Assembly: GCA_040507575.1 (NCBI GenBank)
Contig: JBEVOM010000150.1
Coordinates: 472-64,471 of the forward strand
DNA from: Ilumatobacteraceae bacterium
GTDB lineage: Bacteria > Actinomycetota > Acidimicrobiia > Acidimicrobiales > Ilumatobacteraceae
Direction of reading: 5' to 3'
Length of the DNA stretch: 64,000 nucleotides
The notes beneath the pieces are model-generated. The model searched no databases, was not told the origin of the DNA, and was given only the letters and a program-made list of their open reading frames with translations. The position numbers and the translations under genes were made by a program. Below are positions 1-64,000 of this stretch, piece by piece; position 1 is the first letter of the stretch; each line of letters opens with the position of its first letter.

Positions 1-1677
<1,677 letters not shown>

Positions 1678-1711
1678 CTGCGCCCACGACCATGTTCGCG
1701 ACGGTGTCAGG

Positions 1712-2404
1712 GTGACGAAGGTCGACACGTTCCTCGCCGGCCAGGGCATCGCCAGCCGGATCCTCTACTCGGTCGTGCGGTTCTTCGTCGCCGGGTTCAC
1801 CCGGGGGTGGACCCGGATGGAGATCGAGGGCCGTGAGCACATCCCGACGACCGGCGCGTTCGTCCTGGCCCCCGTGCACCGGTCGAACATCGACACACCG
1901 ATCTCGGCCTGCCTGACCCGCCGGCGACTGCGGTTCATGGGCAAGGACTCGCTGTGGAAGCACGCGCCGGCGGCGTGGTTCCTGTCGTCACTCGGTGGGT
2001 TCCCCGTCTCGCGGGGGACGGCCGATCGTGAGGCCTTGCAGCGGTGCATCGCCGTCCTCGAGGCCGGGGAGCCGCTCGTGCTGTTCCCCGAGGGAGAGCG
2101 CAAGTCCGGCGCCGCGGTGCAACCGTTGTTCGACGGCGCGGCGTACATCGCCCTCAAGGCCGACGTCCCGATCGTGCCGGTCGGCATCGGCGGCTCGGAG
2201 CGGGTGATGCCGAAGGGCGCGAAGTTCATCCACCCGGCGAAGGTCCACGTCGTGATCGGCGCGCCACTGACGATGGTGCTTCCCGACAGCGGGCGCATCC
2301 CACGAGCGCTCGTGCGCGAGACGACGGGTCGGCTGCACGAGACGCTGCAGGTGCTGTTCGACGAGAGCCAACGTCGAGTGCACGGCGCGCTGCCGTCAGC
2401 CTGA
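1712..2404 (+). CDS. 1-acyl-sn-glycerol-3-phosphate acyltransferase (PlsC family)
   Basis: HX4D acyltransferase motif (PVHRSNID) and FPEGERK motif. Start is uncertain: in-frame GTG at 1712, or 1637 which would overlap cmk by 41 nt. Confidence 0.8.
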   Translation: MTKVDTFLAGQGIASRILYSVVRFFVAGFTRGWTRMEIEGREHIPTTGAFVLAPVHRSNIDTPISACLTRRRLRFMGKDSLWKHAPAAWFLSSLGGFPVSRGTADREALQRCIAVLEAGEPLVLFPEGERKSGAAVQPLFDGAAYIALKADVPIVPVGIGGSERVMPKGAKFIHPAKVHVVIGAPLTMVLPDSGRIPRALVRETTGRLHETLQVLFDESQRRVHGALPSA

Positions 2405-3658
2405 TCCCGTCAGGTACGCGCCCAGAGCGTCCGCCAGCCACGCCGGATCAGCGGTGCCGCACACCTCGCGAGCCGAGTGCATCGACAGCTGCGGTACGCC
2501 GACGTCGACGGTGGCGATGCCCAGGCGCGTCGCCGTCAGGGGACCGATCGTCGACCCGCACGGCACGTTGTTGCGGGACACGAACGTCTGCCACGGGACA
2601 GCGGCCGCGGCGCAGGCGCGGGCGAACACCGCGGCGGTCTCGGGCGACGTGGCATAGCGCTGGTTGGCGTTGATCTTGATCGCCGGTCCGTGGTTGACGA
2701 TCGGGGCGTGGTCGGAGTCGTGGCGCTCCACGTAGTTCGGGTGCACGGCGTGGGCGTTGTCGGCCGACACGCAGCTCGACGCGGCGAGCATCCGGTGCAG
2801 GTCGTCGCCGGTCGTCCCCGCGGCCGCCTGGAGGCGTTCGATCACCGTGCCGAGGAACGGGCCCGACGCCCCCGTCGTGCTGGCCGACCCGACCTCCTCG
2901 TGGTCGAACAGGGCGATGACGGCCACGTGGTCGACGGGCTCGGCCGACACGAGTGCGGTCGTCGCCGCCCAGCACGACAGCAGGTTGTCGAGTCGTCCGC
3001 TCGCCAGCAGCGATCCGTCGGCACCGAGGACGGCCGCCCGCTGCACGTCGTAGAGGCACAGGTCCCACCACGACGGCACGACGTCGACGCCGGCCTGCTC
3101 GGCGATCCACGACTCGAACGGCGTCGACAGGTCCGTCGCCCACACCGGCGTCATGTGGGCCTGGCGGTCGAGGACGAGACCGCGCTCGTTGACGTCACGA
3201 TCGAGGTGGATCGCGAGCTGCGGCACCCGCGCGATCGGCCGGTCGACGTCGACGAGCACCGACGTGCCGTCGGGCATCACGAGGCGGCCGGCGATTCCGA
3301 GGTCGCGATCGAGCCAGCTGTTGAGCAGCACGCCGCCGTAGATCTCGACGCCGAGCTGGCGCCATCCGGCCCGCGTGGCGTCAGGGTGCGGCTTCACGCG
3401 CAGTCCCGGTGAGTCGGTGTGGGCCCCGACGACGCGGACCGGGAGCGGTCCGCCGGTCGGTGGCCGTCTCCACGCGACGAGGGCCCCGCCGCGCACGACG
3501 TAGCCCGCCTCGGCGCTGTCGGTCCACGGCGCCGTCTCGTCCCGACCGACGAACCCGGCGGCCTCCAGGGCCGCGACCGACGTGCGCACCGCGTGGAACG
3601 GCGACGGCGATGCGTCGAGGTGCGATCGCAGGTGGTCGATGCCGGCCGCCGGGCTCAT
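2396..3658 (-). CDS. M18 family aminopeptidase (aspartyl aminopeptidase-like)
   Basis: VVGAHTDSPGLRVKP and LFDHEEVGS motifs typical of M18. Internal ATG at 3658 (MSPAAGIDHL) preferred over the upstream extension to 3748. Confidence 0.85.
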   Translation of the reverse strand: MSPAAGIDHLRSHLDASPSPFHAVRTSVAALEAAGFVGRDETAPWTDSAEAGYVVRGGALVAWRRPPTGGPLPVRVVGAHTDSPGLRVKPHPDATRAGWRQLGVEIYGGVLLNSWLDRDLGIAGRLVMPDGTSVLVDVDRPIARVPQLAIHLDRDVNERGLVLDRQAHMTPVWATDLSTPFESWIAEQAGVDVVPSWWDLCLYDVQRAAVLGADGSLLASGRLDNLLSCWAATTALVSAEPVDHVAVIALFDHEEVGSASTTGASGPFLGTVIERLQAAAGTTGDDLHRMLAASSCVSADNAHAVHPNYVERHDSDHAPIVNHGPAIKINANQRYATSPETAAVFARACAAAAVPWQTFVSRNNVPCGSTIGPLTATRLGIATVDVGVPQLSMHSAREVCGTADPAWLADALGAYLTGSG

Positions 3659-3750
3659 CGCGGCCCAGGCGCATGAACGGCCGACGTGCGCGAAGCTGCG
3701 GGTCGGTGGTGGATCAGCACGAGCTCCATCGAACGAGTAGATAATCACCG

Positions 3751-5187
3751 ATGAGCCGTCGCACGAAGATCGTCGCCACGCTCGGCCCGGCGAGCTCGGG
3801 TCCGGCGCGCCTGGAGGCGATGGTGCTGGCCGGCGTCGACGTCGTGCGCCTCAACCTCAGCCACGGCTCGATCGGCGAGCACCTGGAGCGGCTGGCGCTG
3901 GTCCGTGACGTCGCCCGGAAGGTCGGCAAGCCCGTCGGCGTGCTGGCCGACCTGCCCGGCCCGAAGATCCGGGCCGGCGCGTTCCCGGACGGTGGCGTCG
4001 ACCTGGCGCCGGGCGAGACCGTCCGGCTCGTCGCCGGCGGCGACGCCAGCTCCCGCGATGTCATCTCCGTCGCCTACCCGACCCTGCTCGAGGACGTGGA
4101 CCCTGGCGATCGCATCGTGATCGGTGACGGCGGCATCGCCATGCGGACCATCGCCGTCACGGCCGACGCCGTGCTGGCTGAGGTCGAGAACGGCGGACGG
4201 ACGCAGGGGCGGCCCGGCATCCACCTCTCGTGCGAACGCCTGCAGATGTACGCCCCGACCGACGAGGACCTCGTGCTCGCCGAGGCCGTGGCGACGGCCG
4301 GCGTCGAGTACGTCGCGCTGTCGTTCGTCCGGCGCGCCGCGGACGTCGTGAAGCTGCGGGCCGTGGTCGGCGACCGGGCGAAGATCGTCGCCAAGATCGA
4401 GACGTATGCGGCCATCGGCGAGCTCCGGTCGATCACCCAGGTCGCCGATGCCGTCATGGTCGCCCGGGGTGACCTCGGCATCGATTGTCCGCTGGAGGAC
4501 GTTCCGCATCTGCAGAAGGAGATCATCCGCCACTGCGTCGCCGTTGGCGTCCCGGTGATCACGGCGACCCAGATGTTGGAGTCGATGATCGACGCCCCGG
4601 CGCCAACGCGGGCCGAGGTCAGCGACGTCGCCAACGCGGTGTTCGACGGCACCGACGCCGTCATGCTCTCGGGTGAGACGGCGATCGGCCACGACCCGGT
4701 CAACGTCGTCGAGACGATGGCCCGCATCGCCGGACGCGCCGAGACCGAGGCCAGCTACCGGCAGTGGGCCGAGCGGCTCGGGCGGGATCAGCGGGAGTGG
4801 CCGATCGAGGACACGTCGGACCGCATCACCGCGGCCGTCACCCACGCCGCATGGCAGGCCGCCCACGACGCCGGGACGACCGCGATCCTGTGCTGCACGC
4901 GCAGCGGTCGCACGGCCCGGGCGATGGCCCGGTTCCGACCGAGCTGCCGCCTCGTCGGCCTGTCGCCCGACCAGCGCACCGTCGACGCGCTCACGCTGTC
5001 GTGGGGCGTGGAATCGGTGCAGGTCGAGGAGTACCGCTCGAGCGACGAGATGGTCTGGTTCGCCGTCGAGACGGCGTTGCAGCACGGCCTCGTCGAGCAC
5101 GGTGACGTCGTGCTGGTGCTCGCCGGCGCCCCGGACCGCCACAGCGGCACGGCGACGGACGTCATGCGCGTCGTGCGCGTGCAGTGA
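3751..5187 (+). CDS. pyk: pyruvate kinase
   Basis: MSRRTKIVATLGPAS N-terminus, MVARGDLG and LSGETA motifs, full-length 478 aa. Confidence 0.95.
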   Translation: MSRRTKIVATLGPASSGPARLEAMVLAGVDVVRLNLSHGSIGEHLERLALVRDVARKVGKPVGVLADLPGPKIRAGAFPDGGVDLAPGETVRLVAGGDASSRDVISVAYPTLLEDVDPGDRIVIGDGGIAMRTIAVTADAVLAEVENGGRTQGRPGIHLSCERLQMYAPTDEDLVLAEAVATAGVEYVALSFVRRAADVVKLRAVVGDRAKIVAKIETYAAIGELRSITQVADAVMVARGDLGIDCPLEDVPHLQKEIIRHCVAVGVPVITATQMLESMIDAPAPTRAEVSDVANAVFDGTDAVMLSGETAIGHDPVNVVETMARIAGRAETEASYRQWAERLGRDQREWPIEDTSDRITAAVTHAAWQAAHDAGTTAILCCTRSGRTARAMARFRPSCRLVGLSPDQRTVDALTLSWGVESVQVEEYRSSDEMVWFAVETALQHGLVEHGDVVLVLAGAPDRHSGTATDVMRVVRVQ

Positions 5188-5957
5188 CCGGCCGCGACAC
5201 CGCGCCGATCTGGTCGGAGGAGAAGGGCCCGCACGGCGCACCGATCGTGGTGCTCGTGCACGGCTCGATGGACCGCTCGGCCGGGTTGCTGCGCCTGAGC
5301 CGGAGGCTCGACCGCACGTGCCGGGTGCTGCGCTACGACCGGCGCGGGTACGGGCGGTCGTCACCCCACGCAGGACCGTTCACGATGACCGAGCAGGTAG
5401 CGGACCTCGACGGTCTCGTCGCCGGGCGGCGGGTCGTCGTGTTCGGACACAGCTACGGCGGCAACGTCGCGCTCGCGTACGCGGCCCGCCGCCCCGACCT
5501 GGTGCGGGCGGTCGGCGTGTACGAGGCACCGTTGTCGTGGATGGACTGGTGGCCCGGTTCGACGGCTGGCGGTTCGGGCCCGGCCACCGACGGCGAGCCG
5601 GCCGACGCCGCCGAGCGGTTCATGCGCCGGATGGTCGGCGATGCGATGTGGGAGCGCCTACCGGCCGGGACGCGCGCCGCTCGGCGGGCCGAAGGACCGG
5701 CGATGATCGAGGAGCTGACCGACGTCGGTCGGCACGCGCCGTGGACACCAGGGTCGATCGTGCAGCACGTCGTCGCGATGCACGGGACGCGGGGCGCCCG
5801 TCACCACATCGCAGCGACGGTGCTGCTCGGCACGATCCTGCCCGACTGCCAGGTCGTCACCATCGACGGGGCGCGCCACGACGGGCCGAACTCCCACGCC
5901 GACGCGGTGGCCGCAGAGATCGGTTCGCTCGTCACTCGAGCGGCGACGACACCGTGA
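5184..5957 (+). CDS. alpha/beta-fold hydrolase
   Basis: VVLVHGS oxyanion region and GHSYGG nucleophile elbow. GTGA overlap with the pyk stop. Confidence 0.8.
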   Translation: MTGRDTAPIWSEEKGPHGAPIVVLVHGSMDRSAGLLRLSRRLDRTCRVLRYDRRGYGRSSPHAGPFTMTEQVADLDGLVAGRRVVVFGHSYGGNVALAYAARRPDLVRAVGVYEAPLSWMDWWPGSTAGGSGPATDGEPADAAERFMRRMVGDAMWERLPAGTRAARRAEGPAMIEELTDVGRHAPWTPGSIVQHVVAMHGTRGARHHIAATVLLGTILPDCQVVTIDGARHDGPNSHADAVAAEIGSLVTRAATTP

Positions 5958-6261
5958 CCTCGCGTCCGAAGAAGGTGCACGTGGTGTCGTCCACGGCGCC
6001 GGCCGCCAACGTCGTGCGCACCCGGTCGGCGCAGTCCTGCACCGAGCTGCGCTGGGTCCAGACCAACCCGACCAGCACGGCGAGCACCGCGACCGTGAGC
6101 AGCTTGGCCGCGATCGCCTTGATCAGCCACGCCATCAGCACCGCCAGCACGACCGCACCGGCGACGACGGCCACGGCCCAGTCGCGGGCGTTCTCGAACG
6201 TCAGGGCGACCACGCCGGGGACCGTAGGTGAACCTGGCCCGGCGCTCGCGTACCCTCCCAT
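5932..6261 (-). CDS. small predicted membrane protein (two hydrophobic helices)
   Basis: C-terminal 109 codons of a long shadow ORF. The hydrophobic stretch WAVAVVAGAVVLAVLMAWLIKAIAAKLLTVAVLAVLVGLVW reads as genuine coding. Divergent from the DUF3151 gene, and its 3' end overlaps the hydrolase by 26 nt. Confidence 0.4.
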   Translation of the reverse strand: MGGYASAGPGSPTVPGVVALTFENARDWAVAVVAGAVVLAVLMAWLIKAIAAKLLTVAVLAVLVGLVWTQRSSVQDCADRVRTTLAAGAVDDTTCTFFGREVTVSSPLE

Positions 6262-6264
6262 CCC

Positions 6265-6699
6265 ATGAGCGACCAACGTCCCGTCACGATGTCCCAGGGG
6301 CTCCCGTCGACCGTCCTGCCGGCGCCCGATGCCGACGCCGCGGCGGCACTGGAGGCCGCACTGGCCCTCGACGGCGCCGCCCGCCGCGACGCCGTCGCCG
6401 CGGTCGTCGCCCAGCGGCCGCGGTTCCTCCAAGCCTGGGCCGAGCTCGGCGATCTCGGGCGCGACCCGATCGAGCGCTACGCCTACTACCGCGTCGGCTA
6501 CCACCGGGGGCTCGACGCCCTGCGGGCCAACGGGTGGCGCGGCTCTGGATACGTGCGGTGGTCGGCGCCGACCAACACCGGGTTCCTCCGCTCGCTCGCC
6601 GGCCTCGGGGCGATGGCGACCGAGATCGGCGAGGCCGACGAGGCCGAGCGCATCGCCGTGTTCCTGGTGCAGCTCGACCCCGACACGCCGGTGCGCTGA
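6265..6699 (+). CDS. DUF3151-like conserved actinobacterial protein
   Basis: YAYYRVGYHRGLDALRANGWRGSGYVRW and NTGFLRSL segments match my recollection of DUF3151. Confidence 0.7.
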   Translation: MSDQRPVTMSQGLPSTVLPAPDADAAAALEAALALDGAARRDAVAAVVAQRPRFLQAWAELGDLGRDPIERYAYYRVGYHRGLDALRANGWRGSGYVRWSAPTNTGFLRSLAGLGAMATEIGEADEAERIAVFLVQLDPDTPVR

Positions 6700-6706
6700 G
6701 GCTCGG

Positions 6707-7267
6707 GTGACGGCGGGGGCGGTGCTCACCGGCGGGTCCAGCCGGCGGATGGGGACCGACAAGGCGTTCGTCGAGGTCGATGGTGTCCCGATGGCCGAGC
6801 GCGTCGCTGCTGCCCTGTCCGGAGGTGGCTGTTCGCCGGTGTCGTACGTCGGCGGGGACGTCGCGCTCCTCGCCCGCTTCGGCCGGACCGTGCACGCCGA
6901 CCGGTTCCCCGGGGCCGGCCCGCTGGGCGGGGTGCTGACGGCGTTGGCGGCGCTCGGTGACGTCCTGGTCGCCGCGTGCGACCTGCCGCTCCTCGACGCG
7001 GCGACGGTGACGCGGTTGCTCGTCGCCGCGCGCGCTGCGCCCGACGCGCCCGTGATCGTCGCCCGCACCGATCGTGTGGAGCCGGCCCTCGCGGTCTGGC
7101 GCACCACCGCCGTCCCGGCGATCGAGGCGCACTGGGCGGCCGGCGGGCGGGCACTCCACGGCGCACTGGACGTGCTCGACGTCGTGACGGTGCCGGTCGA
7201 AGTCGGGGCGATGCGCAACGTGAACACGCTCGCCGAGCTCTCGGCGACTCCTCGCCACCCGACCTGA
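6707..7267 (+). CDS. mobA: molybdenum cofactor guanylyltransferase
   Basis: LTGGSSRRMGTDKA nucleotide-binding motif and AACDLP motif. GTG at 6707 is in frame within the longer 6329..7267 ORF, whose upstream part is Arg/Pro-rich shadow. Confidence 0.8.
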   Translation: MTAGAVLTGGSSRRMGTDKAFVEVDGVPMAERVAAALSGGGCSPVSYVGGDVALLARFGRTVHADRFPGAGPLGGVLTALAALGDVLVAACDLPLLDAATVTRLLVAARAAPDAPVIVARTDRVEPALAVWRTTAVPAIEAHWAAGGRALHGALDVLDVVTVPVEVGAMRNVNTLAELSATPRHPT

Positions 7268-7285
7268 GGTGGGTACATTGGCCCC

Positions 7286-7615
7286 GTGGCTGTGACCGAG
7301 ATCGATATCGACCAGTTCGCCGAGGTGCTCACCGCCGGGGCGCGCGTGATCGACGTCCGTGAACCGGACGAGTACGAGGCCGGCCACGTCCCCGGCGCGG
7401 TCCTGATCCCGCTCGGCACCGTTCCCGAGCACCTCGACGCCTTCCTCGGCGACGGCCCGACGTACGTGATCTGCCAGGCCGGTGGTCGCAGCCGGCGGGC
7501 CTGCGAGCTCGTCGACGCCGGCGGCCTCGACGGTGTGCGCACCGTCAACGTCGCCGGCGGGACCGGCGCCTGGATCGCGTCCGGCCGCGAGACGGTCGTC
7601 GGGGACCAGCCTTGA
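7286..7615 (+). CDS. rhodanese-domain sulfurtransferase
   Basis: DVREPDEYEAGHVPGA and active-site loop CQAGGRS (CX4R). Confidence 0.8.
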   Translation: MAVTEIDIDQFAEVLTAGARVIDVREPDEYEAGHVPGAVLIPLGTVPEHLDAFLGDGPTYVICQAGGRSRRACELVDAGGLDGVRTVNVAGGTGAWIASGRETVVGDQP

Positions 7616-7667
7616 CGAGGCTCGCCCACCGGCGCTCGCTCACTCGTGTCGAGGTTGGTGCGGCGGC

Positions 7668-8807
7668 GTGACGTTCGACTGGGTCGACGATCCGGCGCAG
7701 CTCGAGGCGCTCATCGACACGCTCGTCACCCAGCCCCGTTACGCAATCGACACCGAGTTCCACCGCGAGCGCACCTACTTCCCGCGCCTCGCCCTGGTGC
7801 AGGTCGCCTGGCCGGGCGGGTTGGCGCTGTTCGACCCGCTCGCCGTCGACCCGCATCCCCTGGCCCGGCTGTTCGAGAGCCCGGCGCTGGCCGTGGCCCA
7901 CGCCGCGCAACAAGACCTCGACGTGCTCACGCACGCCGTCGGGGCGATCCCGGCCCACCTGTTCGACACCCAGGTCGCCGCCGGCTTCGTCGGCTACGGC
8001 ACGCCGTCGCTGGTGTCGTTGCTGCAGGGCGAGGTCGGCATCACGCCGGCCAAGGGAGATCGGTTGACCGACTGGCTGCGCCGGCCGCTGACCGAGGCGC
8101 AGTGCGCGTACGCGGCCGCCGACGTGGCGTCGCTGCTCGAGCTGCACGACAAGCTCGTCGAGCAACTCGTCCAGCTCGGCCGGTTGACGTGGGCCGAGGA
8201 CGCGTGCGAGGAGCTGCGCGCCCGCCCGACGGGCGCGACGCCGCCGGAGCAGGCGTGGATGAAGTTGAAGGACGCGCGCTCGCTGCGGTCACGGGCCCGC
8301 GCCGTCGCCCAATCGGTGGCCGCGTGGCGCGAGCGGGAGGCCGCGTCCAATGACTCGCCGGTGCGCCAGGTGCTGCCCGATCTGGCGATCCTCGGCATCG
8401 CCCAGCGTCAACCGGCGACGCTCGACGAGCTCGCCCAGGCACGCGGCGTCGACGAGCGGCACCGCCGCGGCCGCGTCGGACGCGACATCCTGGCTGCCGT
8501 CGCCGAGGGCAAGGCGGCCGAGCCGCCGCCCGTTCCCGACGCCTCCGAGGAGGTCGACCGCGCCAGGCGACCGGCCATCACGCTGGTGTCGGCGTGGGTC
8601 AGCCAGGTCGCCCGCGACTCGAAGATCGACACCGCGCTCCTGGCGACCCGGTCCGACCTGGTCGCCGTGATCAGAGGCGATGCGGACGCCCGGCTGGCCC
8701 ACGGCTGGCGCGCCGAGATGATCGGCGACGGCGTGGCCCGCCTCATGGACGGCCGCGCCGCGCTGACGTTCGACGGCAAGGGCAGCCTCCGCCTCGTCGA
8801 CACCTGA
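7668..8807 (+). CDS. rnd: ribonuclease D
   Basis: DEDD 3'-5' exonuclease motifs (AIDTEF, HAAQQDL, YAAADV) followed by an HRDC-like region. GTG at 7668 is in frame in the 7482..8807 ORF. Confidence 0.85.
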   Translation: MTFDWVDDPAQLEALIDTLVTQPRYAIDTEFHRERTYFPRLALVQVAWPGGLALFDPLAVDPHPLARLFESPALAVAHAAQQDLDVLTHAVGAIPAHLFDTQVAAGFVGYGTPSLVSLLQGEVGITPAKGDRLTDWLRRPLTEAQCAYAAADVASLLELHDKLVEQLVQLGRLTWAEDACEELRARPTGATPPEQAWMKLKDARSLRSRARAVAQSVAAWREREAASNDSPVRQVLPDLAILGIAQRQPATLDELAQARGVDERHRRGRVGRDILAAVAEGKAAEPPPVPDASEEVDRARRPAITLVSAWVSQVARDSKIDTALLATRSDLVAVIRGDADARLAHGWRAEMIGDGVARLMDGRAALTFDGKGSLRLVDT

Positions 8808-8850
8808 ATCGGCCGCCGGCCCCCTCAGCGGGGCGCACGGCGGCTGCGCC

Positions 8851-9651
8851 TCAGCTCCGCAGGACCTTGCGCAGCTTGATCCAGAGCGTGTCGAACGCCT
8901 GGATCACGTCGCCGGCCCTGGTGCCATAAGAGTGGATCGGCCGACGCTCGCCGAGGGCCTGGTTGACGATCACCCGTTGCGGGACCGGGGGTCTCCAGAT
9001 GGTGCCCCGTCCGACGATCCGGCCGAGCTCCTCGATCCGCCGTTCGGCCTCGCTCGACACGGCCGGCACGCGGTTGATCACGACGCCGCACAGGTCGAGA
9101 TCGGGGTTGGCGCCCTCCCAGACCCCGTCGACGGCGTCGGCGACGCTGCCGATGCCGCGCAACCCGAGCGCCGAGGGATCGACGACGATCAGGGCGTGGC
9201 GCGCCGATGTCAGCGCGATCAGCGTCGGGCCGCCGAGGGTCGGCGGGCAGTCGACGAGGATGGCGTCGTAGCGGTCCTCGGGCACGACGGCGAGCGCCCC
9301 GCGCAGGTGCGTCGTCGCCGAGTCGTCGAGCGCGTCGGCGGTGCCCGGCCCGCCCGGGATGAGGTCGATGCGCTCGGACCAGGGTGACGGGACGACCACG
9401 GATGCGGCGTCGGAGCCCCCCAGCACGGCCTCGATGCCCTTCGACCCGGCCGGATCGGGGTCATGGCCCAGCACCCACGTCGACGACGCCTGTGGGTCGA
9501 GGTCGACCACGAGCACCCGGCGGCCGGCCGCCGCGGCTGCGGACGCCAGCCCCAGCGTGACGGTGGTCTTGCCGACGCCACCCTTCTGGTTGAGGATGGC
9601 GACCGATCGTGGTGCCGGTGTCGCCACGGTGCGCTCTCGCCCTCGAGCCAT
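8851..9651 (-). CDS. ParA/MinD-family ATPase (orphan ParA-like)
   Basis: Deviant Walker A NQKGGVGKTT and VVDLDPQASS. Internal ATG at 9651 (MARGRERT) preferred over the upstream extension. Confidence 0.85.
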   Translation of the reverse strand: MARGRERTVATPAPRSVAILNQKGGVGKTTVTLGLASAAAAAGRRVLVVDLDPQASSTWVLGHDPDPAGSKGIEAVLGGSDAASVVVPSPWSERIDLIPGGPGTADALDDSATTHLRGALAVVPEDRYDAILVDCPPTLGGPTLIALTSARHALIVVDPSALGLRGIGSVADAVDGVWEGANPDLDLCGVVINRVPAVSSEAERRIEELGRIVGRGTIWRPPVPQRVIVNQALGERRPIHSYGTRAGDVIQAFDTLWIKLRKVLRS

Positions 9652-9744
9652 GGGCCGATCCTGACACACCGTGATGCCGTTGCCGCAGGGGCGGGACCGG
9701 TACACTGGCCGCCAATGCCAAATCACTAGTCCTGGGAGCCCTGC

Positions 9745-9942
9745 GTGAAGAAGGGTCGTCATCGCCGCTTCGAAGAAGCGCGAAAGCTGAAGCAATCTGG
9801 TCCGGGGGCGTTCGACCTCGGTTTCGGTGATCGCAGCCGTGAGGGCACCGCGACCACCACCCAGGACGACGACGACTACGCCGCTCTGGCGGAGAAGTAC
9901 GGCGTCGAGTTCGAGGACGACGACCCCGAGCCCGAGGACTGA
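9745..9942 (+). CDS. small disordered protein with basic N-terminus and acidic C-terminus (possibly DUF3073-like)
   Basis: 65 codons with a GTG start, MKKGRHRRFEEARKLK then a D/E-rich tail. High GC3 in this frame. Divergent from the parA-like gene. Confidence 0.45.
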   Translation: MKKGRHRRFEEARKLKQSGPGAFDLGFGDRSREGTATTTQDDDDYAALAEKYGVEFEDDDPEPED

Positions 9943-9948
9943 CCCGGG

Positions 9949-10689
9949 TCAGCTCCCCCGCACGGCGGGATGGGGGAGCGGCACCCAACCTGGACGTTCC
10001 AGCTGTTCGACGAGCGTGTCGTAGACGCTCTCGCCGACGAGCTCCACGATCTCGTCGCGCGAGGACTTGTACACCGGCTCGGCGCCGACGAACGCTTCGG
10101 GTGACTCCGTGCACCACCAGTGGAACTCGGACCCGCCCTCGCCCCAATCGCGCCGCTTCCACTCCCGCAGGCGCGACGTCAGGTGCCCGTTCTCGTCGGT
10201 CGCGTGCTCCAAGCGCATCGGCACCTGCCAGCACACGTCCGGCTTCCAGTCGAGCGGCCGCTCGCCGGCCGCAAGTGCGCCGATGTGCAGGGCACAGCCG
10301 GTGCCGCCGGCGAAGCCCGGCCGGTTGAGGAAGATGCAGGCGTCGTCGACGAGGCGGGTGGTGGTGACGGTGCTGCCGTCCTCGGCCGGCTCACCGGGCC
10401 GCAGGAAGCCGCCACGCCTGGCCTTGGCGTGGAACTGCATCTGGTCGGGACGCAGCCGCACGAACGCCCTCACGACGTCGGCGACGTCGTCGTCGTCGAC
10501 GAAGTGGGCGCCGTAGCTGCAGCAGCCGAGCTCGAGCTCGGGCGCCGGACCGTCCAGGATGCCGAGACAGCCCTGGCCGTAGATGCAGCGGTAGCTGGAG
10601 CGCAGGAACGTGGCGTCGAAGAGCCACGTCCGCAGCTCGTCGGCGTCCTCGAAGCTGATCCACTCGTGCACGTCGTCCGGATCCTTCAT
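9949..10689 (-). CDS. conserved Cys-rich hypothetical protein
   Basis: 246-aa ORF with ordinary amino-acid composition and several Cys motifs (YGQGCLG, GCCSYGAHF, GTGCALH, DVCWQVP). No family named with confidence. Confidence 0.7.
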   Translation of the reverse strand: MKDPDDVHEWISFEDADELRTWLFDATFLRSSYRCIYGQGCLGILDGPAPELELGCCSYGAHFVDDDDVADVVRAFVRLRPDQMQFHAKARRGGFLRPGEPAEDGSTVTTTRLVDDACIFLNRPGFAGGTGCALHIGALAAGERPLDWKPDVCWQVPMRLEHATDENGHLTSRLREWKRRDWGEGGSEFHWWCTESPEAFVGAEPVYKSSRDEIVELVGESVYDTLVEQLERPGWVPLPHPAVRGS

Positions 10690-10831
10690 CGGCGAGCGAA
10701 CCTACGGGTTCTGACCGCGTTCCGGGGCCATAAGTGGCCCCGATCTTCACAGAGAACGAGAACGGGGGACACGGGGGAGGGCTGATGCCGCCGGCCCCGC
10801 GAGCGGGGCACCGGTAGGCTCACCAGGACCT

Positions 10832-13459
10832 ATGACCGCCACGCCTCCGCGCACCGCCGACGAGCTCCGCCGGTCCTACATCGACTTCTTCGCGGCCCGT
10901 GACCACAGCCCCGTGCCGTCGGCGAGCCTGCTCCCGCACGACCCGACGCTGCTGTTCAACGTCGCCGGGATGGTCCCGTTCAAGCCGTACTTCGTCGGCG
11001 ACGAGCAGCCGCCGTTCCGGCGCGCGGTCAGCTCCCAGAAGTGCGTGCGCGCCGGAGGCAAGCACAACGACCTCGACGATGTCGGGCGCACCAAGCGCCA
11101 CCTCGTGTTCTTCGAGATGATGGGCAACTTCAGCTTCGGGGACTACTTCAAGGAGCTGGCGATCCCCTACAGCTGGGAGCTGGTCACCGAGGTCTGGGGC
11201 TTCGACGGTGACCGCATCTGGATCACCGTCCACGAGAGCGACGACGAGGCCGAGAAGATCTGGCACGACGTCGTCGGCGTACCGATGGAGCGCATCCAGC
11301 GTCTCGGCGACAAGGACAACTTCTGGCAGATGGGCGACACCGGTCCGTGTGGGCCGTGCAGCGAGCTGCACATCGACCGCGGCCCGTCGTTCGGTCCCGA
11401 GGGCGGGCCCCTGAACGACCCGCACGGCGACCGCTTCATGGAGTTCTGGAACCTGGTCTTCATGCAGTACGACCAGGCGCCCGACGGGACGCGGACCGCG
11501 CTGCCACGACCGTCCATCGACACCGGTGCCGGCCTCGAGCGCATCCTGTGCCTGCTGCAGGGCGTCGACGCCGTCTGGGAGACCGACCTCATGGCGCCGC
11601 TCATCGACTCCGCGTGCTCCTTGACCGGTCGGGCGTACCGCGCCGGCGATTACGACGACCGTGACAGCTTCGCCGTGCGGGTGCTCGCCGAGCATGCCCG
11701 CTCGTCGGCCATGCTCGTCGCCGACGGCGTGTTCCCGAGCAACGAGGCCCGCGGCTTCGTGCTGCGGCGGATCATCCGCCGGGCCGTCCGCTACGCCTAC
11801 CTGCTCGGCACCGAGCGACTGGTGATGCCGACGCTGGCCGAGGTCGCGATCGACGTGATGGGCTCGGCGTACCCGGACGTCGCCCGCCAGCGCGACTTCA
11901 TCGTCGGGGTGCTGGGCAAGGAGGAGGAGCGCTTCCGCCAGACCCTGCGCAACGGCCTCGGCATCCTCGAGGGCGAGCTGGCGGGTGGTTCCGGCCAGTT
12001 GGCGGGATCGACCGCCTTCGTCCTCCACGACACCTACGGCTTCCCGCTGGAGCTGACCCAGGAGATCGCCGCCGAGCGTGACGTCGCCGTCGACGTCGCC
12101 GGTTTCGAGACCGAGATGGCCGAGCAGCGCCAGCGGGCCAAGTCGGCCCGCCGCAAGGGCGGTGACGACGCCAACATCGAGGCCTACCGCGACGTGGTCG
12201 AGCACTTCGGCACGACGACGTTCGTGGGGTACACCGAGGACTCGGCGGCCGCCCGCGTGCTGGCCGTGGTTCCCGTGCCCGATGGCCCGACGGCGAACGA
12301 CCCGCTGGTCGAGGTGTTCCTGGACCGGTCGCCGTTCTATGCCGAGAGCGGCGGGCAGGTCGGTGACCAGGGCACGATCACCACCGCGACCGGAACTGCC
12401 GTCGTGATCGACACGACGTTCGCCCTGCCCAACCTGCGGCGCCACACGGCTCGCGTCACGACGGGCACGATCAGCCCCGGCCAGGACGCCACCGCCACCA
12501 TCGACGTCGCCCGCCGCGACGCCACCCGGCGCAACCACACGGCCACCCACCTGCTGCACCACGCCCTGCGCGAGGTGCTCGGCGAGCACGTCAAACAGGC
12601 CGGCTCGCTCGTCTCGCCGGAGCGGCTGCGGTTCGACTTCTCCCACTACGAAGCCGTCACACCCGAGCAGATCGAGCGCATCGAGCAGCTCGCCAACGGC
12701 GAGACGCTGGCCAACACGCCCACCGAGATCTTCGAGACCAGCAAGGCCGAGGCCGAGGAGCTGGGCGCCATCGCGTTCTTCGGTGACAAGTACGGCGACG
12801 TCGTGCGCGTCCTGCGAGCGGGCTCCTCGATCGAGCTCTGCGGGGGGACCCACGTGCGCGCCACGGGTGACATCGGCACGATCAAGGTCGTCGGCGAGGG
12901 CTCGATCGGCTCCAACCTGCGGCGCATCGAGGCCGTCACCGGCGCGGCCACCGTCGCGCTGCTCCAGCGCGACGAGCGCCTCCTGGCCGACGCGGGCAAG
13001 CTGGTCGGCGCGCCGGCCGAGGAGCTCGTGGACGGCGTCCAGCGCAAGCTCGACGAGATCCGCGCCCTGACCGACGAGCTCAAGGTGCTGCGCTCGAAGC
13101 TCGCCGGCGGTCGGGCCGCTGAGCTGGCCGGAACGGCGAGCGACGGCGTCGTCGTGCACCGCGTCGACGGTCTCGACACGAACGACCTCCGTGAGCTGGC
13201 GCTCGCCGTGCGCAACCAGGCCGGCATCGACATCGTCGTGCTCGCCGGGGTCACGACCGCTGGCGGTGTCAGCCTCGTCGCCGCCGTCGTGCCCGCGACG
13301 GGCATCCAGGCGTCGAGCCTCATCAAGGACGCCGCGAAGGCAGTCGGCGGCGGGGGCGGCGGCAAGGGTGATGTCGCGACCGCGGGTGGCCGCGATCCCT
13401 CCGGCGTCGACGAGGCCCTGCGCATCGCGGCCGACGCGGTCGCGGTCGCCCGCCGCTGA
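10832..13459 (+). CDS. alaS: alanine--tRNA ligase
   Basis: 875 aa. Class II motifs, FFEMMGNFSFGDYFK, the HTATHLLHHALR editing-domain zinc motif, and a C-terminal DHHA1-like GGGGGKGDVA. Confidence 0.97.
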   Translation: MTATPPRTADELRRSYIDFFAARDHSPVPSASLLPHDPTLLFNVAGMVPFKPYFVGDEQPPFRRAVSSQKCVRAGGKHNDLDDVGRTKRHLVFFEMMGNFSFGDYFKELAIPYSWELVTEVWGFDGDRIWITVHESDDEAEKIWHDVVGVPMERIQRLGDKDNFWQMGDTGPCGPCSELHIDRGPSFGPEGGPLNDPHGDRFMEFWNLVFMQYDQAPDGTRTALPRPSIDTGAGLERILCLLQGVDAVWETDLMAPLIDSACSLTGRAYRAGDYDDRDSFAVRVLAEHARSSAMLVADGVFPSNEARGFVLRRIIRRAVRYAYLLGTERLVMPTLAEVAIDVMGSAYPDVARQRDFIVGVLGKEEERFRQTLRNGLGILEGELAGGSGQLAGSTAFVLHDTYGFPLELTQEIAAERDVAVDVAGFETEMAEQRQRAKSARRKGGDDANIEAYRDVVEHFGTTTFVGYTEDSAAARVLAVVPVPDGPTANDPLVEVFLDRSPFYAESGGQVGDQGTITTATGTAVVIDTTFALPNLRRHTARVTTGTISPGQDATATIDVARRDATRRNHTATHLLHHALREVLGEHVKQAGSLVSPERLRFDFSHYEAVTPEQIERIEQLANGETLANTPTEIFETSKAEAEELGAIAFFGDKYGDVVRVLRAGSSIELCGGTHVRATGDIGTIKVVGEGSIGSNLRRIEAVTGAATVALLQRDERLLADAGKLVGAPAEELVDGVQRKLDEIRALTDELKVLRSKLAGGRAAELAGTASDGVVVHRVDGLDTNDLRELALAVRNQAGIDIVVLAGVTTAGGVSLVAAVVPATGIQASSLIKDAAKAVGGGGGGKGDVATAGGRDPSGVDEALRIAADAVAVARR

Positions 13460-13474
13460 CCGGCCCACGGGTTC

Positions 13475-13906
13475 GTGACGATGCGGGCGCTCGGCCTGGA
13501 CCTCGGGTCGAAGCGCATCGGCGTCGCCGTCAGTGACCTCACCGGCACGATCGCGTCGCCGCTCACCGTGATCCAACGGGCCCGCTCGCGCCGAGTCGAT
13601 CACGAGCGGATCGCCGCGCTCGTCCGCGAGGAGGAGGCCGATGTCCTCGTCGTCGGGCTGCCCCGCAGCCTGTCGGGCGGCGAGGGGCCCTCGGCTCGGG
13701 CTGCCCGGATCGAGGTATCGGCCCTGGCTAGCGTGGTGGGCGTGCCCGTCGAGACCCATGACGAGCGGTTCACCACGGTGACCGCGCAGCGCGCGCTCAC
13801 CGAGAGCGGCGTGCGCGGCGCGGCGGCCCGCCAGGTCGTGGACAAGGTCGCCGCGGCCGTGATCCTGCAGGGGTGGCTCGACGCCCGCCGGAGCGGTGGC
13901 GCATGA
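13475..13906 (+). CDS. ruvX: Holliday junction resolvase-like nuclease RuvX/YqgF
   Basis: LGLDLGSKRIGVAVSD N-terminal motif and DERFTT motif. Confidence 0.9.
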   Translation: MTMRALGLDLGSKRIGVAVSDLTGTIASPLTVIQRARSRRVDHERIAALVREEEADVLVVGLPRSLSGGEGPSARAARIEVSALASVVGVPVETHDERFTTVTAQRALTESGVRGAAARQVVDKVAAAVILQGWLDARRSGGA

Positions 13907-15174
13907 CGATCGCCGACGAGCTGGCGCGCGAACGGGCCGAGCAACGCACCGCGGACCTCAACGAGCGTCGCGGCATCGACGCGCTCGACTCCACCGACCA
14001 GCTCGACGCGCTCGACTGGAGCGCCGACCCGTGGGACGACACCCGCAACGCCGGCGCGGTCGAGCGGCTGCGCTGGCAGACCCGCTCGATCAAGTGGGCG
14101 GCCTACGTCGTGATGGTCGTGATCATCGTGCTCGTGCTCGTGGCCGGCGCGGTCGGCTGGTGGTACGTCCGTCAGATCAATCCGCCCGGTGACGCCGGCG
14201 ATCCGCAGAGCTTCACCGTCGATCCGTCCGACTCGCTGCAGACGTTGAGCCAACGTCTCGAGGACGCCGGGTTCGTCGTCGACGCCGGGGTGTTCCGTTG
14301 GTACGTCGACCACCACGGCGGCCTGGAGATCACCCCCGGCTACTACGAGCTGCAGCCGAGCGACCACATGGGCAACGTCATGGCGCGCTTGAGCACGCCG
14401 CCCAGCCAGACGTACACCAAGGTGACGTTCCCCGAGGGGTTCACGGTCGCCCAGATCGCCGCCCGCATCGACCGGGACATGGCCACGATGACCGCCGACG
14501 ACGTGCTCGCCGCAGTTGCCGACCCCACCCTGTTCGCGGCGCTGCGTCCTGCGGGCGTGACGACGCTGGAAGGTCTGCTCTTCCCCGACACGTACCAGGT
14601 CTCGAACGGCGAGAACGCCGGCCAGGTCGTGTCGCGGATGATCGCCCAGATGGAACGGGTGACGAACCAGGAGGACATCGTGACGAAGGGTGAGAAGTAC
14701 GGTCAGACGCCGTACGCCATCCTCGTCATCGCCTCGCTGATCGAGCGGGAGGCGAAGACCGACGAGGACCGGGCCAAGATCGCCCGGGTCATCTACAACC
14801 GCCTCGGCAACGGGATGACGCTGTCGATCGACGCCAGCGTCCGCTACGGCACGACCATGAACGGGCAGGATCCCGATGCGGTCCCGTTCAGCGACCAGCG
14901 CCAGACGCCGGGCCCGTACAACACGTACCTCAACGCGGGGCTTCCGCCGACGCCGATCGCCAACCCGGGCCGGGCGTCCATCCGGGCCGCGCTGAACCCG
15001 GCCCCGAACCCGAGCGTGGGCGATCCGTTGTGCGCAGGGATGCCCGAGGGCACGCCGTGCCAGTACCTGTACTACGTGATCGCCGATGAGGAAGGCGGTC
15101 ATGCGTTCGCCGCGACGCCTCAGCAACACCAGGCCAACGTGGACGCTGCGGCGGCCGCGGGGCTGCTCGGCTGA
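13903..15174 (+). CDS. mltG: endolytic murein transglycosylase MltG (YceG family)
   Basis: N-terminal TM helix, LASLIEREA catalytic-Glu motif and YNTY motif. ATGA overlap with the ruvX stop. Confidence 0.85.
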   Translation: MTIADELARERAEQRTADLNERRGIDALDSTDQLDALDWSADPWDDTRNAGAVERLRWQTRSIKWAAYVVMVVIIVLVLVAGAVGWWYVRQINPPGDAGDPQSFTVDPSDSLQTLSQRLEDAGFVVDAGVFRWYVDHHGGLEITPGYYELQPSDHMGNVMARLSTPPSQTYTKVTFPEGFTVAQIAARIDRDMATMTADDVLAAVADPTLFAALRPAGVTTLEGLLFPDTYQVSNGENAGQVVSRMIAQMERVTNQEDIVTKGEKYGQTPYAILVIASLIEREAKTDEDRAKIARVIYNRLGNGMTLSIDASVRYGTTMNGQDPDAVPFSDQRQTPGPYNTYLNAGLPPTPIANPGRASIRAALNPAPNPSVGDPLCAGMPEGTPCQYLYYVIADEEGGHAFAATPQQHQANVDAAAAAGLLG

Positions 15175-15215
15175 TTCATGAGCGCAGTGCCCGGAGCCGA
15201 CCGGGCCGGTCCCCG

Positions 15216-16028
15216 GTGACCGACGTCGCTGCGGTCATCGGCTCGCCGGTGGCCCACTCGTTGTCCCCGGCGCTGCACAACGCGGCGTTCCGAGCTGACC
15301 ACCTCGACTGGGTGTACGTCGCGTTCGACGTGGCGCCCGGCGCCGCCGCCGCCGCGCTCGAAGCCATGCGGGTGCTCGGCATCGGCGGGCTGTCGGTCAC
15401 CACGCCACACAAGGAGGCGGTCGCCGCCGCGGTCGACGAGCTGGCCCCGGCGGCTGCGGCCCTGCGCTCGGTGAACACGGTGGTGCGCACCGCCGCGGGT
15501 GCGTTGGTCGGGCACAGCACCGACGGTGACGGGTTCGTGGCGTCGCTCGAGGCGTCCGGCGTCGTCGTGGCCGGCGCGACGTTCGCGATCGTCGGCGCAG
15601 GTGCGGCAGCGCGCAGCATCGTCGACGCACTCGGTCGCAACGACGTCGCCGACATCGCGGTGCTCAACCGCACCGCGCAGCGGGCGGTCGAGGCGGCCGC
15701 ACTGGCCACGGTCGCCCGCGTCGGCACGATGGACGACCTCGCCGCCGCCGATGTCGTGGTCGACGCCACATCGGTCGGGATGGGGGTGGACGAGGTGGCG
15801 TTCGACCCGCTGCTGCTGCGCAGCGGCCAGATCGTCGCCGACCTCGTGTACCACCCGCTGCGCACCGCCCTCCTGCACGCCGCAGAAGGCGCCGGGTGCC
15901 ACATCGTCGACGGCCTCGGGATGCTCGTCCACCAGGCCGTGCTGCAGCAGGAGCTGTGGACCGGCCGGCGGCCGGACCCGGCCGTGATGCGGGCCGCCGC
16001 CGAGGCCGAGCTGGCCCGCCGCGTGTGA
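15216..16028 (+). CDS. aroE: shikimate dehydrogenase
   Basis: VIGSPVAHSLSPALHNAAF and GAGAAARS Rossmann motif. Confidence 0.9.
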   Translation: MTDVAAVIGSPVAHSLSPALHNAAFRADHLDWVYVAFDVAPGAAAAALEAMRVLGIGGLSVTTPHKEAVAAAVDELAPAAAALRSVNTVVRTAAGALVGHSTDGDGFVASLEASGVVVAGATFAIVGAGAAARSIVDALGRNDVADIAVLNRTAQRAVEAAALATVARVGTMDDLAAADVVVDATSVGMGVDEVAFDPLLLRSGQIVADLVYHPLRTALLHAAEGAGCHIVDGLGMLVHQAVLQQELWTGRRPDPAVMRAAAEAELARRV

Positions 16029-16101
16029 CACCGGCCCTCGCGCCGGCGGCTGACGGATCGCCCCGAGGTCGGGGCTGCGCTCGGCACTAGCGTGTCGCCC
16101 G

Positions 16102-17262
16102 ATGTTGCGCTACCTCACCGCCGGCGAGTCGCACGGTCAGGGGCTCGTCGTCATCGTCGAGGGACTGCCTGCCGGGCTGCGGGTCACCGTCGAGGACGTC
16201 CAGGCCGAGCTGGCCCGCCGTCGACTCGGCTACGGGCGAGGCCCCCGTCAGCGCTTCGAGGTCGACGAGCTGACGCTCATCGGGGGTGTCCGCCACGGTC
16301 GCACGCTCGGGTCGCCCGTGGCCATCGAGATCCGCAACACGGAGTGGTTCCGCAGTGACAAGTGGCATGCCGAGATGTCGCCGGCACCCGGTGTCACCGA
16401 GTCGCCGCTGACCCAGGTGCGTCCCGGGCATGCCGACCTGGCCGGCATGCAGAAGTACGGCTTCACCGACGCCCGTGACGTCCTGGAGCGGGCGAGCGCC
16501 CGGGAGACCGCGGCCCGCGTCGCCGCCGGCGCGCTGGCCAAGCTGCTCCTCGGCGAGCTCGGCATCGAGGTGCTGTCACACGTCGTCCAGATGGGCCCGG
16601 CCCGGTCCGTCGGCCCCCGGCCGACGCTGGCCGACCTGCCCCAGGTCGACGAGTCGCCGGTGCGCTGCTTCGACCCGGCGGCAGCTGAGGCGATGATCAT
16701 GGAGGTCAAGGCAGCGGCCAAGGACGGCGATTCGCTCGGTGGCATCGTCGAAGTGCTGGCCGAGGGCGTGCCCGTCGGACTGGGCAGCCACGTCCACTGG
16801 GACCGCAAGTTGGACGCCATGCTGGCCCAGGCGGTCATGAGCATCCAGGCCGTCAAGGGTGTCGAGATCGGCGACGGCTTCGACGTCGCCGGCCGTCGTG
16901 GGAGTGAGGCCCACGACGCCATCCGTTGGGACGCCGACGGCGGGACGTATCGCCGGGACACGACGTTGGCCGGCGGGATCGAAGGGGGCATCTCGACCGG
17001 GGAGCTGATCGTCGTGCGGGCCGCGATGAAGCCGTTGGCCACGCTCAACGTGCCCGTCCTGGAGACCGTCGACACGGCCACGAAGGAGGCGGCGCTCTCG
17101 TTCAAGGAACGCACCGATGTCACCGCCGTGCCGGCGATGGGTGTCGTGGCCGAGACCATGGTCGCGCTCGTGCTCGCCGGCGAGGCCCAACGCAAGTTCG
17201 GTGGCGACTCCGTCGCGGAGCTGCGCCGCAACGCAGACTCCTTCCGCGCCCAGCTCCCATGA
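16102..17262 (+). CDS. aroC: chorismate synthase
   Basis: [13 protein letters not shown]-terminus and [15 protein letters not shown] motifs. Confidence 0.95.
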
Positions 17263-17798
17263 CCGCGGAGCCGACCGTGGGGGAGCGTCACGTGGTGCTC
17301 ATCGGGATGATGGGATCCGGCAAGACCACCGCCGGTCGCCGCCTCGCCCAGATCCTCGGCCGCCGGCTGGTCGACTCCGACGAGCTCGTCGAGGCCCGCA
17401 CCGGCCGCACCGTCCGGGAGATCTTCGAGGCCGAGGGTGAGCCGGCGTTCCGCGTGCTCGAGACGGCGGCGCTCGTCGAGGCCCTCGCCACGGCCGAGCC
17501 GCTGGTCATCGCCGCCGCCGGCGGCGTGCTGATGCTCCGCGAGAACCGTGACGCGCTGATCGCGTCCGGCGCTCACGTGATCTGGCTGCGGGCCGACCCG
17601 GCGGAGCTGGCGCGGCGGGCGGTCACCGGCCAGCACCGTCCGCTGCTCGACGGCGACCCGGAAGCGGCGATGCGACGGCTGCTGCCCGAGCGCGAACCGC
17701 AGTACCTGGAGGTGGCCGACGACGTCGTCGACACTGACGACCGCACACCCGACGAGGTGGTCGACGTCGTCGCCGCGCTGGTCGGCGTCCGGCGATGA
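17259..17798 (+). CDS. aroK: shikimate kinase
   Basis: P-loop GMMGSGKTT and DSDELVE motif. ATGA overlap with aroC. Confidence 0.9.
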
Positions 17799-18826
17799 GC
17801 GTCACCGTCCCGGAGGTGCGGCGCGTCACCGTGCCCCTCGGCGATCGCAGTTACGACGCCGTGGTCGGGCACGGCGCGGTCGGCGAGCTGCGCGACCTGT
17901 TGCCGCCGACGGCCCGCCGGGCCGCTGTCGTGTCGCAGGCCACGATTCCCTTCGTCGTCGACCCCGGGCTGCCCGTCACCCGTCTCGAGATCGGCGTCGG
18001 TGAGCAGCACAAGTCGCTCGGCACCGTCGAGGCCCTGTGCCGGGGCTTCGCCCACGCCGGCCTGACCCGCAACGACGTCGTGATCGCCGTCGGGGGCGGG
18101 ATGGTCACGGATGTCGCCGGATTCGCCGCCGCGGTGTGGCACCGGGGTGTGCCCGTCGTCCACGTCGCGACGACGCTGCTCGGCATGGTCGACGCGGCGA
18201 TCGGCGGGAAGACCGGTGTCAACCTCCCCGAGGGCAAGAACCTCGTCGGTGCGTTCTGGCAGCCGGCCGGGGTGATCTGTGACCTCGACGCGCTCGCCAC
18301 CCTGCCCGAGCGTGAGCGACGGTCCGGCGACGGCGAGATGGCGAAGTACCACTTCCTCACCGGCGACGACCTCGAGGCGATGGACCTCGCCGAGCGGGTC
18401 GCCCGGTGCGTGGCGATCAAGGCCGAGGTGGTCGGCGCCGACGAGCGCGAGGGTGGTCGGCGGGCGTTGCTCAACTACGGGCACACGCTGGCCCACGCCC
18501 TGGAGATCGCCACCGACCACGCGGTGACGCACGGGGAGGCGGTCGGCATCGGGCTCGTGTACGCCGCCGAGCTGGCCCGCTCGTTGGGGCGCATCGACGC
18601 GGCTCGGGTCGCCGACCACCGCGGCGTCGTCGGCGGGACGTACGACCTGCCGACGACCGTGCCGTCCGGGGTGCCGTCCGACGAGCTCGTCGGGCTGATG
18701 GGCCGCGACAAGAAGGCGTTGGACGGTCTCACGTTCGTGCTCGACGGCCCGGCGGGTGTGGAGGTCGTCACCCCCGTCTCCGAGGAGGCCGTCAGGGCGG
18801 CGTTGGACGCCGTCCAAGCGCACTGA
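17795..18826 (+). CDS. aroB: 3-dehydroquinate synthase
   Basis: GGGMVTDVAGFAAA, KTGVNL and NYGHTLAHALE motifs. ATGA overlap with aroK. Confidence 0.95.
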   Translation: MSVTVPEVRRVTVPLGDRSYDAVVGHGAVGELRDLLPPTARRAAVVSQATIPFVVDPGLPVTRLEIGVGEQHKSLGTVEALCRGFAHAGLTRNDVVIAVGGGMVTDVAGFAAAVWHRGVPVVHVATTLLGMVDAAIGGKTGVNLPEGKNLVGAFWQPAGVICDLDALATLPERERRSGDGEMAKYHFLTGDDLEAMDLAERVARCVAIKAEVVGADEREGGRRALLNYGHTLAHALEIATDHAVTHGEAVGIGLVYAAELARSLGRIDAARVADHRGVVGGTYDLPTTVPSGVPSDELVGLMGRDKKALDGLTFVLDGPAGVEVVTPVSEEAVRAALDAVQAH

Positions 18827-18949
18827 CCACGACGACCGTGGGCGGCCGACGCGCGCCGGGACGGCTGGCGTCGTGACCGCAGCCGCCGTCCCGTGGTACC
18901 GGCCACCCGGCGGCGACGGCGACGGCGTACCGTTGCGCTCGTGGACGAC

Positions 18950-19411
18950 GTGGTGACCGGGGGCGAGCGGCCGATCGTGCTCCTGCTGCACGGCCCGAAC
19001 CTCAACCTGCTCGGCGACCGCCAGCCCGAGGTGTACGGCACGGCGACGCTCGCCGACCACGTGGCGACGACCGCTCGGGCGGCGGCCGAGCACGGTCTCG
19101 GCATCGAGTCGCTCCAGTCGAACCACGAGGGCGAGCTCGTCGATGCGATCCACGGCGCCCGGCGGCGATGCGCGGCGATCATCATCAACCCGGGCGCGTT
19201 CACCCACTACGCGTGGAGCATCCACGACGCACTCGCCGCGTTCGATGGACCGGTCGTCGAGCTGCACCTGTCCAACCCCAATGCGCGCGAGCCGTGGCGC
19301 CACACGAGCGTCGTCGCCCCGGTCGCGTCAGGGTCGATCGTCGGGTTCGGCGGTCACGGGTACGAGCTGGCCGCCCGCGCCGTCGCCCACCTGCTGGCGA
19401 GCCGGGCGTGA
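18950..19411 (+). CDS. aroQ: type II 3-dehydroquinate dehydratase
   Basis: LLLHGPNLNLLG, QSNHEGELVD and NPGAFTHY motifs. GTG at 18950 or 18953 preferred over the upstream extension. Confidence 0.9.
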   Translation: MVTGGERPIVLLLHGPNLNLLGDRQPEVYGTATLADHVATTARAAAEHGLGIESLQSNHEGELVDAIHGARRRCAAIIINPGAFTHYAWSIHDALAAFDGPVVELHLSNPNAREPWRHTSVVAPVASGSIVGFGGHGYELAARAVAHLLASRA

Positions 19412-20532
19412 CGTCGCCGTCGCTGGCGCCGCTGCCGTCGATCGGCTACTCCGCTCGGCCCGACGCCGCCCGAGCCCGTCTCGACGGCGCCACGCTGCTG
19501 GTGTCGACGCCGTCGAACATCCGCTGGCTGACGTCGTTCGGCGGATCGCTGGGATGGGTGGTGATCGCTCCCCGGCGCTGTGTGCTCGTCACCGACGGCC
19601 GCTACGCCGAGCGGGCGGCCGCCGACCTCGCCATCGCCGGGCTCGACGATGTCGTCGACCTGGCCGTCGCCACGTCGCGTCCGGCGATCCGCCAGCTGGT
19701 GATCGACGCCGCAGGCACCGGCCCGGTCCGGGCCGAGGCCGCCGACCTCACCCACGCCACGTGGCTCGACCTGGGTGGTCAGCTCGATCTGCACCCGGAC
19801 GACGGCACGATCACCGGGCTGCGGCGCGTCAAGGACGACGGTGAGCTGGCCCGCATGGCCCGGGCGGCCGACATCGCCGATGCCGCCCTCGCCGCGGTCG
19901 CCCCGATGCTGGCCGACCGCCCGAGCGAGGCCGACGTGCGCGACGAGCTGGAGCACCGCATGCGGCGGCTCGGCGCCGACGGGCCGAGCTACGACACGAT
20001 CGTCGCCAGCGGGCCGCAGAACGCCGCCCGCCCGCACCACGAGACCGGCCGGCGGACGATCGTCGAGGGCGACACCGTCATCGTCGACGTCGGCGCGCTC
20101 GTCGACGGCTACCACTCCGACATGACCCGGACGTTCGTCGTCGGCGACGCGACGTCCGAGCAGCAGCACATCTACGACCTCGTGCTGGCCGCCCAGCTCG
20201 CCGGTCTGGACGTCGTCGCGCCCGGCGCCGTCGGCAAGGAGATCGACGCCGCGTGCCGCGACCTGTTCGCCGCCGCCGGCTACGGCGACTGGTACATCCA
20301 CGGCACCGGTCACGGCGTCGGGCTCGACATCCACGAGGACCCGTTCTCGTCGACCGTGTCCACCGACGAGCTGGTCGTGGGGGACGTGGTGACCGTGGAG
20401 CCGGGCCTCTATCGTGGCGGATTCGGCGGGGTTCGCATCGAGGACCTCGTCGTGGTCACCGCCGCGGGCGGCCGACGCCTCACCCACCTGTCCAAGGACA
20501 CCCCATGCCTGCCATCACCACGAACGACCTGA
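19408..20532 (+). CDS. M24-family Xaa-Pro aminopeptidase
   Basis: Creatinase-like N-domain then the pita-bread motifs [29 protein letters not shown] and [12 protein letters not shown] overlap with aroQ. Confidence 0.85.
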
Positions 20533-21068
20533 AGACCGGGATCACGCTCGAGCTCGACAACGGTCTGTTCCAGGTCGTCGAGTTCCAGCACGTGAAACCG
20601 GGCAAGGGGGGCGCGTTCGTCCGCACCAAGTTGCGCAACGTCAAGACCGGCAACGTGTTCGACCGCACGTTCAACGCCGGCATCCGCGTCGAGCAGGCGA
20701 TCGTCGACCGTCAGGACATGCAGTTCCTGTACCGGGACGGCGACGACTACGTGTTCATGAACACGTCGACCTACGACCAGCTGACCGTCCCTCCCGCCGC
20801 GCTCGGGGAGGCCGCTGACTACCTCGTGGAGCAGGCCATCGCCCAGATCGCCCAGTACCAGGGCGAGATCATCGGCGTCGAGATCCCGGCGTCGGTCGAG
20901 CTGCGCATCAGCCAGACCGAGCCCGGTGTGCAGGGCGATCGCGTGTCGGGCGCCCGCAAGACGGCCGAGCTGGAGACGGGCAAGACGATCCAGGTCCCGC
21001 TGTTCGTCGAGATCGGTGACCGGGTGAAGGTCGACACCCGCAGCGGCGAGTACGTCACGCGGGTGTGA
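20505..21068 (+). CDS. efp: elongation factor P
   Basis: [19 protein letters not shown] signature. AAGGA Shine-Dalgarno precedes the ATG. Overlaps the peptidase 3' end by 28 nt. Confidence 0.95.
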
Positions 21069-21493
21069 TGACCGACGACCGCCCGCCGAAACGGCCGGAT
21101 CGTCGTTCCGATGCCCGCGAGCGGGCGCTCTACCTGCTGTACGAGGCGCAGGCCAAGGGCATCGGTCCGAGCGACGCCCTCGAGCTGCAGATCGTCGAAC
21201 CCGACGCGCTGACGGCGCTGTTGGTGCGCGGCGTGGAGGCCCACCGCGACCGCCTCGACGCCGCGATCGCGGCGCGGGCCACGGGTTGGAGCCTGGAGCG
21301 CATGCCGGTGCTCGACCTCAACGTCTTGCGCCTCGGTGCGTTCGAGCTGGCCGAGCGCGAGGACGTCCCGGTCCCGGTGGTCATCGACGAGGCTGTCGAG
21401 CTGGCCAAGCGGTTCTCGACCGACAACAGCGGCCGGTTCGTGAACGGCGTCCTGTCGGCGCTCGCCGCCGACCTCCGCCCACCCCCCGCCTGA
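21065..21493 (+). CDS. nusB: transcription antitermination factor NusB
   Basis: [13 protein letters not shown] start and [20 protein letters not shown] motifs. GTGA overlap with efp. Confidence 0.9.
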
Positions 21494-21535
21494 ACCCGCC
21501 TGAACCCGCGAACCCGCCTGAGCCGCCTGAACCCG
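21489..21535. repeat. imperfect tandem ~10-bp repeat (CCTGAACCCG-like, about 5 units)
   Basis: Read directly: cctgaacccg cctgaacccg cgaacccg cctgagccg cctgaacccg, beginning at the nusB stop codon. Confidence 0.4.
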
Positions 21536-21568
21536 CGCCGCCACTCCTTGCTCGCGCAACCACCGTCC

Positions 21569-21633
21569 GATTTCCCCAACTGTTGACCTGAGCGGACAGT
21601 TTTCGTCCCCTGGGGTCAACAGTTGGGGAAATC
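21569..21633. repeat. palindromic intergenic element, copy 1
   Basis: 20-bp perfect inverted arms, GATTTCCCCAACTGTTGACC (21569-21588) and GGTCAACAGTTGGGGAAATC (21614-21633), around a 25-nt spacer. Its reverse complement is ~90% identical over ~70 nt to the copy at 39249-39313. Confidence 0.75.
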
Positions 21634-23320
21634 AGCTACCGGCGGTCGGGGTGGTCGTGGCGGTCGGGGGTGGGGCGATCCGGTGGGCGACGAGGATGCC
21701 CTGCTCGTCGCTGACCACCTCGAACTCGCCGTCCGACAACAGCAGGTCGACCAGTTGCTCCTCGCGCGACCCCGCGCTGTGGGTGGTCGTGTCGAGCACC
21801 AGCCACTCGACCTCGTCGGGCGTGTGGTCGCTGTCGGGGTCGTGGGGGGCGACGCCGGCGACACCCCAGTTCGCCGGGATCCACGGGTTCGGGAACGTGT
21901 AGATGAGATCGCGGTGGCTCATGTGCGGGACGATGTAGTACGTCGCCGACACCGCGGCATCGGCGGGCACCGACTCGACGGCGGCGTCGAGCACGGACTG
22001 GCGGGCGTTGCCGGCCAGCGGCCAGTACCCGCTGCGGTACTGCGTGCTGATCGGCGAGATGCCCCAGGCGACCGACGTCGCAAGCGCCGACGCCGCGACG
22101 AGACCGACGGCGAAGCGACGCAGCCCGTCGCGCCGGAGGCGGACCACGCCCTCGACGGTGGCGAGGGCGAGGGCGACCAGGATGATCGCCGTGTAGTGGT
22201 AGCGGATGTCGTAGAAGAAGCTGGCGTTGGTGAGGCTGTTGGCGAAGAACTGGGGCACGCCGATGAGGAGGAGCGCCGGTGCCAGCAGCGGCACGAACCC
22301 GAACGGCGCCAACATGTCCCGGGCGTAGCCGAGCGCGTCGTTGTCGCGCAGCCGGCCGAGCACGAGTCCGGGGTCGGTCACGGCGGTGCGGGCGATGTCC
22401 GTCGGCGAGGTGCCGAGCTCGCCGTAGAAGATCCCGGCCTGGTTCGTGCCGCCGTTGAAGTGCGGCATCACGACCCCATACGCGAGCGCGAACCACACGA
22501 GCCCGACGGCCAGCGTGGCCAGGCCGATCCGGCGTCGACCGGTCAGCGCGAACACGATGCCGAGGACGGCGACGGCGATCGAGATGTCCTCCTTCCAGGA
22601 CAGCGCGATGACGAGGAACACCCAGTACCACCGCCATCGCTCCTTCGCCGCGCACAGGTATGCGGCGAGCAGGAACGGGATGGCCATCGTCTCGGGGTGC
22701 CAGGCCTCCCAGCACAGCCACTGCACGGACGGGTTGAGGAGCCAGGCCACGCCGAGCGCCAGCGCCAGCCACGGGTTGGCCAGACGGTGACGGGCGAGGA
22801 GGTAGATCGGGACCGCGGCGACGGCGAGCGCGGCCGTCTGCAGCAGGTCGAGCAGCTGGGGGCCGCCACCCAGCCAGTAGAGCGGCACGACGGCGAAGTA
22901 CGCCAACGTCACGTGGTGCCCGAGGACCGGCATGCCGCTGACGGTGATGAACCCCTTGCCGTGGGCGAGCAGCCAGATCGCCTGGTCGTGGTGGCCGAGG
23001 TCGAAGTCGAACGTCGCGAAGTGGGCGTGGCGGTTCCAGATCAGGCGCCCGAACACGACGATCCACACGACGATCGCCGAGCCGAGGATGACCGCCGTCG
23101 GCTCGGCGCGCACGCGCTCGAGCACCGTCGCGCCCCGCGGCGGCGCGGCGGACGGGCCATCGGCATCGAGCCCGGCATCGGCATCGAGCCCGGCGGCGCC
23201 ATCGAGCGCCTCGAGCCCGTCGGAGGACTGTTCCGCGGGGCCGTCGGGACCCGAAGGTCGGTCCGTCGTCGTGCCGGCGCCGGCGACGCTGGATCGGGGT
23301 GCGTCCGCGCCAGGCACCAT
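21632..23320 (-). CDS. DUF2079-like polytopic membrane protein
   Basis: 562 aa with many hydrophobic helices, the FDFDLGHHDQAIW motif I associate with DUF2079, and a C-terminal soluble domain. Confidence 0.8.
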   Translation of the reverse strand: MVPGADAPRSSVAGAGTTTDRPSGPDGPAEQSSDGLEALDGAAGLDADAGLDADGPSAAPPRGATVLERVRAEPTAVILGSAIVVWIVVFGRLIWNRHAHFATFDFDLGHHDQAIWLLAHGKGFITVSGMPVLGHHVTLAYFAVVPLYWLGGGPQLLDLLQTAALAVAAVPIYLLARHRLANPWLALALGVAWLLNPSVQWLCWEAWHPETMAIPFLLAAYLCAAKERWRWYWVFLVIALSWKEDISIAVAVLGIVFALTGRRRIGLATLAVGLVWFALAYGVVMPHFNGGTNQAGIFYGELGTSPTDIARTAVTDPGLVLGRLRDNDALGYARDMLAPFGFVPLLAPALLLIGVPQFFANSLTNASFFYDIRYHYTAIILVALALATVEGVVRLRRDGLRRFAVGLVAASALATSVAWGISPISTQYRSGYWPLAGNARQSVLDAAVESVPADAAVSATYYIVPHMSHRDLIYTFPNPWIPANWGVAGVAPHDPDSDHTPDEVEWLVLDTTTHSAGSREEQLVDLLLSDGEFEVVSDEQGILVAHRIAPPPTATTTPTAGS

Positions 23321-23401
23321 CGGGCCAGGAGGCTAACCGGACCCGGTCCCACCGCACCTGGCGGGTCGCGATGGTAAGGTCGCCGACGACCGTGAAGCGG
23401 G

Positions 23402-23426
23402 TCCCGTGAGGCCCGGACGGGAGGAG
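23402..23426 (+). promoter_or_regulatory. candidate PyrR-binding RNA hairpin overlapping the pyrR Shine-Dalgarno
   Basis: UCCCGU (23402-23407) pairs with ACGGGA (23417-23422). The segment UCCCGUGAGGCC resembles the PyrR binding-loop core UCCAGAGAGGCU. The 3' arm runs into GGGAGGAG, 6 nt before the GTG at 23432. Confidence 0.5.
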
Positions 23427-23431
23427 AAGCC

Positions 23432-24004
23432 GTGGCAGAGAGCGCGTCGCCCGACGAGGCCGAGGGCCCCAAGCGGGTCCTGAGCGCCGATGACGTGAGG
23501 CGGGCGACGACCCGCATGGCCCACGAGATCCTGGAGCGCAATCGAGGGCTCGATGGCGTGGTCCTGCTCGGGGTGCGCTCGGGTGGGGTGTGGCTGGCCC
23601 GGCGACTGGCCGAGGAGATCGGGCGCATCGAGCGACCGGTGCCCGTCGGATCGATCGACGCCTCACTGCACCGCGACGACTTCGGGTTGCGTCCAGTCGT
23701 GCCGGCCGGACGCAGCGACATCCCGGTGGACCTCGACGGCGCCACCGTCGTGCTCGTCGACGACGTGCTGTTCACCGGGCGCACCGTGCGGGCCGCGCTC
23801 GACGCGATCGCCGACTACGGCCGACCCCGCGCCGTGCAGTTGGCCGTGATGGTCGATCGGGGACACCGGGAGCTGCCGATCCGGCCCGACTTCGTGGGGA
23901 AGAACCTGCCGACCAGCCGGGACGAGGACGTGCAGGTCGGCCCGGATGAAGTGGTCATCCTGACGCCCGCGCCGCCGCGCGCCGCGGCCCGGATCGACGC
24001 ATGA
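23432..24004 (+). CDS. pyrR: bifunctional pyrimidine operon regulator / uracil phosphoribosyltransferase PyrR
   Basis: PRPP-binding motif [20 protein letters not shown] and the typical PyrR length. Confidence 0.9.
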
Positions 24005-24924
24005 AGCACCTGCGATCCATCGCCGAGATCGGCCCCGCGGCGGTGATGCGCCTGCTCGATCTGACCGACACGATGGTCGAGGTCAACCAGCGGCCCAACC
24101 CGAAGGTGCCGGCGCTGCGCGGCAAGACGGTGTGCAACCTGTTCTTCGAGGACTCGACCCGCACGCGACTCTCGTTCGAGACGGCAGCCAAGCGGCTGTC
24201 GGCGGACGTCATGACGTTCAGCGTCGGCACGTCCAGCGTCAACAAGGGCGAGAGCCTTCGCGACACGATCGAGACCGTCGCCGCGATGGGGGTGGACGCC
24301 TTCGTGATCCGCCACCGCTCGAGTGGCGTGCCGTGGCAGGTCAGCCGATGGACGACGGCGAGCATCGTGAACGGCGGCGATGGTTGGCACGCCCATCCGA
24401 CCCAGGCCCTGCTCGACGCGTACACGGTCCGCTCGGCGCTGGGTCGCAGCGGCGGGCTCGACGGTCTGCAGGTCGCGATCGTCGGCGATGTCCGCCACAG
24501 TCGGGTCGCCCGCAGCGTGACCGAGATCTTCCGGGTCCTCGGCGCCGATGTGACGCTGGTCGCGCCGGCCACGCTGCTGCCGCCGGTGCCGGCGGCGCCG
24601 GTGACCGACGATCTCGACTCGATCGTGGGCAAGGTCGACGTCCTGTACCTGTTGCGGATGCAACGGGAGCGGATGACCGAGGCGCTCGTCCCCAGCCTCC
24701 GCGAGTACAGCGGACGCTTCGGTCTCACGCCCGAGCGGGCCCACCGTCTACAGGACCACGCGCTGGTGATGCACCCCGGGCCGATGAACCGGGGCGTCGA
24801 GATCCTCGTCGACCCGGCCGAGCTGCCCGGTGCGGTCATCACCCAGCAGGTGACGAACGGCGTCGCCGTGCGGATGGCCGTCTTGTTCGACCTCCTGGGC
24901 AACGAGATGGAGGAGACCCGATGA
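24001..24924 (+). CDS. pyrB: aspartate carbamoyltransferase catalytic subunit
   Basis: [21 protein letters not shown] and HPGPMNRG motifs. ATGA overlap with pyrR. Confidence 0.95.
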
Positions 24925-26201
24925 GCGTCCTGATCCGCGGGGGGCGGGTGCTCGACGCGAGCAGTGAGCGCGATGCCGACGTCCTGATCGACGGCGATCG
25001 CGTCGCCGTCGTCGGCGACCTGACCCGTCGGTCGGCCGACACCGTGCTCGACGCCACCGGCTGTGTCGTGGCGCCGGGTTTCGTCGACCTCCACACCCAC
25101 TTGCGAGAGCCGGGGCGGGAGGAGGCCGAGACCATCGAGACGGGGTCACGTGCAGCCGCGCTCGGCGGCTACACGGCCGTCGTGGCCATGCCCAACACCG
25201 ACCCGGCCCAGGATGCCCGCGGCGTGGTCGAGTTCGTCCGCGCCCAGGGCGAGGCGGCCGGGCTGTGCGAGGTGCTCCCGGCCGGTTGCATCACGATCGG
25301 CCGGGCCGGCGAGCAGTTGGCCCCGTACGCCGAGCTCGTGGATGCCGGCGTGCGGATCTTCACCGACGACGGCAACGGCGTGCAGGACCCGCTGCTGATG
25401 CGGCGGGCCATGGAGTACTCGCTGGGGCTCGACATGGTCCTTGCCCAGCACTGCGAGGTCAGCCGACTGACCGGAGGAGCGGTGATGCACGAGGGCCAGT
25501 GCTGCAGCGATCTCGGCCTGCCCGGCTGGCCGTCGATCGCCGAGGAGCTGATGGTCCACCGTGACATCGAGCTGGCCCGGCTGACCGGCGCCCGGATCCA
25601 TCTGCTGCACCTGTCGACGGCCCGCAGCGTCGAGCTGGTCCGGGCGGCCAAGTCCGACGGGCTGGCCGTGACGGCCGAGGTCTCGCCCCACCACATCAGC
25701 CTCACCGACGACGCGCTGCGCGGCTACGACGCGGTGTTCAAGGTCAACCCGCCGCTGCGCACCGCGGTCGACATCGCCGCCCTCAAGGCCGGGCTGGCCG
25801 ACGGCACGATCGACGCCATCGCGACCGACCATGCACCGCACCCCGTCGAGGACAAGGAGCGACCGATCGACGACGCCCCGCCGGGGATGCTCGGCCTGGA
25901 GACCGCGCTCGGGGTGGCGCTCGGCGAGCTCGACCTGCCGCTGGCCGACGTGGTCGCTGCGCTGTCGTGGAAACCAGCGGCGATCGCCGATGTCGCCGAC
26001 CGACACGGCACCCCGATCGAGCCCGGGAACCCGGCCAACCTGGTCGTGTTCGACCCGCGGGAGCGCTGGCAGGTGCGGCCGGCGGCACTGGCCAGTCGCA
26101 GCCGGAACACGCCATACGTCGGACGCGACCTCGTCGGCCGGGTCCGCCACACGGTGTTCCGGGGCACCCCGGTCGTGATCGACGGAGCGGCGCAACGATG
26201 A
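24921..26201 (+). CDS. pyrC: dihydroorotase
   Basis: DLHTHLREPG metal-binding motif and ATDHAPH motif. ATGA overlap with pyrB. The upstream part of the 24132..26201 ORF is an out-of-frame shadow of pyrB. Confidence 0.95.
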   Translation: MSVLIRGGRVLDASSERDADVLIDGDRVAVVGDLTRRSADTVLDATGCVVAPGFVDLHTHLREPGREEAETIETGSRAAALGGYTAVVAMPNTDPAQDARGVVEFVRAQGEAAGLCEVLPAGCITIGRAGEQLAPYAELVDAGVRIFTDDGNGVQDPLLMRRAMEYSLGLDMVLAQHCEVSRLTGGAVMHEGQCCSDLGLPGWPSIAEELMVHRDIELARLTGARIHLLHLSTARSVELVRAAKSDGLAVTAEVSPHHISLTDDALRGYDAVFKVNPPLRTAVDIAALKAGLADGTIDAIATDHAPHPVEDKERPIDDAPPGMLGLETALGVALGELDLPLADVVAALSWKPAAIADVADRHGTPIEPGNPANLVVFDPRERWQVRPAALASRSRNTPYVGRDLVGRVRHTVFRGTPVVIDGAAQR

Positions 26202-26234
26202 ATGGACATACAATGGAGCGCATGAACATGCGTC
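26197..26234. promoter_or_regulatory. tandem ARG-box-like operator pair at the pyrC/carA junction
   Basis: GATGAATGGACATACAAT (26197-26214), then a 2-bp spacer, then AGCGCATGAACATGCGTC (26217-26234, containing the perfect palindrome CGCATG-AA-CATGCG). The 13-mer GCATGAACATGCG is identical to one in the argC operator. This is a local AT-rich dip in a ~70% GC genome. Confidence 0.5.
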
Positions 26235-27408
26235 CAGCTGGCGTGCTCGTCCTGGCCGACGGCTCGGTGTTCGACGGCGAGCTGTTCGGCGCCCCGACGC
26301 CGACATCGGGCGAGATCGTCTTCAACACCGCTATGTCGGGCTACCAGGAGATCCTCACCGACCCCAGCTACGCCGGGCAGATCATCACGTTCACCAACCC
26401 GCACATCGGCAACTACGGCGTCAACGCGACGGACTTCGAGTCGAGCCGCCTGTTCTGCCGGGGCGTCGTCGTGCGCGAGGTGTCGCGCCGGTCGAGCAAC
26501 CGGCACGCCCAGGCCGATCTCGACGCGATGCTCGTGCGCTACGGCGTCCCTGGCATCACCGGCATCGACACCCGCCGCCTGACCCGCCTGATCCGCGACA
26601 CCGGCGCCATCCCGGGCGCGTTCGGACCGGCCGACGACACCGACGCGCTGCTCGCGGCGGCTGCTCGTGAGCCCGGGACCGACGGCGTCGACCTGGTGGC
26701 GACCGTGACGACGCCCGTTCCCTACGTCGTGGGCGCCGGCGGCGATCGAGGGTCGGAGTTCAGGATCGTCGCCTACGACTACGGCATCAAGCGCACGATC
26801 CTGCGCAACCTCGCCGGCTTCGGGACGATCGAGGTCGTACCGGCCTCGACGCCCGCCGCCGACGTCGTTGCCCGCGACCCCGACGGCATCTTCCTCTCCA
26901 ACGGGCCCGGCGACCCCGCCGAGGTCGTCGGCGCCACGGAGATCCTCGCCGAACTGCTCGGGACGGGCATCCCGATCTTCGGGATCTGCCTCGGCAACCA
27001 GCTCGTCGGTCGGGCGCTCGGGGGCCAGACCGTGAAGCTCCCGTTCGGGCACCACGGCGCCAACCATCCGGTCAAGGACCTGGCGACCGGGGTCGTCGAG
27101 ATCACCAGCCAGAACCACAACTTCGCCATCGACATCGATTCTCTGACCGGTGTCGCCGACCTCACCCACGTCAACCTGAACGACGGGGTGTGTGAGGGCC
27201 TGGTGGCGCGGGACGCGAACGCGTTCAGCGTCCAACACCACCCGGAGGCCGGACCCGGTCCGCACGACAGCCGATACCTGTTCGACCGGTTCGTCGCCCG
27301 CATGGCGGCGTATCGGAGGCGCGATCCGAACGTGCTGCGTCGGGCGGTCGGCGCACGGGGCGAGCGTGAGCCGACAGGACTGCCCGTGCCGGCGGAGGGG
27401 GTCGCCTG

Positions 27409-27409
<1 letters not shown>
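26228..27409 (+). CDS. carA: carbamoyl-phosphate synthase small (glutaminase) subunit
   Basis: [18 protein letters not shown]-terminus and GICLGNQL catalytic-Cys motif. ATG 26228 preferred (GGAG 9 nt upstream). Alternative in-frame ATGs at 26198, 26213 and 26222. Confidence 0.9.
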
Positions 27410-30705
<3,296 letters not shown>

Positions 30706-30763
30706 GGCGTCGCCTCGTGATCTCCGGTCGTCGGGGATCACGGCGCGGGAGCGGGCGGTCGCG

Positions 30764-31630
30764 GTGACGGTCCAGGTGGGGTCGGTCGAGCTGACCAACC
30801 CGGTGATGACGGCGTCGGGCACGGCCGGCTATGGCACCGAGCTGGCGTCGTACATGGACCTCTCGATGCTCGGGGCCGTCGTCGTGAAGTCGCTCGCCGC
30901 GTACGAATGGGCAGGGAACCCGCCGCCGCGCCTGCACCCGACCGCGAGCGGGATGCTCAACGCGGTCGGTCTGCAAGGCCCCGGCGTCCGGTACTGGCTC
31001 GACCACGTGCTGCCCGACCTCCTCGCCACCGGTGCGACGGTCGTCGCATCGATCTGGGGCCGCTCCGTCGAGGAGTTCGCGGCGGCCGCCGACCTGTTGG
31101 CGGCGGCGCCGGCCGGTGTCGTCGCCGTCGAGGTCAACTTGTCGTGCCCGAACCTCGCCCACGACGGCGCCGGCGCCCGCAACGCGATGTTCGCCCACGA
31201 CGCCGCGCTGTCGGCCGAGGTCATCCGGGCGACCGCCGGATGCCGACGTCCCCGCTGGGCCAAGCTGAGCGCCAACACCGATCGCGTGGTCGACGTCGCG
31301 ATCGCCGTCGCCGATGCCGGCGCCGAGGCCGTCACGTGCATCAACACGCTGCTCGGCCTGGCCTACGACCCGGCGACGCGTCGTCCGGCGCTCGGTGTCG
31401 GTGGCGGCGGGCTCTCCGGCCCGGCCATCCACCCGGTCGCGGTGCGAACCGTCCACGACGTCCATGCTGCGCGGCCCGACCTGGCGATCGTCGGAGTCGG
31501 CGGGGTGGCGTGCGGGTGGGACGCCGCCGAGCTGATGCTGGCCGGCGCGGTGGCCGTCCAGGTGGGCACGGCGACGTTCGCCGACCCGCGGGCGCCGATC
31601 CGGGTGCTCGACGAGCTCTCCCAGCTCTGA
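30764..31630 (+). CDS. pyrD: dihydroorotate dehydrogenase, class 1 type catalytic subunit
   Basis: NPVMTASGTAGYG, NAVGLQGPG and NLSCPN (active-site Cys) motifs. Start is approximate (in-frame GTG at 30764). Confidence 0.85.
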   Translation: MTVQVGSVELTNPVMTASGTAGYGTELASYMDLSMLGAVVVKSLAAYEWAGNPPPRLHPTASGMLNAVGLQGPGVRYWLDHVLPDLLATGATVVASIWGRSVEEFAAAADLLAAAPAGVVAVEVNLSCPNLAHDGAGARNAMFAHDAALSAEVIRATAGCRRPRWAKLSANTDRVVDVAIAVADAGAEAVTCINTLLGLAYDPATRRPALGVGGGGLSGPAIHPVAVRTVHDVHAARPDLAIVGVGGVACGWDAAELMLAGAVAVQVGTATFADPRAPIRVLDELSQL

Positions 31631-31667
31631 GCAGGGGTCCACCTGGTCTGTTGACCTTTCCGGTACC

Positions 31668-31985
31668 GTGACCAGCATGGCTACACCTCCGCAATTGACC
31701 CCCGAGCAGCGTGCCGCGGCACTCGAGAAGGCCGCTGAGGCCCGTGCTGCCCGGGCGGCGATCAAGGGGCGGCTCAAGAACCAGACGATGTCGCTGTCCG
31801 ATGCCCTCTCGTCCGATGACAGCAACGTCGGCAAGCTCAAGGTCGTCTCGTTGCTCGAGTCCCTGCCCGGCGTGGGCAAGGTCAAGGCCCGCAAGGTGAT
31901 GGAGGAGATCGGCATCGCCGACAACCGTCGGGTGCAGGGTCTCGGCAAGCAACAGCGCGAGGCCCTGCTCGACTCGCTCGGGTGA
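31668..31985 (+). CDS. mihF: actinobacterial integration host factor MihF
   Basis: LTPEQRAAALEKAAEARAARA and LLESLPGVGKVKARKVMEEIGI helix-hairpin-helix-like region. Start is GTG 31668 or ATG 31677. Confidence 0.85.
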   Translation: MTSMATPPQLTPEQRAAALEKAAEARAARAAIKGRLKNQTMSLSDALSSDDSNVGKLKVVSLLESLPGVGKVKARKVMEEIGIADNRRVQGLGKQQREALLDSLG

Positions 31986-32554
31986 ACCCGGCGGGCCCGG
32001 GGAACGCACCACTCATCATCGTCGTGTCCGGCCCCGGGGGGGTCGGCAAGGGGACCATCGTCAACGCCCTGGTCGGGCGTGATCCCAGGCTCTGGCTCAG
32101 TCGCAGCTGGACGACGCGCGATCAACGACCGGGCGAGGCGGACACGGCCTACGTCTTCACCACCCGTGACCGCTTCGAGCAGCGGATCGCCGACGGTGGC
32201 TTCCTCGAGTGGACGGACTTCCTCGGGAGCTACTACGGCACGCCGTCGCCCGAGCCCGTCCCGGGGGCCGACGTCGTCCTCGAGATCGAGGTCGACGGTG
32301 CCCAGCAGGTCAAGGCCGTCCACCCGGACGCGCTGTTGATCTTCGTGCTGCCACCGTCGCGAGAGGAACAGGAGCGGCGCCTGCGCGGTCGCGGCGACGC
32401 CACCGACAAGGTCGTCGAGCGACTCCGCAAGGCCGAGGACGAAGAGCCGATCGGTCGAGCCCTCGCCGATCACGTGGTCGTCAACGACGACCTCGAGGAG
32501 ACGATCGCGGAGATGTTGGCGATCATCGACGCCGCCCGGTCCGAGATCACCTGA
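31982..32554 (+). CDS. gmk: guanylate kinase
   Basis: P-loop SGPGGVGKGT, TTRDQRPGE and YYGT motifs. GTGA overlap with mihF. Confidence 0.9.
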   Translation: MNPAGPGNAPLIIVVSGPGGVGKGTIVNALVGRDPRLWLSRSWTTRDQRPGEADTAYVFTTRDRFEQRIADGGFLEWTDFLGSYYGTPSPEPVPGADVVLEIEVDGAQQVKAVHPDALLIFVLPPSREEQERRLRGRGDATDKVVERLRKAEDEEPIGRALADHVVVNDDLEETIAEMLAIIDAARSEIT

Positions 32555-32605
32555 AACCAGGCCCTGCGCCGGTAGCATCGCGCGGCTGGTCCCCAGGCAG
32601 GAGAT

Positions 32606-32932
32606 GTGATGGAGCGCGCGCACGACACGATGATGAACCCACCGATCGAGGAGCTCCTCGGGCGCGTGGATTCGAAGTTCGGGCTGGTCACGTTGGCCGC
32701 CCGGCGGGCCCGGAACATCAACGCCTACTTCAACCAGCTCGGCGACGGGCTCGGCCACATGGTGCCGCCGCAGGTCAGCTCGGTCGCCCGGAAGCCGCTG
32801 AGCATCGGCTTCGAGGAGATCGCCGCCGACAAGATCAAGTGGACCGACGCCCCCCAGGTGCTGGAGGCCCCGGTCGACGGCGACGAGCTCGCCGGCGTCG
32901 AGGGTGGCGGCGACGAGTCGACCGAGTCCTGA
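32606..32932 (+). CDS. rpoZ: DNA-directed RNA polymerase subunit omega
   Basis: PPIEELLGRVDSKFGLVTLAARRARNIN signature. Confidence 0.9.
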   Translation: MMERAHDTMMNPPIEELLGRVDSKFGLVTLAARRARNINAYFNQLGDGLGHMVPPQVSSVARKPLSIGFEEIAADKIKWTDAPQVLEAPVDGDELAGVEGGGDESTES

Positions 32933-32945
32933 CCGGAGCGATCCG

Positions 32946-34133
32946 ATGCTGGACGGGGCGCGCATCGTCCTGGGCGTGACGGGCGGGATCGCCGCCTACA
33001 AGGCCGTCGACGTCTGCCGTCGCCTGGTCGACGCCGGGGCGCACGTCTCGCCGGTGATGACCCGGGGCGCCGAGCGCTTCATCGGGCGCACGACGTTCAG
33101 CGCGCTGGCGAGCGAGCCGGTGCAGACCGAGCTGTGGGACGGCCCGACGCCGATCCCGCACACGCGCCTCGGTCAGCAGGCCGACCTCGTCATCGTCGCG
33201 CCGGCGACGGCCCGGTTGATCGGCGCCTACGCCGCTGGGCTGTCCACCGATCTCCTGACGAACGTCCTCCTCGCGACGAGGGCGCCGGTCCTCGTGTGCC
33301 CGGCGATGCACACCGAGATGTGGGAGCACCCGGCCGTGGTCGACAACCTCGCCGTGCTGCGCCGCCGGGGCGTGCACGTCGTCGAGCCCGGCATCGGTCG
33401 TCTGGCCGGTGGCGACAGCGGTCGCGGCCGGCTGGCGGACCCGGCCGACATCGTGGCCGCGGCCGAGCGGATCCTCGATCCGAGATCGCGCGACCTCGAC
33501 GGGGTCAGCGTGCTCGTCACCGCCGGTGGCACCCGCGAGCCGATCGACGCCGTCCGGGTGATCGCCAACCGCAGCTCGGGCAAGCAGGGTCATGCCATCG
33601 CCGCCGAGGCCGCAGCGCGCGGGGCGGCCGTTGTCCTGGTCACGACCGTCGACCTCCCGGTCCCGGCCGGAGTCACCGTGGAGCGGGTGGAGACCGCCGC
33701 CGAGATGCAGTCGGCCGTCGCGGCGCGTGCCGCAGCCGACGTCATCGTCATGTCGGCCGCCGTGGCCGACTTCCGCCCCAAGGTCGCCGCCGAAGGCAAG
33801 ATCAAGAAGCACGACGGCGTTCCCGAGATCGTGCTCGAGCCGACACCGGACATCCTCGCCGGTCTGGGACGGGCCAAGCGTCCAGGTCAGGTCCTCGTCG
33901 GCTTCGCCGCCGAGACCGACGACCTGCTGGCCAACGCCGGTCAGAAGCTGGCCGCCAAGCGCGTCGACCTGATCGTCGCCAACGACGTGAGCGCGCCAGG
34001 CGTCGGGTTCGGGCACGACACCAACGCCGTCGTCCTGCTGCGCCCCGGCCGCGAGCCGGTCGACATCGACCGGCGCGACAAGCGTGCCGTCGCCCGCGCC
34101 GTCCTCGACGCCGTCGTCGAGATTCGTGCATGA
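32946..34133 (+). CDS. coaBC: bifunctional phosphopantothenoylcysteine decarboxylase / phosphopantothenate-cysteine ligase
   Basis: VTGGIAAYKA flavoprotein N-domain, PAMHTEMW motif and ANRSSGKQG CoaB motif. Confidence 0.9.
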   Translation: MLDGARIVLGVTGGIAAYKAVDVCRRLVDAGAHVSPVMTRGAERFIGRTTFSALASEPVQTELWDGPTPIPHTRLGQQADLVIVAPATARLIGAYAAGLSTDLLTNVLLATRAPVLVCPAMHTEMWEHPAVVDNLAVLRRRGVHVVEPGIGRLAGGDSGRGRLADPADIVAAAERILDPRSRDLDGVSVLVTAGGTREPIDAVRVIANRSSGKQGHAIAAEAAARGAAVVLVTTVDLPVPAGVTVERVETAAEMQSAVAARAAADVIVMSAAVADFRPKVAAEGKIKKHDGVPEIVLEPTPDILAGLGRAKRPGQVLVGFAAETDDLLANAGQKLAAKRVDLIVANDVSAPGVGFGHDTNAVVLLRPGREPVDIDRRDKRAVARAVLDAVVEIRA

Positions 34134-34213
34134 TCTCCTGCGCCCGGGGCACCCCCCAGCCCGATTCGTCCCGCCGACTTCGTCCCACCATCGCCGAGAG
34201 CTAGGAGCACGCC

Positions 34214-35407
34214 GTGTCCCGTTGGACCTTCACCTCAGAGAGCGTCACCGAGGGCCATCCCGACAAGATGGCCGACCAGATCAGCGACTCGGTGCTCGAC
34301 GCCATCCTCGCCGAGGACCCGAACGGGCGTGTCGCGTGCGAGACGTTGCTGACCACCGGCTTGTGCGTCGTGGCCGGTGAGATCACCACCGAGGCGTACG
34401 TCGACATCCCCAAGCTGGCCCGGCAGACGATCAAGCAGATCGGCTACGACGACGCGCTGTACGGCTTCGACGGAGCCACGTGCGGCGTCATCGTGTCGAT
34501 CGACGAGCAGAGCCCCAACATCGCCCAGGGCGTCGACACCAGCGAGGAACTGCGCGGGGGCACGGCCGGCGAGGACTACATCAACGCCCAGGGCGCCGGC
34601 GACCAGGGGATGATGTTCGGATACGCCTGTGACGAGACGCCGGACCTGATGCCGCTGCCGATCTGGACGGCGCACCGCCTCGCCGAGCGGCTGGCCGAGG
34701 TCCGCAAGTCCGGTCAGGTGCCGTACCTCCGCCCCGACGGCAAGACCCAGGTCACGTACGAGTACGAGGACGGCAAGCCCGTCGCGCTGAAGACGGTGCT
34801 GATCAGCACCCAGCACCAAGATGGCGTCGACCGCGACACGGTGATCCGCCCCGACCTCATCGACCAGGTGATCCGCCCCACGATCCCGGCGCAGTTCGCC
34901 GACGACGACTACGAGGTGTGGATCAACCCGACGGGCACGTTCGTGCTCGGCGGACCCCATGCCGACTGTGGTCTCACCGGTCGCAAGATCATCGTCGACA
35001 CCTACGGCGGCATGGGCCGTCACGGCGGCGGGGCGTTCAGCGGCAAGGACCCGAGCAAGGTCGACCGCTCGGCTGCCTACGCCGCCCGCTGGGTCGCCAA
35101 GCACGTCGTCGCCAGCGGCGCGGCGTCCCGCTGCGAGGTCCAGGTCGCGTACGCGATCGGCATCGCCCACCCGATGAGCATCCTCGTCGAGACGTTCGGC
35201 ACGAACGTCGTCGAAGAGGCGAAGATCGAGCTCGCCGTGCGCGACACGTTCGACCTGCGCCCGGGGGCCATCGTCCGCGACCTCGACCTGAAGCGTCCGA
35301 TCTACCGCGCGACCGCGGCGTACGGACACTTCGGCCGGTCGCGGCCCGAGTTCTCGTGGGAGCACACGACCCGCCTCGACGACTTCAAGGCGGCCGTGGG
35401 CCTCTGA
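34214..35407 (+). CDS. metK: S-adenosylmethionine synthase
   Basis: [25 protein letters not shown] and [16 protein letters not shown] motifs. Confidence 0.97.
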
Positions 35408-35421
35408 GCCCGCGGCGGGGG

Positions 35422-37182
35422 GTGGAGCGCACGACCGTCCGGGGCACCCGCATCGCGCGGGTGCTCCCCGACGTCACCGGCCTCGACAAGGTCTTCGACT
35501 ACCTCGTCCCCGAGGACATGGTCCTCGACGTGCACATGGGCTCGGTGGTGCGGGTCCCGCTGCACGGCCGCCGGGTCGCCGGCTGGGTCGTCGGCCTCGA
35601 TCCCCCTGATCGATCCGTCGACATCGGCCGGATCCGGCCGATCGCCAAGGTCAGCTCGCGGGGGCCGGACGGCGGGATCGTCGACCTGGCCGGCTGGGCC
35701 TCCGTGCGCTGGGCGGCCGGGCGTCTGCGACCGTTCCTCGTGACGGCCAGCCCGGCGACGAATGTGGCCGGGCTGCCGCCGAACCGGCGCACGGGCAGCC
35801 GCCCCGAGCCGGCGAACGCCGATGCGGCCGGACTGCTGTCGTCGGGGGGCGGGGCGTTGCGCCTGCCGCCGAGCGCCGATGTCATCGGCGTGCTGCTGGC
35901 GGCCGCCGCCTGCGGGCCTCTGCTCGTCATCGGGCCCTCCCCGGACCGGGCTCGGATCGACGCCGCCCGGCTGCGCCGAACCGGACTCACCGTCGCCCTG
36001 TACCCGCAGGAGTGGGCGGCCGCCGCGGCGGGGGTCGACGTCGTGATCGGTGCTCGGTCGGCCGCGTGGGCGCCGTGTCCCGACCTCGCCGCAGTCGTCG
36101 TCGTCGACGAGCACGACGAGGCGCTGCAGGAAGAGCGCAGCCCGACGTGGCACGCCCGCGACGTGGTCGTCGAACGGGCGCGACGCGCCGGCGTGCCGGT
36201 GCTGCTCGTGTCGCCGTGCCCGACGATCATCGGGTCGGCGGCGGTCGGCGAGCGTCTGGCCCGCGTCCCGGTCGACGAGGAGCGGGCGGGATGGCCCGTC
36301 GTCGAGGTCGTCGACCGCAGCCGCGACGAACCATGGAAGACCTCGCTCGTGACGTCGCCGCTGATCAGCCACCTCCGCTCGGCGGACCGGACGGTGGTCT
36401 GCGTGCACAACGTGCCCGGCCGGGCGCGGATCATCGCCTGCCGGAGCTGCAAGGCGCTCGCCCGCTGCGAGCGCTGTGACGCCGCCGTCGGCCTGGCCGA
36501 CGACGCCACGCTCGTGTGCCGGCGCTGCGCGACGGTCCGTCCAGGCGTCTGCCTGGTCTGCGGTTCGTCGGCGTTCGCCAACCTCCGACCCGGGGTGACG
36601 AGGCTGCGTGAGGAGCTCGAGGCGGCCGCCGGTCGGCCAGTCGTCGCGGTCACCGGGCGCGACGGGGACAGGCCGGCAGCAGCCGGGGTGTACGTCGGCA
36701 CGGAGGCCGTGCTGCACCGCGTGCCGAGGGCGGACGTCGTCGCGTTCCTCGACCTCGACGGCGAGCTGCTGGCGCCGCGCTACCGGGCGGCCGAGCAGGC
36801 CATGGCGCTGCTCGTCCGGGCGGCCCGGCTCGTCGGGCCGCGCACCGGGGGCGGGCGCCTGCTCGTGCAGACGTTCCTGCCCCGCCACGAGGTCGTCCAG
36901 GCGGCGCTGCTGGCCGACCCGGGTCGCCTCCACGAACCGGAGCGGGCCCGTCGGCGGTTGCTGCAGCTCCCGCCGTTCGCCGCTCTGGCGTCGATCAGCG
37001 GGGCCGGCAGCGATGCCATCGCGGCCGCGTTGCGAGCGACCGCCGGGATCAGCGTCGGTGGAGCGGAGGGCGCCTGGACCGCACGTGCCGCGACGTGGGA
37101 CGAGCTCGGCCGCGCCATCGTGGCTGCGCCCCGCCCGAAGGGCTCACGAGTCCGGGTCGCCGTCGACCCGCCGCGCCAGTGA
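35422..37182 (+). CDS. priA: primosomal protein N' (PriA), actinobacterial type
   Basis: N-terminal 3'-DNA-binding-like region (FDYLVPE), VVVDEHDE Walker-B-like box and a Cys-rich zinc region (CRSCKALARCERCDA...CRRC...CLVCGS). GTG at 35422 is in frame. The upstream part of the ORF is a shadow of metK. Confidence 0.85.
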   Translation: MERTTVRGTRIARVLPDVTGLDKVFDYLVPEDMVLDVHMGSVVRVPLHGRRVAGWVVGLDPPDRSVDIGRIRPIAKVSSRGPDGGIVDLAGWASVRWAAGRLRPFLVTASPATNVAGLPPNRRTGSRPEPANADAAGLLSSGGGALRLPPSADVIGVLLAAAACGPLLVIGPSPDRARIDAARLRRTGLTVALYPQEWAAAAAGVDVVIGARSAAWAPCPDLAAVVVVDEHDEALQEERSPTWHARDVVVERARRAGVPVLLVSPCPTIIGSAAVGERLARVPVDEERAGWPVVEVVDRSRDEPWKTSLVTSPLISHLRSADRTVVCVHNVPGRARIIACRSCKALARCERCDAAVGLADDATLVCRRCATVRPGVCLVCGSSAFANLRPGVTRLREELEAAAGRPVVAVTGRDGDRPAAAGVYVGTEAVLHRVPRADVVAFLDLDGELLAPRYRAAEQAMALLVRAARLVGPRTGGGRLLVQTFLPRHEVVQAALLADPGRLHEPERARRRLLQLPPFAALASISGAGSDAIAAALRATAGISVGGAEGAWTARAATWDELGRAIVAAPRPKGSRVRVAVDPPRQ

Positions 37183-37779
37183 CCGATCGCCAGCCGTGAC
37201 CTCCAGCACGCGGTAGCCGTGGGCCGAGGTGAGGCGGCGGGTCGGCCACCCCGACTCCTCCAGCCACCTGTGCAGCGAGTCCGAGCCGAGGTGCTTGTGG
37301 ACGACGAGGACCGCCCGTCCGTCCGCGGCGAGACGTCCGATCCACGTCGTGAGGAGCACGTGGAGCGCCGGCTTGCCGATGCGGATCGGGGGGTTCGACC
37401 AGATCAGATCGAGTCGCACGTCGCCGGGCACGTCGTCGGGAGCCCCGACGGTCACGTTCTCCAGCCGGTTGGCGGCGGCGTTCGCCGCACACAGCGCGCG
37501 GGCCCGCTCGTTGACGTCGACCGCCCAGACGGAGGCGTCGGGGGAGCGGCGGGCGAGCGCCAGCGCGATCGGTCCCACCCCGCAGCCGAGGTCGAGGAAC
37601 GTGCCCGTCGCCGGTGGGTGTGGCGCGGCCCGCAGGAGCAGTGCCGTCCCGGCGTCCAGCCGCCCGTGGCTGAACACGTTGCGGTCGGTGCGCAGCGCCA
37701 GGCGGGTCCCGTCGACGTCGAGCACGAAGCTGCGTTCGGCGGACGGCACGCCCGGCGCCTCGTCGAAGTAGTGCGGCAT
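37144..37779 (-). CDS. class I SAM-dependent methyltransferase (RsmC/RlmG-like small domain)
   Basis: FLDLGCGVGPIAL SAM motif I and SNPPIRIG motif IV. ATG at 37779. The 3' end overlaps the priA 3' end by 39 nt. Confidence 0.8.
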   Translation of the reverse strand: MPHYFDEAPGVPSAERSFVLDVDGTRLALRTDRNVFSHGRLDAGTALLLRAAPHPPATGTFLDLGCGVGPIALALARRSPDASVWAVDVNERARALCAANAAANRLENVTVGAPDDVPGDVRLDLIWSNPPIRIGKPALHVLLTTWIGRLAADGRAVLVVHKHLGSDSLHRWLEESGWPTRRLTSAHGYRVLEVTAGDRSLARRVDGDPDS

Positions 37780-37800
37780 GCCGTCGATAGCCTGGCACCC

Positions 37801-38328
37801 ATGGCCGAGCAGATCCGAACCTTCGGGGATCCCGTGCTCAACTCGAGGGCTGCGCCGGTGGCCGACGTCGACGGCAAGGCGATCCGCCTGGTCGACAAGA
37901 TGTTCGGCGCGTTGTACACCAGCGACAACGGGCTGGCGCTCGCCGCCCCCCAGATCGGTGTCCAGAAGCAGGTCTTCGTGTGGGACTTCGGCGAGGACCC
38001 GATGGTCGTGTTCAACCCTGAGATCGTCGAGTCGGACGGTGAGTGGGTCTACGAGGAGGGGTGCCTGTCGATCCCCGGCCTGTACGTCGAGATCGTCCGA
38101 CCGAAGACGGTGCTGCTGAAAGGCATCGACCTCGACGGCAACGCCGTCGAGTGGGAGGCCGACGAGATCGAGGCCCGTATGTTCCAGCACGAGCTCGATC
38201 ACCTGCACGGCGTGCTGATGTTCGACCGGATGACACCCGAACAGCGGCGCGAGGCGATGGACGAGTACCGCCGGCTGCAGGACGCACCGGCGCCCGGCGC
38301 GCCCCGTCGTCGCCTCCGGCTGCGCTGA
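37801..38328 (+). CDS. def: peptide deformylase
   Basis: GLALAAPQIG, EGCLSIPG and QHELDHLHG metal-binding motifs. Confidence 0.95.
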   Translation: MAEQIRTFGDPVLNSRAAPVADVDGKAIRLVDKMFGALYTSDNGLALAAPQIGVQKQVFVWDFGEDPMVVFNPEIVESDGEWVYEEGCLSIPGLYVEIVRPKTVLLKGIDLDGNAVEWEADEIEARMFQHELDHLHGVLMFDRMTPEQRREAMDEYRRLQDAPAPGAPRRRLRLR

Positions 38329-38345
38329 TCCCGACGAGCCGCGGC

Positions 38346-39266
38346 GTGCGACTGGCGTTCCTCGGCACGCCCGAGATGGCGGTCCCGGCGCTGCGGGCGC
38401 TCGTGGCCGCGGGCCACGAGATCGTCCTGGTCGTCACCCGAGCCGACCGGCGCCGCGGCCGGGGGAGCGGGCTGACGCCAAGTCCGGTCAAGGCGGCGGC
38501 GCTCGAGCTGGGCCTGCCCGTCACCCATGAGATCGACGACCTGCTGGCGATCGGAGCCGACCGTCGACCCGAGCTGGGTGTGGTGGTCGCGTACGGACGG
38601 ATCATCAAGCCCCATGTGCTCGACGCGCTGCCGATGATCAACGTGCACTTCTCGCTGCTGCCGCGGTGGCGGGGCGCGGCGCCCGTGGAGCGGGCGCTGC
38701 TGGCCGGCGACGTCGAGACCGGCGTCTGCATCATGGCCGTCGAGGAAGGGCTCGACACCGGCCCGGTGTTCGCCCGCCAGGCCGTTCCCATCGCCGCCAC
38801 GACGACGGCCGACGAGCTGCGCGGCGTGCTCGTCGAGGTGGGCACCGCCCTGCTCGTCGACGTCCTGTCGCGGCCGTTGCCCGAGCCGGTGGTGCAGTCG
38901 GGGCAGCCGACGTACGCCGAGAAGATCGCGCCCGGCGAGCTGGAGCTGGACTGGCACCGTTCCGCCGTCGAGCTCGACCGCTGGATCCGGGTCGGGGGCG
39001 CGTGGACGACGTTCCGCGACAAGCGGCTCAAGGTCCACGCCGGCACGCCGACCACGGAGCCCGGCCGACCCGGCTTCCTCGCCGCCGACGGTGCCACCGT
39101 CGGGACGGGCGACGGGTCGCTGCGGCTGGGCGTCGTGCAGCCGGAGGGCAAGGCCGCGATGTCGTGGGCCGACTTCGCCAACGGCGCCCACCCGACCCCC
39201 GGCGAACGCTTCGGCCCCCCGCCCCGCCGAGCCCCGCACACCGCGTCCGAATCCCCCAACTGTTGA
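38346..39266 (+). CDS. fmt: methionyl-tRNA formyltransferase
   Basis: LAFLGTPE N-terminus and NVHFSLLPRWRGAAPV motif. The last codons and the TGA lie inside the palindromic repeat. Confidence 0.9.
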   Translation: MRLAFLGTPEMAVPALRALVAAGHEIVLVVTRADRRRGRGSGLTPSPVKAAALELGLPVTHEIDDLLAIGADRRPELGVVVAYGRIIKPHVLDALPMINVHFSLLPRWRGAAPVERALLAGDVETGVCIMAVEEGLDTGPVFARQAVPIAATTTADELRGVLVEVGTALLVDVLSRPLPEPVVQSGQPTYAEKIAPGELELDWHRSAVELDRWIRVGGAWTTFRDKRLKVHAGTPTTEPGRPGFLAADGATVGTGDGSLRLGVVQPEGKAAMSWADFANGAHPTPGERFGPPPRRAPHTASESPNC

Positions 39267-39313
39267 CCCCAGGGGACGAAAACCGTCCGCTGGGGTCAAC
39301 AGTTGGGGAAAAC
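39249..39313. repeat. palindromic intergenic element, copy 2 (inverted relative to copy 1)
   Basis: 19-bp perfect arms, CCCCAACTGTTGACCCCAG (39254-39272) and CTGGGGTCAACAGTTGGGG (39290-39308). The spacer forms a further GGACG/CGTCC stem with an AAAAC loop. Confidence 0.75.
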
Positions 39314-39347
39314 GGACAGTCGGCGGGGGAGGGGTAGCGTCGGCGCG

Positions 39348-39827
39348 ATGGGTGACGAGCAGCTGGCGGCCAAGGTCCTGACGGTCAGTGATGGCGTCGC
39401 CCACGGCACCCGTGACGACGCCAGCGGTCGGGCACTCGTCGAGCAGCTGGCGGGGGCCGGCTTCGACGTCGTCGATCACCGCGTCACCGAGGATGGGGCG
39501 GTGGCGGTGGCGGCGGCCCTCGTCGAGATGACGGACGGGTTCGCCGGACTCGTCGTCACCACCGGCGGCACCGGGTTCGCGCCTCGCGACCAGACGCCGG
39601 AAGGGACCCGCGAGGTGATCGAGCGCGATGCGCCGGGACTGGCCGAGGCGATGCGCCTGACCAGCCCCTTCGGACGCCTGTCGCGGGGCATCGCCGGCGT
39701 TCGCGGCCGGGCCGTCATCTGCAACACCCCCGGGTCCCCGAAGGGATGCGTCGAGCAGCTCGGGGCCGTGCTCGACATCCTCCCGCACGCCCTGCGGCTG
39801 CTGCACGAGGCGCCGACCGCGCACTGA
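39348..39827 (+). CDS. MogA/MoaB-family molybdenum cofactor biosynthesis protein
   Basis: VLTVSDG, VVTTGGTGFAPRD and PGSPKG motifs. Confidence 0.85.
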   Translation: MGDEQLAAKVLTVSDGVAHGTRDDASGRALVEQLAGAGFDVVDHRVTEDGAVAVAAALVEMTDGFAGLVVTTGGTGFAPRDQTPEGTREVIERDAPGLAEAMRLTSPFGRLSRGIAGVRGRAVICNTPGSPKGCVEQLGAVLDILPHALRLLHEAPTAH

Positions 39828-39963
39828 GCGGCGCGCTCGGACATCGTCGGTCGACATCACCACGGGTCGACCGCCACCGGCGCGCCTACCGTGGCGCATC
39901 GCCCCGTCCGCTGCCCCCTTCGAGCTGATCCTCGAGATCGACCCGCCGACCCGGCCGTCCCTG

Positions 39964-40722
39964 GTGCGGGCCCGCCACCAGATCGGCGTGCTCGGGACGG
40001 TGGCCGATCGGTTCCTCGTTCCCGACAACCACCTCGGTCGGGCGACCGTGTCGAGCATCGCGGTGGCCCGCGAGGTCGCCGCGATGGGCGGCCGGGCGAT
40101 CGCTTGCATCAACTCGCGCGACCGCAACGTGCTCGGGTTCCGCCGGGACCTGTTGACCGCGGCGGCCTACGGCGTCGACTCGTTCCTCCTGGTGTACGGC
40201 GACCGGCCCGACCTCGGCCAGCGCTCCGACGACGTCTCGGTGCGACGGATGATGGAGGAGATCCGCACGTACGGTTCCAGTGACGTGTTCGACGGGTGTC
40301 CGCCGTTCGAGGTCGGCGTGACCACCCGGCTCACCGAGGTCGCCCCGTTCAAGCACGCCGCCGACTACTGCGTGACCCAGGTGAGCCATTCGATCGACGA
40401 GCTCGCCCGTTGGCGCGACGCGACCTCGTTCGACGGCCCGGTGTACGCCGGGCTGATGGTCGTGGCGAGCGCGGCGATGGCCCGCCGTCTGGGCGTGGAG
40501 AGCCCGCAGTTGGCGGTGCCGCCCTGGCTCGTCGAGCGGGTCGAGGCCGACCCCGCGGCGGGCGTGGAGGCCGTGTGCGACCTCGTGGCTGCCGTCCACG
40601 AACACGGCGGATTCGCCGGCGCCCACGTGATCGCCGTGGGGCGGTACCGGGATCTGGCGGCGCGACTCGAGGCGACCGGATGGGCCCGAACCGCCCGGCC
40701 GGCGCGGACGACGACCAGATAG
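39964..40722 (+). CDS. methylenetetrahydrofolate reductase-like protein; true start probably upstream and non-canonical
   Basis: TIM-barrel MTHFR-like sequence (FLVPDNHLGR, CINSRDRN, LLVYGD). The reading frame stays open and protein-like (FELILEIDPPTRPSL) upstream of the first canonical start codon at 39964. Confidence 0.7.
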   Translation: MRARHQIGVLGTVADRFLVPDNHLGRATVSSIAVAREVAAMGGRAIACINSRDRNVLGFRRDLLTAAAYGVDSFLLVYGDRPDLGQRSDDVSVRRMMEEIRTYGSSDVFDGCPPFEVGVTTRLTEVAPFKHAADYCVTQVSHSIDELARWRDATSFDGPVYAGLMVVASAAMARRLGVESPQLAVPPWLVERVEADPAAGVEAVCDLVAAVHEHGGFAGAHVIAVGRYRDLAARLEATGWARTARPARTTTR

Positions 40723-40733
40723 CGTCCGGCGCC

Positions 40734-41606
40734 GTGCTGCGGATCGTGCTGCCGAAAGGATCTCTGGAGAAGGCCACGCTCGAGCTGTTCGAGGCCGCCG
40801 ATCTCGCCGTCGTGCGCTCCTCGGATGTCGAGTACCGGGCATCCATCGACGACCCCCGCGTCGCCGAGGTCCGCATCCTGCGCCCCCAGGAGATCCCGAT
40901 CTACGTCGCCGAGGGCCTGTTCGACGTCGGCATCACCGGCCGCGACTGGATCGAGGAGACGAGCAGCGACGTCGTCAGCCTCGGCGAGCTGAAGTACTCG
41001 AAGGCGACGAGCAACCCAATCCGCATGGTGGTCGCGGTCGCCGGCGACGCCGCCGCACAGGTCCCGGGAGACCTCCCGGACGGCGTGCGCGTCTCGTCGG
41101 AGTACCCCGAGCTGACGAGGCGCTACTTCGAGAAGCTCGGCATCGACGCCGACGTGCGGTTGTCCTACGGCGCGAGCGAGGCCAAGGTGCCGGACATCGC
41201 CGACTGCGTCGTCGAGATCACCGAGACCGGCCGGGCGCTGCGGGCTGCCGGGTTGCGGATCATCGACACCGTGCTCGTCAGCTACACCGAGGTCGTCGCC
41301 AACCGCCAGGCGTACGAGGATCCCGCCAAGCGTCACGCCATGGGCCAGCTCATGACGCTCCTGAACGGCACGCTGGAGGCTCGTGACAAGGTGCTCCTGA
41401 AGCTCAACGTGGGCGAGGACTCGTTCCAGGCCGTGCTCGACGTGCTCCCGGCGGCCAAGTCCCCGACGGTGTCCAAGCTGGCCGGCGGCGGGTTCGCCGT
41501 CGAGAGCGTGGTCGAGAAGCGGGGGATCAACCTCGTGATCCCGGCCCTCAAGGAGGCCGGCGCCACGGACCTGCTCGAGATCCAGATCGCCAAGATCGTC
41601 CACTGA
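40734..41606 (+). CDS. hisG: ATP phosphoribosyltransferase, long form
   Basis: LRIVLPKGSL N-terminus, EITETGRAL motif and a C-terminal regulatory domain. GTG at 40734 is in frame in a longer shadow ORF. Confidence 0.9.
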   Translation: MLRIVLPKGSLEKATLELFEAADLAVVRSSDVEYRASIDDPRVAEVRILRPQEIPIYVAEGLFDVGITGRDWIEETSSDVVSLGELKYSKATSNPIRMVVAVAGDAAAQVPGDLPDGVRVSSEYPELTRRYFEKLGIDADVRLSYGASEAKVPDIADCVVEITETGRALRAAGLRIIDTVLVSYTEVVANRQAYEDPAKRHAMGQLMTLLNGTLEARDKVLLKLNVGEDSFQAVLDVLPAAKSPTVSKLAGGGFAVESVVEKRGINLVIPALKEAGATDLLEIQIAKIVH

Positions 41607-41607
41607 C

Positions 41608-41808
41608 GTGCCGACCGGTCGCGTGATCGACTTCGACCGCCAGGTCGGCCTCGGGCACGTCGAGGACGGGTCGGGAGCGGTCCGCTTCTTCCACTGCGTC
41701 GAGATCGTCGACGGCACGCGGACGATCGACGTCGGGGCCGAGGTCGAGTTCGACGTCGTGGTGAAGTTCGGCGCCGAGGAGGCCGCCGCGCTGCGACCGC
41801 GGGCATGA
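41608..41808 (+). CDS. cold-shock-domain-like small OB-fold protein
   Basis: GRVIDFDRQVGLGHVEDGSGAVRFFHCVEI follows the CSD pattern. Starts 2 nt after the hisG stop and overlaps the next gene (ATGA). Confidence 0.7.
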   Translation: MPTGRVIDFDRQVGLGHVEDGSGAVRFFHCVEIVDGTRTIDVGAEVEFDVVVKFGAEEAAALRPRA

Positions 41809-42095
41809 CCGAGCTCGAGCGACGCCTGGCCGCCGTCGTAGCCGCGCTCGGTGAGGGCGAGGTCGTCAGCTACGGCGACGTCGCCGACGACGCCGGGTTC
41901 CCCGGTCGGGCCCGGGCCGTCGGCTCGCTCCTGTCCGGTACCGACCTCGACCTGCCCTGGTGGCGGGTCGTGCGCGCCGATGGGCGCCTGGCGACCGACC
42001 CCTCGTCCGACCAGGCCGCGCTGCTGCGCGCCGAGGGGGTCACGGTGCGGGACGGGCGGGTCGTCGATGCGCCGATCGGACGCTTCCACCGCTGA
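41805..42095 (+). CDS. alkyltransferase-like (ATL) protein: MGMT DNA-binding fold without the acceptor cysteine
   Basis: VVSYGDVA...RARAVGSLL...LPWWRVVRADG. PWWRV replaces the PCHRV active site of Ogt/Ada. Confidence 0.8.
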   Translation: MTELERRLAAVVAALGEGEVVSYGDVADDAGFPGRARAVGSLLSGTDLDLPWWRVVRADGRLATDPSSDQAALLRAEGVTVRDGRVVDAPIGRFHR

Positions 42096-42163
42096 AGACG
42101 ATTCTGACTTGGTTCCGGGGCCAGACATGACGCCGGAACTCACAGAGAACCCGCTCGTCACCG

Positions 42164-42568
42164 CTAGCTGTCCGTCGCGACGCGTCCCTTGATCTGCACG
42201 AACGCCAGCCGGATGTTGTTGAGCGCGTCGCGCATCGTCGCCGCCTCCGGGCCGAGCCGTTCGCCGAGCCCGTCGACGAGGCACCCGACCGCATCGATGG
42301 CGAGCGCCGCCGACACCAGGTCGGGCTCGTCGGCCGAGAGGTGGATGGCGGCCAGCTCGTACAGGCCCATGACGTGGTTGGTCACGACGACCTCGGCCGG
42401 GGCCTGGGCGACGCGCCGTCGGGCCTCGTCCATCGCCGCTTGGGCGTCGCCGATCGCCGTCGCCGTCTCGTCGTCGAGGCCGTCGCGGCCGAAGATGTCG
42501 TCGGGCCTGTCATCACCGAGGGTGTCGGCGCCCTCTCCCAGGATGTTCGCGTCCGAATCAGCGCTCAC
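42164..42568 (-). CDS. DUF1844-like protein
   Basis: 134 codons from GTG 42568, acidic N-terminus and the MGLYELAAIHL segment. Divergent from infC, a position I recall for DUF1844 in actinobacteria. Confidence 0.7.
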   Translation of the reverse strand: MSADSDANILGEGADTLGDDRPDDIFGRDGLDDETATAIGDAQAAMDEARRRVAQAPAEVVVTNHVMGLYELAAIHLSADEPDLVSAALAIDAVGCLVDGLGERLGPEAATMRDALNNIRLAFVQIKGRVATDS

Positions 42569-42763
42569 GCCTGCTACCCTAACGGGGCAATTTGAGGTGA
42601 AGCGGGGGCAGCCCCCACCTGGCCACCACCGACGCCGGCGACGGCAGTGCGTGCGCCCAGGTCCAACGGCGATGTTCGGTCGCTCCGCGGGCTTCGCGTC
42701 GAGCAACCGAACACACATCCATCGAACAGGGAGACGCCACCCATTGCACAGGAGTGAGCAGCC

Positions 42764-43441
42764 ATAGCCACGCCACAACGCGACCAGCGTGAGCAGCACC
42801 GCATCAACGACCGCATCAGGGCCCGCGAGGTTCGCCTCATCGGACCCGACGGCGATCAACTGGGGATCACCGCGGTCCCCGAGGCGCTGCGGATGGCCCG
42901 AGGACTGGAACTGGACCTCGTCGAGGTGGCCCCGATGGCCAACCCGCCGGTGTGTCGGATCATGGACTACGGCAAGTTCCGGTACGAGGAGGCCCAGAAG
43001 GCCAAGGAGTCCCGGCGCAAGTCGTCGAACGTGTCCGTCAAGGAGGTCAAGTTCCGGCCGAAGATCGGCCGCGGCGACTTCGACGTCAAGGTCCGCAAGG
43101 TCGACCAGTTCATCCACGAGGGTCACAAGGTCAAGGTGACGCTGCAGTTCCGAGGGCGCGAGATGGCCCACCCGGAGCTCGGCACCAAGATCCTCGACCA
43201 GGTCCTCGGTGTCGTCGGCGAGTACGTGAAGGTCGAGACGCAGGCCCGTCTCGAGGGACGGAACATGTCCATGGTGCTCTCCCCCGACAAGAAGGCGCTC
43301 GACGCCACCCGGACCACCGACGGCGACGATGCCGACGGCACTGCAGCGGCCCCACCGGTCGACGGCGCACCGGCCGACTCGCCAATCGAGTCGGCACCAG
43401 CCGCCGAGCCGGCACCGGCCGCCGAGCAGACGGCCCCCTGA
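42764..43441 (+). CDS. infC: translation initiation factor IF-3, non-canonical (probably AUA) start
   Basis: The conserved N-domain INDRIRAREVRLIGPDGDQLGI is encoded between the in-frame TGA at 42755 and the first canonical start at 42893. AGGAG at 42750-42754 lies 9 nt before ATA 42764. Ala/Pro-rich C-terminal tail. Confidence 0.85.
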   Translation: MATPQRDQREQHRINDRIRAREVRLIGPDGDQLGITAVPEALRMARGLELDLVEVAPMANPPVCRIMDYGKFRYEEAQKAKESRRKSSNVSVKEVKFRPKIGRGDFDVKVRKVDQFIHEGHKVKVTLQFRGREMAHPELGTKILDQVLGVVGEYVKVETQARLEGRNMSMVLSPDKKALDATRTTDGDDADGTAAAPPVDGAPADSPIESAPAAEPAPAAEQTAP

Positions 43442-43475
43442 CCCCCCGATACAGGCTCCCGGAGGAGCACCAACC

Positions 43476-43673
43476 ATGCCGAAGATGAAGACGTCCAAGA
43501 CGGCCGCGAAGCGGTTCAAGACCACGGGCAGCGGCCGGATCCGTCGCGAGCAGTCGATGAACCAGCACCTGTTCGAGAAGAAGTCGTCGCGGCGCAAGCG
43601 TCGTCTGGCGGCGGATGCCGATGTGCACCCGACGGACCTGAAGAAGATCAAGCGCCTCCTCGGCGAGCGCTGA
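43476..43673 (+). CDS. rpmI: 50S ribosomal protein L35
   Basis: MPKMKTSKTAAKRFKTTGSG signature. Confidence 0.95.
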   Translation: MPKMKTSKTAAKRFKTTGSGRIRREQSMNQHLFEKKSSRRKRRLAADADVHPTDLKKIKRLLGER

Positions 43674-43703
43674 ACCACCACATCACGAGGAGAGTGAGTT
43701 GAC

Positions 43704-44057
43704 ATGGCACGCGTGAAGCGTGGGGTCGCCGCCAAGCGGCGCCACAAGAAGGTCCTGGAACAGGCCAAGGGTTACTACGGCAACAAGAGCCGTTCGTTCC
43801 GGGCGGCCAACGAGCAGGTCATCCGCAGCGGCCAGTACGCGTTCCGCGACCGCCGGGCCCGCAAGGGCGAGTTCCGTCGCCTGTGGATCCAGCGGATCAA
43901 CGCGGCGACGCGACAGCACGACATGTCCTACAGCCGGTTCATCGCCGGCCTCAACGCCGCCGGCGTCGAGGTCGACCGCAAGATCCTCGCCGATCTCGCG
44001 GTCACCGATGCGGCGGCGTTCGGTGCGCTCGTCGAGACGGCGAAGGCGGCTCTCTGA
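43704..44057 (+). CDS. rplT: 50S ribosomal protein L20
   Basis: [26 protein letters not shown] signature. Confidence 0.95.
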
Positions 44058-44797
44058 GCGATCCGCTGGGGTTCACCAACCCGGAGATCCAACGGCTGCG
44101 GCGCCTCCTGGGGCGCCGCAGTTCGCGTTCCGAGGAAGGTGCGTTCGTCGTCGAGGGAGCGGTCCTGATCTCCGAGGCGTTGGCCGGCGGCTGGGTCGTC
44201 GCCGCCCAGTAAGTCGCACCGGGCGTCGATCCCGTGGCGGGCGATGCCGGTCGGGTCCGCCTGCTCGCCGCCGGCGTCGCCGAACGCATCGCAGCCACCG
44301 AGACGACGACCGGGCTGCTGGCCGTCGTGCGGATCCCGCCGCCCGATCCGGGCGTCGTCGCTGGCGCGACGTTCGCCGTCGTCGCCGATCGGGTGGCCGA
44401 CCCCGGGAACCTGGGGACGATCCTGCGATCCGCCGAGGCGGCGGGCGTCGATGCCGTCGTGGTGACGCCGGGCACGGTCGACGTCTTCAACCCGAAGGTG
44501 GTGCGGGCATCGGCCGGCGCGCTCTTCCACGTCGCCGTGGCGGTCGCGTCGTTGGCCGAGGTGTCGGCGGCCGGCCTCCGACTCGTCGGGACGTCGTCGC
44601 GTCACGGTGTCCCACACGACGTGGCGGACTGGTCGGGCCGGTTGGCCATCGTCGCCGGCAGCGAGGCCCACGGCCTGGCCGACGACGCGCCGATGGACGA
44701 CTGGGTGCGCATCGAGCACCACGGTCGGGCCGAGAGCCTGAACGTGGCGATGGCGACGACCGTGCTGTGCTTCGAGGCCGCCAGGTCCCGGCGCTGA
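44054..44797 (+). pseudogene. TrmH/SpoU-family RNA 2'-O-methyltransferase (TsnR-like) interrupted by an in-frame TAA
   Basis: The substrate-binding N-part (NPEIQRLRRLL...AFVVEGAVLISEAL) and the SpoU catalytic part (DPGNLGTILRSAEAAG, IVAGSEAHG, ESLNVAMA) are in the same frame, separated by TAA at 44210-44212. There is no canonical start for the N-part after the rplT stop. Confidence 0.7.
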
Positions 44798-44971
44798 TCG
44801 CGTTGTGTCGGTGCTGGCGCGGGCGCGTATCGTGGCGCCGGTGAGCCATGTGGCGCGACGTCGATTTCGGTGCCCCGGGTGGATCCGGGGCCGGTGAGCA
44901 CGAAGCACGACCGCGCCGCAGCCTGAGTCCACCCGGGGTCGTGCCCGCAGGCTCAGCATGAAAGGACTCCC

Positions 44972-45979
44972 GTGATCGACGACATCCGCGCCGCACGCGA
45001 CGCGGCGCTCGAGCGCATCGCCGCCGCGACCACGATCGACGACGTCGCCACGCTCGACGCCCAGTTGCTCGGCAAGCGCGGCGATCTGGCTCAGCTCAAG
45101 ACCCGGCTCGGCGCACTGGCGACCGTCGACGAGCGCAAGGCTGCTGGCCGCCAGCTCAACGACGCCACGTCCGCCGCGGCAGCAGCCCTCGCCGATCGTC
45201 GTGCCGCGCTCGGCGCCGCCGAGCGGGCTCGTCGCGTCGAGGCCGAGCGCCTCGACCTCACCGAGTACGTGGCCCGGGCCGGACGCGGTCGGCCCCACCT
45301 CGTCACCCAGGCGTGGGAACGGCTCGAGGACGTGTTCGTCGGGCTCGGTTTCCAGGTCGCCGAGGGTCCCGAGATCGAGACCGACTGGCACAACTTCGAA
45401 GCGCTGAACATGGGGGAGGGGCATCCCGCGCGGAGCGACTTCGACACGCTGTTCGTGGACCACGCCGGTGCCGAGCCCGGCCGGACCGTGCTGCGGACGC
45501 ACACGTCGCCGGTGCAGATCCGAACGATGCTGGCCAGCGGCCCACCGATCTACGTCATCGCCCCCGGACGGGTGTTCCGGCGCGACACGCCCGACTCCAC
45601 CCACATGCCCGTGTTCCACCAGATCGAGGGGCTGGTCGTCGACCGTGGCATCACGCTCGCCCATCTCGCCGGCACGATCGAGGCGTTCACCAAGGCGTTC
45701 TTCGGCTCCGAGTTCTCGTCCCGGCTGCGGCCGAGCTACTTCCCGTTCACCGAGCCGTCCGGCGAGTTCGACATCCGGACGCCGAAGGGCACGTGGTTGG
45801 AGCTCGGCGGCTGCGGCATGGTGCACCCGAACGTCCTGCGGGCCGGGGGCATCGATCCCGAGGAGTGGAGCGGCTTCGCATTCGGCTTCGGGATCGATCG
45901 CATGGCCAAGGAGCGCCACGCCGTCGACGACATCCGTGACATGTTCACCGGCGACATCCGGTTCGCGGAGCAGTTCTGA
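44972..45979 (+). CDS. pheS: phenylalanine--tRNA ligase alpha subunit
   Basis: Class II motifs (LRTHTSPVQ, FRRD, GFAFGFGIDR). GTG start. Confidence 0.95.
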   Translation: MIDDIRAARDAALERIAAATTIDDVATLDAQLLGKRGDLAQLKTRLGALATVDERKAAGRQLNDATSAAAAALADRRAALGAAERARRVEAERLDLTEYVARAGRGRPHLVTQAWERLEDVFVGLGFQVAEGPEIETDWHNFEALNMGEGHPARSDFDTLFVDHAGAEPGRTVLRTHTSPVQIRTMLASGPPIYVIAPGRVFRRDTPDSTHMPVFHQIEGLVVDRGITLAHLAGTIEAFTKAFFGSEFSSRLRPSYFPFTEPSGEFDIRTPKGTWLELGGCGMVHPNVLRAGGIDPEEWSGFAFGFGIDRMAKERHAVDDIRDMFTGDIRFAEQF

Positions 45980-45980
45980 G

Positions 45981-48344
45981 ATGAAGCTGCTCCTGTCCTG
46001 GCTCGACGAGTACGTCGGCGCCGAGGCGCCGCTGGCGACCGACATCGACGCGCTGTCCGACACCCTCGCGATGCTCGGCCTGCCCGTCGAGGACGTGATC
46101 CGTACCGGCGCCGTGGCCGGCGTCGTCACCGCGCGCGTCGTGCGCACCGAGCAGCATCCCGACGCGGCCAAGGTCCAGCGGGTCTGGGTCGACGCCGGCG
46201 ACGGTCACCAGCGCCACGTCTGGTGCGGCGCGTTCAACTTCCGCAGCGGTGACGTGGTGCCACTGGCCACGCTCGGCACGGAGATGCCCGACGGGCGGAC
46301 CATCACCAGGCGCGGCATCCTCGGCATCGACTCGGACGGCATGTTGTGCTCGGCGCGCGAGCTCGGCCTCGGCGACGACCACAGCGGCATCCTCGTGCTC
46401 CCCGAGGACTCACCCCTCGGGGTTCCCTACGGCGACGTCGTCGGCCTGCACGCGGATGTGATCGTCGACGTCGACGTGACCCGCAACCGGCCCGACTGCC
46501 TGTCGTATGTGGGCGTCGCCCGTGACCTGGCGGCCAAGCTGGGTGTTGCGTTCACGCCGCCTCGGCCGCCGGTGCCGGTGCTGGCCATCGGCGGCCCGCT
46601 GACGACGGTCGATCTGGTCGCCGGCGATCGCTGCGGACGGTTCACGTCGAGCGTCCTGAGCGGCGTCGTCATCGCCCCCTCGGCGACGTGGATGGCCGCA
46701 CGGCTCACCGCGGCCGGCATGCGGCCGATCAACAACGTCGTCGACGTGAGCAACTACGTCATGCTCGAGCTCGGTCAGCCGAACCATGCCTACGACCTGG
46801 CGACGCTCGGCGGTTCGGGGTTCCGCGTCCGATTGGCCCGCGACGGCGAGCGGCTGACGACGCTCGACGACGTCGAGCGGGTGCTCACCGTCGACGACCT
46901 GCTGATCTGCGATGCCACTGACGCCCCGATCGGCCTGGGCGGGATCATGGGCGGTGCCGACACCGAGATCTCCGACACCACGACGACCGTCGCGCTGGAG
47001 GTGGCGTGGTTCGCGCCGATGGCGATCGGCCGCAGCGTCTCGCGTCTCGGCCTGCGCTCGGAGGCGTCGGCTCGGTACGAGCGGGGCGTCGACCCATACG
47101 TCGCCGACACGGCGATCGCCCGCTTCGTCGAGCTGCTCGGCGAGACCTGTCCGGACCTGCGGGTCGTCCCCGGCGCGGTCGACGCCCGCGGGTCCGGGTT
47201 GCCGCCGCAGCAGCGATCCAGCGCAGTGCGCGTCGCCCAGATCAACCGCATCCTCGGTACGACGTTGTCCGCCTCCGACCTGCCCGCCCTGCTCGATCCG
47301 ATCGGCTTCACCGTGAGTGGCACGGGCGACGTCGTCGAGGTGGCGCTGCCATCGTGGCGGCCCGACAGCACCGAGGAGATCGACGTCGTCGAGGAGGTGG
47401 GGCGGCACTACGGGTACGACCGGATCGGCAAGGCGATGCCGACATCCACCCTCCACGGCCGCCTGTCCGTCCCGCAGCAGCGTCGGCGCCAGCTCCGGGC
47501 GATCCTGCTCGGCCTCGGCGTCACGGAGGCGATGCCGAACCCGTTCCTCGCCCCTGACACGCTCGTCAAGGCTGGACTGCCCGGCGACGCCCTGCGGATC
47601 ACGAACCCACTCGTCGCCGAGGAGAGCGTGCTGCGCACGTCACTGCGCCCGGGCCTGCTGCGGGCGATCGCGTTCAACGAATCGCACCGGCGGCCAGGCG
47701 TCGCGCTGTTCGAGATCGGCCACGTCTACCCACCCGCGGGCGGCGAGCTCCCCGACGAGTACGAGGCGCTCGGCGTCGTGCTGGCCGGGCACGAAGCGCC
47801 GGCCGCGGTCGCCGTGTGGCGGGAGATCGCGACGGCGATGGGTGTCGGCGCCCGCATCGACCAGGGCCGCGTCCCGCCAGGACTGCACGCCACCCGTTCG
47901 GCGACGCTCGTCGCCGGTCGGGACGCGATCGGCGCCGTCGGCGAGGCCGCGCCCGAGGTGCTGGACGCGTTCGACATCACCGAACGAGTCGCGATCCTCG
48001 AGCTCGACCTGAGGGCGGTGCTCGAACGGGAGCCGAAGCCGGCGGCCTGGAAGCCGACGAGCCGGCATCCGTCGAGCGACCTCGACCTCGCGTTCGTGCT
48101 CGCCGACGACGTTCCGGCCGAGAAGCTCGACAAGGCGATCCGCCAGGGTGCCGGGGCGCTGCTCGTCGATCTCGTCCTGTTCGACGTCTATCGCGGCGCC
48201 GGGCTCGGGGACGGGCGGCGGAGCCTGGCATATCGCCTGCGGTTGCAGGCCGCCGATCGCAACCTCACCGAGGGTGACATCGCCGACGTCCGGGCCAAGG
48301 TCACCGCGGCGACGTCCAGGCTCGGGGCCGAGTTGCGCAGCTGA
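45981..48344 (+). CDS. pheT: phenylalanine--tRNA ligase beta subunit
   Basis: MKLLLSWLDEYV N-terminus, tRNA-binding, B3/4 and B5 regions and a C-terminal FDVYRG anticodon-binding domain. Confidence 0.95.
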   Translation: MKLLLSWLDEYVGAEAPLATDIDALSDTLAMLGLPVEDVIRTGAVAGVVTARVVRTEQHPDAAKVQRVWVDAGDGHQRHVWCGAFNFRSGDVVPLATLGTEMPDGRTITRRGILGIDSDGMLCSARELGLGDDHSGILVLPEDSPLGVPYGDVVGLHADVIVDVDVTRNRPDCLSYVGVARDLAAKLGVAFTPPRPPVPVLAIGGPLTTVDLVAGDRCGRFTSSVLSGVVIAPSATWMAARLTAAGMRPINNVVDVSNYVMLELGQPNHAYDLATLGGSGFRVRLARDGERLTTLDDVERVLTVDDLLICDATDAPIGLGGIMGGADTEISDTTTTVALEVAWFAPMAIGRSVSRLGLRSEASARYERGVDPYVADTAIARFVELLGETCPDLRVVPGAVDARGSGLPPQQRSSAVRVAQINRILGTTLSASDLPALLDPIGFTVSGTGDVVEVALPSWRPDSTEEIDVVEEVGRHYGYDRIGKAMPTSTLHGRLSVPQQRRRQLRAILLGLGVTEAMPNPFLAPDTLVKAGLPGDALRITNPLVAEESVLRTSLRPGLLRAIAFNESHRRPGVALFEIGHVYPPAGGELPDEYEALGVVLAGHEAPAAVAVWREIATAMGVGARIDQGRVPPGLHATRSATLVAGRDAIGAVGEAAPEVLDAFDITERVAILELDLRAVLEREPKPAAWKPTSRHPSSDLDLAFVLADDVPAEKLDKAIRQGAGALLVDLVLFDVYRGAGLGDGRRSLAYRLRLQAADRNLTEGDIADVRAKVTAATSRLGAELRS

Positions 48345-49081
48345 TGAGTGACGCCTCGTCACGACCGCCGCGCCGCGTCCCCGGATGGGTCTGGGTCGTC
48401 GTGCCGATGACCATCTCGGCGCTGTTGTTCGGCGCGCTCGCGGTCGCCGTCCGGACGTCGGGCGACGACGACGGCAGCGAGTCGATCTCCGGCCCGGCGA
48501 CCGATCTGCCGGCGGTGACCGATGCCGTCGGCGTGCTCCTCGCGGCGTCCCCCGCCACTGCCGACATCGGTGCGGCCCTCGGCACGCGTTACGGGGAGGC
48601 GACGGCGGGCCTGGCTCAGATCACCGATCCCGTCGAGTACGCCGCGCAGTTCGACCGACTTCCGGCGGCCGAGGCCAGGGCGATGGGTCGGACGTTGGGC
48701 GCGATGCAGACCCAGCTCTCGCCGACCGACGTGGGCGGCGCCAGGGGCAGCGGCGACCGGGCCGGGGACATCGTGTTCGCGCTGCAACTGGCGCGGGCGG
48801 CGATCGTGGCGATGGACCCCGGCGCGGCCCCGCGCGACCAGGCGCTGGCGATCCTGCCGTTCTCGATCCAGGACCTCCCGGGGTTCGACGCGCTCGCCGA
48901 CGAGCTCATCAACGGCGACCTCAGCGGCCTGGCCGTCCGGGTCGACGATGCGCTCTCGTCGGCCGGCGCCAGCGAGCTCGTCAGCTCCGTCGCCAACGAG
49001 ATCAGCGACCGCCTCCAAGCTCTGCCCGACCCGGACCTGCAGGCCGAGTTCATGGCCGGCTACGGCGCCGGGACGTCGTGA
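48344..49081 (+). CDS. hypothetical membrane-anchored protein
   Basis: ATGA overlap with the pheT stop. One N-terminal TM helix (WVWVVVPMTISALLFGALAVAV) then an Ala/Asp-rich soluble part. No family recognised. Confidence 0.55.
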   Translation: MSDASSRPPRRVPGWVWVVVPMTISALLFGALAVAVRTSGDDDGSESISGPATDLPAVTDAVGVLLAASPATADIGAALGTRYGEATAGLAQITDPVEYAAQFDRLPAAEARAMGRTLGAMQTQLSPTDVGGARGSGDRAGDIVFALQLARAAIVAMDPGAAPRDQALAILPFSIQDLPGFDALADELINGDLSGLAVRVDDALSSAGASELVSSVANEISDRLQALPDPDLQAEFMAGYGAGTS

Positions 49082-49139
49082 ACCGACGACGTGGCCCGGC
49101 CGGCGCGCCGCGCCGCCAACGGCCCGGTCGCGAGGCGCG

Positions 49140-49718
49140 TCAGTTGGCGCTGAGGTCGTCGGGAGCCTCGGCGAGCCAGGCGAGACGGCCGGGCTGACGA
49201 CGCAGGACGGCTCGCCACAGCTCATCGGGATCGGTCGTGAAGACGTCCGACGGGTCGGGATCGAGCACGAGCCACGCGCCGGCGTCGATCTCCCCCTCGA
49301 GCTGGCCGGGGCCCCAGCCGGAGTAGCCGCGGAACACGCGCAACGCGCTGATGGACGGGATCACCGTGGTCGGGTCGGCGGCGAGGTCGGCCGAGGCGAT
49401 GTCGCCGCTCAGCGGAGCCAGGTGCTCGTCGGCCTCGTCGATCGGCTGACGGGTCCGGGCGAGGGCGATGAGGGCGTCGGGCTCGACCGGCCCGCCGACG
49501 AACACCCGCGACGGCAACGTCTGCAGGTCGGCCCAGCGGTCGAGCGGCTCGTCGAGCTCCTCGGGGCTCGGCCGGTTGAGCACGAGGCCGAGCGCTCCTT
49601 CGTTGTGGTGCTCCAACACGTAGATCACGGTGCGGTCGAAGTTGGGATCCTCGAGCGGCGGGGTGGCGAGCAGCAACCGGCCCTTCGTTGGCGGGCTGCC
49701 CGGGATCATGGGACCCAT
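49140..49718 (-). CDS. YqgE/AlgH-family (UPF0301) protein
   Basis: GRLLLATPPLEDPNFDRTVIYVLEHHNEGALGLVLNRP and GYSGWGPGQLE motifs. Confidence 0.85.
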   Translation of the reverse strand: MGPMIPGSPPTKGRLLLATPPLEDPNFDRTVIYVLEHHNEGALGLVLNRPSPEELDEPLDRWADLQTLPSRVFVGGPVEPDALIALARTRQPIDEADEHLAPLSGDIASADLAADPTTVIPSISALRVFRGYSGWGPGQLEGEIDAGAWLVLDPDPSDVFTTDPDELWRAVLRRQPGRLAWLAEAPDDLSAN

Positions 49719-49755
49719 TCTGCCCCGACGGAGCGATGTTCAACATGCGGCCGTA

Positions 49756-49793
49756 GTTGCATGAACATGCGATCTATCGTATGATCATGCGAT
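49756..49793. promoter_or_regulatory. tandem ARG boxes (ArgR operator) overlapping the argC start
   Basis: GTTGCATGAACATGCGAT (49756-49773), a 2-bp spacer, then ATCGTATGATCATGCGAT (49776-49793). Both fit the TGCAT-RWWY-ATGC pattern recalled for actinobacterial ARG boxes. Centres are 20 bp apart. AT-rich dip; argR is encoded in the same cluster. Confidence 0.65.
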
Positions 49794-50853
49794 GGTCGCT
49801 CACGCCCCGGTCAGGGCCGGCATCATCGGGGCGTCCGGTTTCACCGGGGCCGAGCTGCTGCGGCTGGTGGCCGGCCACCCCGACGTCGACGTCGTCGTCG
49901 CCACCGCTGGCACCCAGGCCGGACAGCCGGTCGGGGAGCTGTACCCGTCGCTGGCCGCGGCGTACCCCGACCTCGGACTGAGCGCCTTCGACGCCGACGC
50001 CGACGCCGGCGCCGACATCGACGTGGTTGACGGTCTCGACCTGCTGTTCCTCGGGCTCCCCCACCAGGCGTCGATGGCGTTGGCGCCCCGACTCGTCGGG
50101 CGCGTCGGCTGCGTCGTCGATCTCTCGGCGGCGTTCCGCCTCAAGGACGCGTCGTCGTACCCCGCCTGGTACGGCTTCGAGCACGACCAGCCCGCACTGC
50201 TGGCCGAGGCGGTCTACGGGCTGCCCGAGCGACACCGGGCCGACCTGGTGGGAGCGCGTCTCGTGGCCACACCCGGCTGCTACGTCACGGCGGCGACGCT
50301 GGCGCTCGCCCCGCTGCTCGACGCCGGGCTGGTCGATCCGGTCGGTGTCATCGTCGACGCGGCGAGCGGCGTGTCCGGCGCCGGGCGGGGGGCGACGGCA
50401 TCGAACGCGTTCTGCACCGTGGACGAGAACTTCGTCGCGTACGGGCTGCTCGACCACCGCCACACCCCCGAGATCGAGCAGAACCTCGGTGCCCAGGTGC
50501 TCTTCACGCCGCACCTCGCGCCGATGAACCGCGGCATCCTCGCCACCTGCTACGCCCGGCCGGTCGCCGGCGCCGACCTCTCGACGGCGCTGCTCGGTGA
50601 CGTGCTGCGGGCGGCCTACGCGACCGAGCCGTTCGTCGTCGCCATCGACGGATCCCCGTCCACGAAGGCGACGCTCGGTTCCAACGCCGCCCACGTCAAC
50701 GCCCGCTTCGACGAGCGCACGGGATACGTCGTCGCGCTCTGTGCGATCGACAACCTCACGAAGGGGGCATCGGGCGGCGCGCTCCAATCGGCGAACATCG
50801 CGCTCGGGCTGGATGAGCGGGCCGGGCTGCCGCTCGTCGGGGTCGCTCCGTGA
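49792..50853 (+). CDS. argC: N-acetyl-gamma-glutamyl-phosphate reductase
   Basis: GIIGASGFTGAELLRL N-terminus and the ATPGCY active-site Cys motif. Confidence 0.95.
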   Translation: MVAHAPVRAGIIGASGFTGAELLRLVAGHPDVDVVVATAGTQAGQPVGELYPSLAAAYPDLGLSAFDADADAGADIDVVDGLDLLFLGLPHQASMALAPRLVGRVGCVVDLSAAFRLKDASSYPAWYGFEHDQPALLAEAVYGLPERHRADLVGARLVATPGCYVTAATLALAPLLDAGLVDPVGVIVDAASGVSGAGRGATASNAFCTVDENFVAYGLLDHRHTPEIEQNLGAQVLFTPHLAPMNRGILATCYARPVAGADLSTALLGDVLRAAYATEPFVVAIDGSPSTKATLGSNAAHVNARFDERTGYVVALCAIDNLTKGASGGALQSANIALGLDERAGLPLVGVAP

Positions 50854-51761
50854 CCCCGCTGGCCCGGGGCGTCGTCGAGGCGCTCGCCGATCTGCCGGAG
50901 CAGGCGATCGCCCACGTGCTGGTCGAAGCGCTGCCGTACATCCGGCGCTTCGCCGGCAAGACGATGGTCGTGAAGTACGGCGGCAACGCGTTGGCCGGCA
51001 CGTCGGACCATGATGCGCTGGATCTGTTCGCGCAGGACATCGTGCTGATGCGGCTCGTGGGCATCCGTCCCGTGGTCGTCCATGGTGGCGGTCCGCAGAT
51101 CAGCGCCCTGATGTCGCGCCTCGGCAAGACGACGGAGTTCCGCGACGGGCTGCGGGTGACCGACGCCGAGACCGTCGACATCGCCCGCATGGTCCTCATC
51201 GGGCAGGTCAACCCCCAGCTCGTCACCGCGCTCAACCTGCACGGCAACTACGCGGTCGGCGTGAGTGGCGAGGACGCCGGGCTCATCCGGGCCGTTGCCC
51301 GCGACCCGGGGCTCGGGTTCGTCGGCGATGTCGCGGCGATCAACCCGGCGATCCTCGACGGCCTGCTGGCGAACGAGTTCATCCCCGTCGTCGCGACGAT
51401 CGGGACCGACGAACGAGGCCAGGCCTACAACATCAACGCCGACGTCGTCGCCGGCGCGATCGCCGAGGCGGTGGGCGCCGAGAAGCTGATCTACCTCACC
51501 GACATCGAAGGGCTGCGACGTGATGTCGGCGATGCCAGCAGCTTGATCCGCCAGACGACGCCCGACGACCTCGACGCCCTGGTCGCCGACGGGACGATCG
51601 CCGGCGGGATGATCCCGAAGGTGTCGAGCTGCGTGCGGGCCGTGCGTGGCGGCGTCGAGCGGGCCCACATCCTCGACGGCCGCATCGCCCACGTGCTGCT
51701 CGTCGAGCTGTTCACCGATGCCGGCATCGGCACCATGGTCCAGGAGCGCACCACCTCATGA
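50850..51761 (+). CDS. argB: acetylglutamate kinase
   Basis: VVKYGGNAL, VVHGGGPQI and NINAD motifs. GTGA overlap with argC. Confidence 0.95.
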   Translation: MTPLARGVVEALADLPEQAIAHVLVEALPYIRRFAGKTMVVKYGGNALAGTSDHDALDLFAQDIVLMRLVGIRPVVVHGGGPQISALMSRLGKTTEFRDGLRVTDAETVDIARMVLIGQVNPQLVTALNLHGNYAVGVSGEDAGLIRAVARDPGLGFVGDVAAINPAILDGLLANEFIPVVATIGTDERGQAYNINADVVAGAIAEAVGAEKLIYLTDIEGLRRDVGDASSLIRQTTPDDLDALVADGTIAGGMIPKVSSCVRAVRGGVERAHILDGRIAHVLLVELFTDAGIGTMVQERTTS

Positions 51762-52948
51762 GCCCGTCCGCCCACGCCTTCGACACCGGCGGCCTCGACG
51801 CCTGCCCGTTCATGCCGGTGTTCGGGCCGCCGCAGCTGATGTTCGTGAAGGGTCGCGGCACCGAGCTGTGGGACAGCAACGGGAAGCGCTACCTCGACTT
51901 CCTCGGCGGGCTGGCCGTCATCGGCCTCGGCCACGCCAACCCGGTCGTCGCGGCCGCCATCGCCGAGCAGGCGGGGGAGCTGTTGCACGTCAGCAACCTG
52001 TTCGCCAACCCGGTCGCCACCCGGGCCGCCGTCGAGGTCGACCGGCTGCTGGCCGAGGCGACGGGCGACGCCGGCCAGGTGTTCTTCACGAACTCCGGCG
52101 CCGAGGCGATCGAGTGCGCCCTGAAGCTGGCTCGCAAGCACGGCGGCCGCAACCGCCATGTCGTCGTCAGCGCGCTCGGCAGCTTCCACGGCCGCACCCT
52201 GGCGGCCCTGGCCGCCACCGGCCAGCCGACCAAGCACGAGCCGTTCCAGCCCATGCCCGAGGGCTTCCACCACGTCGCGTGGGGTGACGTCGGCGCGATG
52301 GCCAAGGCCGTCGACGCCTCGGTCGCCGCAGTCCTGATCGAACCGGTGCAGGGGGAGGGAGGCGTCAACATGGCCCCTGACGGCTACCTCCGCGCGATCC
52401 GCGAGATCTGTGACGACACCGGTGCGCTGATGATGATCGACGAGATCCAGACCGGGTTCGGGCGCACGGGGCGCTGGTTCGCGTTCGAGCACGACGGCGT
52501 GCGTCCCGACGTCGTCACGCTGGCCAAGGCGATGGGCAACGGGATGCCGGTCGGCGCGTGCTGGGCCCGTCGTGAGATCGCGGCCGTGTTCGAGCCCGGC
52601 GACCACGGCAGCACCTACAGCGGCACGGCGATCGCCACCGCGGCGGTGAACGCCGTGATCGACGAGATGCGCCGCCTCGGTGCGCCCGCCCTGGCCGCCG
52701 ACCAGGGCGCCAAGCTGGCTGCGGGACTCGCCGCGCTGCCCGGTGTGACAGCGGTCCGCGGTCGCGGGCTCCTGCTCGCAGCCGAGCTGGAGGCCGGTGG
52801 GGCACCTGCCGTGCAGCGTCGTCTGCTCGACGCCGGGCTGGTCACGAACGCAGTGACCCCCACGGCCCTGCGCCTGGCCCCACCGCTGACGGTCAGCGAC
52901 GAGGAGATCGTCGAGGCTGTGGGCCTCATCGCGGCGGCGCTGTCGTGA
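51758..52948 (+). CDS. argD: acetylornithine aminotransferase
   Basis: Class III aminotransferase motifs (NSGAEA, MMIDEIQTGFGRTG, TLAKAMGNG with the PLP Lys). ATGA overlap with argB. Confidence 0.95.
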   Translation: MSPSAHAFDTGGLDACPFMPVFGPPQLMFVKGRGTELWDSNGKRYLDFLGGLAVIGLGHANPVVAAAIAEQAGELLHVSNLFANPVATRAAVEVDRLLAEATGDAGQVFFTNSGAEAIECALKLARKHGGRNRHVVVSALGSFHGRTLAALAATGQPTKHEPFQPMPEGFHHVAWGDVGAMAKAVDASVAAVLIEPVQGEGGVNMAPDGYLRAIREICDDTGALMMIDEIQTGFGRTGRWFAFEHDGVRPDVVTLAKAMGNGMPVGACWARREIAAVFEPGDHGSTYSGTAIATAAVNAVIDEMRRLGAPALAADQGAKLAAGLAALPGVTAVRGRGLLLAAELEAGGAPAVQRRLLDAGLVTNAVTPTALRLAPPLTVSDEEIVEAVGLIAAALS

Positions 52949-53856
52949 CGCGCCACTTCCTGGATGTCACCGATCTGACGCCGGTCGAGCTGCGCGAGGT
53001 GCTCGACCTCGCGGTCGTCGCCCCGGCCGACCTCGGGCGGCCGCTCGCCGGCACCGGCGTGGCGCTGCTGTTCGAGAAGCAGTCGCTGCGCACCCGGCAC
53101 TCGATGGAGATGGCGGTCACCCAGCTCGGTGGGCATCCCGTCTACACCCGCAACGACGAGATCGGCATCGACGTGCGTGAGCCGATCGAGGACGTCGTGC
53201 AGATCTTGCAGGGGTACCACGGCGTGATCGCCGCCCGCGTCTTCTCCCACCGGGTGCTGGAGCGGATGGTCGAGGTGGCCACCGTGCCGATCGTCAACAT
53301 GCTGTCGGACCACTCGCACCCGTTGCAGGCGCTGGCCGATGCGCTGACGATGGAGGAGGTCCTCGGGCCCCTCGCCGGCCGCACCATCGCTTGGGTCGGC
53401 GACTACAACAACGTCGCCCGCTCGCTCGGCGAGGTCGGCGCGATGCTCGGCGCCGACGTGCGCTTCGCCTGCCCGCACGGCTACGAGGCCGATGCCGCCG
53501 AGCTCGAGCGGCTGCAGCTCCTCGGGACGAGCAGCGTCACCCAGACGACCCGACCGGACGAGGCGGTGGCCGGCGCCGACGCCGTGCATTCGGACACGTG
53601 GGTCTCGATGGGACAGGAGGCCGATCAGGCCGCTCGCAAGCAGGCGTTCGAAGGCTTCACGGTCGATGATGCCCTGATGGCGCTCGCCGCGCCCGACGCC
53701 GTGTTCATGCACTGCCTCCCCGCCTACCGGGGGCTCGAGGTGACCGCCGATGTGATCGACGGACCGCGCAGCGTCGTCTACCGGCAGGGTCACAACCGCC
53801 TGCACTCGGCCCGCGGGCTCCTCGCGTTCCTGGCCCGAGCGGACCCCCCGTCGTGA
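52945..53856 (+). CDS. argF: ornithine carbamoyltransferase
   Basis: FEKQSLRTR, HPLQALAD, DTWVSMG and HCLPA motifs. GTGA overlap with argD. Confidence 0.95.
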   Translation: MTRHFLDVTDLTPVELREVLDLAVVAPADLGRPLAGTGVALLFEKQSLRTRHSMEMAVTQLGGHPVYTRNDEIGIDVREPIEDVVQILQGYHGVIAARVFSHRVLERMVEVATVPIVNMLSDHSHPLQALADALTMEEVLGPLAGRTIAWVGDYNNVARSLGEVGAMLGADVRFACPHGYEADAAELERLQLLGTSSVTQTTRPDEAVAGADAVHSDTWVSMGQEADQAARKQAFEGFTVDDALMALAAPDAVFMHCLPAYRGLEVTADVIDGPRSVVYRQGHNRLHSARGLLAFLARADPPS

Positions 53857-53917
53857 GGACCCGGGCCCGAACCCTCGCGCCCCCCACCATCTGGGCGCGC
53901 ACCGTCTCGACGACCAT

Positions 53918-53961
53918 CCTGGGCGCGGAGGGTCTCGGATCCGGGACCCTCCGCGCCCAGG
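53918..53961. other. long perfect inverted repeat (17-bp arms) in the argF-argR spacer
   Basis: CCTGGGCGCGGAGGGTC (53918-53934) and GACCCTCCGCGCCCAGG (53945-53961), with a 10-nt centre containing the CGGATCCG palindrome. No U-tract follows. Confidence 0.6.
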
Positions 53962-53986
53962 TGCCAGCAGACGCGGCTGGCGCGGC

Positions 53987-54469
53987 GTGAGCGTCAAGCA
54001 GCAGCGCCAGCAGGCGATCGCCCGGCTCATCGGCCAGCATCGGGTGGCCAACCAGCCCCAGCTGCTCGACCTCCTGGCCGGCGAGCGGATCACCGCCACG
54101 CAGGCAACCGTGTCGCGTGACCTCGAGGAGCTCGGCGCCATCAAGGTGCGGGTGCCAGGCGGTCACTCGGTGTACGCGCTCCCCGAACTGGAGTCCGACC
54201 GCCTCGCGCCGTTCGACCAGTTGCGCCGCGTGCTCGGCGAGTGGGTCGGCGACGTCGCGTCGTCGGCCAACATCGTCGTGCTGCGCACGCCGCCGGGCTG
54301 TGCCCACGTCGTCGCGTCGGCGCTCGACCGCAGTGCCGTCGACGGTCTCCTCGGCACGGTCGCCGGCGACGACACCGTGTTGTGCGTCGCCGGTCTCGGC
54401 ACGACGGGTGACGCGTTGGCCGACCGCTTCCGCCGCCTTGCCGGCCTCGCCGCGGGGGACGACTCGTGA
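53987..54469 (+). CDS. argR: arginine repressor
   Basis: Winged-helix N-domain (ATQATVSRDLEELG) and a C-terminal oligomerisation/arginine-binding domain (GTVAGDDTVL). Confidence 0.9.
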   Translation: MSVKQQRQQAIARLIGQHRVANQPQLLDLLAGERITATQATVSRDLEELGAIKVRVPGGHSVYALPELESDRLAPFDQLRRVLGEWVGDVASSANIVVLRTPPGCAHVVASALDRSAVDGLLGTVAGDDTVLCVAGLGTTGDALADRFRRLAGLAAGDDS

Positions 54470-55878
54470 ACCGGGACGACGAACGTCCCACCCCGACCGG
54501 TTCGACGCTGTGGCACGGTCGCTTCGCCGGGGGTCCGGCCGACGCGTTGATGGCGTACACGGTGAGCCTGCCGTTCGACCGGCGCTTGTGGCGTGACGAC
54601 GTCCACGGCTCGCGGGCCCATGTCGGCGGCCTGGCCCGGGCCGGGCTCCTCGACGAGACGGAGCGGGCTGCAGTGCTCGCCGCTCTCGACACGGTCGAGA
54701 GCGAGATGGCCGACGGGACGTTCGCGTTCGCGGCCAGCGACGAGGACATCCACACCGCGGTCGAGCGTCGCGTCACCGAGCTCGCCGGGAGCGCCGGCGC
54801 CAAGCTGCACACCGCCCGGAGCCGCAACGACCAGGTGGCCACCGATCTGCGGCTCTGGTGCAAGCGGGAGCTGATCGGCGTCGGTCGGCTCGTGGCCGCT
54901 CTGGAGACCGTGCTGCTCTCCCGGGCAGTCGAAGCCGGCGACACGTACCTCCCCGGCTACACCCACCTCCAACGGGCCCAACCCGTCCTGCTCGCCCACC
55001 ACCTCCTGGCCCACGCGTGGGCGTTGTCGCGCGACGTCGACCGCCTCGTGGCGACGGTCGACCGGCTGGACGTGTCACCGCTCGGCGCCGGAGCCCTTGC
55101 CGGGACGTCCCTCCCGATCGATCCGGCGTCGACGGCAGAGGCGCTCGGTTTCGCCGACGTGTTCGCGAACTCGCTCGACGCGGTCAGTGATCGGGACTTC
55201 GTCGCCGAGGCGTTGTTCGACCTCGCGCTGGTCGGCATCCACCTCGCCCGCCTCGGCGAGGAGTGGGTGCTGTGGACGACGGAGGAGTTCGGCTTCGCCC
55301 GCCTCGACGACGCGTACGCCACCGGGTCGTCGATGCTGCCGCAGAAGAAGAACCCCGACATCGCCGAACTGGCCCGCGGCAAGGCCGGGCGGCTGATCGG
55401 CAACCTCACGGGACTGTTGGCCACGCTGAAGGGGCTGCCGTTGGCCTACAACCGCGACCTCCAGGAGGACAAGGAGCCGCTGTTCGACGCCGTCGACCAG
55501 GTCAGCCTGGCCCTCGTCGCGATCGCCGGGATGATCGACACGGCGACGTTCGTGCCTCAGCGGATGGCGGCGGCGGCCGACGCCGAGACCGTCGCCGCCA
55601 CCGATCTGGCCGAGTGGCTCGTCGCCGACGGCACACCGTTCCGCGACGCCCACGCCATCGTCGGGGAGCTCGTGCGTCGCCACCTCGCCGGCGAGGGCAC
55701 GCTGCGCGATCTGGTCGAGGCCGACGCCCGACTCGGTCCTGACGCCGCGGCCCTCGTCGCGCCGGGCGTCGGCGTGCACCGCCGACGCTCACCAGGCGGT
55801 GCCGGTCCGGAGCCGGTCGCCGTGCAGTTCACCCGCTTCGAGGAGTCGCTGCGCCGGCAGCACGAGATGCTCGGGTGA
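54466..55878 (+). CDS. argH: argininosuccinate lyase
   Basis: LWHGRF N-terminus, TARSRNDQV, YTHLQRAQP and GSSMLPQKKNPD signature. GTGA overlap with argR. Confidence 0.95.
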   Translation: MNRDDERPTPTGSTLWHGRFAGGPADALMAYTVSLPFDRRLWRDDVHGSRAHVGGLARAGLLDETERAAVLAALDTVESEMADGTFAFAASDEDIHTAVERRVTELAGSAGAKLHTARSRNDQVATDLRLWCKRELIGVGRLVAALETVLLSRAVEAGDTYLPGYTHLQRAQPVLLAHHLLAHAWALSRDVDRLVATVDRLDVSPLGAGALAGTSLPIDPASTAEALGFADVFANSLDAVSDRDFVAEALFDLALVGIHLARLGEEWVLWTTEEFGFARLDDAYATGSSMLPQKKNPDIAELARGKAGRLIGNLTGLLATLKGLPLAYNRDLQEDKEPLFDAVDQVSLALVAIAGMIDTATFVPQRMAAAADAETVAATDLAEWLVADGTPFRDAHAIVGELVRRHLAGEGTLRDLVEADARLGPDAAALVAPGVGVHRRRSPGGAGPEPVAVQFTRFEESLRRQHEMLG

Positions 55879-55914
55879 GTGAACGGGTGCGTGAACGGGT
55901 GCGTGGGTGAGCGG
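55879..55914. repeat. tandem 12-mer filling the argH-mpg spacer
   Basis: GTGAACGGGTGC x2 (55879-55890, 55891-55902) plus a degenerate third unit, GTGGGTGAGCGG, that contains the mpg GTG start. Confidence 0.5.
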
Positions 55915-56476
55915 GAGCGTGCTGGGCCGCAGCTTCTTCGCCCGTGACGCCACCGTCGTCGCACCCGAGCTGCTCGGCAAGGTGCTCGTCGCCGGCGTCT
56001 GTGCCGGCCGGATCGTCGAGGTCGAGGCGTACCGGAGCGATGACCCGGCCAGCCACACGTTCCGCGGTCCGACGGCTCGCAACGCGGTCATGTTCGGTCC
56101 GGCTGGTCACCTGTACGTCTACTTCACGTACGGCATGCACCACTGCGCCAACGTCGTCACCGGCGAGCTCGGCGATGGGCAGGCGGTGCTGCTCCGGGCG
56201 CTGCACCCCCTGGACGGGATCGCGGTGATGCGGCGCCGCCGCGGCGGGAAGCCGGATGCCCGGCTCACCGACGGCCCGGGCAAGCTGTGCCAGGCGCTGG
56301 GCATCGACCGCACCGTCGACGGCATCGACCTGTGCGCCGGCGGAGGCGACGTCACGATCGTGGACGACGGCACGCCGCCACCCGTCGAGCCACGCATCAC
56401 CGCGCGCATCGGCATCAGCGTCGCCACCGACACGCCGTGGCGCTGGCTGGCGCCACCGCCACCGAACCGGGTCTGA
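55907..56476 (+). CDS. mpg: DNA-3-methyladenine glycosylase (Mpg/AAG family)
   Basis: [17 protein letters not shown] and [18 protein letters not shown] motifs. Confidence 0.9.
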
Positions 56477-56603
56477 CGTCGGCCCCGGGTGGCCCCGGAT
56501 CACTGGGAGCTCGGGTGTCCGACTGCACCGTTGTCCGGGCGCGCCTGGTCCCGATGTCGAGACCCTTCACGCCCAGATCGACAGCGTGCCGCGTCGCACC
56601 ACG

Positions 56604-56807
56604 TCAGCCGATGCCGTCGACCGGCACGTTGCTCGCTGCCTCGACGGTGCGCACGGCGTCCTCGGTGGCGTCGTCGAAGAACCCGGACACCGCCACGACC
56701 TGACCCTGCTCGCCGAGCAGTCGCTGGAGCACCTCGACGACCAGCCCTTCGTCGCCGACCCGCACCGTCGGCCACGTCAGGGTCGGCACCGTCGGCGTCC
56801 ACGGCAC
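56604..56807 (-). CDS. small peptidoglycan-binding-domain (PG_binding_1-like) protein; possibly the 3' part of a frameshifted gene starting at 56877
   Basis: VRVGDEGLVVEVLQRLLG...VSGFFDDATEDAVRTVE...VPVDGI follows the G-x-G-x-x-V-x-x-LQ ... DG-x-FG-x-x-T-x-x-AV pattern. GTG at 56807. No signal peptide. Confidence 0.55.
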   Translation of the reverse strand: MPWTPTVPTLTWPTVRVGDEGLVVEVLQRLLGEQGQVVAVSGFFDDATEDAVRTVEAASNVPVDGIG

Positions 56808-56964
56808 GCATGTCGTAGTCGTCGTCGGCCCGAGGTGTGAACGTCACCCGGAAGTCGTCGTAGACGTAGGTGGCCATCCCCACATGAGAGGATCGACGAC
56901 GCAGCGCGCTGATGCAAGCACCGCCCGAGGCACGGGTCGCAGCGGTCAGCAAGGGAGTGCGGCG

Positions 56965-58374
56965 ATGGCCAAGGAGCCGATGGGTGACGTGATCGTGCTG
57001 CTGCCGGGGATCCTCGGCAGTGTGCTGGAGCGCGACGGCGAGGAGGTCTGGGCGCCGAGCCCCGGCGCCATCGGCCGGGCGCTGTGGTCGCTCGGCCGGA
57101 GCGTGACCACGCTGGCGCTCGACGGCGACCCCTGGGAGACCGACGACCTCGGCGACGGCGTCGTCGCGACCCGTCTGATGCCCGGCATCCACATCGTCCC
57201 CGGACTCTGGGGCATCGACATCTACAGCGGCATCTCGGCGATGATCCGCGAGCACTTCGACGTCGTGCCCGGCGAGACGTACGTCGAGTTCGCCTACGAC
57301 TGGCGGCGCGACAACCGCGTCGCCGCCCGACGGTTGCGGCGCCTGGTCGACGAGAAGCTGCATGCTCGCCGCTCGGTGAACCCGGGGGCCAAGGTCATCC
57401 TCATCGGTCACTCGATGGGCGGGCTCGTGGCGCGTTGGTTCCTGGAGTGCATGGACGGCTGGCGCGACACCCGCATGCTGATCACGTTCGGCACGCCCCA
57501 CCGCGGATCGGTGAACGCCGTCGACTTCCTGGTCAACGGTCTGGTCAAGAAGGTCGGGCCCCTCAAGGTCGCCGACCTCACGACACTGCTGCGCTCGTTG
57601 ACCTCCGTGTACCAGCTCCTACCGATCTACCCGTGCATCGACATGGGCGACGGCTACCGACGCGTCGCCGAGATGGCAGACGAGCTCCCGGGGGTCGACG
57701 CCAGCCGGGCGACGAGCGCGCTCGAGGACTTCCACCGTGCGATCGAAGCCGGCGTGGGTCGTCGTGAGCCCGACGCGTACACCATCCACTCGGTGGTCGG
57801 GATCACGCAGGGCACCAAGCAGTCTGCCCGATGGGACGGCTCACACCTGGTCGTCGAGCGGAGCCACGGCGGCGAGGACATGGGTGGTGACGGGACGGTG
57901 CCACGGGTCTCGGCGACACCACTCGAGACCGACGACGCACCGTCGTACCAACCGATGTACTCCTCCGAGCAACACGGGTCGCTGCAGACCGCGGAGGCGG
58001 TGCGGACCCAGCTCCTCGGCATCCTCACCGCCCGTCCACGCCCCGGGTTCCGCGCCGCCCAGGGCATCCGTCTCGACGCCGACGACGTGCTGGCCGCAGG
58101 CGAGAGCCTGGTCGTCGGGGCCTGGCCGGACCTCCCCAACCTCACGCTGCAGGCGAGCGTGGTCGACGTCGCGACCGGGCGCCCGATCGGCCCGCCTTCC
58201 ACGATGCGGCGCGACGCCGACGACGTCCACCACGCCGAGCTGGCACCGCTCCCGACCGGGGACTACCGGCTGCGCGTGGAAGCGGTCGGGGACAGCGCGG
58301 GCCTCGCCGACCCCGTCCACGGCCTGGTGTGCGTCCTCGATGATCGCCCGCCCGACGACGAGCCTGCGCCGTGA
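56965..58374 (+). CDS. LCAT/PGAP1-type alpha/beta-hydrolase lipase with C-terminal non-catalytic extension, no signal peptide
   Basis: VLLPGILGS N-terminal motif, GHSMGG elbow (Ser codon 57412-57414), GGDGTVP (Asp codon 57889-57891) and EQHGS (His codon 57973-57975). ATG 56965 with GGGAG 8 nt upstream is preferred over ATG 56884. Confidence 0.8.
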   Translation: MAKEPMGDVIVLLPGILGSVLERDGEEVWAPSPGAIGRALWSLGRSVTTLALDGDPWETDDLGDGVVATRLMPGIHIVPGLWGIDIYSGISAMIREHFDVVPGETYVEFAYDWRRDNRVAARRLRRLVDEKLHARRSVNPGAKVILIGHSMGGLVARWFLECMDGWRDTRMLITFGTPHRGSVNAVDFLVNGLVKKVGPLKVADLTTLLRSLTSVYQLLPIYPCIDMGDGYRRVAEMADELPGVDASRATSALEDFHRAIEAGVGRREPDAYTIHSVVGITQGTKQSARWDGSHLVVERSHGGEDMGGDGTVPRVSATPLETDDAPSYQPMYSSEQHGSLQTAEAVRTQLLGILTARPRPGFRAAQGIRLDADDVLAAGESLVVGAWPDLPNLTLQASVVDVATGRPIGPPSTMRRDADDVHHAELAPLPTGDYRLRVEAVGDSAGLADPVHGLVCVLDDRPPDDEPAP

Positions 58375-58399
58375 CGCCGGTGCGTGACCCGAGCGCAGG

Positions 58400-60475
58400 G
58401 TGACGACCTACGCCCTCCTCGTCGGCATCGATGCCTACGACCCGCCGATGCCGCCCCTCTTCGGATGCCGCAACGACATCGAGGCGCTCGCCGAACTGCT
58501 GCGCAACCGCAGCGGTCGGCCGCTGGACCTGCGGCTGCTGCTCGACGCGGAGGCCACCCGCGACGCCGTCGTCGAGGCGTTCCGAGCCCACCTCGGCCAG
58601 GCCGGACCGGACGACGTCGCGCTGTTCGCATATGCGGGACACGGCAGCGAGGAGCCGGCCCCGCCGGAGGTCGCCGACGTCGAGCCGACGGGCCGGATCC
58701 AGACGCTGATCCTCCATGACTGCAACCGCCGCGTCGGCGGGAAGTTGCGCCGGGCGCTCGCCGACAAGGAGCTGGCGCTGCTGCTCGCCGAGGTGTCGCA
58801 GAGCGGAGCCCACGTCGTCGTCATCCTCGACTGCTGCCACGCGGGTGGTGGGACCCGCGATCCGTTCGTGCGGACCCGCGGCTGGGTGCCCGACGCCGAC
58901 GTCGCCGACCCGTCGCTCCGTGAGCTGGTCGAGGCGATGGGCACCGCTCGCGCCTCGAACGAGTTCATGCCCGGCGCGATGGACATGTGGCGCGCTCCGC
59001 GTCCGCCCCACGTCGCGATCGCCGCCTGTCGGTCGTACGAGACGGCGAAGGAGCATCCCGTCGGTCGCGTCACCCGCGGCGTGTTCTCGATGGCCCTGGT
59101 CGAGTCGCTCCAAGCGCTCGTCCACCAGCCGACGTACCGATCGCTGCTGGCGGCGGTGCGGGCCCGCGTCGAGCGGTCCACCGATCAGCAACGGCCCGAG
59201 TTGTTCCCCCTCGATGTCGGCGGCGCGGGCGACGGGCTCGTCCTCGACGGCACGATCGTCCCGGTCCCGCCGTCGTTCACGATGCGCCGCAGCACGGACG
59301 GTCGGGACGACGGCTGGGAGGTCGACGCCGGGCTGGTGCACGGTCTGCGGGACGCGGTCGGCGACGACGCGTTCGTGCTGGCCTGCACCGCGCCCGACGG
59401 GGCCGCGGCCGGCACCGCGGTCGTCGTCGCGGTCGACGTCGGGCGATCCCGCGTCGACCCTGTCGGGTGGACTCCGCTCGACGTCGCCTATCGGGCGGTC
59501 GTCGCCGACGTCCCGCTGGCGCCGGCGGAGATCCGCTTCGACGACGGCGTGGGCGACGCGACCCGCGATCTCGTCATGGGCGCCGTCCGGACGGCCGGGC
59601 CGGGCGGCGGCCCGTCGCCCTTCGTGCGCATCGCGAGCGGGATCGGCGACGGCGACGAGGTCGGGCGGGCGGGCGCGCCCGCGCCGCTGATCCTGCGAGT
59701 CGCCGAGCCCGATGCCGGTCGCGCCACGATCGCCCGCGCCGACGGACGTCCGGTCACCGCGGCCATCGACGATGTGACGGCGGTCGGTGGCGGGGCCCGC
59801 CTGCTCGTGGCGCGGCTCGAACACGTCTCGCGGTGGGAGCAGATCCGTCGCCTCGCCGACCACCCCGCTCCGCTCGCCGACGCGGTCGAGCTGCTCGTGT
59901 ACGCGGCCGGCGACGACGAGGCCCGGCGACCCGAGTCACGGGCGCCGCTCGCTCCAGACGCCGGCTACGAGCTCGCGTACCGTCCCGGCTCGGGCGGATC
60001 GTGGGTCGCGCCCCGCGTGTTCCTGGAGCTGCGCAACCGCCATGGGCGTGACCTCTACGTCGCCGTCCTCGACCTCACCGACCGCTTCCGGTGCCACGCC
60101 GTGCTGCCGACGGAGCTGGTCACCGCCGGGCACGACCTCGCGCTGTGGTCCGGGGCCCCGATCCCCGTGGAGCTGCCGAGCGGACGTGCGGTCGTCTCCG
60201 GTTCCTCGGCGACGGACTGGTTGTTGGTCGTCGTCAGCGCGGTCGACTTCGACGCCACCACGTTCGACCTCGGCGCGCTCGACGACCCGGTGAGACGGTC
60301 GGCGGCCGGGCGGTCGATGCCCCGCAACGCGATCGAGCGGCTGGCCACCAAGGCCCTCCGGCGCGACGTCGGGGCTCCCGTGCTGTCCGGTGACGCGGCG
60401 GGATGGGCGGCGACAGCCGTCGCCGTGGAGGTCCGGGTCCCGGACCAGACCGTCAGTAGCGGCCCTCGACCGTGA
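58400..60475 (+). CDS. caspase-like peptidase C14 domain protein with ~540-aa uncharacterised C-terminal region (DUF4384-like end)
   Basis: YALLVGIDAY start, FAYAGHGS (His codon 58640-58642) and ILDCCHAGG (Cys codon 58835-58837) form the His/Cys dyad. The C-terminal DLYVAVLDLTDRF...LLVVVS segment resembles DUF4384. Starts 25 nt after the lipase stop. Confidence 0.85.
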   Translation: MTTYALLVGIDAYDPPMPPLFGCRNDIEALAELLRNRSGRPLDLRLLLDAEATRDAVVEAFRAHLGQAGPDDVALFAYAGHGSEEPAPPEVADVEPTGRIQTLILHDCNRRVGGKLRRALADKELALLLAEVSQSGAHVVVILDCCHAGGGTRDPFVRTRGWVPDADVADPSLRELVEAMGTARASNEFMPGAMDMWRAPRPPHVAIAACRSYETAKEHPVGRVTRGVFSMALVESLQALVHQPTYRSLLAAVRARVERSTDQQRPELFPLDVGGAGDGLVLDGTIVPVPPSFTMRRSTDGRDDGWEVDAGLVHGLRDAVGDDAFVLACTAPDGAAAGTAVVVAVDVGRSRVDPVGWTPLDVAYRAVVADVPLAPAEIRFDDGVGDATRDLVMGAVRTAGPGGGPSPFVRIASGIGDGDEVGRAGAPAPLILRVAEPDAGRATIARADGRPVTAAIDDVTAVGGGARLLVARLEHVSRWEQIRRLADHPAPLADAVELLVYAAGDDEARRPESRAPLAPDAGYELAYRPGSGGSWVAPRVFLELRNRHGRDLYVAVLDLTDRFRCHAVLPTELVTAGHDLALWSGAPIPVELPSGRAVVSGSSATDWLLVVVSAVDFDATTFDLGALDDPVRRSAAGRSMPRNAIERLATKALRRDVGAPVLSGDAAGWAATAVAVEVRVPDQTVSSGPRP

Positions 60476-61673
60476 CGGTCAGCTTGATCTGGCCGGCCTC
60501 CCAGATCGGGCCGCGGGCATCCTGCAGGCCGAGCCAGCTGACGAGCGTGTCCTGGTCGCTGACCCGCAGGCGGGCGCAGCCATGGCTCGCCGGGGACGTC
60601 GGCACCGAGTTCGCGCCGTGGATGGCCTGGCCGGCATCGAAGTACAGCGGCTTGTACATGTTCCCGTTCAGCGGGTTGTCGGCGGCGACCGGGTAGTCGA
60701 TGCTGTCGTGCCACCCACCGTTGTTGCGGGCAGGGTCGAACCGGAAGACACGGGAGGCCTCCTGGTCCCGGGTCGGGAAGCTGGCCTGGCCGGTCGACGT
60801 GCCGAAGACGTACACGAGCGTCGCGCCGTCGCCCACGAACATGACCTGGCACGTCTGGTCGATCAGCGCCCACTTGCCGGCGGCGATCGGCGCGCCGGCC
60901 GGGATGGGCAGGCCGGAGGCTTGCATCAACGCCGCCTCCTCCATCGATCCGACCTCCATGTCGGTGCGGTTGACCGGCAGGCCGAGTGCGACGCGGGCGG
61001 CGCACAGCTGCTGCTCGGTGAGCCGGCCGGACTGACCGTCGACGCTCAACGCGGCGATCCCGTAGCCCGTGAACAACTCGTTGAGCTTCTGCTGCTGGGC
61101 CTCGACGCCGGAGAACCCGGCCGGTGCCGAGCCGGTCGGCGGCGGCGGCACGACGACCGGGACCGTCGTCGGCGGCGCCGTTGTCGGCGGGACCCGCGGG
61201 CCGCCGTTGACGTCGTCGATGCCGTTGTCGATGCAGATGTCGAGGACGGCGCCGGCGTTGATGACGTTGGGGTCGTCGATGCCGTTCTCCCGCTGGATGC
61301 CGTCGAGCGTGACCGCCGGGTCGCCGATGCGGGCGACGATGGCGTTCAACGAGTCTCCCGGAGCAACCTCGAGCGTGCAGGTGACCGCGGCGACGGTGGT
61401 CGTGGTCTCAGGCGTCGACGTGGTGGTGGTGGTCGTCGACTCGGCCGTCGTCGTCGGGGCGACGGTCGTCGCGGTCGTCGGCGGCGCGGTGGTCGTCGGC
61501 GGCGCGGTGGTCGACGCCGCCGTGCTCGGTGGATCCGTCGCGGCCACGGGATCGGTCGTCGGTTCGATCGTGACCGGCGCGACCGTCGTCGGTGAGGCGT
61601 CGTCGTCGGCCGACGAGCAGGCGGCGATGGCCACCAGGCCGGCCGCGAAGGCGACGACGAGAGGTGTGCGCAC
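60453..61673 (-). CDS. L,D-transpeptidase lipoprotein with LysM-like and PG-binding-like modules
   Basis: Lipobox-like LVAIAAC, a Thr/Pro-rich linker, a LysM-like segment (VAPGDSLNAIVARIG), and the YkuD catalytic motif IHG...SHGCARL. GTG at 61673. The 3' end overlaps the caspase gene by 23 nt. Confidence 0.85.
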   Translation of the reverse strand: MRTPLVVAFAAGLVAIAACSSADDDASPTTVAPVTIEPTTDPVAATDPPSTAASTTAPPTTTAPPTTATTVAPTTTAESTTTTTTSTPETTTTVAAVTCTLEVAPGDSLNAIVARIGDPAVTLDGIQRENGIDDPNVINAGAVLDICIDNGIDDVNGGPRVPPTTAPPTTVPVVVPPPPTGSAPAGFSGVEAQQQKLNELFTGYGIAALSVDGQSGRLTEQQLCAARVALGLPVNRTDMEVGSMEEAALMQASGLPIPAGAPIAAGKWALIDQTCQVMFVGDGATLVYVFGTSTGQASFPTRDQEASRVFRFDPARNNGGWHDSIDYPVAADNPLNGNMYKPLYFDAGQAIHGANSVPTSPASHGCARLRVSDQDTLVSWLGLQDARGPIWEAGQIKLTVTVEGRY

Positions 61674-61742
61674 TGCCCAAACGTACGCGCGCCCCGCTCG
61701 GATTTTCGGTCATGCCGCGTGTCGCCGGGCGGCCCGGCGGCG

Positions 61743-62822
61743 TCACGCCTCCCAGTGCAACCAGTACCCGTGGGGGTGGGCGACACCGATGTGGGTGACG
61801 TGCCGCCGACCGCCGCGCCACCGCACGAGCACCAGTTCGGTGGCCGATCGGGTCGGATCGGCGACCGGGAGCTCCGGCACCAGCGCTCCGCTCTCGGCGA
61901 ACACCCACGACGCATCGCGCTGCGCGCCGAGCTCGTCGAGGGCGGCCAGGTAGGCGGTGCGCTGGGCCCCGCTCAGGTAGTTCAGGACCCACGTGTTCGT
62001 GACGACGGGGTGCGCGGTCATGCCCGCGGCCAGCCCGGCCGTGTCGGTCACGGCGTCGCCCGTGCGGATGTCGGCGTCGGCCGACAGGGCCATCTCGAGC
62101 GCGGCGTGGAGGCGTTCGAAGCGGTCCGTCTGGTCCGGCCACACGCACGCCTCGAGCCAGCGACGCCGATCGGGGTCGTGGATGTCGACCGGGGCGCGGT
62201 CGAGTCCCATCCGCTCGGCGATGACGGGAATGGACGTCGGGATCGGAACGCTGCCGCGAGTCCCGCACACGAGCTCGACGGGTGACGGGTCCCCGACCGG
62301 GCCGCCGGGCTCGTAGGTGTAGTGGTACCTGTCCAACAAGAGGTTCAACCCGGCGCTCGTGCCCACGTCGAGGTGGGCGAGCGGGCCGACCTCTTCGTAC
62401 AGCAGCCCGAGCACGGGAAGGAGCAACGCGCAGCGCCCGATCTCGTTGGTCTGGGTGCTGCGGGTCGCCAACAGCTCGACGAGCTCGTCGTGGTGGGCGA
62501 CGCAGAACGCCCGCAGGGCCGGCGCCGGGTCGCCGAGCTCGGGCGCCGGCGTCAGGTTCGGGTAGTGGGCAGCGAGGTCGCCGTCGACACCGCCGGTGCG
62601 GTCGGCGGCCAACAGCAGGGCGTGCACGGAGGCGAAGAAGAGCACCGGCTGGCGCTGGTGGACCGGACTGTGCAAGAGCAGGCCGGCGAGCTCGGGGTCG
62701 AGAGCCAGCCCCTCCGACATCCGCGTGTACAGCGGGGCCCGGGTGGCCGTGCTGGTGGCGAAGTCGGCGAACATCCGAGCGCACCCGGCGTCGTCGATCG
62801 GTGGGGCCGCCGCCTCGGTCAC
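61743..62822 (-). CDS. DUF2332-like protein
   Basis: 359 aa with normal composition. YTRMSEGLA...LLHS...QPVLFFASVHALLL and TNEIGRCALLLP segments match my recollection of DUF2332. Confidence 0.75.
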   Translation of the reverse strand: MTEAAAPPIDDAGCARMFADFATSTATRAPLYTRMSEGLALDPELAGLLLHSPVHQRQPVLFFASVHALLLAADRTGGVDGDLAAHYPNLTPAPELGDPAPALRAFCVAHHDELVELLATRSTQTNEIGRCALLLPVLGLLYEEVGPLAHLDVGTSAGLNLLLDRYHYTYEPGGPVGDPSPVELVCGTRGSVPIPTSIPVIAERMGLDRAPVDIHDPDRRRWLEACVWPDQTDRFERLHAALEMALSADADIRTGDAVTDTAGLAAGMTAHPVVTNTWVLNYLSGAQRTAYLAALDELGAQRDASWVFAESGALVPELPVADPTRSATELVLVRWRGGRRHVTHIGVAHPHGYWLHWEA

Positions 62823-62875
62823 GGCTGGAACGTACTGCGAACCGATCGGTGGCGCCGATCCCGACCCGTGCCAAC

Positions 62876-64000
<1,125 letters not shown>

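Follow-up and report, generated by a model that had tools for sequence, protein, structure and literature searches.

Protease-gated death effectors are emerging as a dominant logic of bacterial immunity and echo the caspase-to-gasdermin and caspase-to-CAD signalling of animals. Bacterial gasdermin systems with caspase-like or CHAT proteases were reportedly described by Johnson et al. in Science in 2022; in these, a neighbouring protease strips a C-terminal inhibitory piece off a membrane-damaging effector, leading to death. The CapV/patatin-like phospholipases of CBASS have a patatin fold and are instead switched on by cyclic nucleotides. The least understood branch of protease-gated death effectors is that of the alpha/beta-hydrolases. 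Kaur et al. (eLife 2020) reported that the caspase-superfamily genes of vWA-MoxR (VMAP) conflict systems always neighbour an alpha/beta-hydrolase gene (PMC7159879), and Evans et al. (bioRxiv 2025) found that LcCaspase of Lysobacter capsici AZ78 cleaves the LcHydrolase zymogen after Arg73 and Arg117, and that LcHydrolase fragments kill E. coli (PMC12642450).

Here we analyse a 64,000-nt stretch of an Ilumatobacteraceae genome (hereafter the window), in which an alpha/beta-hydrolase with an intact triad adjoins a protease of the caspase superfamily whose His-Cys dyad is complete, a pairing that is conserved across distant taxa. The locus is a new example of the described alpha/beta-hydrolase–caspase module class and not a new system. 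A sequence-only reading of the window had known of no described system with this two-gene architecture, but the pairing was published in 2020 and one example was biochemically characterised in 2025, so the locus is not new in concept. The most fitting description is a minimal class member that is fixed in the core chromosome and not in a defence island.

The locus resembles other hydrolase–caspase modules in the adjacency of its genes, its lipase-like hydrolase, the additional, putatively sensory, domains on its protease and the expected Arg specificity. Such modules are common in Actinobacteria and Pseudomonadota, and relatives of the present pair associate with WD40/beta-transducin, STAND and TCAD proteins. 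In contrast, the protease here carries a dedicated beta-sandwich module in place of WD40 or STAND, and the locus, unlike the modules compared, lies in the core chromosome. Judged by published description and not by sequence, the lipase also differs from LcHydrolase in size (469 aa with a beta-sandwich tail versus ~295 aa), and it has no clear counterpart to the pair of Arg-Gly sites in LcHydrolase. The ternary vWA-MoxR (VMAP) arrangement does not apply, as MoxR AAA+ and vWA genes are absent around the pair in the window; they were not found at four further loci (L005, L009, L014 and L020) either. A gasdermin system was likewise rejected, with no gasdermin gene in the window and lipase, MPG, LysM-YkuD and DUF2332 genes as neighbours. 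The logic proposed below is nevertheless that of gasdermin systems, with a serine lipase enzyme as effector rather than a pore-forming gasdermin. It also shares with CBASS and other abortive-infection lipases the idea of a cytoplasmic, membrane-degrading suicide phospholipase, but the proposed switch is proteolytic and the fold family is different.

Two adjacent genes with intact active sites

The features of the locus are as follows (window coordinates; strand in brackets):

56951..56957 (+): Shine-Dalgarno-like AAGGGAG, 7 nt 5' of the lipase ATG, read from the sequence
56965..58374 (+): gene 1, 469-aa cytoplasmic LCAT/PGAP1-type alpha/beta-hydrolase, predicted (phospho)lipase effector or zymogen
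57406..57423 (+): nucleophile elbow GHSMGG, with the Ser150 codon at 57412-57414; unchanged in 114/114 close homologues
57502..57507 (+): R180-G181 (GTPHRGS), ahead of the cap/lid helices; second-ranked candidate for cleavage
57889..57891 (+): catalytic Asp309 (GDGTVP), invariant in 114 homologues
57973..57975 (+): catalytic His337 (EQHGS), invariant in 114 homologues
58033..58065 (+): linker of variable sequence (residues 357-367) in which F362-R363 (58048-58053) is conserved; first-ranked candidate for cleavage by the protease
58066..58371 (+): C-terminal tail, residues 368-469, modelled as a non-catalytic beta-sandwich; proposed autoinhibitory or docking domain
58375..58399 (+): intergenic spacer of 25 nt, consistent with an operon
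58400..60475 (+): gene 2, GTG start; C14 protease of metacaspase-like type, 691 aa, whose C-terminal part is a beta-sandwich module
58400..59224 (+): caspase-fold domain, residues 1-275, with invariant columns in the homologue alignment
58544-58546 (+): codon of Asp49, putative S1 residue, conserved in the 24-homologue alignment
58640-58642 (+): codon of His81, invariant in 24 homologues
58829-58831 (+): codon of Asp144, conserved in the 24-homologue alignment
58835-58837 (+): codon of Cys146; D144-C145-C146-H147 invariant in 24 homologues
58877-58879 (+): codon of Arg160, invariant, bordering a variable loop
59276..60442 (+): C-terminal module, residues 293-681, modelled as a pair of beta-sandwich domains plus an alpha/beta segment and a long helix; proposed to act in sensing or regulation

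The two genes are co-directional, with the lipase stop codon ending at 58374 and the caspase GTG at 58400. Relatives show anything between a 4-nt overlap and a 61-nt gap, and the gap reaches 67 nt in one (L002). We placed the lipase start at ATG 56965, in agreement with the M-AKxPMGD beginning of 17 full-length homologues; an in-frame upstream ATG at 56884 found no support among them. Neither a sigma-70-like promoter nor an intrinsic terminator was found across 56300-60800.

Of the Pfam families named in the sequence-only reading, LCAT, PGAP1 and Peptidase_C14 scored above their thresholds. The lipase, for which more than 4,400 homologues were found, matched LCAT (PF02450; 5.8e-15, 55.9 bits, gathering threshold 21), spanning profile positions 82-203 of 392 only, and PGAP1 (PF07819; 5.2e-9, 36.6 bits, gathering threshold 24.3). 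A profile comparison with the PDB returned the putative lipase 7x2p (1e-7), LPLA2 4x90 (1e-6) and LCAT (2e-3), while PADLOC gave no match. Motifs and the Ser-Asp-His triad are shared with the LCAT, LPLA2 and PGAP1 families, although only the nucleophile-elbow region aligns (query residues ~100-220); unlike those enzymes, the lipase is cytoplasmic, bacterial, protease-paired and fitted with an Ig-like tail. Each triad residue is conserved in at least 90% of a 41-sequence cross-phylum alignment, and the protein also carries LLPGILGS, YDWR and GTPxxGS motifs. As had been read from the translations, the lipase is unsecreted: signal peptides and transmembrane segments are absent from both proteins, whose peak 19-residue hydropathy values (1.25 and 1.76) each fall on a core strand of the fold. 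The LCAT/LPLA2-type signature points to membrane phospholipids as the candidate target.

The protease matched Peptidase_C14 over residues 4-268 (2.6e-20; 73.5 bits, threshold 21.4) and the PADLOC 'caspase' profile (1.5e-32), and its His-Cys dyad is complete. DUF4384, which had been suggested for this protein, was not detected in Pfam at E ≤ 0.01. Membership of the NCBIfam family caspase_w_EACC1 was rejected (49.8 bits against a cut-off of 140), the neighbour being a lipase and not EACC1. We recovered 439 homologues; every one of the 120 matches listed aligns with the query, in most cases across at least 90% of its length. The nearest solved structures are GSU0716 (3bij), metacaspase-4/9, MCA2 and Yca1. 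With metacaspases and orthocaspases (GSU0716 3bij, AtMC4, AtMC9, TbMCA2, Yca1), gene 2 shares the C14 fold, the His-Cys dyad, DxCH and an Asp at each of two putative basic-specific S1 positions. Asp49 and Asp144 presumably form an acidic S1 pocket conferring Arg/Lys specificity, as in metacaspases. Mean identity in the loop at residues 166-203 is merely 28%. Unlike metacaspases, gene 2 lacks a p10 Ca-binding or LSD1-type prodomain and has its own C-terminal module of ~400 aa. A non-catalytic extension had been recognised earlier, but its length of '~540 aa' was counted from the catalytic Cys; ~400 residues follow the domain. The AF2 model of the protease is confident (pLDDT 87.8, pTM 0.84), and comparison of the C-terminal module with the PDB gave generic beta-sandwich matches only, with no known sensor fold. 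The module has ~380 cluster representatives among 1.84 billion; among the 150 listed, the majority of those whose length allows a judgement carry it ~270-300 residues in, at the end of the C14 domain.

Coupling of the lipase to caspase-fold proteases

We surveyed 30 full-length lipase-family loci, taking one genome per species. A C14 or CHAT protease was adjacent or one gene away at 22 of these, upstream or downstream of the lipase, and most of the remaining eight were interrupted by contig ends. By comparison, weaker alpha/beta-hydrolase matches had a protease neighbour at 7/50 loci (Fisher's exact test, p=1.3e-7), comprising five lipase–CHAT fusions (L058, L064, L066, L069 and L077), one split fusion (L048) and one case of separate CHAT genes nearby (L059). 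The lipase-family loci surveyed come from seven or more phyla, with hosts that include Actinomycetota, Chloroflexota, Cyanobacteria, Planctomycetota and Pseudomonadota. In all ten close relatives checked, a lipase is followed by a long caspase in unrelated genomic contexts. Besides the lipase–CHAT fusions, a fusion in the other direction occurs as a single protein of ~1,150 aa that joins C14, the same C-terminal module and a DUF7379/PGAP1-type hydrolase. Across 36 locus pairs, lipase and protease divergence are correlated (r=0.85), with the lipase the more conserved partner (mean identity 62% versus 41%). A point against the paired reading is that, in Micromonospora, the same long caspase adjoins a vWA protein and a non-lipase protein of 443 aa.

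Lipase–caspase adjacency is far beyond chance. The idea that two unrelated genes became neighbours by accident is effectively refuted by the census, and the close relatives, the fusions in both directions and the correlated divergence leave it next to no probability. Together with the published related pair (PMC12642450, PMC7159879), the neighbourhood, fusion and co-divergence data strongly support the core of the earlier proposal, in which the genes work together, the protease as putative sensor or activator and the unsecreted lipase as putative dangerous effector, and the functional link of the lipase to a caspase-fold protease is strong.

Candidate cleavage sites and a proposed activation route

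The lipase tail is ~100 aa long (~110 aa in the sequence-only reading) and non-catalytic, with AF2 strands over residues 368-458 (pLDDT 65-91). In Foldseek it resembles Ig-like sandwiches, and the top whole-chain match, a weak one, is the propeptide form of the BlEst2 lipase (6wpx). In the 41-sequence alignment, conservation across phyla extends to three tail residues (G432, Y434 and V457). The lipase model as a whole scores low (pLDDT 61), so that occlusion of the active site by the tail stays a proposal.

Between the catalytic domain and the tail, 113/114 close homologues keep R or K at position 363, within a linker that is just ~50% identical overall. Across phyla, [FY]-R is retained by most protease-paired lipases, and it has been lost from L003, L021, L022 and L024, none of which has a caspase-fold neighbour. 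F362-R363 is the best candidate cut site on sequence grounds. R180-G181, within a low-confidence stretch of the model (177-207), is the sole conserved Arg-Gly of the lipase family (R180 93%, G181 at least 90% across phyla) and shares its motif with the LcHydrolase cut sites (PMC12642450), a likeness at the level of the motif.

On balance, we lean towards a self-contained two-gene protease–effector suicide module in which the caspase activates a lipase zymogen. The C-terminal beta-sandwich module would hold the protease latent until it senses damage to the cell or a component of a phage. The activated protease, metacaspase-like and specific for Arg/Lys, would then cleave the gene 1 protein, which would be synthesised as the inactive zymogen of a cytoplasmic, LCAT/LPLA2-like serine (phospho)lipase. 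A cut in the linker, most plausibly after Phe362-Arg363, would relieve autoinhibition by the tail, and the freed lipase would degrade membrane lipids from within, killing or arresting the cell. For this locus, the direction, with the protease cutting the lipase, as well as toxicity and any phage phenotype, is proposed by analogy with related systems.

Adjacency and fusion show coupling, not direction, and the two proteins could instead be parallel executioners, co-expressed or co-activated but independent, the protease degrading cell proteins while an uncut lipase attacks lipids. Protein degradation by caspases is reported for Type IV Thoeris and PCaspase, caspase-like proteases without a partner effector can defend alone (PMC12642450), and the lipase family has no convincing double Arg-Gly motif. 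However, a lipase that stays inside the cell with its triad intact requires some restraint, the basic residue kept in a variable linker resembles a processing site, and the sole related pair tested shows cleavage-dependent toxicity (PMC12642450); we regard independent action as unlikely. Far less probable still is the reverse order, with the LCAT-like enzyme acting first, by lipidating the protease, recruiting it to the membrane or making a lipid signal, and the protease as final effector. LCAT-family enzymes can be acyltransferases, and the lipase is the better conserved partner, but this order has no known precedent among prokaryotic protease–effector modules, it is the protease and not the lipase that has a large additional module of the kind a sensor should have, and the published pair runs from protease to hydrolase (PMC12642450).

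Within the preferred reading of protease-activated lipase, we tentatively raise a more specific version that we consider possible but rather doubtful: the family may form a distinct branch in which a single Phe-Arg cut removes the Ig-like tail and frees a phospholipase A/acyltransferase that would break down the membrane from the inside, the beta-sandwich array serving as a new trigger sensor. Such single-cut tail removal, proposed for tail-bearing LCAT-type hydrolases, would be gasdermin-like, in contrast to the two-site excision of LcHydrolase.

Genomic setting and meaning for the family

The pair lies among an arg operon, an MPG glycosylase, a LysM-YkuD protein and DUF2332, and no STAND, TIR, gasdermin, CBASS or CRISPR gene adjoins it in the window. 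The sequence-only reading was right on this for the window, but relatives elsewhere often have such neighbours: their pairs frequently adjoin nSTAND1-WD40, NACHT, SIR2 (SIR2_2), TCAD7, TCAD2 or extra CHAT genes, their proteases or partners bear WD40, nSTAND1, TCAD7, Sel1 or TPR, and both TCAD7 and TCAD2 domains are present in partners. Some family members reside on a conjugative plasmid, beside AbiE/ImmA. The locus itself has host-like GC3 (0.91), and its synteny is kept in a relative with a 62%-identical caspase. This core, housekeeping setting, the GC3 and the shared synteny suit a locus that has long been inherited vertically better than one in a defence island, and they weigh against the preferred reading.

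The same observations could favour a domesticated, non-antiviral role in Ilumatobacteraceae, such as stress-induced cell death or membrane lipid remodelling or turnover. The site, flanked by the arg operon/MPG and by cell-wall genes, the lack of immune genes beside the pair and the lack of any homologue found in phage genomes agree with it, and Kaur et al. tie such systems both to immunity and to apoptosis-like processes (PMC8195603). Yet the wider family is patchy across phyla and occurs on conjugative plasmids by AbiE/ImmA and near STAND, SIR2 and TCAD genes, a spread and company typical of conflict systems, and we hold domestication to be improbable.

To the alpha/beta-hydrolase branch, the family adds an LCAT/LPLA2-type signature, a candidate cleavage site and a compact two-gene form with the regulatory module on the protease. 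The locus also provides a case of such a cassette being fixed in a housekeeping chromosome instead of a mobile defence island. If the distinct-branch version is true, the substrate class of caspase-associated alpha/beta-hydrolase effectors, long missing, would be identified, and the pair would represent a minimal two-gene system with its sensor included, which a free-living actinobacterial lineage keeps stably in its core genome.

The lipase and caspase genes

Two co-directional open reading frames, separated by a 25-nt spacer, form the cassette in this window, which has a G+C content of 72%:

56965-58374 (+), gene 1, LCAT/PGAP1-type lipase of 469 aa
58400-60475 (+), gene 2, metacaspase-like C14 protease (caspase) of 691 aa

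Full-length homologues and an AAGGGAG motif 7 nt upstream place the lipase start at 56965, and a scan around the gene pair found no promoter or terminator. Gene 2 and a convergent gene for a LysM-YkuD protein (L,D-transpeptidase) share 23 nt at their 3' ends (60453-60475), with no terminator-like structure detected between the two.

Gene 1 exceeded the curated Pfam cut-offs for both LCAT (5.8e-15) and PGAP1, while gene 2 exceeded that for Peptidase_C14 (2.6e-20) and matched the PADLOC 'caspase' model (1.5e-32), supporting the lipase and C14 assignments made in the sequence-only reading; DUF4384, which that reading had also suggested, was undetected in the Pfam search. The lipase residues Ser150, Asp309 and His337 did not vary among 114 close homologues and each reached 90% conservation or more when 41 sequences were aligned across phyla, and His81 and D144-C-C146-H of the caspase were invariant in 24 homologues. 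Hydropathy analysis of both proteins revealed no hydrophobic stretch except on the core strands of their own folds. Together, the reading frames, domain scores, conserved catalytic residues and hydropathy therefore bear out the original observation of a lipase gene followed by a caspase gene.

By sequence profile, the solved proteins closest to the lipase were the putative lipase 7x2p, lysosomal phospholipase A2 and LCAT, with alignments limited to the surroundings of the nucleophile elbow. Its predicted model was mediocre (pLDDT 61), yet the core was confident and a C-terminal beta-sandwich was predicted at residues 368-458. Because the model was poor, Foldseek returned nothing informative for the catalytic domain. 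Phage genomes yielded no homologue of the lipase.

For the caspase domain, the nearest solved structures were Geobacter GSU0716 and metacaspases from plants, trypanosomes and yeast. Asp49 and Asp144 are kept, at what we take to be the positions that form the Arg/Lys-specific S1 pocket in metacaspases. The last ~400 residues were modelled with confidence (pLDDT 88) as two beta-sandwich domains, an alpha/beta segment and a long helix, for which Foldseek gave only generic beta-sandwiches and no specific PDB match. This module occurred only 380 times in 1.84 billion representatives and, in most listed matches long enough to judge, began ~270-300 residues in, at the end of the C14 domain; given this rarity and position, it is an appendage private to the family of gene 2 rather than a shuffled sensor. 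Kinship between the lipase tail and this module was considered and rejected (hhalign probability, 0.8%). Arg160 of the caspase, within residues 153-161 (window 58856-58882), is invariant and is followed by Gly in the window protein. It lies between the p20-like and p10-like halves, at the entry of a loop (residues 166-203) that, at 28% identity, varies more than any other in the protease; Arg160 is a possible autoprocessing site.

Linkage and genomic setting

Sampling one genome per species yielded 30 loci with full-length lipase-family members, from hosts including Actinomycetota, Chloroflexota, Cyanobacteria, Planctomycetota and Alpha- and Betaproteobacteria. A caspase-fold protease, assigned to Pfam C14 in some loci and CHAT in others, adjoined the lipase or lay one gene off in 22 of the 30, either upstream or downstream; most of the remaining eight loci end at a contig edge. 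In contrast, only 7 of 50 loci with weaker alpha/beta-hydrolase matches contained a C14/CHAT protease (Fisher's exact test, p=1.3e-7), comprising five lipase-CHAT fusions, one split fusion (L048) and one locus with separate CHAT genes nearby (L059). The order of lipase then long caspase was kept in all ten close relatives examined, whose surroundings were unrelated save for one with arg-operon/MPG synteny. Pairwise divergence of the two proteins was correlated (r=0.85), with the lipase being the slower-evolving partner (mean identity, 62% versus 41% for the protease). Adjacent homologues thus co-occur more often than chance, a point on which the sequence-only reading had proposed to test the link. 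That the two are mere chance neighbours is excluded, and we are highly confident that they are functionally coupled.

Relatives adjoin nSTAND1-WD40, NACHT, SIR2_2 and TCAD7/TCAD2 proteins, Sel1/TPR arrays and extra CHAT genes, and are also carried on large or conjugative plasmids, in one case beside AbiE and ImmA/IrrE genes; such neighbours and plasmid carriage are a signature of conflict systems. No MoxR/vWA partners were found around the lipase-CHAT loci L005, L009, L014 and L020. At L005 a lipase-CHAT pair is closely preceded, on the other strand, by a fusion of a NACHT NTPase with an FGE-sulfatase (FGS-type) domain (3383-6754, -); Kaur et al. count the FGS domain among the diversifying sensor domains of conflict systems. 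A convergent S8 subtilisin-like peptidase was seen in two instances only, just downstream of the lipase at L003 (2273-4096, -) and of the lipase-CHAT pair at L089 on a Bradyrhizobium conjugative plasmid (9286-11139, -).

The window itself is core chromosome (alaS, carB, pheST, pyk, metK, coaBC and the arg operon), and the GC3 of the cassette is host-like. The cassette also shares synteny with a relative at 62% caspase identity, and it looks long-resident more than recently acquired. A domesticated, non-defence role is one reading of such a cassette, which we consider improbable; for a role in defence or programmed death, we judge the case evenly balanced. The nearby arginine cluster (49792-55878) runs argC-argB-argD-argF-argR-argH, an order shared by the syntenic relative L081, with argJ absent between argC and argB and argG absent before argH.

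Fused and rearranged relatives

In a ~1,150-aa subfamily, C14, the C-terminal module of gene 2 and a DUF7379/PGAP1-type hydrolase are joined in one chain, with hosts including Actinoplanes and plasmids of Deinococcus, Rhizobium and Acaryochloris. In Actinoplanes aureus this fusion directly follows an LCAT-type lipase, and the locus therefore holds two hydrolases per protease. Single reading frames with an N-terminal LCAT-like lipase and a C-terminal CHAT domain occur in Proteobacteria and Nitrospirales.

Fused and split relatives (coordinates within each locus)
C14, beta-sandwich module and C-terminal DUF7379/PGAP1-type hydrolase, ~1,070-1,300 aa: L085 8408-11638; L091-L093 4986-~8500
Further proteins of this C14-module-hydrolase type: P0254, P0256, P0310, P0321, P0343, P0344, P0382
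Lipase-CHAT fusions: L058 6885-10574; L064 7689-10499; L066 7545-9986; L069 7245-10508; L077 7485-10628
Split lipase-CHAT, lipase broken by a stop: L048 1166-4584

Owing to the stop, the Asp and His motifs of the L048 lipase sit at the start of the CHAT reading frame; either a frameshift or a true split could account for the interruption. We rejected this locus as a short hydrolase beside a small caspase.

Two lipase-family loci without a caspase-fold neighbour, L007 (2589-4651) and L024 (3431-10624), both have a STAND NTPase nearby. There the lipase is followed by related proteins, of 295 aa without a Pfam match at L007 and of 400 aa with a weak transglutaminase-like match plus TCAD2 at L024, and another cysteine-protease fold may replace the caspase. 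At L082 (2469-14847, Micromonospora sp. NPDC048898), a long caspase of the gene 2 type is preceded by a vWA protein and a 443-aa protein that has no Pfam match or similarity to the lipase and may be an alternative effector. With HSP70/GrpE-like genes and a CHAT protein of 916 aa on its flanks, this arrangement is reminiscent of the DnaK-linked protease modules to which Evans et al. (PMC12642450) refer.

Proposed activation by cleavage and the hydrolase-caspase class

In vWA-MoxR (VMAP) conflict systems, the caspase-superfamily domain always has a neighbouring alpha/beta-hydrolase gene (Kaur et al. 2020, PMC7159879), and such hydrolases were assigned to membrane-lipid hydrolysis (Kaur et al. 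2021, PMC8195603). Alpha/beta-hydrolases rank with the commonest effectors associated with proteases; they are widespread in both Actinobacteria and Pseudomonadota, and their proteases carry fused WD40 or STAND sensors. In Lysobacter, LcCaspase cleaves LcHydrolase at two Arg-Gly positions, following Arg73 and Arg117, and co-expressed N- and C-terminal LcHydrolase fragments kill E. coli (Evans et al., bioRxiv Nov 2025, PMC12642450). The earlier view of the two-gene architecture as undescribed is thus out of date, and the protease-gated lipase mechanism proposed with it has in essence been published. Compared by description, LcHydrolase is ~295 aa, whereas the window lipase is 469 aa and carries a beta-sandwich tail. 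The Kaur 2020 supplement contains no hydrolase entries. LcHydrolase was considered as a possible DUF7379-type hydrolase, but a search with a DUF7379 domain gave mostly metagenome proteins without names and a few named cyanobacterial ones, none from Lysobacter, and stand-alone members of ~290 aa had no paired Arg-Gly motifs near ~73 and ~117.

Since the 44-residue spacing of the Lysobacter sites gave two equally good coincidences in the window lipase (R70/R114 and R136/R180), spacing was discarded as evidence. R180-G181, which precedes the cap helices, is the only conserved Arg-Gly in the family in the cross-phylum alignment. Within a linker otherwise ~50% identical, 113 of the 114 close homologues have R or K at position 363. 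Across phyla, most members paired with a protease keep the aromatic-Arg pair equivalent to Phe362-Arg363; four members that have no caspase-fold neighbour have lost it, as have two that are paired with CHAT. From this conservation, Phe362-Arg363 would be the prime candidate site, where a cut would free the beta-sandwich tail, although we put the chance that Arg363 is the actual site well below even. The top Foldseek match for the whole lipase model, a Bacillus lipase crystallised in propeptide form, was weak; it would fit tail release but is no proof of it.

The caspase would thereby switch the lipase on, and we think activation by cleavage probable. Action of protease and lipase side by side, as parallel effectors, seems unlikely, and the reverse order, with the lipase acting before the protease, very unlikely indeed. 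We lean slightly towards the full reading, in which a metacaspase-like protease with a sensor module would cut a lipase zymogen that then attacks membrane lipids, causing cell death or arrest. The feature is real and was rightly read and, as the class is already known, the pair is a further member of the hydrolase-caspase class, its lipase possibly representing a distinct LCAT-type branch. The finding would gain in interest if a single-cut, tail-release phospholipase mechanism proved true.
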